From Felis catus (taxonomy: Eukaryota): DNA of 64,000 bases. A program made the position numbers and the translations under genes. Shown one piece after another: positions 1-64,000 of this stretch (its first letter is position 1; every line of letters starts with the position of its first letter). The stretch spans positions 59,522,001 to 59,586,000 of the forward strand of contig NC_058368.1 of the NCBI RefSeq assembly GCF_018350175.1, read 5' to 3'. The notes under the pieces were generated by a model. It saw only the letters and a list, made by a program, of their open reading frames with translations. It made no database searches and had not been told where the DNA came from.

Positions 1-1922
1 TTAGGTATTCTGTGACTCTGTGTGATTTCAAATGAAGATGTTCTATCCTTATATTTTTAGGTACCTCTCTTTCCAATTCCCTGTCATGTTTCACAGTGTA
101 CGAAAGACAAAGAGGAAACTGTATTATCTTTTGTCTTTGGAGAGATTCTTAGGTATAGTTGTGAAAGGAAATGTGCATTCTGCAAACAAAGTAAGTTTGC
201 CTATTTTATGAAAGTCAATATTTCAGATGTATATGCCAATACTCCCTGGGGCACTGTCAGCAAAGCTGTGGTTTGTCTCAGGGAACTTTTGCTCCCTACT
301 GCTACCAGTGAATCCAAAACATCTGATGCTACCTGCTGGTTATCCGATTTCTGTATTTGAGATTCTATTCTGCCGCCCCATGGAAGTATTTAAATGTTTC
401 CTTTAATGTTTTAGTCAGTCAATTTTTAAAAATATAATTTCAGCCATGTGTCTTACCTAAACTCCTAATGAGTCTGCAAAGAAAAATTTTTAATAACAAA
501 CTCATTTTTATGTTATGCCAATCTAGGGCCATTATTTCTGGAGAAATAAAGTTTATGTTTAGCCTAAGTTACATATGGATGTCCAAAAGTAATTTTTTTT
601 AATATTTACTATTGGCATAGTTCCTGAAATATGCATTTCTTTTCTAAATATGCATTATAATGCAAAATTTCAACAAAATATGTGGTTGGAAGGAAATAAA
701 AATTTCAAACAGTGAACTATTCCAGAAAAAAAAATTATTTAAAATCTCTTGATCATTATTTTTTGTCAGTAAAATTTTTCTGACAGATTAATAGTAATTA
801 TCTCTATTTATCTGTGTTTATTTAACTATTGATGTAACTACTTGTTTGGTGAGATGTCTCCTTTAAAATAAAACACCAAGTTATATGATACTTTCTTTGT
901 ACTATGTGGAGATTTTCATGTTACCTTTTCATTTAGGGTTTAGAACTCTTTCTCACCATTTTAATTCATTGTTATAAAGAATTATAAATTTTCCATTTAT
1001 GCAACGACAACACATGCAGTAAACCTCAAAATAGGTTATGCAGTTAGACACGGACCTAAACACAACAGCATGTAGTCCTATAAGGATACATATATATCAT
1101 TCTCATAATTGTATGTATACATTCATGCCAAATTTTGTACAAGAGATTAAAGAGGCAGAATCCTATTGTGCAACACATTTTTCTTCTTTTCTCCCATACT
1201 TTAGGTGTCCTAATTTTTTTTTTCTCGTTGAAGTCTGTTACTCTGTCGGGAATAAGCCCAACATCAACACAGTAATTCACATGATGTTATGACTTGCTTG
1301 GTTATTAGTACACAGGAAGCAGGTGTCCAGGACAAAGTGATTCAATATATGTCAAACACTCATCAACTTGGATAATGGTTTACTTGATTTTATAGAGATA
1401 CCCTCTCATTATCTAAGTGAAAAAAATAAGGATAATTCAGTTGATGTTTCTTATTATCAGATATGGGGGATGATTATATTCTGACTTAAGATATATCTTA
1501 GTACATTTTTTGGCTCAGAGAAAATATGAACTAATTTATTCAGCACACAAATATCTCATTTCAATGACCATCAATAAGGTGGTGGAAAATAATGTATGCA
1601 ACACTCACATGCTGGTATGAAATATTTTCACTAAAAGTCATGTTATATGCAACTAAAAGATTAACCAAATATTAATGAACACAAGATTTATTTACAAATG
1701 GGAAAGATCATATATAGAAGGAAGAGTTCTGACTTCAAAATTAAAAATAAGTTTTATGTGTGTATGCACACACACAGACACACAAAATAACCTCAAAATA
1801 TTTAAAGTTTTAAAAATTAGCCTTTTCCCCGATTTAAAAAAAGTAAAAACAATTCTACAGAAATATATCTATATTTATTAATATATAATCAGTAACAAGA
1901 CTATACTGTAATTACCACATTA

Positions 1923-1929
1923 GTGTGTG

Positions 1930-1969
<40 letters not shown>
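1923..1969. repeat. (TG)n/(TA)n compound microsatellite
   Basis: gtgtgtgt-atatatatat-(gt)n read directly. Confidence 0.95.
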
Positions 1970-1970
<1 letters not shown>

Positions 1971-2214
1971 ATCTAGGTCTAGATCTTTATATACTGAATA
2001 TAAAATGCTATGAATACTTAATGAGGTTGTATGCATTCAGTTTTCTTTGAAAACTAAAACTTTCTCTAAAAATATACTTTGATGTTACCATTTTATTTTA
2101 TGTTTTAGCTTTAACTGGTAATTTATTAATTATGTACATGTTGGGTTTAAGAAGCCTACTGCATGATTTAGAAATTCATACATACTTTTCTATTTTAATA
2201 AAAACTAACCCTCC

Positions 2215-2990
2215 CTTTTATTCAGGTGTACAAAATAGTGATTCAGCAATTCTATAAATGCAAGTGTAGCCACCATCTGTCACCATACAACACTATTACA
2301 GTACCATTTACTATATTTCCTATGCTGTGCTTTTTATTCCTGTGACTTATTCATTACATAACTAGAAGCATGTATCTCCCTTTCCCCTTCACTCAGCTCC
2401 CCACACCCATCCTGTCTAACAACTACCAGTTCTCTGTATTTATAGGTCTGATTCTGCTTTTTGTTTGTTTATTCATTTGTTTTGTTGTTTACACTCCATG
2501 TAGAGGTGTATAGTATTTGTCTTTCTCTGATTTATTTCACCTACAATAATACCCTCTAGGTCCATCCATGTTGTCACAAAAGCAAGATCTCATCCTTTTT
2601 TATGGCTCAGTAATACACCATTGTATATATACCACATCTTCTTTATCCATTCATCTATGAATGGATAGCATTTGGGTTGCTTTCATATATTGCCTCTTGT
2701 AAATAATGCTGCTGTAAGCATAGGGCTGTGTATCTCTTTTCAAATTGGTGTTTTGGTTTTCTTTGTGTAAATACCCAGGTGTGAAATTATTGGGTCATGT
2801 GGTGTTTCTATTTTCAATTTTTCGAGGAAGCTCCATAATGTTTTCCACAGTGGTTGTGCCAATTTACATTCTCACCAATAATTCAGAAGGGTTCTTTTTT
2901 CTCCACATCCTTCTCAACATTGATATTTCTTATCTTTTTGAATGTAGCCATTCTGACAGATACAAGGTGATATCTCATTGTGGTTTTGAT
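2215..2990 (-). mobile_element. Old 5'-truncated L1, 3' end (ORF2 C-terminus + 3'UTR)
   Basis: Typical L1 3' motifs (ttcaggtgtacaaaatagtgattc, ctttatccattcatct, agccattctgacag...ctcattgtggttttgat) that also occur in the other L1s of this window. Confidence 0.85.
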
Positions 2991-4294
2991 GTTATCATTT
3001 TAAATTTCTCAAACATGTAATTTGTTGGTTTTTTTTAATCATTTATTGCCTTTCTTAGACATGTATTTTCCTTGGGTAGGAACATAGTATACCCACACAG
3101 ACTATTTTAGAAAGCATGGTCTGTATCCGTGTTTTTCCCCCAAATTTCTCTAATGCTGTCTGAGAGCTATCCTGTTTATTTGTTAACATTTTTGAAAGGT
3201 ACATATTACATCAGCAATTCACAATATTATACATTTATTTGATATACATTTGCCTATCATAAATCTATTTATCATACCTAAAATTCCACATATATTTTAT
3301 TATATTTTACTTTAATATTATGCCTTCAGCTTTCTATAAAAGTCATTATATAAAATGTCTTGCAAAATATTTTAAAAATGCTTAAGTGTCTAAAAACCTA
3401 CCTCTTGACTATCCATTCTAATAGACAAATGATTTATCATTTCAACTAATTGAACATATCAGGAGTGTAAATTAATATCTTTACTGAACTTTAATAATCT
3501 TGAGGTTTTTTTATTATTATTATTTTAACCATGGTGATATTTAAAGAGGGTGAAAAGGACTATTATCTTTTGTAGGTTGGTGTTTAGTTAGCCATTAATT
3601 TATTCATAAATGTATAATGTGCACCTATTGTGTGCCAAAAACTATTCTAGATGGTGGAAATTAAGCATCCAATTAGAGAAACCACTACCTGATTAGATTG
3701 GGAGTGCTCAGAGGATATCTCCTTCATCAGAGGATAGGGAATACATTGATGGATGTGGCACCAATAGTTTTGCAAACTTCACTGGTAACTGAGGTAGCAG
3801 GATAATCTTCCTAGTACTGAACTCCATTATATCATGGGGCTGATGGCATTCTAGGATGACAGAGCAAGGTGATAGCATTCAACTCATTAGAGACATGAAG
3901 TTAATTGTGATGTACAGCAATGCTGAGTTGGAATCAGAGTGCCTTAACCCAAAGAAATCTATGGGAATGAATAAAAGCCCATTTTTGCCTAGGACAAAAT
4001 AGATATGCAATTAATTGTTCCTTAATTTGTATATTTAAAAGTGTTAAAAGTCAGGTAGAAGAAAGGCTGACCACATTGCAAAAATTAACTTCCTTATTCA
4101 GTGAATGAATTTTCTATATTTGGTGTCACAAATCACCACAGATATAGCCACCTAAAATAACACCCAGGTACTAATTATCTCATAGATCTGTAGGTCAAAA
4201 TCCAGGTGGACTCCAATAGGTTCTCTGATTGGGATCTCACAAGATAAAGTCAAGGTGTCAACCAGGTTAGATTCCTATCTCAAAGATCTGGGGA

Positions 4295-4514
4295 GGGGCG
4301 CCTGGGTGGCTCAGTCGGTTAAGCCGCCGACTTCGGCTCAGGTCACGATCTCGCGATCCCTGAGTTCGAGCCCCGCGTTGGGCTCTGTGCTGACAGCTCA
4401 GAGCCTGGAGCCTGTTTCCGATTCTGTGTCTCCCTCTCTCTCTGCCCCTCCCCTGTTCATGCTCTGTCTCTCTCTGTCTCAAAAATAAATAAACGTTAAA
4501 AAAAATTTTTTTAA
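4295..4514 (+). mobile_element. Young felid Can-SINE (tRNA-derived)
   Basis: ggggcgcctgggtggctcagtcggttaag head with A/B boxes, CT tract, aataaa tail; CpGs retained; 13-bp TSD aaagatctgggga at 4282-4294 and 4515-4527. Confidence 0.97.
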
Positions 4515-4732
4515 AAAGATCTGGGGAAAGATCCACTTCTTCCTTGTGGTTATAATTTGTGTTTCTCATTTTCTTACCTGCTATCATTCAGAGGTTGCTT
4601 TATCTTAAAGGCTTCCAAATTCCTGTTCATGTGACCCCTTCTGTCTCAAAACTAGCAACACTATATTGAGTTCTCTCACTTATATTTTCCCTTCCTTCCC
4701 CTCCTGCCATGAATCAAAGAAATCTGAACTTT

Positions 4733-6582
4733 ATTTTTTTTTCAGTTATTGAAATAGTTTTATTGAATTCATGTGATAACACATATGAGCTAGATCTATA
4801 TATCCTAATAATCAGCTTAGGATAGGAATTCCAAAATGTGAATTTTGTGCCCTTCTGGACAACTCAGATGCCTTTAGAATGAGCAATTAAGATATTGAAT
4901 AAAGAAAAGTTAGGAAGTGGTGAAGTAACAACAAATACACTTACATGGTTGACTACGTCATAAAATTGAGTTTCTCCTCTAGAGAGTAGGCAGTCTCAAC
5001 AGCAACTACTAAATGTCAAATTGAAAGATTACCCAAGGTAATTTTTACCACCAGGCAAGTTTGGCAATACTATTTTTTTTAACTTTGTAATTTAACTGTA
5101 TTTTTTAATTTTTTAAAATTTACATCCAAATTAGTTAGCATATAGTGAAGCAATGATTTCAGGAGTAGATACCTTATTGCCCCTTACCCATTTAGCTCAT
5201 CCCCCCTCCCACAACCCCTTAGGCAACCCTCAGTTTGTTCTCCATATTTATGAGTCTCTTCTGTTTTGTCCCCCTCCCTGTTTTTATATTATTTTTGTAT
5301 CCCTTCACTTATGTTCATCTGTTTTGTCCTCATATGAGTGAAATCATATGATTTTTGTCTTTCTCTAATTTCACGTAGCATAATACTCTCCAGTTCCATC
5401 CACATAGTAGCAAATAGCAATATTTCATTCTTTTTGATTAGCGAGTAATACTCCATTGTATATACATACCACATTTTCTTTATCCATTCATCTATTGATG
5501 GACATTTGGGCTCTTACTGTACTTTGGCTACTGTTGACAGTGCTGCTGTAAACATGGGGATGCATGTGTCCCTTTGAAACAGCAGACCTGTATCCCTTGG
5601 ATAAATGCCTAGTAGTGCAATTACTGGGTCATAGGGTAGTTCTATTTTTAGTTTTTTGAGAAACCTCCATACTGTTTTCCAGAGTGGCTGCACCAGCTTG
5701 CATTCCCACCAACAATGCAAAAGAGATCCTCTTTCTCCGCATCCTCGCCAACATCTGTTGTTGCCTGAGTTGTTAATGTTAGCCATTCTGACAGGTGTAA
5801 GGTGGTAACTCATTGTGGTTTTGATTTGTATTTACCTAATGATGAGTGATGTGGAGCATTTTTTCATGTGTCGGTTGGCCATCTGGATGTCTTCTTTGGA
5901 AAAGTGTCTATTCATGTTTTGCCCATTTCTTCACTGGATCATTTGTTTTTTGGGTTTTGAGTTTGATAAGTTCTTTGTAGATTTTGGATACTAACCCTTT
6001 ATCTGATATGTCATTTGCAAATATCTTCTCCCATTCCATTGGTTGCCTTTTAGTTTTTCTGATTGTTTCCTTGGCTGTGCAGAAGCTTTTTATTTTGATG
6101 AGGTCCCAGTAGTTCCTTTTTGCTTTTGTTTCCCTTGCCTCCGGAGATGTGTTGAGTAAGAAATCACTGCAAGCAAGATCAAAGAGGTTTTTGGCTGCTT
6201 TCTCCTCGAGGATTTTGATCGCTTCCTGTCTTACGTGGATGTCTTTCATCCACTTTGAGCTTATTTTGTGTATGGTGTAAGAAAGTGGTCCAGGTTCATT
6301 CTTCTGCATGTTTCTGTCTAGTTTTCCCAGCACCACTTGCTGAAGAGATTGTTTTTCTTCCATTGGATATTCTTTCCTGCTTTGTCAAAGATTAGTTGGC
6401 CATACGTTTGTGAGTCCATTTCTGGGTTCTCTATTCTGTTCCATTGGTCTGAGTGTCTGTTCTTGTGCCAGTACCATACTGTCTTGATGATTACAGCTTT
6501 GTAGTATAGCTTGAAATCTGGGATTGTGGTGCATCCTGCTTTGGTTTTCTTTTTCAATATTGCTTTGGCTATTCGGAGTCTT
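4733..6582 (-). mobile_element. 5'-truncated L1 (~5100-6582) plus ~330-360 bp 3'-transduced flank
   Basis: ORF2 C-terminal peptides (ORFs 6318..6557, 5908..6363, 5514..5813); TSD agaaatctgaacttt at 4718-4732 and 6583-6597; poly(T) 4734-4742. Confidence 0.93.
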
Positions 6583-6919
6583 AGAAATCTGAACTTTAAA
6601 GTGTACTGTGATTAGACCAAGCCAAGTAGATAATTTCCCTATCTGAATGTCATTTGATACACCACAAAATAATCATAGATGTGATGTGTTATCATATTCA
6701 CAGATTCTGAGGGTTAAAGCAGGACATCAAGAAGGAGACATTTAACAAGTTGTACCTATCATGTTCAGTTTCTAGATATGACTTCATTCCCAGATCCAAA
6801 TATCTAAAGGCAAGACTGCATATAACTGAAAAAAGACTTCACATCATAACTACAAGTATATGCAGTATTTTCCAATTCTTTACCAAATGTACCTGTAGTC
6901 ACATTACAGAGTATAGTAA

Positions 6920-7340
6920 ACTCTGTATGGTGGCCAGATATCACTCTTAGGACACAAATCCTTATTTCCCCATATGCCAAGAGAGTTGGATTCTTATAGC
7001 TCACAGCTGAGGATCTCCCTGTACATTGCTGCCAATTGTTTTTGATCAAGGGAGCTGTATTTCCCAAAGCTATGTGCTTTCTCTGAGAGTAGCTGGTCAA
7101 TGTGTTATAGGCCTGTTGCCTATATTTGAATTAACTCTGAAGGTCCATCTCCACAAATAGCTCTCTTAAGATCAACTGAGGCTTCTGTTGCAACTGCATC
7201 TTAGTTCACCATACTCCTCTTCTCAACTCCATTCCTGCTTCCCTTACTTTGTTTTGGATATATTCCTGAGAATCTGAAACACATCTTGTATGCAGATCTC
7301 TGCCTCAGAGTCTTATTCCTAGGAAGGCAATTTCAAATGA
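6920..7340 (+). mobile_element. LTR16-like ERVL LTR relic
   Basis: 3' end tgtatgcagatctctgcctcagagtcttattcctaggaa resembles the LTR16 end (from memory). Confidence 0.55.
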
Positions 7341-7816
7341 AGTAATAGTGCACTGGGAATGGATGGCATCTAGACTTATTGAAGACTGTTGGATACAGGG
7401 TCTTGGTTAACTTGAATAATAGCTGATCCAAAAGGCTGATTAATTGTAATATCACTAAATGGAGTACAAAGCTGTCTATCTGTTTCAGTGGTTCTCTGAA
7501 CCCTGGCTATGATCAATGGTGCAGAGGTGAGGCAGGTGATTTTTTTGTGGAACATCACTGACCAATGTAATAGACTTCTATTTTATTAGGTTTTAGCAGC
7601 TTTGACAGCAGTCCCATACTACTGGCTCATGTAAGTATTCTCTCCACTAAAATATTCCCTTATTGTATTTTTTTCTTATGAACGATTATTAGTCCAATCA
7701 ATAACAACAAAGTAAAAACCAGATATATTGATATTAAGAAATGTATTTCATAGTATAGATCCATGTGAACTGACATTTTCACCATAAAGATCACAGTCAA
7801 AAAAGACTTACATCGT

Positions 7817-8643
7817 GTATTAATTTCCTAATGCTGGGTAGCTTATTACTATAAATTTAACAGCTTAAAACAACACCCATTTAACAGATCATATTCCTAT
7901 AGGTCAAAAGTCCTGAAAGGCTTCACTGGGCTTTCCACATAGGGTTTCAAAAGGCCAAAATCACATGTTAGCCCAAATAGGCTCCTGTCTGGGGACTCTG
8001 GCGAAGAGACCACTTCTTTATTATTTTTTTTAAACTTACTTTTGAGACAGAGACAGAGTTTGAGTGGTAGAGGGGTGGGTAGAGAGAGAGGGAGACACAG
8101 AATCTGAAGCAGGCTCCAGGCAATGAGCTGTAAGCATAGAGCCCGATGTGGGACTTGAACTCATGAACTTTCAAAATGAAGAACTAAGCCAAAGTCAGAT
8201 ACTCAACTGACTGAGCCACCAGGCGCCCCAGGGAAGAGTCTACTTCTAAGCACATTCAAGTTGTTGACCAAATTTAGTATCTTGAAGTATAGGACTAAGG
8301 TCCTATTTCTTTGTTATTGTCAACTAGGGTTGCTCTTCATCATCTAGAAGTTAATCTGTATTCCTTGGCAAGTGGCCTCCTCAGTTTTCAAAGTCAAGTA
8401 TATCATACCCATTCCTTCATATGTTTCAAATCTGACTTGCTTTTGTGTTACCAGTCAGGAAAATTTCTGCTTTAAAAGGCTTATGTGATGACATTAGGCC
8501 CTCCTAGACACTCTTCCTTATGCATACAGTGTAGCAGAGTCACTAAGTGATATCATATTCACAATCTCTACCCAAATTTAAATGGAAACAAGTTATGCAG
8601 GGGTGAATGTTGGGGATCCTTCTTGGAAACCTGTCTAGCACAC
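7817..8643 (-). mobile_element. MLT1-family MaLR LTR containing a Can-SINE
   Basis: tgtattaatttccta...cagcttaaaacaacacccattt start; similar to the MLT1 at 4110. Confidence 0.7.
8018..8229 (-). mobile_element. Can-SINE
   Basis: Reverse-complement head ctgagccaccaggcgcccc; degenerate TSD gaagagaccacttct/gaagagtctacttct. Confidence 0.93.
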
Positions 8644-9879
8644 ATCTTATGTGTGAAAACATATGTATCTGACCATATGCCCACAAACAGAGGAGAAAGA
8701 ATAATACTCAAAGAGTTTTCTGTCAGTTTTCATATTGATAGAACAATACTACATGGTATGTCTGATTGCTCAAAATTGTGGGATGAATATAAAGTTAATG
8801 CCAACAATATCCTTCTTGAACAGAATTTTCTGAAAATACATCACAGTGAACAAATCACTAGATACAATTCATCTTATTTCTATGATGAAGGCTCCTAGAA
8901 ACCCCAAAATACCTCCCAAAAGAAGAGAGAGAGAAAGATTAAAATTACACCTTTGGCTACTTCTCTTAATATTTATTATATAAATGCTATCTAGTATAAT
9001 AAATAGTATGGACAGGGTACTTCACATTATTCTAATCTAGGAATTTAACACTCTAGTAAAAAATAAGACAAGCTATAATGTAGACCAGGTAATCTTTTCT
9101 TTGATGTGCCGTTAGTTGATGAACCATTAGTTGTTACATGTTAGTTGTAATAGATTGAAATAACATACACATACCACCCACATATACATAACATGCTTTT
9201 TATAAAACACCTGATGCTATCTGTCGTCTATTACCAGTGTGTCTTAGACTGTTTGCATTTGGTTGACCTTCTACTGGGTACCAGTTTCTTTAGAATGTCT
9301 TGGCTTCTTCTCCTTTCCATCAAACATTCTTTTGAAGTTCCTGCCTGTTGGTTCATACTTGAGTTTGAGTGATGACTAAGAATATATTTCCCAAACAGTT
9401 CATGTATGTTGTATTCTATAAATCTTCAGTTCCAGAAAACTGCAAGAATTTTCCATCCTATGAAATATAACATTGTATTAGTTACTCTCTTGCAATACTG
9501 AAAAATGATTTTGCAGTAGTATTAAGTTTGGATTTATGTTTATGTTTTAATAATTTTAAAATCTTAAATTTTTTAAAGATCATTAAATATTTTAATATTT
9601 AGTTTGACTTGGTAAAATACACATCCTTTTTATATAGCATGTTCTAAGCTAATTCCAGTAAGTTCATTCATTATTTATTCATCTACTCATCAACAAAGAT
9701 TTACTGAATTATTAATGAAGAAAAATCATCTTACTCTTTTTGAATATTTTCAACATAAGTTGATATCATATTAATTATTCTTTAGAAATTAACTACAAAT
9801 TGTAATAGTTTAGTAATAGTAGTTTTTATGTCAGGTTCTTTTAAATTCCACAGGTCAGTAACATGTACTGATAATATCT

Positions 9880-9985
9880 TTAGTCAAAAATCCTGGATTC
9901 TAGTCCCAAGTTACCTCCTATGCAGCTGATACTATGCAAGTAACCAATTTAAGAGGAAGCTTCATTATCCATTGTAACAATATAA
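9880..9985 (+). mobile_element. MIR relic
   Basis: gtcaaaaatcctggattctagtcccaag... resembles the MIR core. Confidence 0.45.
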
Positions 9986-10007
9986 AATGCTGCACAAATG
10001 TAAGCTT

Positions 10008-10047
10008 TGATGATGTTGATGATGATGATGATGATGATGATGAAGAA
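10008..10047. repeat. (GAT)n trinucleotide repeat
   Basis: Read directly; one gtt interruption. Confidence 0.95.
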
Positions 10048-10137
10048 GTGACAACACTTTCCATTCTACAGTATGCGTGATCTGGAATTGGTTGTTCCAT
10101 TATTAAGGGAGATCCTAACAAAAAAACAAACCTTCTT

Positions 10138-10233
10138 CACTGGGTGTTATGTGTAAGTGATAAACTACTAAATTCTACTCTTGAAACTAAAGTTATATTG
10201 TACATTAAAATAACTTAAATAAAAACTTGAAAC
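10138..10233 (+). mobile_element. ~100-bp L1 extreme 3' end
   Basis: cactgggtgttatgtgtaagtgataaactactaaattctactcttgaaacta...aataaaa; degenerate TSD aaaacaaa..cttct. Confidence 0.75.
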
Positions 10234-11271
10234 ATAAAACAAAAGCTTCTCCTGAGGTAATATACCTTGATAATTTCGAGTTTCAAGCCATATAGTTATT
10301 GAATACTTTCACAAATTCTGGACATCTGAGTTATTTTTATTTTATCTTATGTTGTAAGCCTATTCATGTGAGAAAAGAATTGATGGCAATAAGATTCCAG
10401 AGCAACCTGTGTATGAGGAACTGAAGAAAACCAATTGTACAACAGATGGTCAAAAGAAATCCTTCAAGGACATTTGAAGCACAATTTGAATCAATATGAT
10501 AGAGTTGTCAATATCAGTGAAGCCCAGACCCACACGCCCATGCAGCAAAGTGTGAAGGGGTGTCTCAGAACAAAGTAGTCTTAGAAGGAAGGGAGACAGA
10601 ACTATAAACAACAAATTGTGCAAGTGGCAGCCAGTCATTAAGGCTGAGACGGTTTATACATATAATCAATGTTGTGGAAACTCCAGTTTATTCATTAGAC
10701 CATTTGACTCACTAGACCATGTTTTTAGATTGGGAACAATTTGGTGCCATCACAGAAAATTTGTATTCCTTATTCACTGTTTAATAGAGGACAAATGTTA
10801 AAGTAATTGATATACACTTATCTCACTGAATTCTTCAGGTACAGAGAAAATACTGTGTTTATATTGTTTTAATGTTCAACATATGTAAAAGTTACTAAGT
10901 TATTGTATGAATCAAAAGCAATATGAAACATTTCTGCAATTTATTCAGCAGGATTTTCTGAACAACTATCATGTGCCAAACTAGGGAAATAAAAACAACA
11001 GAGATGGTACTTGCTTTATTATTTTAATAAGGATGGCAGAAAAATAAACAGGCAATTTATTTGATGTGTGATCAGTTCTGTGTGAAAGAAAGTAAAACAC
11101 TATAAAGGAAAAACACTGGAAATATCTAATCCAATCTACACAAAATCTGGGCCATTTCCCCAGAAAACTTCTCTCTCCCACCTTAGCTAGACCTCTTCCA
11201 AATTAACTTTATTCCTTTAGTTCAGTATTTCTCAAACTGTAGTAATAGCTTTCTTTAAAAAGAACAAAATT

Positions 11272-11474
11272 GGGATGCCTGGATGGCTCAGTTGGTTAAG
11301 TGTCCCACTTCAGCTCAGGTCATGATCTCACGGTTGGTTCGTGGGTTGGAGCCCTGCATTGCGCTGTCTGCTGTCAACACAGAGCTTGCTTTGGATCCTC
11401 TCTCCCCACCTCTCTCTGCCTCTCCCCTCCCCTCTTCTCTCTCTCTCTCAAAAATAAACATAAAAACAAACAAA

Positions 11475-11505
<31 letters not shown>

Positions 11506-11506
11506 A
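11272..11506 (+). mobile_element. Can-SINE with (TAAA)n tail
   Basis: SINE head, CT tract, (aaat)n tail. Confidence 0.93.
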
Positions 11507-12398
11507 TTCGTGGAAACAGTATTAAATTATTTGTATTATATCATTTAAATGTACCTAATCATAAGCCTTAGAACAAAGTTTTTGAGATTTTATTTTTTGT
11601 GCAACTTTGAAGTATATTTTATGATGAATCATAAAGGAACAATTAATTCAAATTGCTGGAAGGGATAATGCTTACCTAACAGTAAATTGATTCTTAAAAT
11701 ATGAGTATAGAATTCACTGCTACGAGGTGGGGTTTTGAGCATGGCCTGATTTACTGCTAAATGATTGATCTCACACATGCACACACACACAAAAGGTTGA
11801 TCACACAAAGTTTACTTCATAACTATTAAAAACAAAACAATTTACCAAGGATCTGCCTTAACAAAGGCAGTATATAGATAATTGAGTCAGAATGTTAGTG
11901 TATATGCAAGTATAAAGAAACATTTGAATAAGTTCCTATCTTACATGAGATACAAGTAATACAAAAAGTGACTGAAACACACAAAAGAAAAATAGAAATA
12001 CTTAGAACTTCAAAATAAGTCTGTCCTGTTTGGTTTCTCAAAAATATAAATGAAGGATCTATGTCCATTAAGCAGTGATCAGTGGAATTTGAAAATTTAA
12101 TTGTTGAAATTGAAAATAGAAATGGAAGATCAGAAAATAAAGGTAATTCAAGACTCAACAAAATAAAAAGCTAATTGCTATGGTAGAATGTTGAGCTACA
12201 TGATTATAAGCGAACACTGAAGACAGATGTGGCACTGGGTATACACTTATATGTGCTCACACCTACAGGTACACACAGGAGTGTGAAAGTTCTCAAGTAA
12301 AACGCCCAAATTCTGAACATATCTAGGGATGGGGGTAGGATAGGACAATGTCCAGCCTTGTCTGCAGTATTTTTATTATTAAAGAAAATGCATTCTTT

Positions 12399-12594
12399 GG
12401 GGCACCTGAGTGGCTTACTCGGTTAAGTGTCTGACTCTTGGTTTCAGCTTAGGTCATGATTTCACGGTTTGTGAGATAGAGCCCCATGTCAGGCTCTGCT
12501 CTGACAGCATGGAGCCTGCTTGGGATTCTCTCTCCCTCTCTGCCCCTTCTCTGCTATCTCTTTCTTTCTCTCAGAATGTATGAATAAACTTAAA
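12399..12594 (+). mobile_element. Can-SINE
   Basis: SINE head; degenerate TSD aaaatgcattcttt/aaaatgtattcctt. Confidence 0.92.
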
Positions 12595-12774
12595 AAAATG
12601 TATTCCTTATGTAACTTACATATTTTAAAGTCAATTTTAAAGGACATTAAGTAATGGACTTGTTTGGAAATAAAGAGATGAAACATAATATAAAAATACT
12701 ACTTGGCATATATCCTATGAACCAGTCCACTTAAATAACCACAGTTGGAAGTCAAATTTAAAAATAAACATTGA

Positions 12775-12940
12775 GGAGTGCCTGGGTGGCTCAGTTGATT
12801 GAGTGTCTGACTCTTGATTTTGGCTCAGGTTGTGATCCCAGGGTCGTGGGATCTAGCTCTGAATCAGGTTCTGCACTGGGTGTGGAGGCTGCTTAAGATT
12901 CTCTCTCTCTCCCCACCTCTGCTCCTCTACCCCGCTTGTG

Positions 12941-12984
<44 letters not shown>

Positions 12985-12999
12985 CTCTAAAATACAAAG
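12775..12999 (+). mobile_element. Can-SINE with expanded (CT)n
   Basis: SINE head, long CT tract, A-rich tail. Confidence 0.92.
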
Positions 13000-14099
13000 A
13001 AAAATATATTGATACAGTTGGTTATTCCCATCTTTTAAACAAATAGAGAAAAGTGACAAGAGGAAGAGGAGAGAGAATGGGAGTAAGAGAAAAAGGGAGG
13101 AGGAAGGCAGAAGAGGAAGGGGAGATGAAAGGAAAGAAGGAGAGAATTATCTACTTAAGTTTCTCTAACAAGTTACTTTTAAAGTTTCCAAGTTTCCTTT
13201 AGTACAGAAACTCCCAAAGTGTCATCATTTTAAAATTCATTTCAGTGACAAAAAATAATGTAATGAGCCAATTTCTGAAATATTTAACTGCTACCATTCA
13301 AAATACAATTTACTTCTTGGTAATGATGACAAAATGGCACATTAATTATAAATGTCTACAAACAGCCTAACAAGTGCACTTAGAAGCCTAAACAGCATTT
13401 ATCATATATCCTAAACTCAGTTTTAGAACACAAAAATTACATGTGCCTTGGTCTCCTTTTGAATGACTTGATATCATTTAAATGTGTGGATTATGTAGGA
13501 AGTATTATCTGATCATAGTGAGTCATCAATATCATAGAGCATATTAATAATATAAAACCTAATCCTTTAATATTTGTAATCTGTGTAGTATTACTTAACT
13601 ATCAAAATAAATTCAGATCTTGTTTTGTAGTTTTCCTGAAGTCATAATTAAACAGGAAAAAATGCAGTGATGTTATTGATTGACTTATTCCTGCAAAAGA
13701 AATATTCCTTAGTATAGAATAGATATTTTTCCAAAATAAAACTAGGAAAATAACGGAGTCCTGTATCCAGAAATTTATCTCATTCACTTATAAAATAATC
13801 CAGATTCAAATACAAGCACACATTTGTTGAGATTGGATTGTTTTTATATTTTCACCTTTCAGATTGGATAATCCTGGTTTATTTTTAATAATAAATAATT
13901 TACTTACATTTACAATTTTGTATAAATGTTATACAAAATATAATTATATTCTAAAAATATAATTTAAGGTGCTCTTTGATGACATATAATTATAACTTTT
14001 CCATATTGCCTTTCTTTTGAAATCTAATATTCAATGTTTAAGCCATCTTTCCAGTTGAAGATGATGAAAGAAAAGCAATGGAATAAAAGAAATAGGATA

Positions 14100-15310
14100 G
14101 TAATATCATAAATGAGGCCAGAAGACTTTGAAGGTCAGCAAAAGATACAGAGAACTAAAAAAAGTTTTGCTTACACCCTCCTACCAAGAACTAAGCTGAA
14201 AAATAACAAATTAATGATTTTTCTTGAACTTATCAGAGAGCTGAGTAGGACAACTGACCTGAAATGTGTATAGAGACAGATGCCTGCCTTGAGAAACAGG
14301 ATCCAGATTTACTCAGGACAAAAGTTGCTGAGTGCCACTTAAACAGGAAAGAAAATTCAGCTAATTAAAAAAAAAATTGTTGAAGGCCAAGCATAGGCTA
14401 CAGTAGGGATGAGAAGCCCGTTCAGGTTGCAGACTAGGAGGAGGGTTGCACCTTACTGCAAGCTTTTCCTTCCAAGATCTTCATGATGTTACTCACTGGG
14501 AAGATCTGAGAGAAACCTTTGAAAGTTTCACTGTGGTGTAGTCTGGGGAAGGAGAATAGCAGCTTCATTTGACTTACTTCCTCGATATCTCCTAGGAAAC
14601 AAAACTTTCACCTACCAAATATTTTCAGAAGAAATAACACCTATTCTATAAAATGTCTTCTAGAAAATATAAGAGGAGGGAATAGTGCCCAACTCATTTT
14701 ATGAGGCCAGCATTCTAGAAAGCTAGAAACCAAACTTTACAGTGGGTAAACCTGGCAGATACCCCTTAACCTAGGTATCCAGATTCACAGAAACAGGACC
14801 TTACTGCTAGGTTGATGTCATGTAATCAGTGGTATGATTCAGTAAGAGTACTTCCTTTCTATAATATCTTCTACCCCCTCCAATCTCTAAGCCTAATAAA
14901 ATTATGAGAAAAACATTAGAAAAATCCCCAAGCCAGGGTTATTCTATAAAATTACTGACCAGTAGTCTTTAAACGTGTTGTTATTTAACAACAGAAAAAA
15001 ATAAAAACCGGTCACAAATTTGTGAAGACTCAGGCAAAATGGTAACTAAGTGCAACTTGATATCCTAGATTAATGGTGGAATGGAAATTCATTAGCAAAA
15101 ACTACATCAGCAAAGAAAGTTTTATCAAACATTTGACATTTTAATAAAGTCTGTACTTCACTAATATCATGCCATTGTTTTTTTCTTAATTTTTATAAAT
15201 GTGCCATAGTTATATAAAGTGTTAACATTAGTAGGAGTTTAGTGAGAGGTACACAGGAACTACCTGTTCCATCTTTGTATCTCTTATCTAAATCTCAAAT
15301 TATTTATAAT
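14100..15310 (+). mobile_element. Ancient L1M-type fragments (ORF2 piece at ~14640-14715; L1MC-like 3'UTR at ~14730-15310)
   Basis: aactcattttatgaggccagcatt (ORF2 NSFYEASI); tttacagtgggtaaacctggcagataccccttaacc; 3' end ...aaattatttataataaaaaa. Confidence 0.6.
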
Positions 15311-15904
15311 AAAAAATACCAAAAATGAAAAAAAATGCGTTTTTACTTACATTTCCGTGTGCATCAAAATTCAAAATAAACTACTGTAAGGATTATATTG
15401 TAAGAGGCATGTTAAAGTATGATTAAAAAATAAAGTTATGACTAGAATTAAACTCGGACACACAGAAGCTTGTATCCTTTCAGTATCTCTGGTAGCCAGC
15501 CCTGAGATAAACTGAGGTGTTCAGAAAGGTTGTTGAAGTGAAGGCTTGAGACAGAAAGAGAGAAAGGAAGCCAGATTGCCCAGGGGAAACCTTCAGAATG
15601 CACTGCACATCTGGAACCCATTAAACAAAAGATGGGAGGAAATAGGAAGAGAAGGTAGAGTTTGAGACCACTGGGCAGATTTGACGAATTGTTGGCCTCC
15701 ATGATGAGAAGCTCAAAAATAGATATTGCCAATAAAGGAGTGCTGCGCTGGATAAAAATTACCAGTCTTGGTGCCCTTGTTAGATTCAATCATTGGCTGG
15801 GGCCTGTGTAAGAAATGTGTGATCTCAGCCTCAGATTCAGTGGTAGACCTAAAGGTGCTGCAATTGGAGACTGTCAGGTCCATGCTGTCTTCCCAGCTGA
15901 ATGC

Positions 15905-15906
<2 letters not shown>

Positions 15907-15951
<45 letters not shown>
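15907..15951. repeat. (CA)~22 microsatellite at an L1 tail
   Basis: Read directly. Confidence 0.97.
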
Positions 15952-15953
<2 letters not shown>

Positions 15954-16350
15954 TTATGTATTTAAATTCAAGTTAGTTAATATGCAGTGTAGTTTTAGCT
16001 TCAGGAGTAGAACTCGTGATTCATCACTTACATATAACACCCAGTGCTCATTCCAACAACTGCCCTTCTTAATCATCACTCATTTAGCCCATCACTAATC
16101 ACTCATGGGCCCATTTATGCCCGTCACTCATTTAACCCATCTCCCTGACCCATCTCCCTTCCTGCAACTCTCAGTTTGTTCTTTGTACTTAAGAGTCTCT
16201 TCTGGTTTGCCTCCCTCTCTCTTTTTATCTTATTTTTCCTTTTCTTCCCCTATGTTCTTCTGTTTTATTTCTTAAAGTCCACAGATGAGTGAAATCATAT
16301 GATATTTGTCTTTTTTGACTGACTTATTTCACTGAGCATAATACCCTCTA
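15952..16350 (-). mobile_element. Carnivore-type L1 3'UTR fragment
   Basis: tttaaattcaagttagttaa...aacacccagtgctc...tgagtgaaatcatatg; matches 36980-37300. Confidence 0.88.
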
Positions 16351-17185
16351 AATGCAAGATCTTTTATGAAGGGATATCCAAGCAAGACAATTGAAGGACA
16401 GTCATGGCAGAACTAGATGATGGCAGTTTGCAGTAGTAATTACACAGCTTCATATAGATGTTGATACTGATATAGAGACCTACAGATTATGAAAATTAAT
16501 TTAATTTCATTTCACTTTAATTGGTGATTAACATTTTATAATGTGTAACTAATAATTTTCAACCAGATGTGTATAAATGTATGAAGAAAATAATGATAAA
16601 ACATAAAATAATATACTGTTATAAAATGTTGTGAGCAAGTAGAATTAAAATATTAGTTCATTGAAATAAAAAACTGTTAAGTTGCTGATGTTAAAAAAGT
16701 TATATGTAATATGGGTATTATTTGGGATTCACCATATACACTTAAATTAGTAATGTAACTATTATTAATATTTTCATATAAAAGTAGCAAATGTACAATA
16801 TGCTGCAAATTATATTATTCACAAGCATTTAATCTTACACTAAAAACTATGATAATTCAAACCATGTGCAAAGTATCATTTTTTTCTTCAAAACACATTC
16901 AGAGATTGCAGAAGCAAAGATTGATGATTTCTGGCAAATAGTTTTGTTGTTGTACGTGGAAGAATATACTGATAACGAATCAAAATATGATCTCTCTGGA
17001 AAAATGAGCTTATTATATTCCATAAAAGTTTTGATATCTTCTCATTAATTAAAAAAATGTATATTTGAATAAAGTACTCGATTCCACCTAAATAAATAGA
17101 AAACATACCTTAGATAGAATTATTTAACCTCTACTAGTATGCCTATAGATTCCACACATTGTGTTAGAACATTATTTTCCTATTT

Positions 17186-17195
17186 TATCTATCTG

Positions 17196-17228
<33 letters not shown>

Positions 17229-17263
17229 GACCTATTCATCCATCCATCCATCCATCCATCCAT
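17186..17263. repeat. (TCTA)n(TCCA)n compound tetranucleotide STR
   Basis: Read directly. Confidence 0.95.
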
Positions 17264-17567
17264 TCACACATCTTCACCAGAAGGCTGCATGTGTTTCTTC
17301 CAATCTGAGGAATTTCTAATTTTAATATGCTGGACTGAATATTGGGAATTAAATTTTCTTGTCTAATCAAATTTGCCCTGTATATTTGGGTAAAGAGAGT
17401 CACTTTATGAGCTTATAAGGAGGGTTATATTCTATTCTTTTCCTCAGCTCCCAATGACTTTACCTATATAATTTAATTTATTTGGAAAGATAAAATTAGT
17501 ATGGGCACATTGCAATAAGCCAGGTAACTTAAAGTAACAACCAGTGCAAAATTAACCTGAAATAAAC

Positions 17568-17749
17568 ATTAAAAGTTTTTTCATGTTTATTTATTTTTTG
17601 AGAGATGTGTTGGGAGGGGCAGAGAGAGAAGGGGACAGAGGGTTCTAAACAGGTTCTGCACTGACAGCACAGAGCCCGATGAAGGGTTCAAACCCAAGAA
17701 CCCTGAGCCAAAGGCAGATGCTTAACTGACTGAGCCACACAGGCGCCCC
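17568..17749 (-). mobile_element. Can-SINE
   Basis: Reverse-complement SINE; TSD tgaaataaac. Confidence 0.92.
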
Positions 17750-18964
17750 TGAAATAAACTTAATGCCCATAGAGTACATACATAAGTTGCAAATGGTCAA
17801 TAAAATTGTTCTGAATGAATGAAAAGTTATTTCTAGTGGAGACTACTAGAAGTAGTTTTAAAGAATGCAAATTTTCAATTTTTAAATATTTGAAGTTTCT
17901 ATTTTTAAAACCCCATTCATACCATAAAAGGAAGTAAATATGCTTTGTCCGGAATTAACAAATAATAAATGGTGTGGAACTTTTAAAATGGGTACAATAC
18001 AAAAATTAAGGAAAACAAAGCAAATTAGTTTAAAAAATGTTTTTTGCCAAACTGGGAACAAGTAGGTGATTGGCAACTTCAAAAAAATCATAGCAATAAT
18101 AACTTTAAGTCAGTTTATAGAGGAAAAGGGAAATGATGATTTTCTATTGAACTCCAAATTATAGGCACTCAGTTAATATACACTTGGGATTTTTCTCTTG
18201 GATTTTAGTTGAAAACTTAGAAGTAATTTAGTCTACAAAAATTGCATTAATTATTTATCTGTTAAATTGGCATGCTCTTCTCAATTTAAAAATAACGGCT
18301 TTCTTGAAGAAAATAAATAAAATATTCTAAATTAATGCTCTCAAATACAGCAAGCTGGTGAGATTCACACAGCAGCAACTAAAACTATAAATGATAATAA
18401 TGATAAAGAAGAGGAAGTATAATTGCATGTCTGAGGCTAACAAAATATGACAAACCATAAAAAACCCTGTCAGCACATAAAAAAAGAAAAAAGTCAAATG
18501 AGACTGTCTGGTGAAAATAATGTTTATTTCCTGTTCTTATATGGTACAGCGACTGTTTCTTAAACATATTAAATATATCAAGTTTAGGACATAAAACTCC
18601 AAGTTCTGTCTGTGTTCCATGTCATACAAATTTTGAGCTGAGTTATGTAAAAGTAGAATATAAAATTTAACCAGGATTGATTTATATAGTGGCAAATTGA
18701 ATCAAACCAATTACCTAACTTGAGGAATTCTATTATTTCAAATAATCTGTGTATTGATAAAGATAAATATGGTGCAATTGGAAAATAACTGAATATATTT
18801 GAATACATTGACATTTCTATTTGAAACTCTAACATTCTTGCTAAAATAGGTCGTGTTTTTATTTTGAATAAACACAAAGCTAAGATTTTGCCTCTGATAT
18901 ATTTATGTATCATTTTATTTTAGGGAAATGATATGAAATGTATTATAGTCACTTAGGGTAACTT

Positions 18965-19187
18965 TTTTTAAAATTTTCTTTTTTAACAATTATTTATTTT
19001 TGAGAGACTGAGAGAGCACAAGGGGAAGAGGGACAGAGAGAGAGACACACACACACAGAATCCGAAGCAGGCTCCACGCTTTGAGCCGTCAGCACAGAGT
19101 CCAATGTGAGGCTCAATCCCATGAACCATGAGATCATGACTTGGCCTGAAGTTGGAGGCTTAACTGGTTTAGCCACCAAAGCAGCTG
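18965..19187 (-). mobile_element. Can-SINE
   Basis: Degenerate TSD atagtcacttagggtaactt/atagtcatttaagataactt. Confidence 0.92.
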
Positions 19188-20455
19188 CATAGTCATTTAA
19201 GATAACTTAAAGCAGTTTCATTTGCCTACAGAAATGCATATTTTATTTTATTTCTAAGTATCATTGACCATAGAGAAAGCTAAATTGCATTTTATCCCAC
19301 TAAATTTTAAAGTCTTTGGCATAATATTGTGTTACTATTTTTGTATCCTTAATCATTAGTTAAAAACTTGGCATATTGTAAAACTCAAAAAAAATTACCT
19401 AAGGAAGAGATTGGTAGATGTAGAGAAATAACTGGGAAAATTTTAGATTTTTCTGACTTAAAATATTATATTTTATAGGAAGAACACAGGATTTGACAAA
19501 ATAGCCATTTACTCAAACATGAATTGCATTGTTCTCTTTTTTAGAATGATAAATATTAAAATTAAAGAAAATTATAAATTAGTACACTCAATGGAATTTT
19601 GGTCCTTATCCTTCATGTGTTGAAACCATAGGTTTGGAAGTTGAACAATAGAAAGGAAGAAAGTCTTTTAATAAGTTTGATAAAAGTCAGAGAGGACCAA
19701 AGATCTTCTTTTATGTAGAACTCCAGGAACAAAACATTGTTCAGATTGTCATTCACCAGTATCAGGCTGTCACTGTTGAAGATAAAAAAAAGGTGTGAAG
19801 GTGTACTTAGGTAAAAATAAGCCTTATGTTATTACTTCCATAGTCTTATTTGTTTCTTATTGATCAGAGGCTAGAAAAGGCAATGATAGCTGGCAGATGG
19901 GAACAGCTCTAGGAAGAGAACAAAGATGGTACAGAATGTAAATGATTTTTTCTAGACCATGAAGACAAGCAGTCAATGGCACCATGAACTGGAAGGGTCT
20001 GTGAGGGTGATCAATCCAACGGATGCTGCTAGTGTGCAGAGGACAACACCCAAATAACAATTTGGGTGAAGCTTCTCTCTGGAGTCAGCAAAGATGATAC
20101 CAATGCTCTTCCTCCTGGTGGTATATAATTTTGCTTCTGCTCATGCACTCCATGGGAAGGCAAAAGAGATTAAAGGGATGACTGCCTCTTAAAGGAGGTT
20201 AATTTTGAATTGACTGAATTTAAATCCTGAAATAACTGATAAACTACATAAGAAAGACTGTGTTTCTTTTTAAACTGGAAGATTTGTCTTAATTTCTGAT
20301 GAAAAGCTTAAACCTCCGCTCCTCTTTACCAGATATGAATTGAAATATGTTATGAGCTAGTAGAGATCACTAGTGAACTATCAAGGAAAATTACATGCCT
20401 AGAATTCTGAATAGCTAGATAAACATTTTATAACCTTTTTAAGATAATTTCTTTT

Positions 20456-20677
20456 ATTTTTTTTAATTTTTTTTCAGCATTTATTTATTTTTGGGACAGA
20501 GAGAGACAGAGCATGAACGGGGGAGGGGCAGAGAGAGAGGGAGACACAGAATCGGAAAGAGGCTCCAGGCTCTGAGCCATCAGCCCAGAGCCTGACGCGG
20601 GGCTCGAACTCCCGGACCGCGAGATCGTGACCTGGCTGAAGTCGGACGCTTAACTGACTGCACCACCCAGGCGCCCC
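20456..20677 (-). mobile_element. Very young felid Can-SINE inserted at the tail of an older SINE
   Basis: CpG-rich; TSD aagataattt(c/a)tttt at 20441-20455 and 20678-20692. Confidence 0.96.
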
Positions 20678-20692
20678 AAGATAATTTATTTT

Positions 20693-20904
20693 AATTAATT
20701 TTTAATTTTTTTTTGAGAGAGAGAGAGACAGAGACAGAGAGAGTGTGTACAAGTGGAGGAGAGAGGCAGAGGGAGAGAATTGTAACAAGGCTCCATGTTC
20801 ATCATGGTGCCCAATGTCGGGGCTCAATCCCTCAACCCTTGGATCATGACCTGAGCTAAAAGCAAAAGTTGGACACTTAACTGAATGAGCCACCCAGGCA
20901 CCCC
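20693..20904 (-). mobile_element. Older Can-SINE
   Basis: Reverse-complement head gagccacccaggcacccc, GA tract. Confidence 0.92.
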
Positions 20905-20912
20905 TGCCCTGC

Positions 20913-21762
20913 TTTTTCTTTATGTCATCTTCAATTTTTGTCATCACTGTTTTACAGCTTTCAGAGTACGGGCCTTTCACATCTTTGGTTCACATAACCA
21001 AAGTTTCCTAGATACCTTATTGTTTTTGATGCAGTTGTAAATGGGATTGATCCTTTAATTTGTATTTCTGCTGCTTCATTACTGGTGTATAGAAATGCAA
21101 CAGATATCTGTACATTTATTTCGTATCCTGTGACTTTACTGAATTCAGTCATCAGTTCTAGTGGTTTTTTGATGGAGTCTTTCAGGTTTTCTCCATTGAG
21201 TAGTATGTAATCTGCAAACAGTGAAAGTTTTGCTTCTTCCTTGCCAATCTGGATGACTTTTATTTATTTTTGGTGTCTGATTGCTGTGGCTGGGACTTTC
21301 AGTACTATGTTAAATAAAAGTGGTAAGAGTGAACATCCCTCTTGTTCTTGATCATAAAGGAAAAGCTCTCAGTTTTTGCCCATTGAGGATGATATTAGCT
21401 CTGTTTTTTTCATACATGGTCTTTATGATGTTGAGGTGCATTCCCTGTAAACCTAATTTGTTGAGGGTTTTTATCATGAATGAATGTTGTACTTTGTCAA
21501 ATGCTTTCTATGCATCTATTGAGATGATAGATTCTTATTCTTTTTTTTCTATTAATGTGTTGCATTATGTTGATTGATTTGCAAATATTGAATCACATTG
21601 GCAACCCATGAAATAAATCTGACTTGATCATGGTGAATGATTTTTTTTAATGTATGTTGAAATGGAAAAGCATTCCATGCTCATGGATTGGAAGAACAAA
21701 TACTGTTCAATTGTCTATACTACCCAAAGAAATATACACACTTAGTGCAATTCGTGTCAATA
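20913..21762. mobile_element. L1 ORF2 (RT region) fragment with internal inversion: minus 20913-21656, plus ~21658-21762
   Basis: The minus part ends at ...KIEDDIKK and the plus part resumes KWKSIPCSWIGR, the next ORF2 residues. Confidence 0.88.
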
Positions 21763-22526
21763 CTCTTAGAGATTTTGAGTGTTGAGAATAACATGCATAC
21801 ACATATGCCATGGTGGGATAAATTAAAATCCAAACTTTCAAGAGGTGGCCAATTACAATATCTTAAAAATAGTTACAATGAGATATCAACCCAAGCAATG
21901 GCCAGTTGCTGAAGGTAATCCTAAGCCTGTAATTGGTATTCATCAGTTATCTACTTGACCATAAATTTAGAGTTTCCTTACACTTAGGTGGCATTTCAGA
22001 TGGTTTTGTTTGCTTGCCTGTGGGCACTGAGCCTTTGAAGCTATACTGTTCTCAGGCAATGAATGCTATAATTCATTATTCATAATTAGAAGTTAACATA
22101 AAAGTACCAAGACACACCCCCCTGAATCCCTTTAGCTTCATATACCCTCTCACCCTATCCATTATTTAGTAATTATTCCAGCTTTTTATGAAAATCAGAG
22201 TCAATTTTGTGCCAGCACACTGACACAGCCAGTGGCATGAGGAATCCAAAGTTGCCCTGTGAACATCACAGCTTCACCTCCACATCAGAAAGTTGTAACT
22301 CTTTCCAGGAATAGAAATGTCCTGCATTCCTCAAAAGACCAGTAAATATAACCTACCAAGGTCCTAGGTTTCTAGGATGGGAAGCAGATTTTCATAAGTA
22401 GGTCTGATTTCCAGATCCCATATATTATGGCATTTGAAACTCAACATCATATTTTGACCAATAGATCAGGACATACATTGCAGATTTTAGGGTAGCAGCT
22501 GAATCTTTCAAAGTATTTTCTCCCTA

Positions 22527-22740
22527 AATTTTTTTTTAATGTTTTTATTTATTTTTGAGACAGAGAGAGACAGAGCATGAGCAGGGGAGGGGCAGAGAGA
22601 GAGGGAGACAGAGAATCCAAAGCAGGCTCCAGGCTCCGAGCTTTCAGCACAGAGCCTGACGCGGGGCTCGAACTCACGGACCTTGAGACTGTGACCTGAG
22701 CTGAAGTCGGATGCTTAACTGACTGAGTCACCCAGGCACC
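22527..22740 (-). mobile_element. Can-SINE
   Basis: TSD caaagtatttt. Confidence 0.94.
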
Positions 22741-24009
22741 ACAAAGTATTTTTCTTTAGTGGGCCATTATACAGGCCTATGTTTTTATAGGCCTGTTCCT
22801 TATCAGTAATGTGATATATGGTAAGATCAGTGAACCATGTAACTGTGATCCCACTGTTGCTTATCCTTTATGGTAAAATGGGCCTCTTAATCTGAATAAG
22901 GAATTTTGTATGTGCTCAGATTATATTGCTTTGGAAGGGTTTGTGAGTTATTTTCCTATAAAATAGTGCCACAGTTAGGACTCACGAAAAGTGCTACTGA
23001 TAGACTCACCATTCGAGTAGTGACACAGTTAAATAATCCATAGTAAAATTGAGCCCATGTTAAGACAATACACTGCCACCACTCCTGGTATTATGACCGA
23101 TCTCTTCATTTGCCTCTTTGCAAACATTAGGGATATAGGAGTGAGAGGCTGGCTGACTTCACTAGGTCAGTGATGATGTTCACCTGATAGCATTTCTTAC
23201 ATGATGTTGTTTGGTGGATATTAACATGAGACACAAAGGTCATAAGTTTTTATCTGTTCTTATTGGTTCTTTTTCATCTTTTCCCAAGTGTCTTTTTCTA
23301 ATACTCCAGGATTGTACTATTCACATCCCATGCTATTGGGGCTGTTATTTTCCTCTCTAGTGAGATATCAATGTAAAACATGCACTAGGCCACTTCCTCC
23401 TGCAATTTGAGTGATGCAGTGAAATACATCGCTTATACCTCTGCCCACCGAGAAAAGTTTTCTTTACCACATTTCTTCAGACTTTATCCTGAATGGAATG
23501 GAAAGCAATGGCAATCCATTTTGGGCTTCCGTCATTGTATTTAATGTTCTGTATGTGAACTAGGCCCAAGTCTTTTCCTCCCCCTCTGTGGGTTATAGGA
23601 AATATGCCACAAAGCAGTAGATGAGAGTTGAAGGGCAGATCTTACAAAAGTAATGAGTTAAGCTGGATATCTGACCCTTATTTTTTGACATCTACTTAAG
23701 GCCAGTTTCTTTTTTTTTTTTTTTTACTTTCTATTACATTTATTGATTTTATTTTTCCCCCAATTTTCTTTGTGTGTGTTTTTTTTTATATATGAAATTT
23801 ATTGACAAATTGGTTTCCATACAACACCCAGTGCTCATCCCAAAAGGTGCCCTCCTCAATACCCATCACCCACCCTCTCCTCCTTCCCACCCCCCATCAA
23901 CCCTCAGTTTGTTCTCAGCTTTTAACAGTCTCTTATGCTTTGGCTCTCTCCCACTCTAACCTCTTTTTTTTTTTTCCTTCCCTTCCCCCATGGGTTCCTG
24001 TTAAGTTTC

Positions 24010-27000
24010 TCAGGATCCACATAAGAGTGAAACCATATGGTATCTGTCTTTCTCTGTATGGCTTATTTCACTTAGCATCACACTCTCCAGTTCCATCCAC
24101 GTTGCTACAAAAGGGCATATTTCATTTTTTCTCATTGCCACATAGTACTCCATTGTGTATGTAAACCACAATTTCTTTATCCATTCATCAGTTGATGGAC
24201 ATTTAGGCTCTTTCCATAATTTGGCTATTGTTGAGAGTGCTGCTATAAACATTGGGGTACAAGTGGCCCTATGCATCAGTACTCCTGTATCCCTTGGATA
24301 AATTCCTAGTAGTGCTACTGCTGGGTCATAGGTAGGTCTATTTTTAATTTTCTGAGGAACCTCCACACTGCTTTCCAGAGCGGCTGCACCAATTTGCATT
24401 CCCACCAACAGTGCAAGAGGGTTCCCGTCTCTCCACATCCTCTCCAGCATCTAGAGTCTCCTGATTTGTTCATTTTGGCCACTCTGACTGGTGTGAGGTG
24501 ATATCTGAGTGCGGTTTTGATTTGAATTTCCCTGATAAGGAGCGACGCTGAACATCTTTTCATGTGCCTGTTGGCCATCCGGATGTCTTCTTTAGAGAAG
24601 TGTCTATTCATGTTTTCTGCCCATTTCTTCACTGGGTTATTTGTCTTTCGGGTGTGGAGTTTGGTGAGCTCTTTATAGATTTTGGATACTAGCCCTTTGT
24701 CCGATATGTCATTTGCGAATATCTTTTCCCATTCCGTTGGTTGCCTTTTAGTTTTGTTGGTTGTTTCCTTTGCTGTGCAGAAGCTTTTTATCTTCATAAG
24801 GTCCCAGTAATTCACTTTTGCTTTTAATTCCCTTGCCTTTAGGGATGTGTCGAGTAAGAGATTATTACGGCTGAGGTCAGAGAGGTCTTTTCCTGCTTTC
24901 TCCTCTAGGGTTTTGATGGTTTCCTGTCTCACATTTAGGTCCTTTATCCATTTTGAGTTTATTTTTGTGAATGGTGAGAAAGTGGTCTAGTTTCAACCTT
25001 CTGCATGTTGCTGTCCAGTTCTCCCAGCACCATTTGTTAAAGAGGCTGTCTTTTTTCCATTGGATGTTCTTTCCTGCTTTGTCAAAGATGAGTTGGCCAT
25101 ACGTTTGTGGGTCTAGTTCTGGGGTTTCTATTCTATTCCATTGGTCTATGTGTCTGTTTTTGTGCCAATACCATGCTGTCTTGATGATGACATCTTTGTA
25201 GTAGAGGCTAAAGTCTGGGATTGTGATGCCTCCTGCTTTGGTCTTCTTCTTCAAAATTCCTTTGGCTATTCGGGGCCTTTTGTGGTTCCATATGAATTTT
25301 AGGATTGCTTGTTCTAGTTTCGAGAAGAATGCTGGTGCAATTTTGATTGGGATTGCATTGAATGTGTAGATAGCTTTGGGTAGTATTGACATTTTGACAA
25401 TATTTATTTTTCCAATCCATGAGCAGGGAATGTCTTTCCATTTCTTTAAATCTTCTTCAATTTCCTTCATAAGCTTTCTATAGTTTTCAGCATACAGATC
25501 CTTTACATCTTTGGTTAGATTTATTCCTAGGTATTTTATGCTTCTTGGTGCAATTGTGAATGGGATCAGTTTCTTTATTTGTCTTTCTGTTGCTTCATTG
25601 TTAGTGTATAAGAATGCAACTGATTTCTGTACATTGATTTTGTATCCTGCAACTTTGTTGAATTCCTGTATCAGTTCTAGCAAACTTTTGGTGGAGTCTG
25701 TCGGATTTTCCATGTATACTATCATGTCAGCTGCAAAAAGCGAAAGCTTGACTTCATCTTTGCCAATTTTGATGCCTTTGATTTCCTTTTGTTGTCTGAT
25801 TGCTGATGCTAGAACTTCCAGCACTATGTTAAACAGCAGCGGTGAGAGTGGGCATCCTTGTCGTGTTCCTGATCTCAGGGAAAAAGCTCTCAGTTTTTCC
25901 CCGTTGAGGATGATGTTAGCTGTGGGCTTTTCATAAATGGCTTTTATGATCTTTAAGTATGTTCCTTCTATCCCGACTTTCTTGAGGGTTTTTATTAAGA
26001 AAGGGTGCTGGATTTTGTCAAAGGCCTTTTCTGCATCGATTGACAGGATCATATGGTTCTTATCTTTTCTTTTATTAATGTGATGTATCACGTTGATTGA
26101 TTTGCGAATGTTGAACCAACCTTGCATCCCAGGAATGAATCCCACTTGATCATGGTGAATAATTCTTTTTATATGCCGTTGAATTCGATTTGCTAGTATC
26201 TTATTGAGAATTTTTGCATCCATATTCATCAGGGATATTGGCCTGTAGTTCTCTTTTTTTACTGGGTCTCTGTCTGGTTTAGGAATCAAAGTAATACTGG
26301 CTTCAAAGAATGAGTCTGGAAGTTTTGCTTCCCTTTCTATTTCTTGGAATAGCTTGAGAAGGATAGGTATTATCTCTGCTTTAAACGTCTGGTAGAACTC
26401 CCCTGGGAAGCCATCTGGTCCTGGACTCTTATTTGTTGGGAGATTTTTGATAACCGATTCAATTTCATCACTGGTGATGGGTCTGTTCAAGCTTTCTATT
26501 TCCTCCTGATTGAGTTTTGGAAGAGTGTGGGTGTTCAGGAATTTGTCCATTTCTTCCAGGTGGTCCAATTTGTTGGCATATAATTTCTCATAGTATTCCC
26601 TGATAATTGTTTGTATCTCTGAGGGATTGGTTGTAATAATTCCATTTTCATTCATGATTTTATCTATTTGGGTCATTTCCCTTTTCTTTTTGAGAAGCCT
26701 GGCTAGAGGTTTGTCAATGTTGTTTATTTTTTCAAAAAACCAACTCTTGGTTTCGTTGATCTGCTCTACTGTTCTTTTAGATTGTATATTGTTTATTTCT
26801 GCTCTGATCTTTATTCTTTCTTTTCTTCTGCTGGGTTTAGGCTGTCTTTGCTGTTCTGCTTCTATTTCCTTTAGGTGTGCTGTTAGATTTTGTATTTGGG
26901 ATTTTTCTTGTGTCTTGAGATAGGCCTGGATTGCAATGTATTTTCCTCTCAGGACTGCCTTTGCTGCATCCCAAAGCGTTTGGATTGTTGTATTTTCATT

Positions 27001-27831
27001 TTAATCTGTTTCCATCTATTTTTAAACATCTTCCCTAATTGCCTGGTTGACCCATTCATTCTTTAGTAGGGTGTTCTTTAACCTCCATGCTTTTGGAGGT
27101 TTTCCAGACTTTTTTCTGTGGTTGATTTCAAGCTTCATAGCATTGTGGTCTGAAAGTATGCATGGTATAATTTCAATTCTTGTAAACGTATGAAGAGCTG
27201 TTTTGTGACCCAGTATATGATCTATCTTGGAGAATGTTCCATGTACACTCGAGAAGAAAGTATATTCTGTTGCTTTGGGATGTAGAGTTCTAAATATATC
27301 TGTCAAGTCCATCTGATCCAATGTCTCATTCAGGGCCCTTGTTTCTTTATTGACCGTGTGTCTAGATGATCTATCCATTTCTGTAAGTGGGGTATTAAAG
27401 TCCCCTGCAATTACCACATTCTTATCAATAAGGTTGCTTATGTTTATGAGTAATTGTTTTATATATTTGGGGGCTCCGGTATTTGGCACATAGATATTTA
27501 TAATTGTTAGCTCTACCTGATGGATAGACCCTGTAACTATTGTATAATGTCCTTCTTCATCTCTTGTTACAGTCTTTAATTTAAACTCTAGTTTGTCTGA
27601 TATAAGTATGGCTACTCCAGCTTTCTTTTGGCTTCCAGTCGCATGATAAATAGTTCTCCATCCCCTCACTCTCAATCTAAAGGTGTCCTCAGGTCTAAAA
27701 TGAGTCTCTTGTAGACAGCAAATAGATGGGTCTTGTTTTTTTATCCATTCTGATACCCTATGTCTTTTGGTTGGCACATTTAATCCATTTACATTCAGTG
27801 TTATTATAGAAAGATACGGGTTTGGAGTCAT
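24010..27831 (-). pseudogene. L1 ORF2 (APE endonuclease-RT-C-terminal domain), disrupted
   Basis: EN motifs NVNGLN, LQETH, GDFNTP, SDHN; RT motifs YRPISL, QGCPLSP; 3 stops at 27001-27024, FADD->FAAD, frameshifts near 24975 and 24331. Confidence 0.96.
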
Positions 27832-27881
27832 TGTGATGTCTGTATGTTTTATGCTTGTAGTGATGTCTCTGGGACTTTGTC

Positions 27882-28776
27882 TCACAGGGTCCCCCTTAGG
27901 ATCTCTTGTAGGGCTGGTTTAGTGGTGACAAATTCCTTCAGTTTTTGTTTGTTTGGGAAGACCTTTATCTCTCCTTCTATTCTAAATGACAGACTTGCTG
28001 GATAAAGGATTCTCGGCTGCATATTTTTTTCTGTCTAGCACCCTGAAAATCTCATGCCAATTCTTTCTGGCCTGCCAAATTTCAAAAGAGAGATCAGTCA
28101 CAAGTCTTATAGGTCTCCCTTTATATGTGAGGGCACGTTTATCCCTTGCTGCTTTCAGAATTTTCTCTTTATCCTTGTATTTTGCCAGTTTCCCTATGAT
28201 ATGTCGTGCAGAAGATCGCTTCAAGTTACGTCTGAAGGGAGTTCTCTGTTCCTCTTGGATTTCAGTGCCTTTTTCCTTCCCCAGTTCAGGGAAGTTCTCA
28301 GCTATTATTTCTTCAAGTACCCCTTCAGCACCTTTCCCTCTCTCTTCCTCCTCGGGGATACCAATTATGCGTATATTATTTCTTTTTAGTGTATCACTTA
28401 GTTCTCTAATTTTCCCCTCATACTCCTGGATTTTTTTATCTCTCTTTTTCTCAGCTTCCTCTTTTTCCATAACTTTATCTTCTAGTTCACCTATTCTCTC
28501 CTCTGCCTCTTCAAGCCGAGCCGTGGTGGTTTCCATTTTGTTATGCATTTCGTTTAAAGCGTTTTTCAGCTCCTCGTGACTGTTCCTTAGTCCCTTGATC
28601 TCTGTAGCAAGAGATTCTCTGCTGTCCTGTATACTGTTTTCAAGCCCAGCGATTAATTTTATGACTATTATTCTAAATTCACTTTCTGTTATATTATTTA
28701 AATCCTTTTTGATCAGCTCATTAGCTGTTGTTATTTCCTGGAGATTCTTCTGAGGGGAATTCTTCCGCTTGGTCAT
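27882..28776 (-). pseudogene. L1 ORF1 (coiled coil-RRM-CTD), frameshifted
   Basis: MTKRKNSPQK... coiled coil, NIRIIGIPE, KILKAAR; one extra T in the run at 28024-28030 compared with the copy at ~50220 shifts the C-terminus. Confidence 0.95.
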
Positions 28777-29703
28777 TTTGGATAGTCCCTGGCGTGGTGA
28801 GGACCTGCAGGGCACTTCCCCTGTGCTGTGGTGTATAACTGGAGTTGGTGGGTGGGGCCGCAGTCAGACCTGATGTCTGCCCCCAGCCCACCGCTGGGGC
28901 CACAGTCAGACTGGTGTGTGCCTTCTCTTCCCCTCTCCTAGGGGCGGGATTCACTGTGGGGTGGTGTGGCCCGTCTGGGCTACTTGCACACTGCCAGGCT
29001 TGTGATGCTGGGGATCTGGCGTATTAGCTGGGGTGGGTAGGCAAGGTGCACAGGGGCAGGAGGGGCAGGCTTAGATCGCTTCTCCTTAAGTGATCCACTT
29101 CAGGAGGGGCCGTGTGGCAGCGGGAGGGAGTCAGATCTGCTGCCGGAGGTTTGGCTCCGCAAAAGCAGAGTTGGGTGTTTGCGTGGAGCGAGCAAGATCC
29201 CTGGCAGGAACTGGTTCACTTTGGGATTTTGGCTGGGGGATGGGCGGGGGAGATGGCGCTGGCCAGCGCCTTTGTTCCCCGCCAAACTGAGCTCTGTCCT
29301 CAGGGGGCTCAGCAGCTCTCCCTCCCTTTGTCCTCCAGCCTTCCGGCTTCCTGAGCAGAGCTGGTAACTTATGACCTCCCAGACGCTAAGTCGCACTTGT
29401 TGTGGGAACACAGTCCATCAGGCCTCTCCGCTTTTGCCAGCCAGATTCGGGGGCTCTGCTTGGCCGGCGAGCCGCCCCTCCACCCCCGCTCCCTCCCGCC
29501 AGTCCGTGGAGCGCGCACCGCCTCGCCGCCCTTCCTACCCTCTTCCGTGGGCCTCTCGTCTGTGTTTGGCTCCGGCGACTCCGTTCTGCTAATCCTCTGG
29601 TGGTTTTCTGGGTTATTTAGGCAGGTGTAGGTGGAATCTAAGTGATCAGCAGGACGTGCGGTGAGCCCAGTGTCCTCCTAAGCCGCCATCTTGCAAACCC
29701 CTC
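28777..29703 (-). promoter_or_regulatory. L1 5'UTR internal promoter, CpG-rich, with YY1-type site
   Basis: GC/CpG-rich in an AT-rich window; minus-strand AAGATGGCG at 29684-29692, 11 nt from the 5' end. Confidence 0.85.
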
Positions 29704-31924
29704 CTTAAGGCCAGTTTCAAATGGACCACTTCCATGCTATGGAGGACCTCCACCATGCTTGCCTAAAATTATCAATCTATGGTTCAATTAACAGTGTCAC
29801 AATATGAAGTTGTAGTTACTTATTCAATACATGCCCAATGATAAAATATACAATCTCTACCAAGCCCCAGTGTCATAGGAGCTGTTTTTAAAAAGGACTT
29901 TTTTTTTTTTTTTTGCCACAGAGGGTGTGGTCTTGCTGTAGCACTCTAGGAACCTGAGAGCCTGCTCTCCTACTGAGTTTAACACAAAAGCCTCACAGTG
30001 TGAATGTCAGCAAAACACATCTATGTCACTTTAGTTCTGTTGGTTCCATGGTCCTAAAGTTAAGCAGCATGTTCCATAGCCTGTTTTTACTACAGAGAAC
30101 TCTTTTGCTCTAGATCACATTATGAACTAACAGAATATCTTGTCACATATTTAATAGTTTAGGTGAGAATAGTAGACTCATGTATGGTTTATACTGTCTT
30201 AAAATCCAAAGAAGCGCATTAAGTATTTGTTTCTCAGTGGTAGAAGTCAGTTTCTTGAGAATAGAAAGAGCTTTATATTAAAGAGGACGTCTTAAGATAA
30301 TCCAAAATTCTGTACCTATAAAACTTCACTGATTTCAAACATTTTCAACTTTTTAGACATCATCTTGACACTCTAGCAAATGTGTTGTTTACTAGAGAAT
30401 TTAAGGTTTTGCCACTTCCTACTCATCTGATCAAAAATAGCATAATATCATTAACACAGAGTATTGGTATGATTAAGGACCCTACATAATACAGAAACTA
30501 TTATGTCCAGGAACAGAAGAACAAACAGAGCCCTGCAGCCAGGACACTGAAGGTGCACTACTGAATTCCCTTAAAAAATATATATGTATATTATATATAA
30601 TATACATATAATGCATATATATACATACAGTATGTATACATACATACAGTAGTGAAATACATTGTATACACATGTAATACAATGAATATATGTAACAATA
30701 TATATAATCTTTCTTCTTAAAGAGGATTAAGAAAAAAAAATTCACCAAACTAAAATCTACATGCAAAATATCACAGGCTGTACTGATCTGCTCCATACAA
30801 AATACAACATCTGGTACAACAGCATTTTGGGCTATCCAGTGATTAATGTTATGGTAATCTTCTATTTTCCATAGAAATTCAGATAGTAGATTAAAAGGAA
30901 CAACAGTGGATACATGTCTCTCTGCATCTTTAAAATCTTTTTATGTTTTCTCTGTAAATATATCTGTAAGTATATCTAGAATGCTTTGTATATACTATCT
31001 TGGCCAGAGGATTGGTAGTTTTAGGGGCTTCCTTCCAGGTCCTTCTAGCACAAAGATCCAATGTGAGAACCAATGCGAGGCTTCTTTCATTTGTTTAATA
31101 TATCTATTTCATATAGACACTCAAGAATTGGAAAATCTATTGTGCAAGAATACATTAGACACCCTATATGATAATCTCAGTCCAAAACCACTTATTACTT
31201 GATGTTCATATGTCAATCCAAAAAATTATTTTTGCATTTCAAGTAATTTAGTTTCTGTGTCAGCTCAAATATTATATGTAAAAATAATCCAAAAGTCCTA
31301 GTGATTGTCATTTTTTTCTGATACACAGTTGCATTAACAAATTATAAAAGCCCCTTTTGGAGAAGAATTAGAGGCATCGCATTTTATTTCATGACTTACG
31401 ATATTTTATATCTTAAAATTGATGATTTAGATCCTTCCTTAAGAAGACCTTTCCACACTTCAAGCAATGGAAAATGACTTAGGTTTGGAAGCCTTGTGAA
31501 GCAGTAGTATTTATTACCATGAAAGCTTGGATCAGCCTTCTGCTCACTAGTTTTTCTGACCTTCTGTCTTATCTGTCTTATCCCTATCTTACCCCTTATT
31601 AGAATGCTGTTTTCTAATAGATACCTTCAGAATAAAGCATGTTCAATGCCACTCCTGCCTTGGCCATTATGGGAATATTTATCTTCCTTTGACATTTATG
31701 TGCTGGTATCTGGACTATGAAGTTCTAGAATCCCATCACTCTCATTGATATTTGGGATACCAGTTAAATATAATATCTCTGAGTGTTATTTTAAACTTAC
31801 AGTACATAATTAGAAACTAACTTCTCAAAGATACTGTATTATGCCACACTTTACACACTTTATTATGTTAAGGAAGGGAATATCTTTTTGGTTCTCCCAG
31901 GAAACAGATTAAGTGGTGAGAACC

Positions 31925-32304
31925 TGTTATAGGATGAACTGTGTCTCCGTAAAATTCATTTATTTGTCTTAATGTCTAGTACCTCAGAATGTGACTATAT
32001 TTAGACAAAGGGTCTGTAAAGAAATAATAAAGTTAAATGAAGTGATTAGGGTGGAACCTATCCAATATGACTGGTTTCATTATAAAAATAAGAAATTTGG
32101 ACACAGACAGTTACAGAGGAAAGACCGAAAATACAGGGAGAATTTGGCCATGCATAAGCCAAGGAAAGAGGTCTCAGAAGAGTTCAACCTTGCCATCATC
32201 TTGACCTCAGATTTGCAGCCTCCAAACAGTGAGGAAATAAATTCTGTTGTTTAACCCATACTGTCTATAGTTCTTTATTATGGCTTCCCTTAAAAAGTAA
32301 TATA
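31925..32304 (+). mobile_element. MLT1A/B-like MaLR solo LTR
   Basis: tgttataggatgaactgtgtc...tacctcagaatgtgactatattt...cagcctccaaacagtgaggaaataaattctgttgtttaa. Confidence 0.85.
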
Positions 32305-32359
32305 GCAGTCACATTTTAGTTAGAAAGCTATTTTAAGAGGTCTGTGTACATCACATCTA

Positions 32360-32900
32360 TATATATTTGAGCAGCCATATCTCCACTGGATTCCAGAATC
32401 ATAAATCTAAATGCAAACTCAATATTTCCACATGTAGTTCTACAGTTTCTTAAATTTAACACATGAAAAACAGAATTCCTTAAATTCTGTGCATGTGGGT
32501 AGCATTATTCTTCCACTCAAAACCTGACAAATCAAATCAGTCCTTCTAATTGTTCGTGCAAAAAGCTGTCAAACTTGCGTACTCTTTGGTACCAGTAAAC
32601 TAGTAAGGGGGAGTAAAACAGAAGATGAAGTCACTAAAACAGGAAATAGCATAGAACCAAATCTGTTGTGTAGTTTGCAAGTTCACTGTAATAACTCCAG
32701 CTTGAAATGAGGTGAGAAGACAGTAGGTAATTACAAGCATAGGAATGATATGATCTGCCTTAAATTTTAAGAAGATTACACTAGCTACTACATTAAGAAT
32801 AAATGAAAGAGGAGCAACCAGGAAGAAGGGACACACTAAGAGGATTATTGCAAAGTTATAGGATAAAGATGATGGTGTGTTGGTATAGGGTAGAAGTATT
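32360..32900. mobile_element. L2 relics
   Basis: gatatgatctgccttaaattttaagaagattacactagctact and similar L2-like motifs. Confidence 0.5.
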
Positions 32901-32901
32901 G

Positions 32902-33006
32902 GAGCTGTCAGCACACAGCTCGACACGGGGCTCGAACTCACAAACCTCAAAATCACAACCTGAGCTGAAGTGGGATGCTTAACCGACTGAGCTGCTCTGG
33001 AGCACC
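32902..33006 (-). mobile_element. Can-SINE 5' half only
   Basis: tRNA-derived head present; CT tract and tail absent. Confidence 0.85.
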
Positions 33007-34263
33007 GAGAGGAATAATATTTAAATGATTTGGTTATATTTTTGCTTTCTTAATTTTTTACAGATATCATCATCTTAACTACAGTTAATACTCAAAGATA
33101 AATTATACATAACCTTGGAATAAAAAGCTAAAATTATATAAATGGCATCATCCAATTTCTTTAATATTCATTTATAATTAATGGGAACTCCATAGATTAC
33201 ATGTCCAGTGCGTTATATGCATTTTTCTACTGTTGAGTTATTAAATGTTACTTTAATTATGTTTTATTCCTTTGAACACTAATAGTGTGAATTTATTGAG
33301 GCAAAATAGATGTTAATATACATGGATGTCAAAGATGTCTGTAGACAATATTTTTTAGTTTCTTCATAGAAAAATATTTTAGTTATGTCATTAATGTAAA
33401 ATTTGTTTAGTTTCTGGTAATTAAATAGTTAATTGTCTCTATATAAATGTTTACCATATGACAGATGTGTCAGATACTTGGATTAAAATCAAAGCTATTG
33501 AACAAATCCGTAATTCCTTTGATAAAGTACTAGAATGCACACGTTGATTTACTTATTTTTTTTTCATCACATTTGGAATCTCCATGTCCATTCAATGGTT
33601 TTAGATTATCATTTGTTCTGACCAAGTATATATTATATATATTAAAATTCATGTATAAATATACTTTTGCAAACTTCCCAACTTGGTATTTGCACCTGCT
33701 TGCTAACCTTAGCATACCCTATCAGGATGAAAGATTTTCATTTAAATAGCCCACTAGAAAATCTTATATAAACTTCTTAGACATGCTAAAGAAAGCCTTT
33801 GATAGTAGAGGTGATTTAAATTAGTGCTAATTTAGAACCCTTTTGAGAATATTTCCCTGTCAGCTCAGTGCTTAACATGGAGCTAATTAGAGCTATTTTG
33901 CCCACAAATGGTGATTGTTAAGTCCAGCAACAATACACACTGAATGATTAAAGTGCCTCGAAACAGAAATAGAACTGCAATTTTCATTAGAGGGTATTTT
34001 CTTTTCTGCTTTTGACCTCATAGATTCAATTTTTGAAAGAATAATACCTCTTATTAAAGGTACTGGGCAGGGAAAAATGACTGGCCTGACTTCTAAAAAA
34101 AGGATAAAAAGTAATTGTGTATTTTCCTGATGGAGATGATATATTTTATAAAGCATATTCATTTAAATGAAACCATACATACTCGTATTTTACTATTAAT
34201 TTATCATTGCAATTTTAAAGGGGATGAAAGGATAACTACTTACTGTTTTTTAACCACCTTGGA

Positions 34264-34415
34264 TTTTTTAAACTGAGGTGAAATTCACATAACATATAAT
34301 GAACCATTTTAAAGTGGACAATTCAGTGGCACGTAGTAGATTCACAGTGTTATGCAAAAAGCGTGTCTCTTTAGTTTTAAAAATTTTTGTCACTCCAGAA
34401 GTCATTAAGTAATCT
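34264..34415 (-). mobile_element. L1MB-like 3' end fragment
   Basis: tgaggtgaaattcacataacata...ttttaaagtggacaattcagtggca. Confidence 0.75.
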
Positions 34416-35797
34416 TTACTGTAACTTTCTACATCCTAAGTAAAGCCTCTCTCTTTTGGAAATTTTAGTCAGCCTCAACATTTTCAGGATATGGAGAACA
34501 CCTATTTGTCAGGATAGATTCCATTTTTTGGTGTAGAATATAGACCAGCGATATTCCCGGAGCTGAGGAAGAGCTGTGACTCTTGACAGTGGTGTATGTA
34601 TGAATTCTTATCTCTCTTGTGCTGCTTCTTTCTCTGTACAGAAAAATTGTAACCCTTTGGCCTTCAGTAATATGCAGGTTTTTGCCCTTGAATTAAATAC
34701 CCTTGAGGTTTTTGTTATTTTCATACTATCAAGGTTAATTCAGATTAAAGAGGCATTTCAAACTGTTAGTTCTATTTAGAGGAACTAGGCTGAGATACAG
34801 AGGCATATCTAATAAAAGAGTAATAGCGTTCTTTCTTATTACCACTTTCCTGCCAGTTCCAAGAACTTGTTTTTGGCCATGGGGGTTGGGCAACCCTGGA
34901 TTTAGCTGCTATCTTTTACTTTATTTACAAATAGCCTCCCTGAATTACACAGCACATTGAAGTGGTTTGTTTCTTTGTTTAGAATAGCTTCCCACCTGCT
35001 ATGCAGCTTACTTTCTTTCTTTGGCACACTTTGACTTCAGTTTCCTTTTCTTAAGCTTGTCCTTGGAATGTGTATTCTTAGCTGCAGACTTCTCCTTAGT
35101 ATATAGCTCTTCTGTTTTCTTATGTGTTATTTTATTAGATGAGACATGGTATCTTTTAATGACTGCCACTTTTCAACCTTAGTTTAGCCCAATTATGAAT
35201 AATCATTGAGGTGTTTAAAGTGGGTGCTTTTCTTTGTTTTATGCAATAAACCTTCCTTTTATGAGGTCATGAAGATTTTTGGGTAAAGTCGCTTAAAACT
35301 TTACGTCCCTAAATTCATTGTCTCCTAATTTCTCAAGTTGGACAGACAATTTTACCTTTTTTGGTCACAGTTAACTAACCTGTAAAGCAGATATAACAGT
35401 AGAATCAACTAATGAATTTATTGTGGAGCTCTAGTGGCTTAATGCATGCAAAAATGCTTAAAACAATGACAGGCAAAATGTGCTATTTTTGTTATTGCTA
35501 AAATGATTCAACTTTTTTTCCTGATGGGGTAACTAATTGATTCATTTTAATGGTGATTTTCCTATTATATTTATGCAAATACTGTCTATCTTTAAAAGTT
35601 TACCTATATATTATCTATACTTATAGATCAATGTAGACCTTTCTCTAATGACATGTAATCGTTCTTAGTTTTAGTCTTGTAATGCTCATACTTAATGTGC
35701 AAATAAAATGCAGTATTTTGATAATTCTGTGACAGGCTATAGTTAGTTTTATATTCTTTCTTTTCCTTTACTATATACCATTTTCAGTATAGGAAAG

Positions 35798-36101
35798 TGT
35801 GGTAGGGTCCCCTCCCTAAGGAAAGAAAAAAAAAACCCTCAAGGCAAACTGACTATATGCATAGGTGACAACATCCCTCACAACCTTGTAACATGAGACC
35901 ACTTAATCAGACTACATGTTTGTGTGTTACCATATATGGGAGACAAAGAAGTAAAAAAATATATAAAAAACTATGCCACGTGGCTTTCTGGGCTCAGTTC
36001 TTTGGGTACAAACCCAACTGAGTGGTGCTGGCAGGAATAAAGTCGCTTCCTGGAAAGAAAAGCCTCTGTGTCACGACTGTGTGTGCAAGAATCCTGCTAC
36101 A
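35798..36101 (+). mobile_element. ERV1-type solo LTR, 304 bp
   Basis: TG...CA ends; imperfect terminal inverted repeats tgtggtagg/cctgctaca; 4-bp TSD aaag (35794-35797, 36102-36105); TATA-like 35960-35970; AATAAA 36036-36041. Confidence 0.9.
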
Positions 36102-36287
36102 AAAGTAATTATTCTCTTAGTAGATTACAAGATTATATTTTGCCATGATTGTATTAGTAAAAAATTCCTAGATTCATTGACTATTCCTGTTTTTTTTCTC
36201 AGTGGGTTTTATACTAGCATGCAGACTTAAATGTTTTCAGGCTTTATTAAACAGTTGGTAAAAGTGTCAGTACTAATATACTGGTAT

Positions 36288-36504
36288 ATTATTTGTTTAT
36301 TTTAGTCCTAGTATAGTTAACATACATTGTGATATTAGTTTCAGGTGTACAATATAGTGATTGAACAATTCTATACATCAGGATAAGTGTACACCTTATC
36401 CCCTTCATGTATTTCACCTGTCTGCCACTAACTTTTCCCCTGGTAACCATCAGATTGTTCTCTATAGTTAGTCTAGTTTTTGGTTTGACTCTTTTTTCTT
36501 TGCT
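36288..36504 (-). mobile_element. Carnivore-type L1 3'UTR fragment
   Basis: tatagttaacatac...tattagtttcaggtgtacaatatagtgatt...ctggtaaccatcag. Confidence 0.8.
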
Positions 36505-36701
36505 CATTTATTTTTGAGAGAGAGAGAGAGACAGAGTGCGAGCAGGGGAGGAGCAGAGAGAGTGAGACACAGAATCCGAAGCAGGCTCCAGGCTCTGAGC
36601 TGTCAGCACAGAGCCCAAAGCGGGACTCGAACTCACTGACCATGAGGTCATGACCTGAGCCGAAGTTGGATGCTTAACTGACTGAGCCACCCAGGCGCCC
36701 C
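36505..36701 (-). mobile_element. Can-SINE
   Basis: Reverse-complement SINE. Confidence 0.94.
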
Positions 36702-36769
36702 TCTTCTATCTATTTTTATTGTTTAATTTTTATTTAAAATTTTTTGTTAGTTTCAGGTTTTTATTTAAA

Positions 36770-36969
36770 ATTTTTTTAACGTTTATTCATTTTTTGATAG
36801 ACCGTGAGTGGGGGAGGGGCAGAGAGAGAGGGAGACACAGAATCCGAAGCAGCCTCCCGGCTCTGAACTGACAGCACAGAGCCTGATGCAGGGCTCGAAC
36901 TCACGGACCGTGAGAACATGACCTGAGCTGAAGTCTGATGCCCAACCGAGTGAGCCACCCAGGTGCCCC
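36770..36969 (-). mobile_element. Can-SINE in the L1 tail
   Basis: 17-bp TSD tcaggtttttatttaaa at 36753-36769 and 36971-36987. Confidence 0.95.
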
Positions 36970-39900
36970 ATCAGGTTTTTATTTAAATTCCAGTTAGTTA
37001 ACATAGTGTAATATCAGTTTCAGGTATAAAGTTTAGTGGTTTATCGCTGCTATACAACACTCAGTGCTCATCACAACTGCCCTCCTTAATGCCCATCACC
37101 CATTTAACCCATCCCCCTGCCCATCTCCCTTCTAACAATCCTCAGTTTGTTCTCTATAGTTAAGAGTCTGTTTTATGGTCTGCCTCTTTCTTTTTTTCCT
37201 TCCATGTTCGTTTGTTTTATTTCTTAAATTCGACATATGAGTGAAATCATATGGTATTTGTCTTTGACTGACTTACTTCACTTAGCATAATACTCTCTAG
37301 CTCCATCCATGTTATTGCAAATGGAAAGGTTTCATTCTCTTTGATGGCTGAGTATATTCCATTGTGTATATATACTACCGCTTTTTTATCCATTCATCAG
37401 TCTATAGACATTTGGGCTGTTCCTATAATTTGGCTGTCATTGATAATGCTGCTATAAACATTGGGGTGTAAGTATCCCTTTGAATTAGTATTTTTGTGTC
37501 CTTTGGGTAAATACCTAGTAGTCCAATTGATGATGGGTCATACAGTAGTTCTATTTTTAACTTTATTAGGAACCTCCATATTGTTTTTCAGAGTGGCTGT
37601 GCCAGTTTGCATTCCCACCAATAGTTGGCATCCTCACTGATAATTGGTTGTTTCCTGTGTTATTAATTGTAGCCATTCTGACAGGTGGGAGGTGATATCT
37701 CCTTGTAGTTCTGATTTGTATTTACCTGATGATGAGTGATGCTGAGCATCTTTCCATGTGTCTGTTAGCTATCTGTGTGTCTTTGGAAAAATGCCTATTT
37801 ATGTTTTTTGCTCAGTTTTTAACTGGATTATTTGGTTTTTGGGTGTTGGCTTTGGTAAGTTCTTTATATATTTTGGATACTAACCCTTTATCAGATATGT
37901 CATTTGCAAAATCTTCCATTCAAAGGTTGCCTTTTGGTTTTATTGATTGTTTCCCTCTCTGTGCAGAAGCTTTTTATCTTGATGGAATCCCAATAGTTTG
38001 TTTTTGTTTTACTTTCCCTTGCCTGAGGAGACATCTAGAAAAATTCACCTACAGCCAATATTAAAGAAATTACTATCTGTGGTTTCTTCTAAAACTTTTA
38101 TGGTTTTACGTCTCATATTTAGGCATATAATCCATTTTCAGCTTATTTTTGTGTATTATGTGAGAAAGCCTTTCAGTTTCATTCTTTTGCGTGTAGCTGT
38201 CCAATTTTCTCAACACTGTGACACTTTTTCCTGTTGCATATTTTTGCCTCCTTTGTCATAGATTAATGGACCATAAAATCATGGGTTTATTTCTGAGCTC
38301 TCTATTCTGTTCCACTGATCTGTTCTATTTTTGTGCTAGTACCATGCTGTTTTGATTACTATAGCTTTGTAGTGTATCTTGAAATCTGGGATTGTGATAC
38401 TTCCAGTTTTGTTTTTCTTGTTCAAGATTGCTTTGGCTGTTTGGAGTCTTTTGTGGTTGCATACAAATTTTAAGATTTTTTATTCTAGTTCTCTGAAAAC
38501 TGTTTTTGGTATTTTGATAGGGATTGCATTGAATGTGTAGATTGCTTTTGGTAGTATGGACATTTTAACAATAATTTTTCTGCCAAACCATGAGCATGGA
38601 ATATCTTGCTATTTCTTTGTGTTCTTCAGTTTCTTTCATCAATCCTATATTGTTTTGAAAGTACAGGTGTCTCACTTCCTTGGTTAAGTTTATTCCTAGA
38701 TATTCTATTATTTTGGTGTAATTGTAAATGGGATTGTTTTCTTAAATACTCTTTCTGCTGCTTCGTTATAATGTCTAGAAATACAGTTAATTTCTGTATA
38801 TTGATTTTCTATCCTGAAACTTTGCTGAATTCATTTATCAAGTCTAGTAGTTTTTTTGATGGAGTCTTGGGTTTTCTGTATATAATATCATGCCATCTGC
38901 AGATTGTGAAAGTTTTACTCCTTCCTTGCCAATTTGGATGCTTTTTATTTCTTTTTCTTGTCTACTACTATCGCTAGGACTTCCAGTACTATATTGAATA
39001 AAAGAGGTAAGAGTGGACATCCTTGTCTTGTTTCTCATGTTAGGGGAAAAGCTCTGTTTTCCTCATTGACTATGATATTCACTGTGGGTTTTCATATATG
39101 GCCTTTATTATGTTGAGGAATGTTCTGTTTCCTCACAACCTACTATATTGAGAGGTGTTTTTTTTTTTATAATTATTGGATGTTGTACCTTTTCAAATAC
39201 TTTTTCAATATCTATTGAAATGATCATATGATTTTTATCCTTTCCTTTTTTAATGTGATGTATCACATTGATTGCAATATGGATCTACCTTTGCATCTCT
39301 GGAATAAATCTTACTTGATCATGCTGAATGATTTTTTTAATATATTGTTGGATTTGGTTTGCTAATATTTTATTGATGGTTTTTGCATTTGTGTTCATCA
39401 TAGATATTGGTTTTTAATTCTCTCTCTCTGTTTGTAGTATATTTTCTGATTTTGGTAGAAGGGTAATGTTGGCCTCAGAATGAATTTGAAAGCTTTCTTT
39501 CCTCTTCTATTTCTTAAAATAGTTTGAGAAGAATAGGTATTAAAGCTTTAAATGTTTGGTAGAATTAACCTGTGAAACTTCTGGTGCTAGACTTTTGTTT
39601 GTTGGGAGTTTTTTGATTACTGTTTCAATTCCATTGCTGGAAGTTGGTCTGTTCTAATATTCTGTTTCTCCCTTGCTAAGTTTTGGGAGGTTATTATGTT
39701 TCTAGAAACTTATCCATTTCTTCTAGGGGCCAAATTTGTTGGCATATAACTTTCATAATATTATTTTGTAATCTTTTGTATTTCTGTCATGTCGATTGTT
39801 TTTTCTCTTTCATTTTTTATTTTGTTTATTGGAGTTCTCCTCTCTCTCTCTCTCTCATTCTCACTCTCTCTTTTGTGAAACTGGCTGAAAGTTTATCAAT

Positions 39901-40929
39901 TTTGTTGATCTTTTCAAAGAACCAGCTTCTAGTTTCATGGATCTGTTTTATTGTATTTTAGTTTCTGTTTCATTTTTTTCTGGTCTAATTTTTATTAATT
40001 CTTTCTATTAGATTTGCATTTTGTTGTTTTTGTTCTAGCTCCTTTTGATATAAGATTAAGTTATTTATTTCAGATTTCTCTTGCTTCTTGAGGTAGACCT
40101 CTGTTGCTAAAAATTGAACATTCATAACAGCTTCTGCTGCATTCCAAAGATGTTGGACTTTTGTGTTTTCATTTCATTTATTTCCATGTGTTTTTGATTT
40201 CCTCTTTGATTTCTTGGTTGACCCATTCATTGTTTAGTAGCATTTTATTTAACCTCTATGTATTTGTGTTCTTTCCAGATTTTTCTCTTGTGATCGATTT
40301 TTAGTTTTGTAGCATTGTGGAGAAAAGGTGCATGGTATGGCTTTAGTCTTTTTGAATTTGTTGAGACTTGTTTTGTGGACTAATATATAATCTATTCTGG
40401 AGAATTTTCAATGTGCACTAGAAAAGAATGTGTATTCTGCTATTTTGGCATGAAATGTTCTGGATATGTCTGTTAGATCCATCTGGTACACTGTTTCACT
40501 CAAAGCCACTGTTCCCTTGTTAATTTTCTGTTTGGATATTTTATCCATTGATGTAAATGGGGTGTTAAAGTCCCCTCCACTATTGTATTACTTTGAGTTA
40601 TTTTCTTTCTGTTATTAGTGGCTTTATGTATTGGGGTGTTTACATGTTAGGTGCATAAATATTTACAATTGTGATATTTTCTTGTTGGATTATGCCCCTT
40701 ATGATTATATAGTGTCCTTGTTTGTCTCTTGTTACAGTCTTTGTTTTAAACTTCATTTTGTCCTATATAAATATTGCTACCCTAGCTTTCTTTCACATTC
40801 ATTTGCATGATAAATGTTTATCAACTCTTCACTTTCAGTCTGCATGTTTTTTACATCTGAAATGAGTCTCTTGTAGGTGGCATATAGATGAGTCTTGTTT
40901 TTGTATCCATTCCATCATCCTAGGTCTTT

Positions 40930-41141
40930 TTTTTAATGTTTATTTATTTATTTTGAGAGAGAGAGTACACAAGCAGGAGAGGGGGCAGAGAGAGAAAGAG
41001 AGAAAGAGAGAGGGAATCCCAAGCAGGCTTTGCACTGTCAGTGCAGAGCTCAATGTGGGGCTCGATCCCATGAACCCTGAGATCATGACCAGAGTTTAAA
41101 TTAAGAGTTGGATGCTTAACCTACTGAGTCACTCAGGCACC
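40930..41141 (-). mobile_element. Can-SINE inside L1 ORF2
   Basis: TSD catcctaggtcttt/caccctagatcttt. Confidence 0.93.
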
Positions 41142-42085
41142 GCACCCTAGATCTTTTAATTAGAACATTTAGTACATTTACATTTAAAGTTTTTATTGGT
41201 AAGTATGTACTTTACTATCATTTTGTTACTTGTTTTATGGTTGTTTTTCTAGTTCTTCTCTGTCCCTTTCTTCTCTTGCTCGGTTCTCTCATGGTTTGCT
41301 GGGTTTGTTTAGTGATATGCTTGAATTCCTGTCTCTTTATTTTTTTGCATACCTATGACCAGTTTTTGATTTATTGTTACCATTAGGTTTATATATAAAA
41401 TCTTATGCATATAGCAGTGTATATTAAGTTGATAGTCACTTAAGTTTGAACCCGTTCTTTATTTCTCCCCTGCCATGTTTTAGGTATGTGGTGTCATACT
41501 TTACATCCTTTTATTTTATGAGTCTCTTGCCTGATTTTTTATAGATATACTTAATTTTGCTGCTTTTTCCTTCCTGCTTTTCTTACTTCTACTTATGTTT
41601 TTTTCTTTCTACTCATTGTCCCCTTTAAGATTCCTTGAAGGGCTTTTTTAGTAGTCATGAGTTCCTTTAACCTTGTTTGTCTGGGAAATTCTTTACCTTT
41701 CCTTCTATTGTGAATGATAGCCTTGCTGAATAGAGTATTCTTAGTTGCAGGAGGTTTTTTTTTTCCTCCCCAGAACTTTGAATATATCATGCTACCCTTT
41801 TTGGTCTGCAAAATTCCTGCTGAAATATCAGCTCAAAACCTTATAGGATTTCCATTGTATGTAATCGTTTTCTTTCTCTTGCTGCTTTTAAAATTTTCTT
41901 TTTATCACTACTTTTTGATCTTTTAATTACAATGTGTCTTGGTGTGGACCACTGTGGATAAATTTTGTTGGGGGCTCTCTGTGTCTACTGGAAATGGATT
42001 TCTGTTTCCCTCACTAGATCAGGAAGTTTTGCAACTATTATTACATTAAATGGTTTCACTGAGTTCTTTAAATCTGCTCTCATTT

Positions 42086-42298
42086 TTTTAAAGTTTTATT
42101 TTTATTTATTTATTTTGAGAGAGACAGAGTATACCAGTGGTGGAAGGGCACAGAGTGAGACGGGGAGAGAATTCCAAGTAGGATCTGCACTGTGAGCTCA
42201 GAGCCCCACATAGGGCTTGAACCCATGAACCATAAGATCATGACCTGAGCCAAAACTGAGAGGCTAATGCTCAACTGACTGAGCCACCCAGGTGCCCC
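42086..42298 (-). mobile_element. Can-SINE inside L1 ORF1
   Basis: Reverse-complement SINE. Confidence 0.93.
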
Positions 42299-44231
42299 TG
42301 TATTCATTTATTATTAGTATTTTTTTTCCTATTCATCTTGATTTCCTTCCATTACTATGTCCTCCAGGTCACTGATCCATTTTTCTGCTTCCTCTAGGCT
42401 ACTATTTACTGCATCTAGTGTATTTTTAATTTCAGTGATTGAGTTCTTTATTTCTGATAGGTTCTTTATATTTTCTGTCTCTATATTGACAGTGTCACTG
42501 TGCTCATCCACTCTTTTCTCAAGTTCATTGAGTATCTTTATGACCATTACTTTAAATTCTCTTAACAGGCATATGACTTATCTCCATTTTATTTGCCTCT
42601 CTTACTGTTATTTTGTACTTACTGTTCTTTCATTTGGGACATTATCCTCTTTCTCCTCATTTTGTCTAATTCTCTGCATCTGTTTCTCTATGTTATTAAT
42701 ATCAGCTATATCTCCTGCTCTTTATAGTAGTGGCCATATGAGGAAATGATCCTGTAGTGCTGTGTAGTACTATTTTCCTATTCACCAGTACCTGTCACCT
42801 AGGGATGTCTCCTATGTATGTTTTGTTACTCCATACTATATTGTCTGATGCATGTTTGCCTTCAGTCCAGTTGTTTGCAGTGGCTCTTTTTGACTGCTGT
42901 GGAGAGGATTTGGTCCCTGTGTTGTTAATAGGATAATCTGACGCCACCTTGTGCTTTAGTTGATTTAGACCAGGTATTTCCAGAGACACACTATCACAAA
43001 ACTGTAGGGTGCTCTCCCTGTGTTTTCCCCTGAGAAGATTTCATTGGTGGGCAGGGTCTGCAGTCAGACCAGATGTCTGCCTCAGCCCACTGCTGGGGCC
43101 ACAGTTGGATTCGTGTTTGTGGTAAACTTCCCCACTCCCTGGGTCAAGAGTCACTTTGGGGTACTACTGACCTCTGTTGGATCTGCTTATACATTTCCAG
43201 GCTTGTGACACCCCTTTGGATGGGCTCTAGACAAGGGTATTTTGGAAAGGGCATGTCTATAGAACATAGGGGCAGGGTATATGGTATTAGCAAGGTTTTC
43301 CCCAGTTGGCTGCAGGATGGCAACTGGAACAGCTTTAGAAAACTTGTGCTACTGGCTGGTGGGGGCTGGTCCACAAGAGAACTCTGCAGTGAGGAGTGCC
43401 TTGCCAATAAGGTCTTTGCTGGTTTACTGCAGGAGGAGACTTGCAGCCATCAGGGAAAATTCCTATCAGACCAGCTGGGTTGTAGGGGTGGATCCGCAGA
43501 AGTAGATAGGTAGGATGCAGAAGAGATAGGATGCTCTTAGCAAGCTAGGTGGAGAATGTTGCAGTGTGCTGGTTCTGGCAGGTATCCTGTGTATCTGTAT
43601 TGGGGGCAGGGGAGTAAAAGGGTTTGTGCCCTCTCTTTTGTTCTTGTAGAGGTCTCCCAAAGATCCTTGCCCCTCTAGCTCAGGCTCTGAGATTAGTAAA
43701 TCAATTCCTGTATACTCAGGCATTTTTCCAACTACTGCTTCTCAGCAGGGATGTTTGTTGTGCTTTGTCTTTAAGGGTGGGGACTCTGCCCTCCCAGCTC
43801 TCCCAAGTCTTGGTGGCTGATTTTTAAATTTCTAGTTGTTACTCCTCACTCACTGTTAGGCCTCTGTGGTTTTCAAAGCCAAATGTTGAGGGAATTTTTC
43901 TTCCTGCCTTGGTTCCCCTGCCTGGGGGTCCTGCTCTTTTCCCCTTTTCACCCATGCCCAGTCCCTTCCCACCTCAGATAGTCCCAGGGGTCAGTTTGGC
44001 TTTGAGCATGTCTCTGCCCTTCCTACTCTTTTCAGTGTGACCTCTTCTCTTTAGCTGTGGAGAGTGCTTTTCCAGTCTTTGGGTCATTTTCTGGGTTATT
44101 GACTCAGATGTGTGTGTTAATATAATTCTATTCATGGGACAGGGTGAGTTTGGATCCTCTTACTCCATCTTACCTGGAAGTGGCCATACAATTCTTATAA
44201 GAAATGAAGTGCACATTACTTAAAAAAAATA

Positions 44232-44546
<315 letters not shown>

Positions 44547-45046
44547 AAAGTATGTATTGTATGTGAGACACTTAGAATTTGATCTGGTGAAATTATGTAC
44601 AAAAATTAGCTACATAATTATTGTGTTTTTCTGATATGATTCTCATGGAGCTTATCAATTATTTAAGCATTTCCCTCAAATACATTTTATATCTTTAAAG
44701 TTTGTAGTATCCAGAAAGTTGTGGTTTTGCTGACTAATGAATGATAGCTGGTATACTGGGCCTTTTCGTGCTACAGATAGATTCATTAAAGAACTTTTTA
44801 TACAATCTTCTAAAAATAATCTTTTGTTTTTAGCTTATTCTGTCAGAGAAAGAAACATAACATAGGTTTTGTTGTTTCCACTGATATTTATCTGTTCTTA
44901 AAATCTGGATTTTTGGGGTTTTTTTGATTTTCATAGATTTATTATGAGTGTTAAGAAACATAACACATGCTTAGATGCAAGTTCTTCTATTTTGTTTTAT
45001 GTTTATGTTGCAAGTATTTTTCATTCCTTTTATCATTGACTTCTTT

Positions 45047-48000
45047 TTTCTACTATGAAATTTATTGTCAAATTGGTTTCCATACAACACCCAGTGCTCA
45101 TCCCAACAGGTGCCCTCCTCAATGCCCATCAACCACTTTTCCCTCACTCCCACTGCCATCAGCCCTCAGTTTATTCTCAGTTTTTAAGAGTCTCCTATGG
45201 TTTGCTTCCTTCCCTCTCTGTAACTTTTTTACCCCTTCCCCTTCCCCATGGGTTTCTGTTAAGTTTCTCAGAATCCCCAGAAGAATGAAAACATATGGTA
45301 TCTGTCTTTCTCTGTATGGCTTATTTCACTTAGCATCACACTCTCCAGTTCCATCCACGTTGCTACAAAGGGCCATATTTCATTCTTTCTCATTGCCAAG
45401 TAGTATTCCATTGTATATATAAACCACATCTTCTTTATCAATTTTCAGTTGATGGACATTTAGGCTCTTTCCATAATTTGGCTATTGTTGAAAGTGCCAC
45501 TGTAAACATAGGGTACAAGTGCCCCTATGCATCAGCACTCCTGTATCCCTTGGGTCAATTCCTAGCAGTGCTTTTGCTGGGTCATAGGGTAGATCTATTT
45601 TTAATTTTTTGAAGAACCTCCACACTGTTTTCCAGAGCAGCTGCACCAGTTTGCATTCCCACCAACAGTGCAAGAGTGTCCCCGCTTGTCCACATCCTCT
45701 CCAGCATGTATAGTCTCCTGATTCGTTCATTTTAGCCACTCTGAATGGCATGAGGAGGTATCTCAGTGTGGTTTTGATTTGTATTTCCCTGATGAGGAGT
45801 GATGTTGAGCATCTTTGCATGTGCCTGTTGGCCATCTGGATGTCTTCTTTAGAAAACTGTCTATGCATGTGTTCTGCCCATTTCTTTACTGGATTATTTG
45901 TTTTTCAGGTGTGAAGTTTGGTGAGTTCTTTATAGTTTTGGATACTAGCCCTTTCTCTGATATGTCATTTGCAAATATCTTTTCCCATTCCGTTGGTTGC
46001 CTTTTAGTTTTGTTGATTGTTCCCTTTGCAGTGCAGAAGCTTTTTATCTTCGTGAGGTCCCAATTGTTCATGTTTGCTTTTAATTCCCTTGCCTTTGGAG
46101 ATGTGTTAAGTAAGAAATTGCTGTGGCTGAGGTCAGAGATGTTTTTTCCTGCTTTCTCCTCTAGGGTTTTGATGGTTTCCTGTCTCACATTTAGGTCCTT
46201 TATCCATTTTGAGTTTATTTTTGTGAATGGTGTAAGAAAGCGGTCCAGTTTCATTCTTCTGCATGTTGCTGTCCAGTTCTCCCAGCACCATTTGTTAAAG
46301 AGACTGTCTTTTTTCCATTGGATATTCTTTCCTATTTTGTCAAAGATTAGTTGGCCATACTTTTGTGGGACCAATTCTGGAGTCTCTATTCTATTCCATT
46401 GGTCTACGTGTCTGTTTTTGTGCTAATATAATGCTCTCTTGATGATGACAGCTTTGTAGTAGAGGCTAAAGTCTGGGATTGTGATGCCTCCTGCTTTGTT
46501 CTTCTTCAAAATTACTTTGGCTATTCAGGGTCTTTTGTGGTTCCATACAAATTTTAGGATTGCTTGTTCTAGCTTCGAGAAGAATGCTGGTGCAATTTTG
46601 ATTGGTATTGCATTGGATGTGTAGATTGCTTTCGGTAGTATTGACATTTTAACAATATTTATTCTTTCAATCCATGAGCACGGAATGTTTTTCCATTCTT
46701 TGTATCTTCTTCAATTACCTTCATAAGCTTTCTATAGTTTTCAGCATACAGATCTTTTACATCTTTGGTTAGATGTATTCCTAGGTATTTTATGCTTCTT
46801 GGTGCAATTGTGAATGGGACCAGTTTCTTTATTTGTCTTTATGTTGCTTCATGATTATTGTATAAGAACGCAACTGATTTCTGTACATTAATTTTTGTAT
46901 CCTGCAACTTTGCTGAATTCACGTATCAGTTCTAGCAGACTTTTGGTGGAGTCTATCGGGTTTTCCATGTATACTGTCATGTCATCTGCAAAAAGTGAAA
47001 GCTTGACTTTATCTTTGCCAAGTTTGAGGCCTTTGATTTACTTTTGTTGTATTGCTGATGCTAGCACTTCCAACGCTATGTTAAACAACAGAGGTGAGAG
47101 TGGACATCCCTGTCGTGTTCCTGATCTCAGGGGGAAAGCTCTCAGTTTTTTTCCCATTGAGGATGATATTAGCTGTGGGCTTTTCATAAATGGCTTTTAT
47201 GATGTTTAAGTATGTTCAATCTATCCTGACTTTCTTGAGGTTTTTATTAAGAAAGGATGCTGAATTTTGTCAAATGCTTTTTCTGCATCAATTGACAGGA
47301 TCATAAGGTTCTTTTCTTTTATTAATGTGATGTATCACATTGATTGATTTGCGAATATTGACCAGCCCTGCAGCCCAGGGATGAATCCCACTTGATCATG
47401 GTGAATATTCTTTTTATATGCTGCTGGATTCGATTTGCTAGTATCTTGGTGAGACTTTTTGCATCCATATCCATCAGGGTATTGGCCTGTAGTTCTCTTT
47501 TTTTGCTGGGTCTGTCTGGTTTGGGAATCAAAGTATTGCTGGCTTCATAGAATGAGTCTGGAAGTTTTCCTTCCCTTTCTATTTTTTGGAACAGCTTGAT
47601 AAGGATAGGTATTATCTCTGCTTTAAATGTCTGGTAGAATTCCCCAGGGATGACATCTGGTCCTAGACTCTTATTTGTTGGGAGATTTTTGATAACTAAT
47701 TCAATTTCCTCACTGGTTATGGGTCTCTTCAGTTTTTCTATTTCTGCCTGTTTGAGTTTTCGATTGTGTGGGTGCTTAGTAATTTGTCCATTTTGTCCAG
47801 GTTGTCTAGTTTGTTGGCATATAATTTTTCATAGTATTTCCTGATAATTGCTTGTATTTCTGAGGGATTGGCTGTAATATTTCCATTTTCATTCATGATT
47901 TTATCTATTTGGGTCCTCTCCCTTTTCTTTTTTGAGAAGCCTGGCTAGAGGTTTATCAATTTTGTTTATCTTTTTTAAAAAAAACAACTCGTGGTTTCAT

Positions 48001-48917
48001 TGATCTGCTTTACAGTTTTTTTAGATTCTATATTGTGTATTTCTGCTCTGATCTTTATTATTTCTCTTCTTCTGATGGGTTTCGGGTGTCTTTGCTGTTC
48101 TGTTTCTATATCCTTTTAGGTGTGCTGTTAGATTTTGTATTTGGGATTTTTCTTGTTTCTTGAAATAGGCTTGGATTGCAATGTATTTTCCTCTCAGGAC
48201 TGCCTTTGCTGCATCCCAAAGGGTTTGGATTGTTGTATTTTCATTTTCATTTGTTTCCATATATTTTTTAATTTCTTCTCTAATTGCCTGGTTGACCCAT
48301 TCATTCTTTAGTAGGGTGTTCTTTATCCTCCATGCTTTTGGAGATTTTCCAGACTCTTCTGTGGTTGATTTCAAGTCATAGCATTGTGGTCTGAAAGTGT
48401 ACATGGTACGATCTCAATTCTTATATACTTATGAAGGGCTGTTTTGTGACCTAGTATGTGATCTATCTTGGAGAATGTTCCATGTGCACTTGAGAAGAAA
48501 GTATATTCTGTTGCTTTGGGATGCAGAGTTCTAAATATATCTGTCAAGTCCATCTGATCCAATGTATCATTCAGGGCCCTTGTTTCCTTATTGATCCTGT
48601 GTCTAGATGATCTATCCATTGTTTTTATTGGGTATTAAAGACCCCTGCAATTACCACATTCTTGTCAGTAAGGTTGCTTATGTTTGTGAGTAATTGTTTT
48701 ATATATTTGGGGGCTCTCATATTCAGCGCATAGACATTTATAATTGTTAGCTCTTCCTGATGGATAGACCCTGTAATTATATAATGCCCTTCATCTCTTG
48801 TTATAGCCTTTAATTTAAAGTCTAGTTTTTCTGTTTTAGGTATAGCTACTCCAGCCTTCTTTTGACTCCCAGTAGCATGATAGATAATTCTCCATCCCCT
48901 CACTTTCTTTTTCTTTT

Positions 48918-48963
<46 letters not shown>

Positions 48964-51555
48964 TTTTTTTTATTTTTTAGTATATGAAATTTATTGTCAA
49001 ATTGGTTTCCATACAACACCCAGTGCTCATCCCCAAAGATGCCCTCTTCCCCATCAACCCACCCATCACCACTCTCCACTCCCTCCCACCCCCCCATCAA
49101 CCCTCAGTTTGTTCTCAGTTTTTAAGTGTCTCTTATGCTTTGGTTCTCTCCCACTCTAACTTTTTTTTTCCTTCCCCTCCCCCATGGGTTTCTGTTAAGT
49201 TTCTCAGTATCCACATAAGAGTGGACACATATGGTGTCTTTCTCTGTATGACTTATTTCACTTAGCATAACATTCTCCAGTTCCCTCCACGTTGCTACAA
49301 AGGGCCATATTTCATTCTTTCTCATTGCCACGTAGTACTCCATTGTGTATATAAACCACAATTTCTTTATCCATTCATCAGCTGATGGACATTTAGGCTC
49401 TTTCCATAATTTGGCTATTGTTGAGAGTGCTGCTATAAACATTGGGGTACAAGTGGCCCTATGCATCAGGACTCCTGTATCCCTTGGGTAAATTGCTAGC
49501 AGTGCTACTGCTGGGTCATAGGGTAGGTCTATTTTTAATTTTTTGAGGAACTTCCACACTGTTTTCCAGAGTGGCTGCACCAATTTGCATTCCCACCAAC
49601 AGTGCAAGAGGGTTCCTGTTTCTCCACATCCTGTCCAGCATCTATAGTCTCCTGATTTGTTCATTTTGGCCGCTCTGACTGACATGAGGTGATATCTGAG
49701 TGTGGTTTTGATTTGTAGTTCCCTGATGAGGAGTGACATTGAGCATCTTTTCATGTGCCTGTTGTCCGTCTGGATGTCTTCTTTAGAGAAGTGTCTATTC
49801 ATGTTTTCTGCCCATTTCTTCACTGGATTATTTGTTTTTCAGGTGTCCATCCCCTCACTTTCAATCTCAAGGTGTCCTCTGGTCCAAAATGAGTTTCTGT
49901 AGACAGCAAATATATGGGTCTTGTTTTTTGATCCATTCTGATCCCCTATGTGTTTTGGTTGGAGCATTTTGTCTATGTACATTCAGTGTTATTATTGAAG
50001 ATATGGGTTTAGAGTTATTGTGATGTGTGTAGGTTTCATGCTTGTAGTGGTGTCTCTGGTACTTTGTGGTCCTTGCACCATTTCACTCAAAGAATCCCCC
50101 TTAGGATCTCTTGTTTAGTGGTGATGAATTCCTTCAGTTTTTGTTTGTTTGGGAAAACCTTTACGTCTCCTTATATTCTGAATGACAGACTTGCTGGATA
50201 AAGGATTCTTGGCTGCATATTTTTTCTGTTCATCACATTGAAGATTTTCTGCCATTCCTTTCTGGCCTGCCAAGTTTCAGTAGATAGGTCTGCCACTAGT
50301 CTTATGGGTCTCCCTTTGTAAGTTAGGGCCTGTTTATCCCTAGCTGCTTTCAGAATTCTCTTTATCCATGTATTTTGCCAGTTTCACTATGATATGTCCA
50401 TGATATGTCACTATGATATCACATGCAGAAGTTTGATTCAAGTTACGTCTAAAGGGAGTTCTCTGTGCCTCTTGGATTTTAATGCCTATTTCCTTCCCCA
50501 GTTCGGGGATGTTCTCAGCTATGATTTGTTCAAGTACACCTTCAGCCCATTTCTCTCTCTCTTCTTCTTCTTCTGGAATTCCTGTGATACGGATATTTTT
50601 CTGTTTCATTGTATCACTTAGTTCTCTAATTCTCCCCTCATAGTCCTGGCTTTTTTTTCCTTTTTCTTTTTCTCAGCTTCCTCTTTTTCCATAATTTTAC
50701 CTTCTAATTCACCTATTCTCTCCTCTGCCTCTTCAGTCCGTGCTATGGCCACCTCCTTTTTATTTTACACCCCATTTATAGCATTTTTAGATCCTCATTA
50801 CTATTTTTTAGTCCCTGGATCTCTGTAGCAATAGATTCTCTGCTGTCCTCTATGCTTTTTTCAAGCCCAGCAATTAATTTTATGACTATTATTCTAAATT
50901 CTTGTTCCATAATATTGCTTAAATCATTTCGATCAATTCGTTAGTCTCACTACTTCCTGGAGTTTCTTTTCAGAATTCTTCCGTTTCATCGTTTTGGTTA
51001 TTCCCTGCGGTAGCTCTGAACTGCAGGGCACTTCCCCTGTGCTTTCCGGAGAAACTTGTGTTGGAGGCAGGGCCACAGGCAGACCCAATGTCTGCCCTCA
51101 GCTCACCTCTGGGGCCACAGTCAGACTGGTGTATACCTTATCTTCCCCTCTCCCAGGGGCAGGACTCACTGTGAAGTGGTGTGGCCCCTGTCTGGGCTGC
51201 TTGCACAATGCCAGAATTGTGGTGCTGCTTCGATTGGATCTGGCCAAGTGCGTATTAGACGGGGTGGATCTGCAAGGTGCATAGGCACAGGAGGTGCAGT
51301 ATTAGGTAGCTTTGCAATCTGTGGTTCCCTGACGTAGGGGCCTTACAGCACTGGGAGGGAGGCAGGCCCGTTCCAGGGATGGATCCACAGAAGCACAGCA
51401 TTGGGCGTTTGCGTGGTACAAGGAAGTTCAGTGATGGGAACTGCTTCCCTTTGGAATTTCATCAGGGGGATGGGAAAGGGAAATGAAGATTGCCAGTGCC
51501 TTTGTTCCCCCACCGAAGTCTGTCCTTCTGGGGCTCAACAACTGTCCTTCCCACT

Positions 51556-51598
<43 letters not shown>

Positions 51599-51966
51599 TG
51601 TCTGAGAGCAGAGCTGTTGACTTTTAACATTCCAGATATTAAGTTCCTCTGGCTGTCAGAACTCACACAGTCTGGCCCCTCAGCTTTTGCAATCCAGACT
51701 TCGGGGGCTCTGCCTTGCTGGGTGGGATGCCCCTCCATGGCCCTGGCTCCCTCCGGCCAGTCCATATAGCATGCACCGCCTCTCCACACTTCCTACCCTC
51801 TTCCGTGGGCCTTTTGTCTATGCTTGGCTCCAGAGAGTCCGTTCTGCTAGTCTTCTGGAAGTTTTCTGGGTTATTTAGGCAGATATGGGTGGAATCTAAG
51901 TGATCAGCAGGACAAGGTGAGTCCAGCGTCCTCCTATGCTGCCATCTTCCTCCTATCCCCTGTTTC
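45047..51966 (-). mobile_element. Full-length felid L1 of intermediate age, disrupted, with a nested L1
   Basis: Collinear with the 23710-29703 element; 16-bp TSD tatcattgacttcttt at 45031-45046 and 51967-51982; many frameshifts, CpG decay, ORF2 ATG->ATA at 50016-50018. Confidence 0.96.
48908..49845 (-). mobile_element. 5'-truncated young L1 nested in the EN-coding region of the older L1; tail converted to (TTTC)n
   Basis: 17-bp TSD tccatcccctcactttc at 48891-48907 and 49846-49862; ORF 49122..49823 is the ORF2 C-terminus. Confidence 0.96.
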
Positions 51967-52494
51967 TATCATTGACTTCTTTAGTTTATCATTAGTTGTG
52001 ATTAGTTGTGTGGATTCATACACTTCTGTGCTTTGTTTTTACGCTAAGAGACTTATTTGATGTTCTTTCCTATTACTAATTTGTTTCTTCATATTTTAGT
52101 CCCCATCTTTATAATATTTCAATTAGTCCTCATTTTATGCTAGTATATATTAAAATGTAATAAATCATTTATACTCACATTGACAAACACCTTGGAAATC
52201 TTGATCAGAAAGTAGACATTAAACATTCAACATTCAGTAAATTGCAAAAAAAAATCTTATTTCAGGTATAAATCTAATCATGGGATCACCATGGCTAAAT
52301 AATTACTAAGTACTCTGTTAACTTTGGAAAACATCAAATGTGTTCCGGTTTCTATTTCTTTCCAATTTTATCATGGGTTATTTCATGATAGGGATCATTA
52401 CTTCTTTTATATTTTTTATTCAGTTACGTTTTATCAGTACCGAGTACATGAGACATATAAAATAATCTATAACATTTAAAAATACTTTATATTA

Positions 52495-52675
52495 GGGGCA
52501 GCTAGGTAGCTCAGTCGGTTGAGCATCTGACTTTTGATTTTGGCTCGGATCCCAGGATTGAGGATTGAGCCTTGTGTTGGGCTCTATGCTGAGTGTGGAG
52601 CCTGCTTAAGATTTTCTCTCTCTCTCCCTCTGCCTGTCTCCCCTGCTTGCTCTCTCTCTCTCTCTCTCAAAATAA
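52495..52675 (+). mobile_element. Can-SINE
   Basis: Flanking direct repeat ttaaaaatactttatatta at 52476-52494 and 52676-52694. Confidence 0.94.
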
Positions 52676-53838
52676 TTAAAAATACTTTATATTATACATG
52701 GGTTTATGTAAGTGTATATATACATATGTCACATAAATACTTTTAGGTATATAATGTACAAACGTAAGAGGGAGTGTTCAGCATAAAGCAAAATCCATTG
52801 TTTACTTCTTTAATGAACAGTGATCACAGCATAAGATTGTTTTGTGAGATACATTCAATGAATTTGATTCATGAGGTGCAAAAAAATGTTGATTGTGAAT
52901 CAAAATACAGATGATATATTTTCAAATGCCTTTATTAGATTTGAAATAACATATTGTCTCCTAATAGTCTAGCAGTTAAAGGAATAAATTGTTAATGCCT
53001 TATGAAACTTCTTATAATCCAGAACACAGCTATATGTTCAAATGCTTTATTTCAGTTATTATTAAAGCCTAAGTAATGTAACATCTGTTGCATTTCTCAA
53101 TGTAGTATTTTTGTAAATACTTTTTTTGAAAAAAGAGACATTCTTTACTGAATAGTTTTCTATTTTAGTGTCTTTTATTCTGTAGTATTTTTATTATATT
53201 TATGATTTAATTAAATGAAAAGCAATTGGTTGGCTAACATGAAAGAAATGAATTTTTATGGCTGATTATGCTTGGAAGATTTTCATTAAAATAAATATCT
53301 TTATATTAGAGGAAGCATTATTAAATGTACATATTAGAAAATTTCATATGCACTAATATGCTAGTCATGCACTATACTTTTTCATGATTTAAGACATCAA
53401 TGTCAATTGGACTATTCCTTTCTCAAGCCCAACATCTATTCCTTCTATAAATACTTATTAACATCTATGAATGAAGGTCTGTTCTAGGTAAAGCCTTAGT
53501 GTTAGAAAACACCAGGTTTGATGATTAGAAACCTAGATGCATATTGAAAAACAGTGTGTGTGTTGTGGGGGAGTTTGAGAAAATAGAAAGGCAAATTGAA
53601 TTTTACATGGTTATAATGTATTTTTGGAAGAACATGGTACTTATTGAAACCACTTTTTTATATTGCTCAGCTGTTTGAAGCATAAACCAGTCTACAAAAC
53701 AGGAGGAAGTACAGATAGGTAGATTGTGTTTATGTGTGTGTGTGCGCGCATGCATGTGTTATTGTTACTATTGTTCTTTGGGGTTCCTTTCAATTATTTG
53801 GAAAGAACTCTTGGTACATTTGCACCATTTTATCTTTA

Positions 53839-54058
53839 TTATTTATTTTTAATTATTTTAATATTTATTTTATTTTTGAGAGAGACAGAGTGTGAGCAGG
53901 GGAGGGACAGAGAGGAAGGGAGACACAGAATCTGAAGCAGGCTCCAGGCTCTGAGCTGTCAGCACAGAGCCTGAAGTGGAGCTGGAACCTCCTGAACCTC
54001 AATATCATGACCTGAGCCAAAGTCAGTCGCTTAATGACTGAACCATCCAACTGCCTCA
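53839..54058 (-). mobile_element. Can-SINE
   Basis: TSD accattttatcttta at 53824-53838 and 54061-54075. Confidence 0.94.
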
Positions 54059-55077
54059 CAACCATTTTATCTTTAAAGTGTTCAGTTTACAGAGGGTGAG
54101 TACAGTTCATAAAAAATATATTCCCTCATTCTGAGACATTAAGATACAAAATTGTTTGATGTAAAAAGATTGTTGATTATGGTTGGAGCAAGGAATTCAA
54201 TTTTACTGGAGTCACTGGAACTACTAACTTATGAAATTTCAAATGCATGCATATTTTATTCTCATTCAGTGTTTCTGTTTTAAATACTCCCATACATTTT
54301 TATGAGTTATACTTTTATATTGGCTTATTATACTTTTTGTAAATTTTTCTGATTGCTAGTGATATTTATGAAAATATAAGATTCTTGCAAAGGTAATTCA
54401 CCTTTTAAGGAAATTAAAATTAATAGCAAAGGAGAGTGATGACAGTAGGTCCTATTTCAAGAAGTATTTCATTTAACATTCTTATTCTTGGCAGGCATCT
54501 ACATTTAGCATAGACTATAGAAACTATTTTTAGTTCATAGCCTATTTTCATTTTGTCAGGAAGTGATCTCAGGCATAGCCAAGAAATTAATTTAAATTCT
54601 GACATTCCCTCTCTCCTCACCTCAAATTCAAAACTGAGAATTAAACTTAACTACAAACTTATGCTTTAGTTTTTGTTTCGTTTTTAATCATTGATTTTAT
54701 ATTTTCATTCTCAGGTGTTTTTAAATATTTTAATCAATTCACAAATCTGGTTTATGATAAAAGTGTATCTCATAGCCAAAGGGTGGCAATTCATATGCTG
54801 GTAATAAAATATAATATTAATTGTATAATTATAATTATTATAATTATTATATTTTCCTATTAATAATAATTTCCATAATAATTTTCCTAAATACAGTCTT
54901 TATCTTTTTGCCCAATATGCAAGGCTGTTAGAGATAATATTGTGAATTTTAATTTTCATATGTACTTTGTCCATCTATAAACATACATCTCCTCATTAGG
55001 TCTTTCATTTCACTATTTTTTAAATTTTATTCATCATGGAATATATATTTGCTAGCTCCTTCACTCAATCAGAAATT

Positions 55078-55319
55078 ATGTTGATGGTGGTGAGCATAAC
55101 TTAAGATAAAGAGAAGTTGAATCACTGTTGTACACATGAAACTAATGTGACATTGTGGGTCAACTTATTTCACTTAGCATAATAGACTCCAGCTCCATCC
55201 ATGTTGTTCCATATGGCGAAGTTTTATTCTTTTTAACAGCTGAATAGTTTTCCATTGTATGTGTGTATGTATGTGTGTGTATATATATTTGTGTGTGTGT
55301 GTGTGTGTGTGTGGTATAC

Positions 55320-55375
<56 letters not shown>

Positions 55376-55690
55376 CTCTTCATTATCCATTCATCATTTG
55401 GTGGACATTTGGATTCTTTCCATAATTTGGCTATTGTTGATAGTGCTACTATAAACCTTGGGGTGCATGTGCCCTTTCAAATCAGTATTTTTGTATCCTT
55501 TGGATAAATACCTAGTAGTGCAATTGCTGGGTCATAAGGGAGTTTTACCTTTAACTTTCTGAGGAACCTCCACACTGTTTTCCAGCGTGGCTACACCAGT
55601 TTGTATTCCCGCCAATTGTGTAAGAGGGTTCCAATTTCTCTGCATCCAGCCAACATCTATCTGTTGCTTCCTGAGTTGCTAATTTTAGCC
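55078..55690. mobile_element. L1 fragments joined tail-to-tail (plus 3'UTR end ~55078-55165; minus ORF2 C-terminus ~55164-55690) with a (TG)/(TA) microsatellite at 55255-55372
   Basis: gttgaatcactgttgtacacatgaaactaatgtgacattgtgggtcaac joined directly to ttatttcacttagcataa. Confidence 0.8.
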
Positions 55691-56075
55691 AAATACTTTT
55701 TTTAGAGTTGTTTTTAATTATGTCAGCCAAAAGTATATGAATATAAGATCTCCAGGAAGTCATATGCTTTAGTCTCTAAAACACACATAAAATTGCTTAC
55801 TTTGTGATATTACTGTAAAAGTAAAAATAGAAATAACAATTATGAATAGAAACCTACTGTATCCCTAACTCTTTTAACAATACTTTTCAAATGTTAGCTC
55901 ATTTAATTCTCATAGATATTATAAAGTAAATAATATTGTAATTTCTATTTTGAATATAGAGACATTCAGAAATAGAAGTCAAGTGTGTTTCCAAAAGTCA
56001 CACAATCAATATCAGAATTAAAAGTGGAATCATAAAAATCTGACAAAAGAATTTCTGCCAGCAAGCACTAAGCTA

Positions 56076-57718
56076 TCAAGTTAGCCAGCCTCCATGATGG
56101 TCCCAATAATGATTGCCTCATGATAATGACATTGTGTAGTCTCCTACACTGCACCAGGGCTGATTGTCCTGTGTGACTGATGTAATATGAAAGAGATTTG
56201 GTTGCTGGAATCCCTTGCTCTGGTGGGGGCTTGCTTCCATGCTGAGATGACACTCAAGTAGCCCATAAAGATGTTCACACTGAGAGGAAATAAATCTCCT
56301 AGCAAACTGCCAGCACCACCTTGCCAAGTAGGTGAAGTTATTTCTGGGTGACTTCTGTGAATTAATTCTTCAGATGCATATATTCCTTAAAAAGAATGCA
56401 ATCCAACCGATATCTACTGTAATTCCATGGAGACCTCTAACCAGAACTTTCTAGTCAACCAACAGTAAAGTACTCAACCCACAGAAACTATATAAGACAA
56501 TCAGCAATTCTTGGTATTTCAAGCCAGCATGTTTTTTTTTAATTAATGTTTATTTATTTTGTGAAAGAGAGCTGGGAGGGGCAGAGAGAGAGGGAGAGAG
56601 AGAATCCCAACCCGGCTTCATGCTGTCAGCACAGAGCCCAACATGGGGATTGATCTCAGAAACCATGAGATCATGACCTGCGCTGAAATCAAGAGTTGGA
56701 CGTTTAACCAATTGAGCCACCCAAGCACCCCGCACCAAATGTGTTTAAAAAGTCATTTCATTATTCATCAGCAATACTTAATTACTAAGAATTATTGAGA
56801 TAAATTTCATGAATCAATGAATGTTCAAACCCCTTCAATAATCTCCATGATTATTGAATCTATCAATATGTCCACGAGGAGTCTGAATGTCTTATCCAAA
56901 TAAGATGATTCTCCAACAGATTTTTTAAAAAGATTTGGCTCACATTATGGACGTCTTTTTTTTCTTTTTCTCCTTTTTTCTTTCTTGTTTTTTTAATATG
57001 AAATTTATTGTCAAATTGGTTTCCATACAGCGCCTAGTGCTCATCCCAACAGGTGCCCTCCTCAATGCCCATCACCCACTTTCCCCTTCCCCCCACTCCC
57101 CATCAACCCTCAGTTTGTTCTCAATATTTAGGAGTCTCTTATGGTTTGCCTCCTTCCCTCTCTATAACTTCTTTTTTCCCCCTTCTGCTCCCCCATGGTC
57201 TTCTGTTAAGTTTCTCAGGATCCACATATGAGTGAAAACATATGGTATCTGTCTTTCTCTGCCTTACTTATTTCACTTAGCATAACACTCTCCAGTTCCA
57301 TCCACATTGCTACAAATGGCCAGATTTCATTCTTTCTCATTGCCAAATAGTATTCCATTGTATATATAAACCACATCTTCTTTATCCATTCGTCAGTTGG
57401 TGGACATTTAGGCTCTTTCCATAATTTGGCTATTGTTGAAAGTGCTATAACCATTGGGGTACAAGTGCCCCTGTGCATCAGCACTCCTATATCCCTTGGG
57501 TCAATTCCAAGCAGTGCTATTGCTGGGTCGTAGGGTAGACCTATTTTTAATTTTTTGAGGAACCTCCACACTATTTTCCAGAGCAGCTGCACCACTTTGC
57601 ATTCCCACCAACAGTGCAAGAGGGTTCCTGCTTGTCCACATCCTCTCCAGCATCTATAGTCGCCTGTAAGCCAGCATGTTTTAAAGAGATTTGTTATGCA
57701 GCAATAATATGTAATATA
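56076..57718 (+). mobile_element. MLT1F-like MaLR LTR split by a composite L1 insertion
   Basis: tagccagcctccatgatggtccc start; the LTR end aagccagcatgtttt-aaagagatttgttatgcagcaata resumes after the insertion. Confidence 0.75.
56536..57667 (-). mobile_element. Composite insertion: truncated L1 (56956-57667) + unique flank (56732-56955) + Can-SINE (56541-56731)
   Basis: A single 15-bp TSD aagccagcatgtttt at 56521-56535 and 57668-57682; nick site TTTT/AA. Confidence 0.93.
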
Positions 57719-58980
57719 TTTACATTCATTTCTTCTGAACCTTTCTTCCAAAACTCATTAAATTAAAAAAATCATTCTGTAAGTATATTTCTCTTCATAC
57801 AATATGGGTTAGAAGCCTAGAGATAAGTCTTCATATAATTTCATTTCTTCCTAATGACACATCTCACTCTAGTTAGCAGTGCATGCACGTTTGAATAATT
57901 GGAACTGTAGGGATTTCAGTTTCAAAGTCACAGTTCTACCAATTTATCTAATGAGTTCTAATTAAGTTGTAAATTATAACAGGAGTGAAACATGTGCTAG
58001 ATGAACGATATTACATTAGCTTCATAGAGATCACACAAAATATAATGAATATCTATGATTTTTAGGAGTTTTGAATGTAAATGCAAATTAAAGTGTGGTA
58101 TGGAAAGTCCAAAATAAGCAAAACAAAAAAAAATATTAGGGAATGGAGTCTTACATATACTGCTTATAGCTTACTTGTAAGAGAGAAGAATTTTGCCATA
58201 TTGGAACCATTTCTGACAAGTGTCATTTTTTCCTTTTACTGTTGCAAGATATTTATCATAAAAACATTGCATAACTACTTAAATGGAAATATATAGATAT
58301 AGATATCTAGATCGATAATATATAGGTATGTAATAGATAATAGATGTGTATGTAATGGATAAAATGTTATTGAACTAGTACAGAAAAGTATATTTTTGGA
58401 GTAATCAGTCTATTCTACATAAAGCATGCTTAATTAGGGAGTCCTTTTAATTGGGACTTTCCCATCTTATCAAATTGAACCTGATAACACTCAACTGTAA
58501 AGACAGGTGCTTAATTGGGATAGTAATTCTAGGTAATTGAGGTGCCTGCGGGTGATCAAGAGTAGCTGACATCAATCTGATTTCAAGATATTATGTCTTT
58601 GTAGGTATCTCCTGCTGTGCCTGTTTATTTGCTATCTAAGAATGACCTTGCCAGTGTTAAAAGAACAAATGTCGTTTTAGCACTAACCGCTCCAACTTTG
58701 GTTCCTATCTCAGTTTTTAATCACATTATAATTTTAAAATTTTCTTTCTACTACAAAATACTACATTTTATTTTATATAGGATGACTTTATCACTATTTA
58801 GCATTTCCAATTGAATATCAAGACAAATAACTAACTAACAAAACATGAAATTACTTATCATAAATCAAATATGCTCTAACACAGTGAACTATATTGTAAT
58901 AATTCATCATGTGTAAATAAATTAATTACCTTGAAAACTTTTCTTTTTTTTTTTCTTTTTTTCTTAAAGAAACACTTAGA

Positions 58981-59141
58981 GGGGTTCCTGGGTAGCTCAG
59001 TTGGTTCAGTGCTCTGACTTAGGTCATGATTTCTTGGTTTGTGAGTTCGAGCCCTGTGTCGGGCTCTGTGCTGACAGCCCGGGGTCTGGAGCCTGATTCT
59101 GATTCTGTGTCTCCCTATCTCTATACTCCTCCCTTGTTCAT

Positions 59142-59197
<56 letters not shown>

Positions 59198-59217
59198 AAA
59201 ATAAACATTTAAAAAAG
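58981..59217 (+). mobile_element. Can-SINE with long (CT)n
   Basis: SINE head, CT tract, aataaa tail. Confidence 0.93.
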
Positions 59218-60465
59218 AGGAAGTTGTCTAAATTTGAAAATATACATTTTTATTATATTTAATTATTTGAGCAATGAAACATGTAGAATTGCATTTTGTT
59301 CAGACACAGTATAGAAGCCTGCAAAGTTACAGGATGAGAGAGAATTTTCTATAAGTGAATTGCTACTTAGAGAAAATTTATTCCCTTACATCTTAGATTT
59401 TGGAATATAGTTTTTCAGTGTGAGTAATTGTGATATCCATACTTTTCCTGTTAATCAAGAAATATATTTTACAACTAAACTTAAAAAAATTAAGTCATAG
59501 AAAATATATATTAATTAATAGTAAACAAAAATTCTGCACAATTAAAGTCTCTGGAATATTTGTAGGTAAATCTTTATTATTTGGCAATGTTTAAAGTCGA
59601 AATTAAAAAAAAAATTCCCAAAGGAAAGTCTTAGCCCATTTTACTAAGCAAGAACCAAAATTGAAATAATAATAATAATAATTCCAGCAGCAGGCCGTAG
59701 AACATGGCACCAAGCCTGTGTACCAGGAGACCCAGCACCATGTCATCTGTCAGCAGACCCAGGAAACAAACTTCTCCAGAGTCTCTAACTAGATTGGTGA
59801 AAAGCTTTCTTTGATGAAGTCTGTCTGTAAAGACTAGAAGAGGCAACTACTTCAAGTCCAGGATCACAATGCAGGACCATGAGGAACATGAAGAATCAGG
59901 GAAACATGAAATCATGACAGCAACAAAATAAGCTCCAGTAACTATTCATAAAGGAAATGGAGAGCTATGAACTTCTCAGCGAATAATTCAAAATAATCAC
60001 ATGAAATCCAGTGAGATACCAAAAAAACACATTTAGGCATCTAAACAAAATCAGGAGAACAATACATAGATAAAATGAAAAGTTTAACAAAGAGAACTAA
60101 ACAAATTCTAGACCTGAAATACAAGGACTGAAATTTTTTTAAAAAATCACTAAAAAGTTTCAACAGCAAACTTTTGATAAAGCTGAGGGATCAGCAAACT
60201 CAAAGAGGAGTTGTCTGAAATTACCCAGTTGGAGAAACAGAAAAAGAAAAAAAAAAACTTGAAAAAAGAGGGAAGAAGGCTACAGAACTTTTAGGTAGTC
60301 ATTGAATGGACCAACACATTCATTACAAGAGTCCAAGAAGGAAAAAAGGAAGAGATAGGCACAGAAAGCTTATTTAAAGAAAATGACCAACAACTTCACA
60401 AATTAGGGGACAGAAATGGACAACCAGATTCATGAATCCCAAATTAATAAAAATATGATAAATCT

Positions 60466-60685
60466 GGAGCACCTTGGCTGCTCAGTCGGTTAAATGTCCG
60501 AATCTTGGTTTCGGCTCAGGTCATGATCTCACAGTTCATGAGCTCAAGCCCTGCATTGGGCTCTGCGCTGACAGCACAGACCTGCTTGGGATTCTGTCTC
60601 CCTCTATCTCTGCCCCTCCCCTGCTTGCTCTCTCTTCCTCTCAAAAATAAATAAATAAACATTACAAAAATAAAAATAAATATAT
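60466..60685 (+). mobile_element. Can-SINE inside L1 ORF1
   Basis: SINE head, CT tract, aataaa tail. Confidence 0.92.
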
Positions 60686-61729
60686 TATAAATAAGTGAAG
60701 TCTATACTAAGACACATTATAATCAAATTGGTTATTTCAAAATATAATCAAAATTAATAAACATTTAGCTAGACTAAGACAAATACTCAGAATAAAATTT
60801 AAAAATGGAAGAAGAGACATTACAATGTTACAAAAATTTAAAAATTGTAAAAGATTATTATGAACAGTTGTATGCCAGTAACTTGAACAGCCTAGAATAA
60901 ATAAGTTCCTAAAAATGTCCAACTAACCAACACTGATTGATGAGAAAGTAGAACACTGGAACAGACCAATAATGAGTAATGATATTGAATCAGTCTTCAA
61001 ATAATTCCCAAAAAAGAAAAAATCATGGATTAGATGGCTTTACAATTTTACTGAGCATTGAATGAGAAATTAATACCAATTCTTTTTAAACTCTTCTAAA
61101 CATAGAAAGAACACTTCTTAACTTATTTTATAAGGCCAGCATCACCTTGATATCAAAGCCATACTGTGCCAACAAATTAAAACTATAAATCAATATCCCT
61201 GGTTAACATGGATAAAAGTCAATAAAATATTAGCAAAACGAATTCCTTAGCACATTAAAAGTTTCATGACCAATCATCCCTTGGATGCAATGATGGTTGA
61301 ATACATGCAAATCAAACAATGTGACATACTACATTAATAGAGCTAAATATAAAAATCACATGCTCATCTCAATGGATATAAAAATGCATTTGAAATCAAC
61401 ATCCTTTCATACTAAAATTATTTACAAACTAGGTATAGAAAGAATCTATCTCAACATAATAAAGGCCAGGTATGACTAACCCACAGTTAACCTCATGCTT
61501 AGTGGTGAAAATCTAAAAGCTTTATGTTTAAGATTAGGAACAAGTGAAGGATACCCACTCTTATGGCTTCTATTCAAGGTAATAGTGGAAGTGCTAAGTA
61601 GAGCAATTATGTAAGAAAGATAAATAAAAGGCATCTAAGCCAGTAAGGAGGAAGTACAATTATCTCTGTTTGCAGATGGTATGATCTTATATGCAGAAAA
61701 TCCTAAAAACTCCACACTCATGTGCATGT

Positions 61730-61771
<42 letters not shown>

Positions 61772-62206
61772 ACCTATTATAATTAATAAACTAATTCAAT
61801 AAAGTTGTAGGACATATAAATCTATAAAGATCAGGTGTATTTCTATGCACTAACAACAAACCATCCTAAAAGGAAATTAAGAAAAAAAAATCAGTTTAAA
61901 AATAGCATCAAAAACAATAAAATACTTAGGAATAAATTTAACCAAGGAGGTGAAAGACTTATACATTGAAAACTATGAAACACTGATAAAGGAAACTGAA
62001 GCAGATGCAAATAAATGGAAAAAGTCCCACGTTCATGTATTGGGAAATTAATATTGTTACAATGTCCACACCATGCAAAGTGATCTACAGATTCACTACA
62101 GTCTCTACTATCCCAGTGGTACTTTTGTTTTTTTACAGAAATAGGAAAAAAAATCCTAAAATTCATACAGAAATGCAAGAAACCCAGAATAGCCAAAGCA
62201 ACTTTT

Positions 62207-62424
62207 TAATTTTTATTTTTTAAATGTTTATTTATTTATTTTGAGAGAGAGAGGGAGAGCATACATGTATGTGAGTGGGAGAGAGGCAGAAAGAGAATCC
62301 CAAACAGGCTCTGCACTGTCAGCACAGAGCCCGACATGGGACCCAGTTTCACAAACCCTAAGATCATGACCTGAGCTCAAATCAAGGGTCAGATACTTAA
62401 CCGACTGAGCCACCTGGGCTCCCG
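62207..62424 (-). mobile_element. Can-SINE inside L1 ORF2
   Basis: Degenerate TSD gccaaagcaactttt/gtcaaagaaatttt. Confidence 0.92.
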
Positions 62425-63805
62425 GTCAAAGAAATTTTAAGCAAGAAAAGCAAAGCTGGAATCCTCATAGCTCTTGATTTTAAAATATATTACAAAGCTA
62501 GAGAAACCAGAAGAGTATGGGATTGTCATAAAAAACAGATATATTGACCAGTGGAACAAAATAAAGATCCCAGAAATAAGCCCATAATAAATTGATTTTT
62601 GAAAGGGGTGTCAATAATACACAATGGAATTGTCTCTTTAATAAATAGAAGCTGGGAAAACTGAACTTTTATAGGCAGAAGAATGGAATTAGGCTTTATC
62701 TTACACCATTCATAAGAAAACCAAGACATGCGTGCATAAAAATCCTAGACAAAAATCTAGGGAAAAATTTCTTGACATTGTCTTGGACTATGTTTTCATT
62801 GATATGACATCAAAATCACAAGTAACATAGGTAAAAATAGACAAGTAGAATTACATCAAACCAAAAAGCTTTTGCACAGCCAAAGAAACAATCAAGAAAT
62901 TAGAAAGGCAACCTATGGAATAGTAGAAAATACTTGAAATCTGTATATCTGGTAAGGGTTTAATATTAAAAATATAAAAAGAATTCCTACAACTCAATAA
63001 AAAGTTGAAAATGGGCATAGGAACTAAATAAACATTGCTCCATAGAAGACATAAAAATGGTCAACAAGTTTATGTAAAGGTGCTTAAAATAACTAATTAT
63101 TAGGGAAAAGTAAAAACCACAATGAGATATCACCTCGCACATATTAGGATGGCTATCAAAAAATAACACAATGATGGTGAGGATGTAGAAAAGTATCTTT
63201 GTGCATACCTTGTTGGTGCAAATGTAAATTAGTACAGCCATTATAGAAAACAGTATGGAGGATTCTCAAAAAATTAGAACTTCCATGTTATCCAGCAATC
63301 CAACTTCTGAGTGTATCTGAAGGAACATAATCACTATCTGGAACAGACATCTGCACCCCATGTTCATCGCAGCATTATAAACAATAGCCAAGAAATGGAA
63401 GCAACATAAATGTCCATTGACAGATGATAGAGTGTGGTATATACATACAATGGAATATTGCAATCTTTAAAAAGAAGAAAATCCTGCCATTTATAATGAC
63501 ATGGATAAACTTGAAAGACATTATGCTAACTGAAACAGACCAGACATAGAAGGACAAACACTACATGGTACCACTCATAGGCAGAATCTAAATAATCAGA
63601 AGCAAACAGTGGGATTGTGTTTGCTAGGGACTGGAGAAAGAGAGAAACAAGGGAGGTATTAGCAAAGGGTCTAAAGTTCTGGTTACAAAATGAATAAATC
63701 TTAAAAATCTACTGTCCAACATAGTGCCTATAATTAAAAATACTATATGCTATCCTGAAATATTTGCTAAGAAGGTGGATTTTGTATTAAATGTTCTCAT
63801 CACAG

Positions 63806-64000
63806 AGGTGCCTGGTGGCTCAGTCTTACTTAAGTGTCTCACTCTTGATTTCTGCTCAGGTCATGATTTCATAGTTCGTGAGTTTGAGCCCTGCATTGGG
63901 CTCCGTGCTGACAGTGCAGAGCCTGCTTGGGATTCTCTCTCTCCCTCTGTCTGCCCTTCCTCCACTTGTGCTCTCTGTTTCTCAAAATAAATAAACTTTA
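63806..64000 (+). mobile_element. Can-SINE at the window edge
   Basis: ggtgcctggtggctcagtc head, aataaa tail. Confidence 0.92.

Follow-up and report, generated by a model that had tools for sequence, protein, structure and literature searches.

A feline L1 3' transduction that very likely carried an older Can-SINE as cargo

A 1132-bp insertion in the 64-kb window of cat DNA (the window being the whole stretch of 64,000 nucleotides that was analysed) is interpreted as an L1 3' transduction produced in one event, with a probability of roughly 0.9. The reading is well supported because a single target-site duplication (TSD) in the correct polarity, two A-tails and a second copy of the transduced spacer were all found. 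It is a real, ordinary L1 3' transduction, a single event of a known process. What is new here is the second spacer copy that backs the transduction, very likely with an older SINE as cargo. All coordinates are those of the window, and published work is cited by accession. The features of the locus are as follows.

56080..56520, plus strand: left part of the host, resembling an old MLT1-type solo LTR
56521..56535, no strand: left TSD copy, its T-run end lying against the SINE tail (priming end)
56536..56731, minus strand: whole Can-SINE of feliform type, bearing motifs of subfamily I / subtype IA
56732-56746, minus strand: putative 5' half, now orphaned, of the TSD with which the SINE first inserted, with no 3' copy
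56747-56751, minus strand: endonuclease-type TTTTT/AAAC motif preceding the orphan half
56732..56955, minus strand: transduced spacer, 224 bp, without AATAAA or ATTAAA
56956..56994, minus strand: decayed internal poly(A) tail of the source L1
56995..57666, minus strand: 5'-truncated felid L1 with the C-terminal part of ORF2 and the 3' UTR, assigned by alignment
57667..57667, minus strand: a single additional base at the 5' junction, either untemplated or mutated
57668-57682, no strand: right TSD copy, with the AA of the TTTT/AA nick extending to 57684
57685..57715, plus strand: right part of the host, similar to the 3' end of that MLT1-type LTR

Read along the minus strand, the locus consists of host, TSD (57682-57668), the extra base, L1 (57666-56995) and an interrupted A-tail (56994-56956), followed by spacer (56955-56732), Can-SINE (56731-56536), TSD (56535-56521) and host. 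The 15-bp TSD is exact at 15/15 positions, and its copies, at 56521 and 57668, are the only ones in the 64-kb window. AA comes directly after the right copy on the plus strand, giving a TTTT/AA nick site. The T-end of the left copy adjoins the poly(T) of the SINE and the opposite TSD end adjoins the 5' truncation of the L1. The insert inside the TSD measures 1132 bp. Under the established L1 mechanism, this polarity of TSD and nick is the trace expected of one target-primed event begun at the SINE tail. When compared with the hallmarks of L1 insertion given in PMC13141329, the locus displayed a single TSD, whose 15 bp fall within the range of ~7–20 bp, TTTT/AA polarity, an intact L1 3' end with an internal A-tail, and a second spacer copy. 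The first-pass annotation had described one 15-bp TSD with a TTTT/AA nick bracketing the L1, its decayed tail, 224 bp and the SINE, and had read the whole as an L1 3' transduction. All of its coordinates agreed with ours, and the one TSD in the right polarity, the two A-tails and the second genomic copy of the spacer uphold its reading.

That the L1, spacer and SINE are unrelated and that the 15-mer pair arose by chance is effectively refuted. The probability of such a pair is 1.3e-9 per site under an iid model and ~1e-7 even with 100 junction offsets allowed, both 15-mers lie exactly at element ends with the right nick polarity, and the spacer has a diverged copy elsewhere.

The L1 portion (56995-57666) was 86–90% identical to three other L1 3' ends of the window. 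One of these three relatives, ~6 kb in length, contains Pfam reverse transcriptase, endonuclease and L1 ORF1 domains, and the ORF2 C-terminal piece of the insert was 81% identical to it over 114 amino acids. A Pfam search of that piece itself returned 0 families, and the L1 identity is therefore based on the alignment to the window L1s together with the domains of the relative and the 81% amino acid match. The ORF2 stop lies at 57217-57215 and the L1's own AATAAA at 57009, with an ATTAAA at 56997, where the L1 tail begins. Among the window L1s, the non-CpG distance was 8.0% to the nearest sibling and 11–12% to the two others. The age of the event was set at ~4–4.5% per lineage because the sibling distance of 8.0% matches the 9% seen between spacer copies. 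The transduction is an old felid event, apparently fixed to judge by the share of sampled words in 20 of the 24 runs listed (below).

No other copy of the spacer was found inside the 64-kb window. In sequencing data, 0.89–0.94 of the words sampled from 55950-57000 were present in 20 of the 24 runs listed (12 studies, two organism labels), and the reads of four runs (X2, X18, X21 and X22) were compared with the window. Run X18 yielded two contigs over exactly 56759-56951. The local-copy contig carried 0 differences at a depth of 13, its flank having a depth of 12.4 in a single depth record. The second-copy contig (record 8) carried 17 substitutions and 5 gap letters (4 indels) at a depth of 6.62; it is confined to 56759-56951 and ends within the spacer on both sides. 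In X22, which belongs to a separate study, a lone read at 56856 and 56867 carries both deletions of the X18 second copy; bin depths of 0.94 in X22 also fit a 2-nt gap, in a row that lists 0 reads. Only the local spacer copy was seen in X2, in an unbroken contig, and X21 had zero depth across 56778-56885. The second copy was thus seen in 2/4 runs (X18 and X22), and the two copies are 9.0% diverged (95% CI 5.4–14.1). Such a second copy is the predicted outcome of a transduction, and we infer that it is the source. The claim that the 224 bp are unique DNA consequently held for the length and for single copy number within the window, and failed against the second, ~9%-diverged copy in the read data.

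The second spacer version is unlikely to be an allele because of its divergence (17 substitutions and 4 indels) and because the local copy alone is at full depth. In X18 the second copy reaches only some half of the local copy's depth, and in X2 it was not seen, which could reflect a sex chromosome, polymorphism or dropout. The second copy may extend as far as the SINE head on another contig of X18, one with a 1-nt gap at 56736, as a hint only. Record 9 of X2 (96 bp of the 3' half of the SINE, 8 substitutions, 3 gap letters) could possibly be the source SINE and was not counted because it is inseparable from paralogs. The spacer was also considered as an RNA gene or MITE and rejected: it had no match in Rfam, where the 2 matches at E up to 1 lay elsewhere and fell far under the gathering score, and its fold z was -1.09. 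A 35-nt, 71% inverted repeat was taken as chance. An exact 26-base spacer pattern gave 0 matches in metagenome contigs.

The second-copy contig stops within the spacer, leaving its neighbours out of view, and this would also suit a chimera made by template switching from an RNA of spacer and SINE to the L1 RNA tail, or a second spacer copy that is a later duplicate of the present locus. Both run against the layout of L1, complete 3' end, decayed tail, flank and second tail, which is that of a standard transduction. The decayed internal tail also implies an earlier residence in a genome, and the sole X18 flank piece compared is a single-depth record (12.4). We consider this pair of readings very improbable and retain the single transduction event.

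The host flanks, which resemble an MLT1-type (MaLR) solo LTR, would rejoin cleanly on removal of the insert, and neither flank has a second copy inside the 64-kb window. In run X21, from an organism designated C, a 1365-nt contig matched 56262-56526 at the cost of 45 substitutions and 2 gaps and, judging from this alignment, is probably the ortholog of the left host flank at ~17% divergence. The alignment ends within the left TSD; the contig continues for at least 416 letters and was read only up to the match at 56526. No match of this contig to the SINE or spacer appeared among the pieces listed. The contig is compatible with an empty site and does not separate the rival explanations, because each of them allows for an outgroup without the SINE. 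Organism C is probably a non-felid carnivore, because it is SINE-rich and its depth on 56598-56633 is very low, ~30 times below that of the other contig runs.

The SINE types of the window mark the genome as feliform, and the motifs of the transduced SINE fit feliform subfamily I, subtype IA. It contains TCTTGAT at position 38, a B box with A in place of T and the CA and GGGA variants, and it does not contain GGCTCGG; the B box was given more weight than the missing GGCTCGG because younger copies in the window are also without an exact GGCTCGG. The text of PMC4084570 prints the subfamily I motif (near position 36) as TCCTGAT, a spelling absent from the SINE, and its primer 1 reads TCTTGAT. That study places 26 subfamily I loci in the feliform ancestor and another 2 in feliforms outside the felids, and the subfamily is reported as quiescent since early Feliformia and not active in Felidae. 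Most same-type copies have a longer pyrimidine tract than that of the SINE (56572-56564), in which a TCTTT starting at 56568, upstream of the AATAAA, is a Pol III terminator-like motif.

Non-CpG distances between the SINE and 7 same-type copies ranged from 12.7 to 24.5%. The SINE differed from the majority of these 7 copies at 12/99 non-CpG sites, giving P=0.0017 against an age of 4.5% per lineage and P=0.044 against 7% per lineage, with the caveat that the majority is a mixture of masters, which inflates the distance. The old subfamily motifs and the divergence above that of the event suggest that the SINE is probably older than the transduction, which favours cargo.

A duplication belonging to the SINE itself was not detected. 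Its head flank scored 5 against the sequence behind its tail (null mean 6.7), and its short A-tail, 5 A followed by 4 in common with the TSD, enters the L1-shared TSD directly and so leaves no room for a 3' TSD of its own. The missing TSD is weak evidence alone because 7/20 of the other SINEs surveyed also score 8.5 or less, 9/20 being above the 95th percentile of the null for a TSD of their own. A decayed SINE TSD was rejected as a candidate, the best gapped score being 6 compared with 5–11 for 20 unrelated tails. The TTTTT/AAAC motif lies exactly 15 nt ahead of the SINE head, against a background of 1.7–3.1%, and 56732-56746 looks like the remaining 5' half of the SINE's original TSD. The first-pass annotation had stated that the SINE has no TSD of its own and had proposed that it moved as Pol II cargo of the L1. 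The low head-flank score and the tail abutting the L1-shared TSD agree with the former statement; the old subfamily, the divergence above that of the event and the orphan 5' TSD half with its endonuclease motif speak indirectly for the latter, and we regard the SINE as a highly probable pre-existing cargo of the transduction.

The SINE's own endonuclease motif and 5' TSD half would also be expected if the L1 had moved the spacer (and more), the SINE had inserted later via Pol III, and its 3' TSD and the remainder had then been deleted. The 7/20 other SINEs without a detectable TSD are in keeping with this, and the second-copy contig covers only 56759-56951 of the spacer, with no SINE in view. 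Such an order of events is nevertheless most unlikely, given that subfamily I is reported inactive in Felidae (PMC4084570), that the SINE copy is more diverged than the event and that a deletion is still required; the X18 contig with the gap at 56736, if it is the second copy reaching the SINE head, would hint in the same direction.

With the SINE taken as cargo, the following course is proposed. A full-length felid L1 would have landed in front of an older subfamily I Can-SINE on the same strand, ~224 bp upstream of it. Pol II would have passed the L1's own AATAAA and A-tail and then the spacer. Cleavage and polyadenylation of the transcript would have followed at the overlapping AATAAA pair of the SINE, which is the next canonical signal, so that the RNA would end in the SINE tail, short of the SINE's 3' TSD. 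L1 ORF2p would then have nicked TTTT/AA at the new site and primed on the 3' A-tract, and reverse transcription would have copied the SINE, the spacer, the old tail and then the L1, truncating after 672 nt of it. One 15-bp TSD around 1132 bp would be the outcome.

The presence of the SINE at the source before the L1 event and the role of its AATAAA as terminator are what we infer from this arrangement. The overlapping pair lies at 56558-56553 and 56554-56549 on the minus strand; the AATAAA and A-rich tail that had been placed at 56549-56558 is accordingly found there, starting at 56558 and 56554. It is the first canonical hexamer downstream of the L1's AATAAA (57009) and tail, and the distances of its two members to the end of the insert are 23 and 19 nt, compared with a modal hexamer-to-end distance of 22–24 bp in dog 3'UTRs (PMC11699766). 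This geometry of 19–23 nt is not discriminating, because any short-tailed Can-SINE has it; an AATAAA at such a tail position was present in 19/22 of the window SINEs. That the SINE's AATAAA ended the transcript is the best explanation, to which we give slightly better than even odds, and internal priming or a later deletion in the A-tract would leave the same anatomy as polyadenylation at the SINE.

No added poly(A) is visible in the terminal tail beyond the SINE's own short A-tail. So very short a tail is in favour of an RNA that ran beyond the SINE and was reverse transcribed from internal priming on the SINE A-tract, the SINE being cargo and priming site, not terminator. Both TSDs start with an A-run and then CA, which would let the nicked end anneal to the A-tract and on into the first two bases of the TSD presumed at the source, and internal priming is a described route (PMC5402677). 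We consider it unlikely, however. A shared CA is not rare, at least 2 letters being common to 16/78 TSD pairs in the window (expected rate 0.12), and old tails shrink anyway, as in the L1 at 45k with its 6-A tail. The Can-SINE AATAAA is reported as a dog 3'UTR end (PMC11699766), and the internally primed Alu of PMC5402677 was without an endonuclease site, whereas the present site is canonical.

Identical anatomy, orphan 5' TSD half included, would likewise be left by a transduction that was first longer, containing the SINE with both TSDs, more flank and a poly(A), and that later lost its 3' part through a deletion from A-tail to poly(A). The age of the event (~4–4.5% per lineage) suits this sequence of steps, as does the SVA_F1 precedent, in which an Alu was carried and termination lay downstream of the Alu's TSD. 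It needs a second, precise event for which the sequence gives no call, and we judge it improbable. Polyadenylation at the SINE signal is retained as the preferred explanation.

Several other repeats of the window were noted. A ~6-kb minus-strand L1 at 23695-29718 has a 15-bp TSD (23695, 29704) and ORF1, endonuclease and reverse transcriptase domains in broken frames. Its 3' end carries ~50 nt of extra sequence with AATAAA and then a second tail of 16 A, and it is probably a second, short 3' transduction of the window. The L1 at 45031-51981 lies within a 15-bp repeat (45031, 51967), and nested in it is a truncated L1 with a TSD at 48891 and 49846 whose tail is now a (GAAA)n tract. At 20440-20930, the A-tail of an older SINE (head 20904) houses a young SINE (head 20677) on the same strand with a TSD of its own, the two forming a SINE-in-SINE-tail dimer. 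Two same-strand SINEs (heads 36969 and 36701) lie in or beside the 3' end of an older L1 at 36440-37150, where a 15-mer present at both 36455 and 37147 is possibly a further TSD. From 24000 to 52000 a long, strongly negative AT skew arises from several L1s, all on the minus strand; an intron of a gene on the plus strand, or clustering by chance, may be the reason.

On its own, the single event carries little weight and serves as a clean teaching case. Repeat annotation splits this one insertion into three parts and misdates the arrival of the SINE. A broader proposal, with one case as its basis, is that sense-strand Can-SINE tails are a main genome-wide stop for L1 read-through in carnivores, so that a good part of 3' transductions would be SINE-ended and would recopy dead subfamilies; we regard it as doubtful. 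If true, pipelines that discard repeat-containing transductions would undercount the SINE-ended ones, the low transduction rate of dogs (~1.8% versus ~15% in humans, PMC13141329) could be partly explained, and some SINEs of old subfamilies would occupy sites of much younger age. The dog study demands 25 unmasked bases and at least 70% L1 (PMC13141329). If SINE-ended transductions were common in carnivores, transduction counts and SINE-based dating would be biased, and Can-SINE poly(A) signals would limit how much flank L1 moves.

Partnered L1 3' transduction is a textbook process. Such events have been catalogued in dogs (PMC13141329, PMC13103737, PMC13756887) and mice (PMC5538555, PMC5932605). 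Every ingredient of the present case has its own published precedent: L1 can mobilise 3' flanking DNA, repeats can travel as cargo, and the poly(A) signals of Can-SINEs can terminate Pol II transcripts. In the literature searched, which had most subscription papers outside it, no L1 transduction was reported to end in the tail of a Can-SINE, and the same case was not found in the available parts of PMC9311842, PMC3024322 and bioRxiv 2021.07.12.451456. The cat insert resembles the catalogued partnered transductions (PMC13141329, PMC13103737, PMC5538555, PMC5932605) in its L1 3' end, internal A-tail, flank and second A-tail, and in having one TSD, a TTTT/AA nick and a flank with a second genomic copy. 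It differs from them in being old and apparently fixed and in that its transduced part ends in a whole SINE.

Other known systems share parts of the event. In the mouse Lama2 dy-Pas allele (PMC6466679), an L1 likewise carried another repeat, an IAP LTR, and the insert was polyadenylated inside that repeat; the terminator there was an LTR within the source L1 and not a downstream SINE, and the source was identified. In the SVA_F1 H10_1 group with its 3'-transduced AluSp (PMC3287187, PMC12593883), a whole older SINE was again the Pol II cargo of an upstream retroelement, but the driver was an SVA, not an L1, and termination was downstream of the Alu 3' TSD, whereas the cat insert stops at the SINE tail and keeps the 5' TSD half only. 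Transposon sequence was reported within 49% of 109 SVA 3' transductions (PMC12593883).

For the SINE itself, the comparison lies with canid and feliform elements. At dog 3'UTR ends the Can-SINE AATAAA shows a roughly tenfold enrichment (PMC11699766), and it is functional in Pol III transcripts (PMC9599045); as is proposed for the cat insert, sense-strand overlapping AATAAA in the SINE tail marks the transcript end. The evidence of those two studies comes from dog gene 3'UTRs by position statistics and from Pol III transcripts, in contrast to L1 read-through RNA, and their subfamilies are canid, not felid. CanSINE subfamily I, subtype IA (PMC4084570), shares with the cat copy TCTTGAT at position 38, the A of the B box, the CA and GGGA variants and the lack of GGCTCGG. 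Unlike the members of that subfamily, the cat copy appears to have been brought to where it now lies by passive transport, long after subfamily quiescence.
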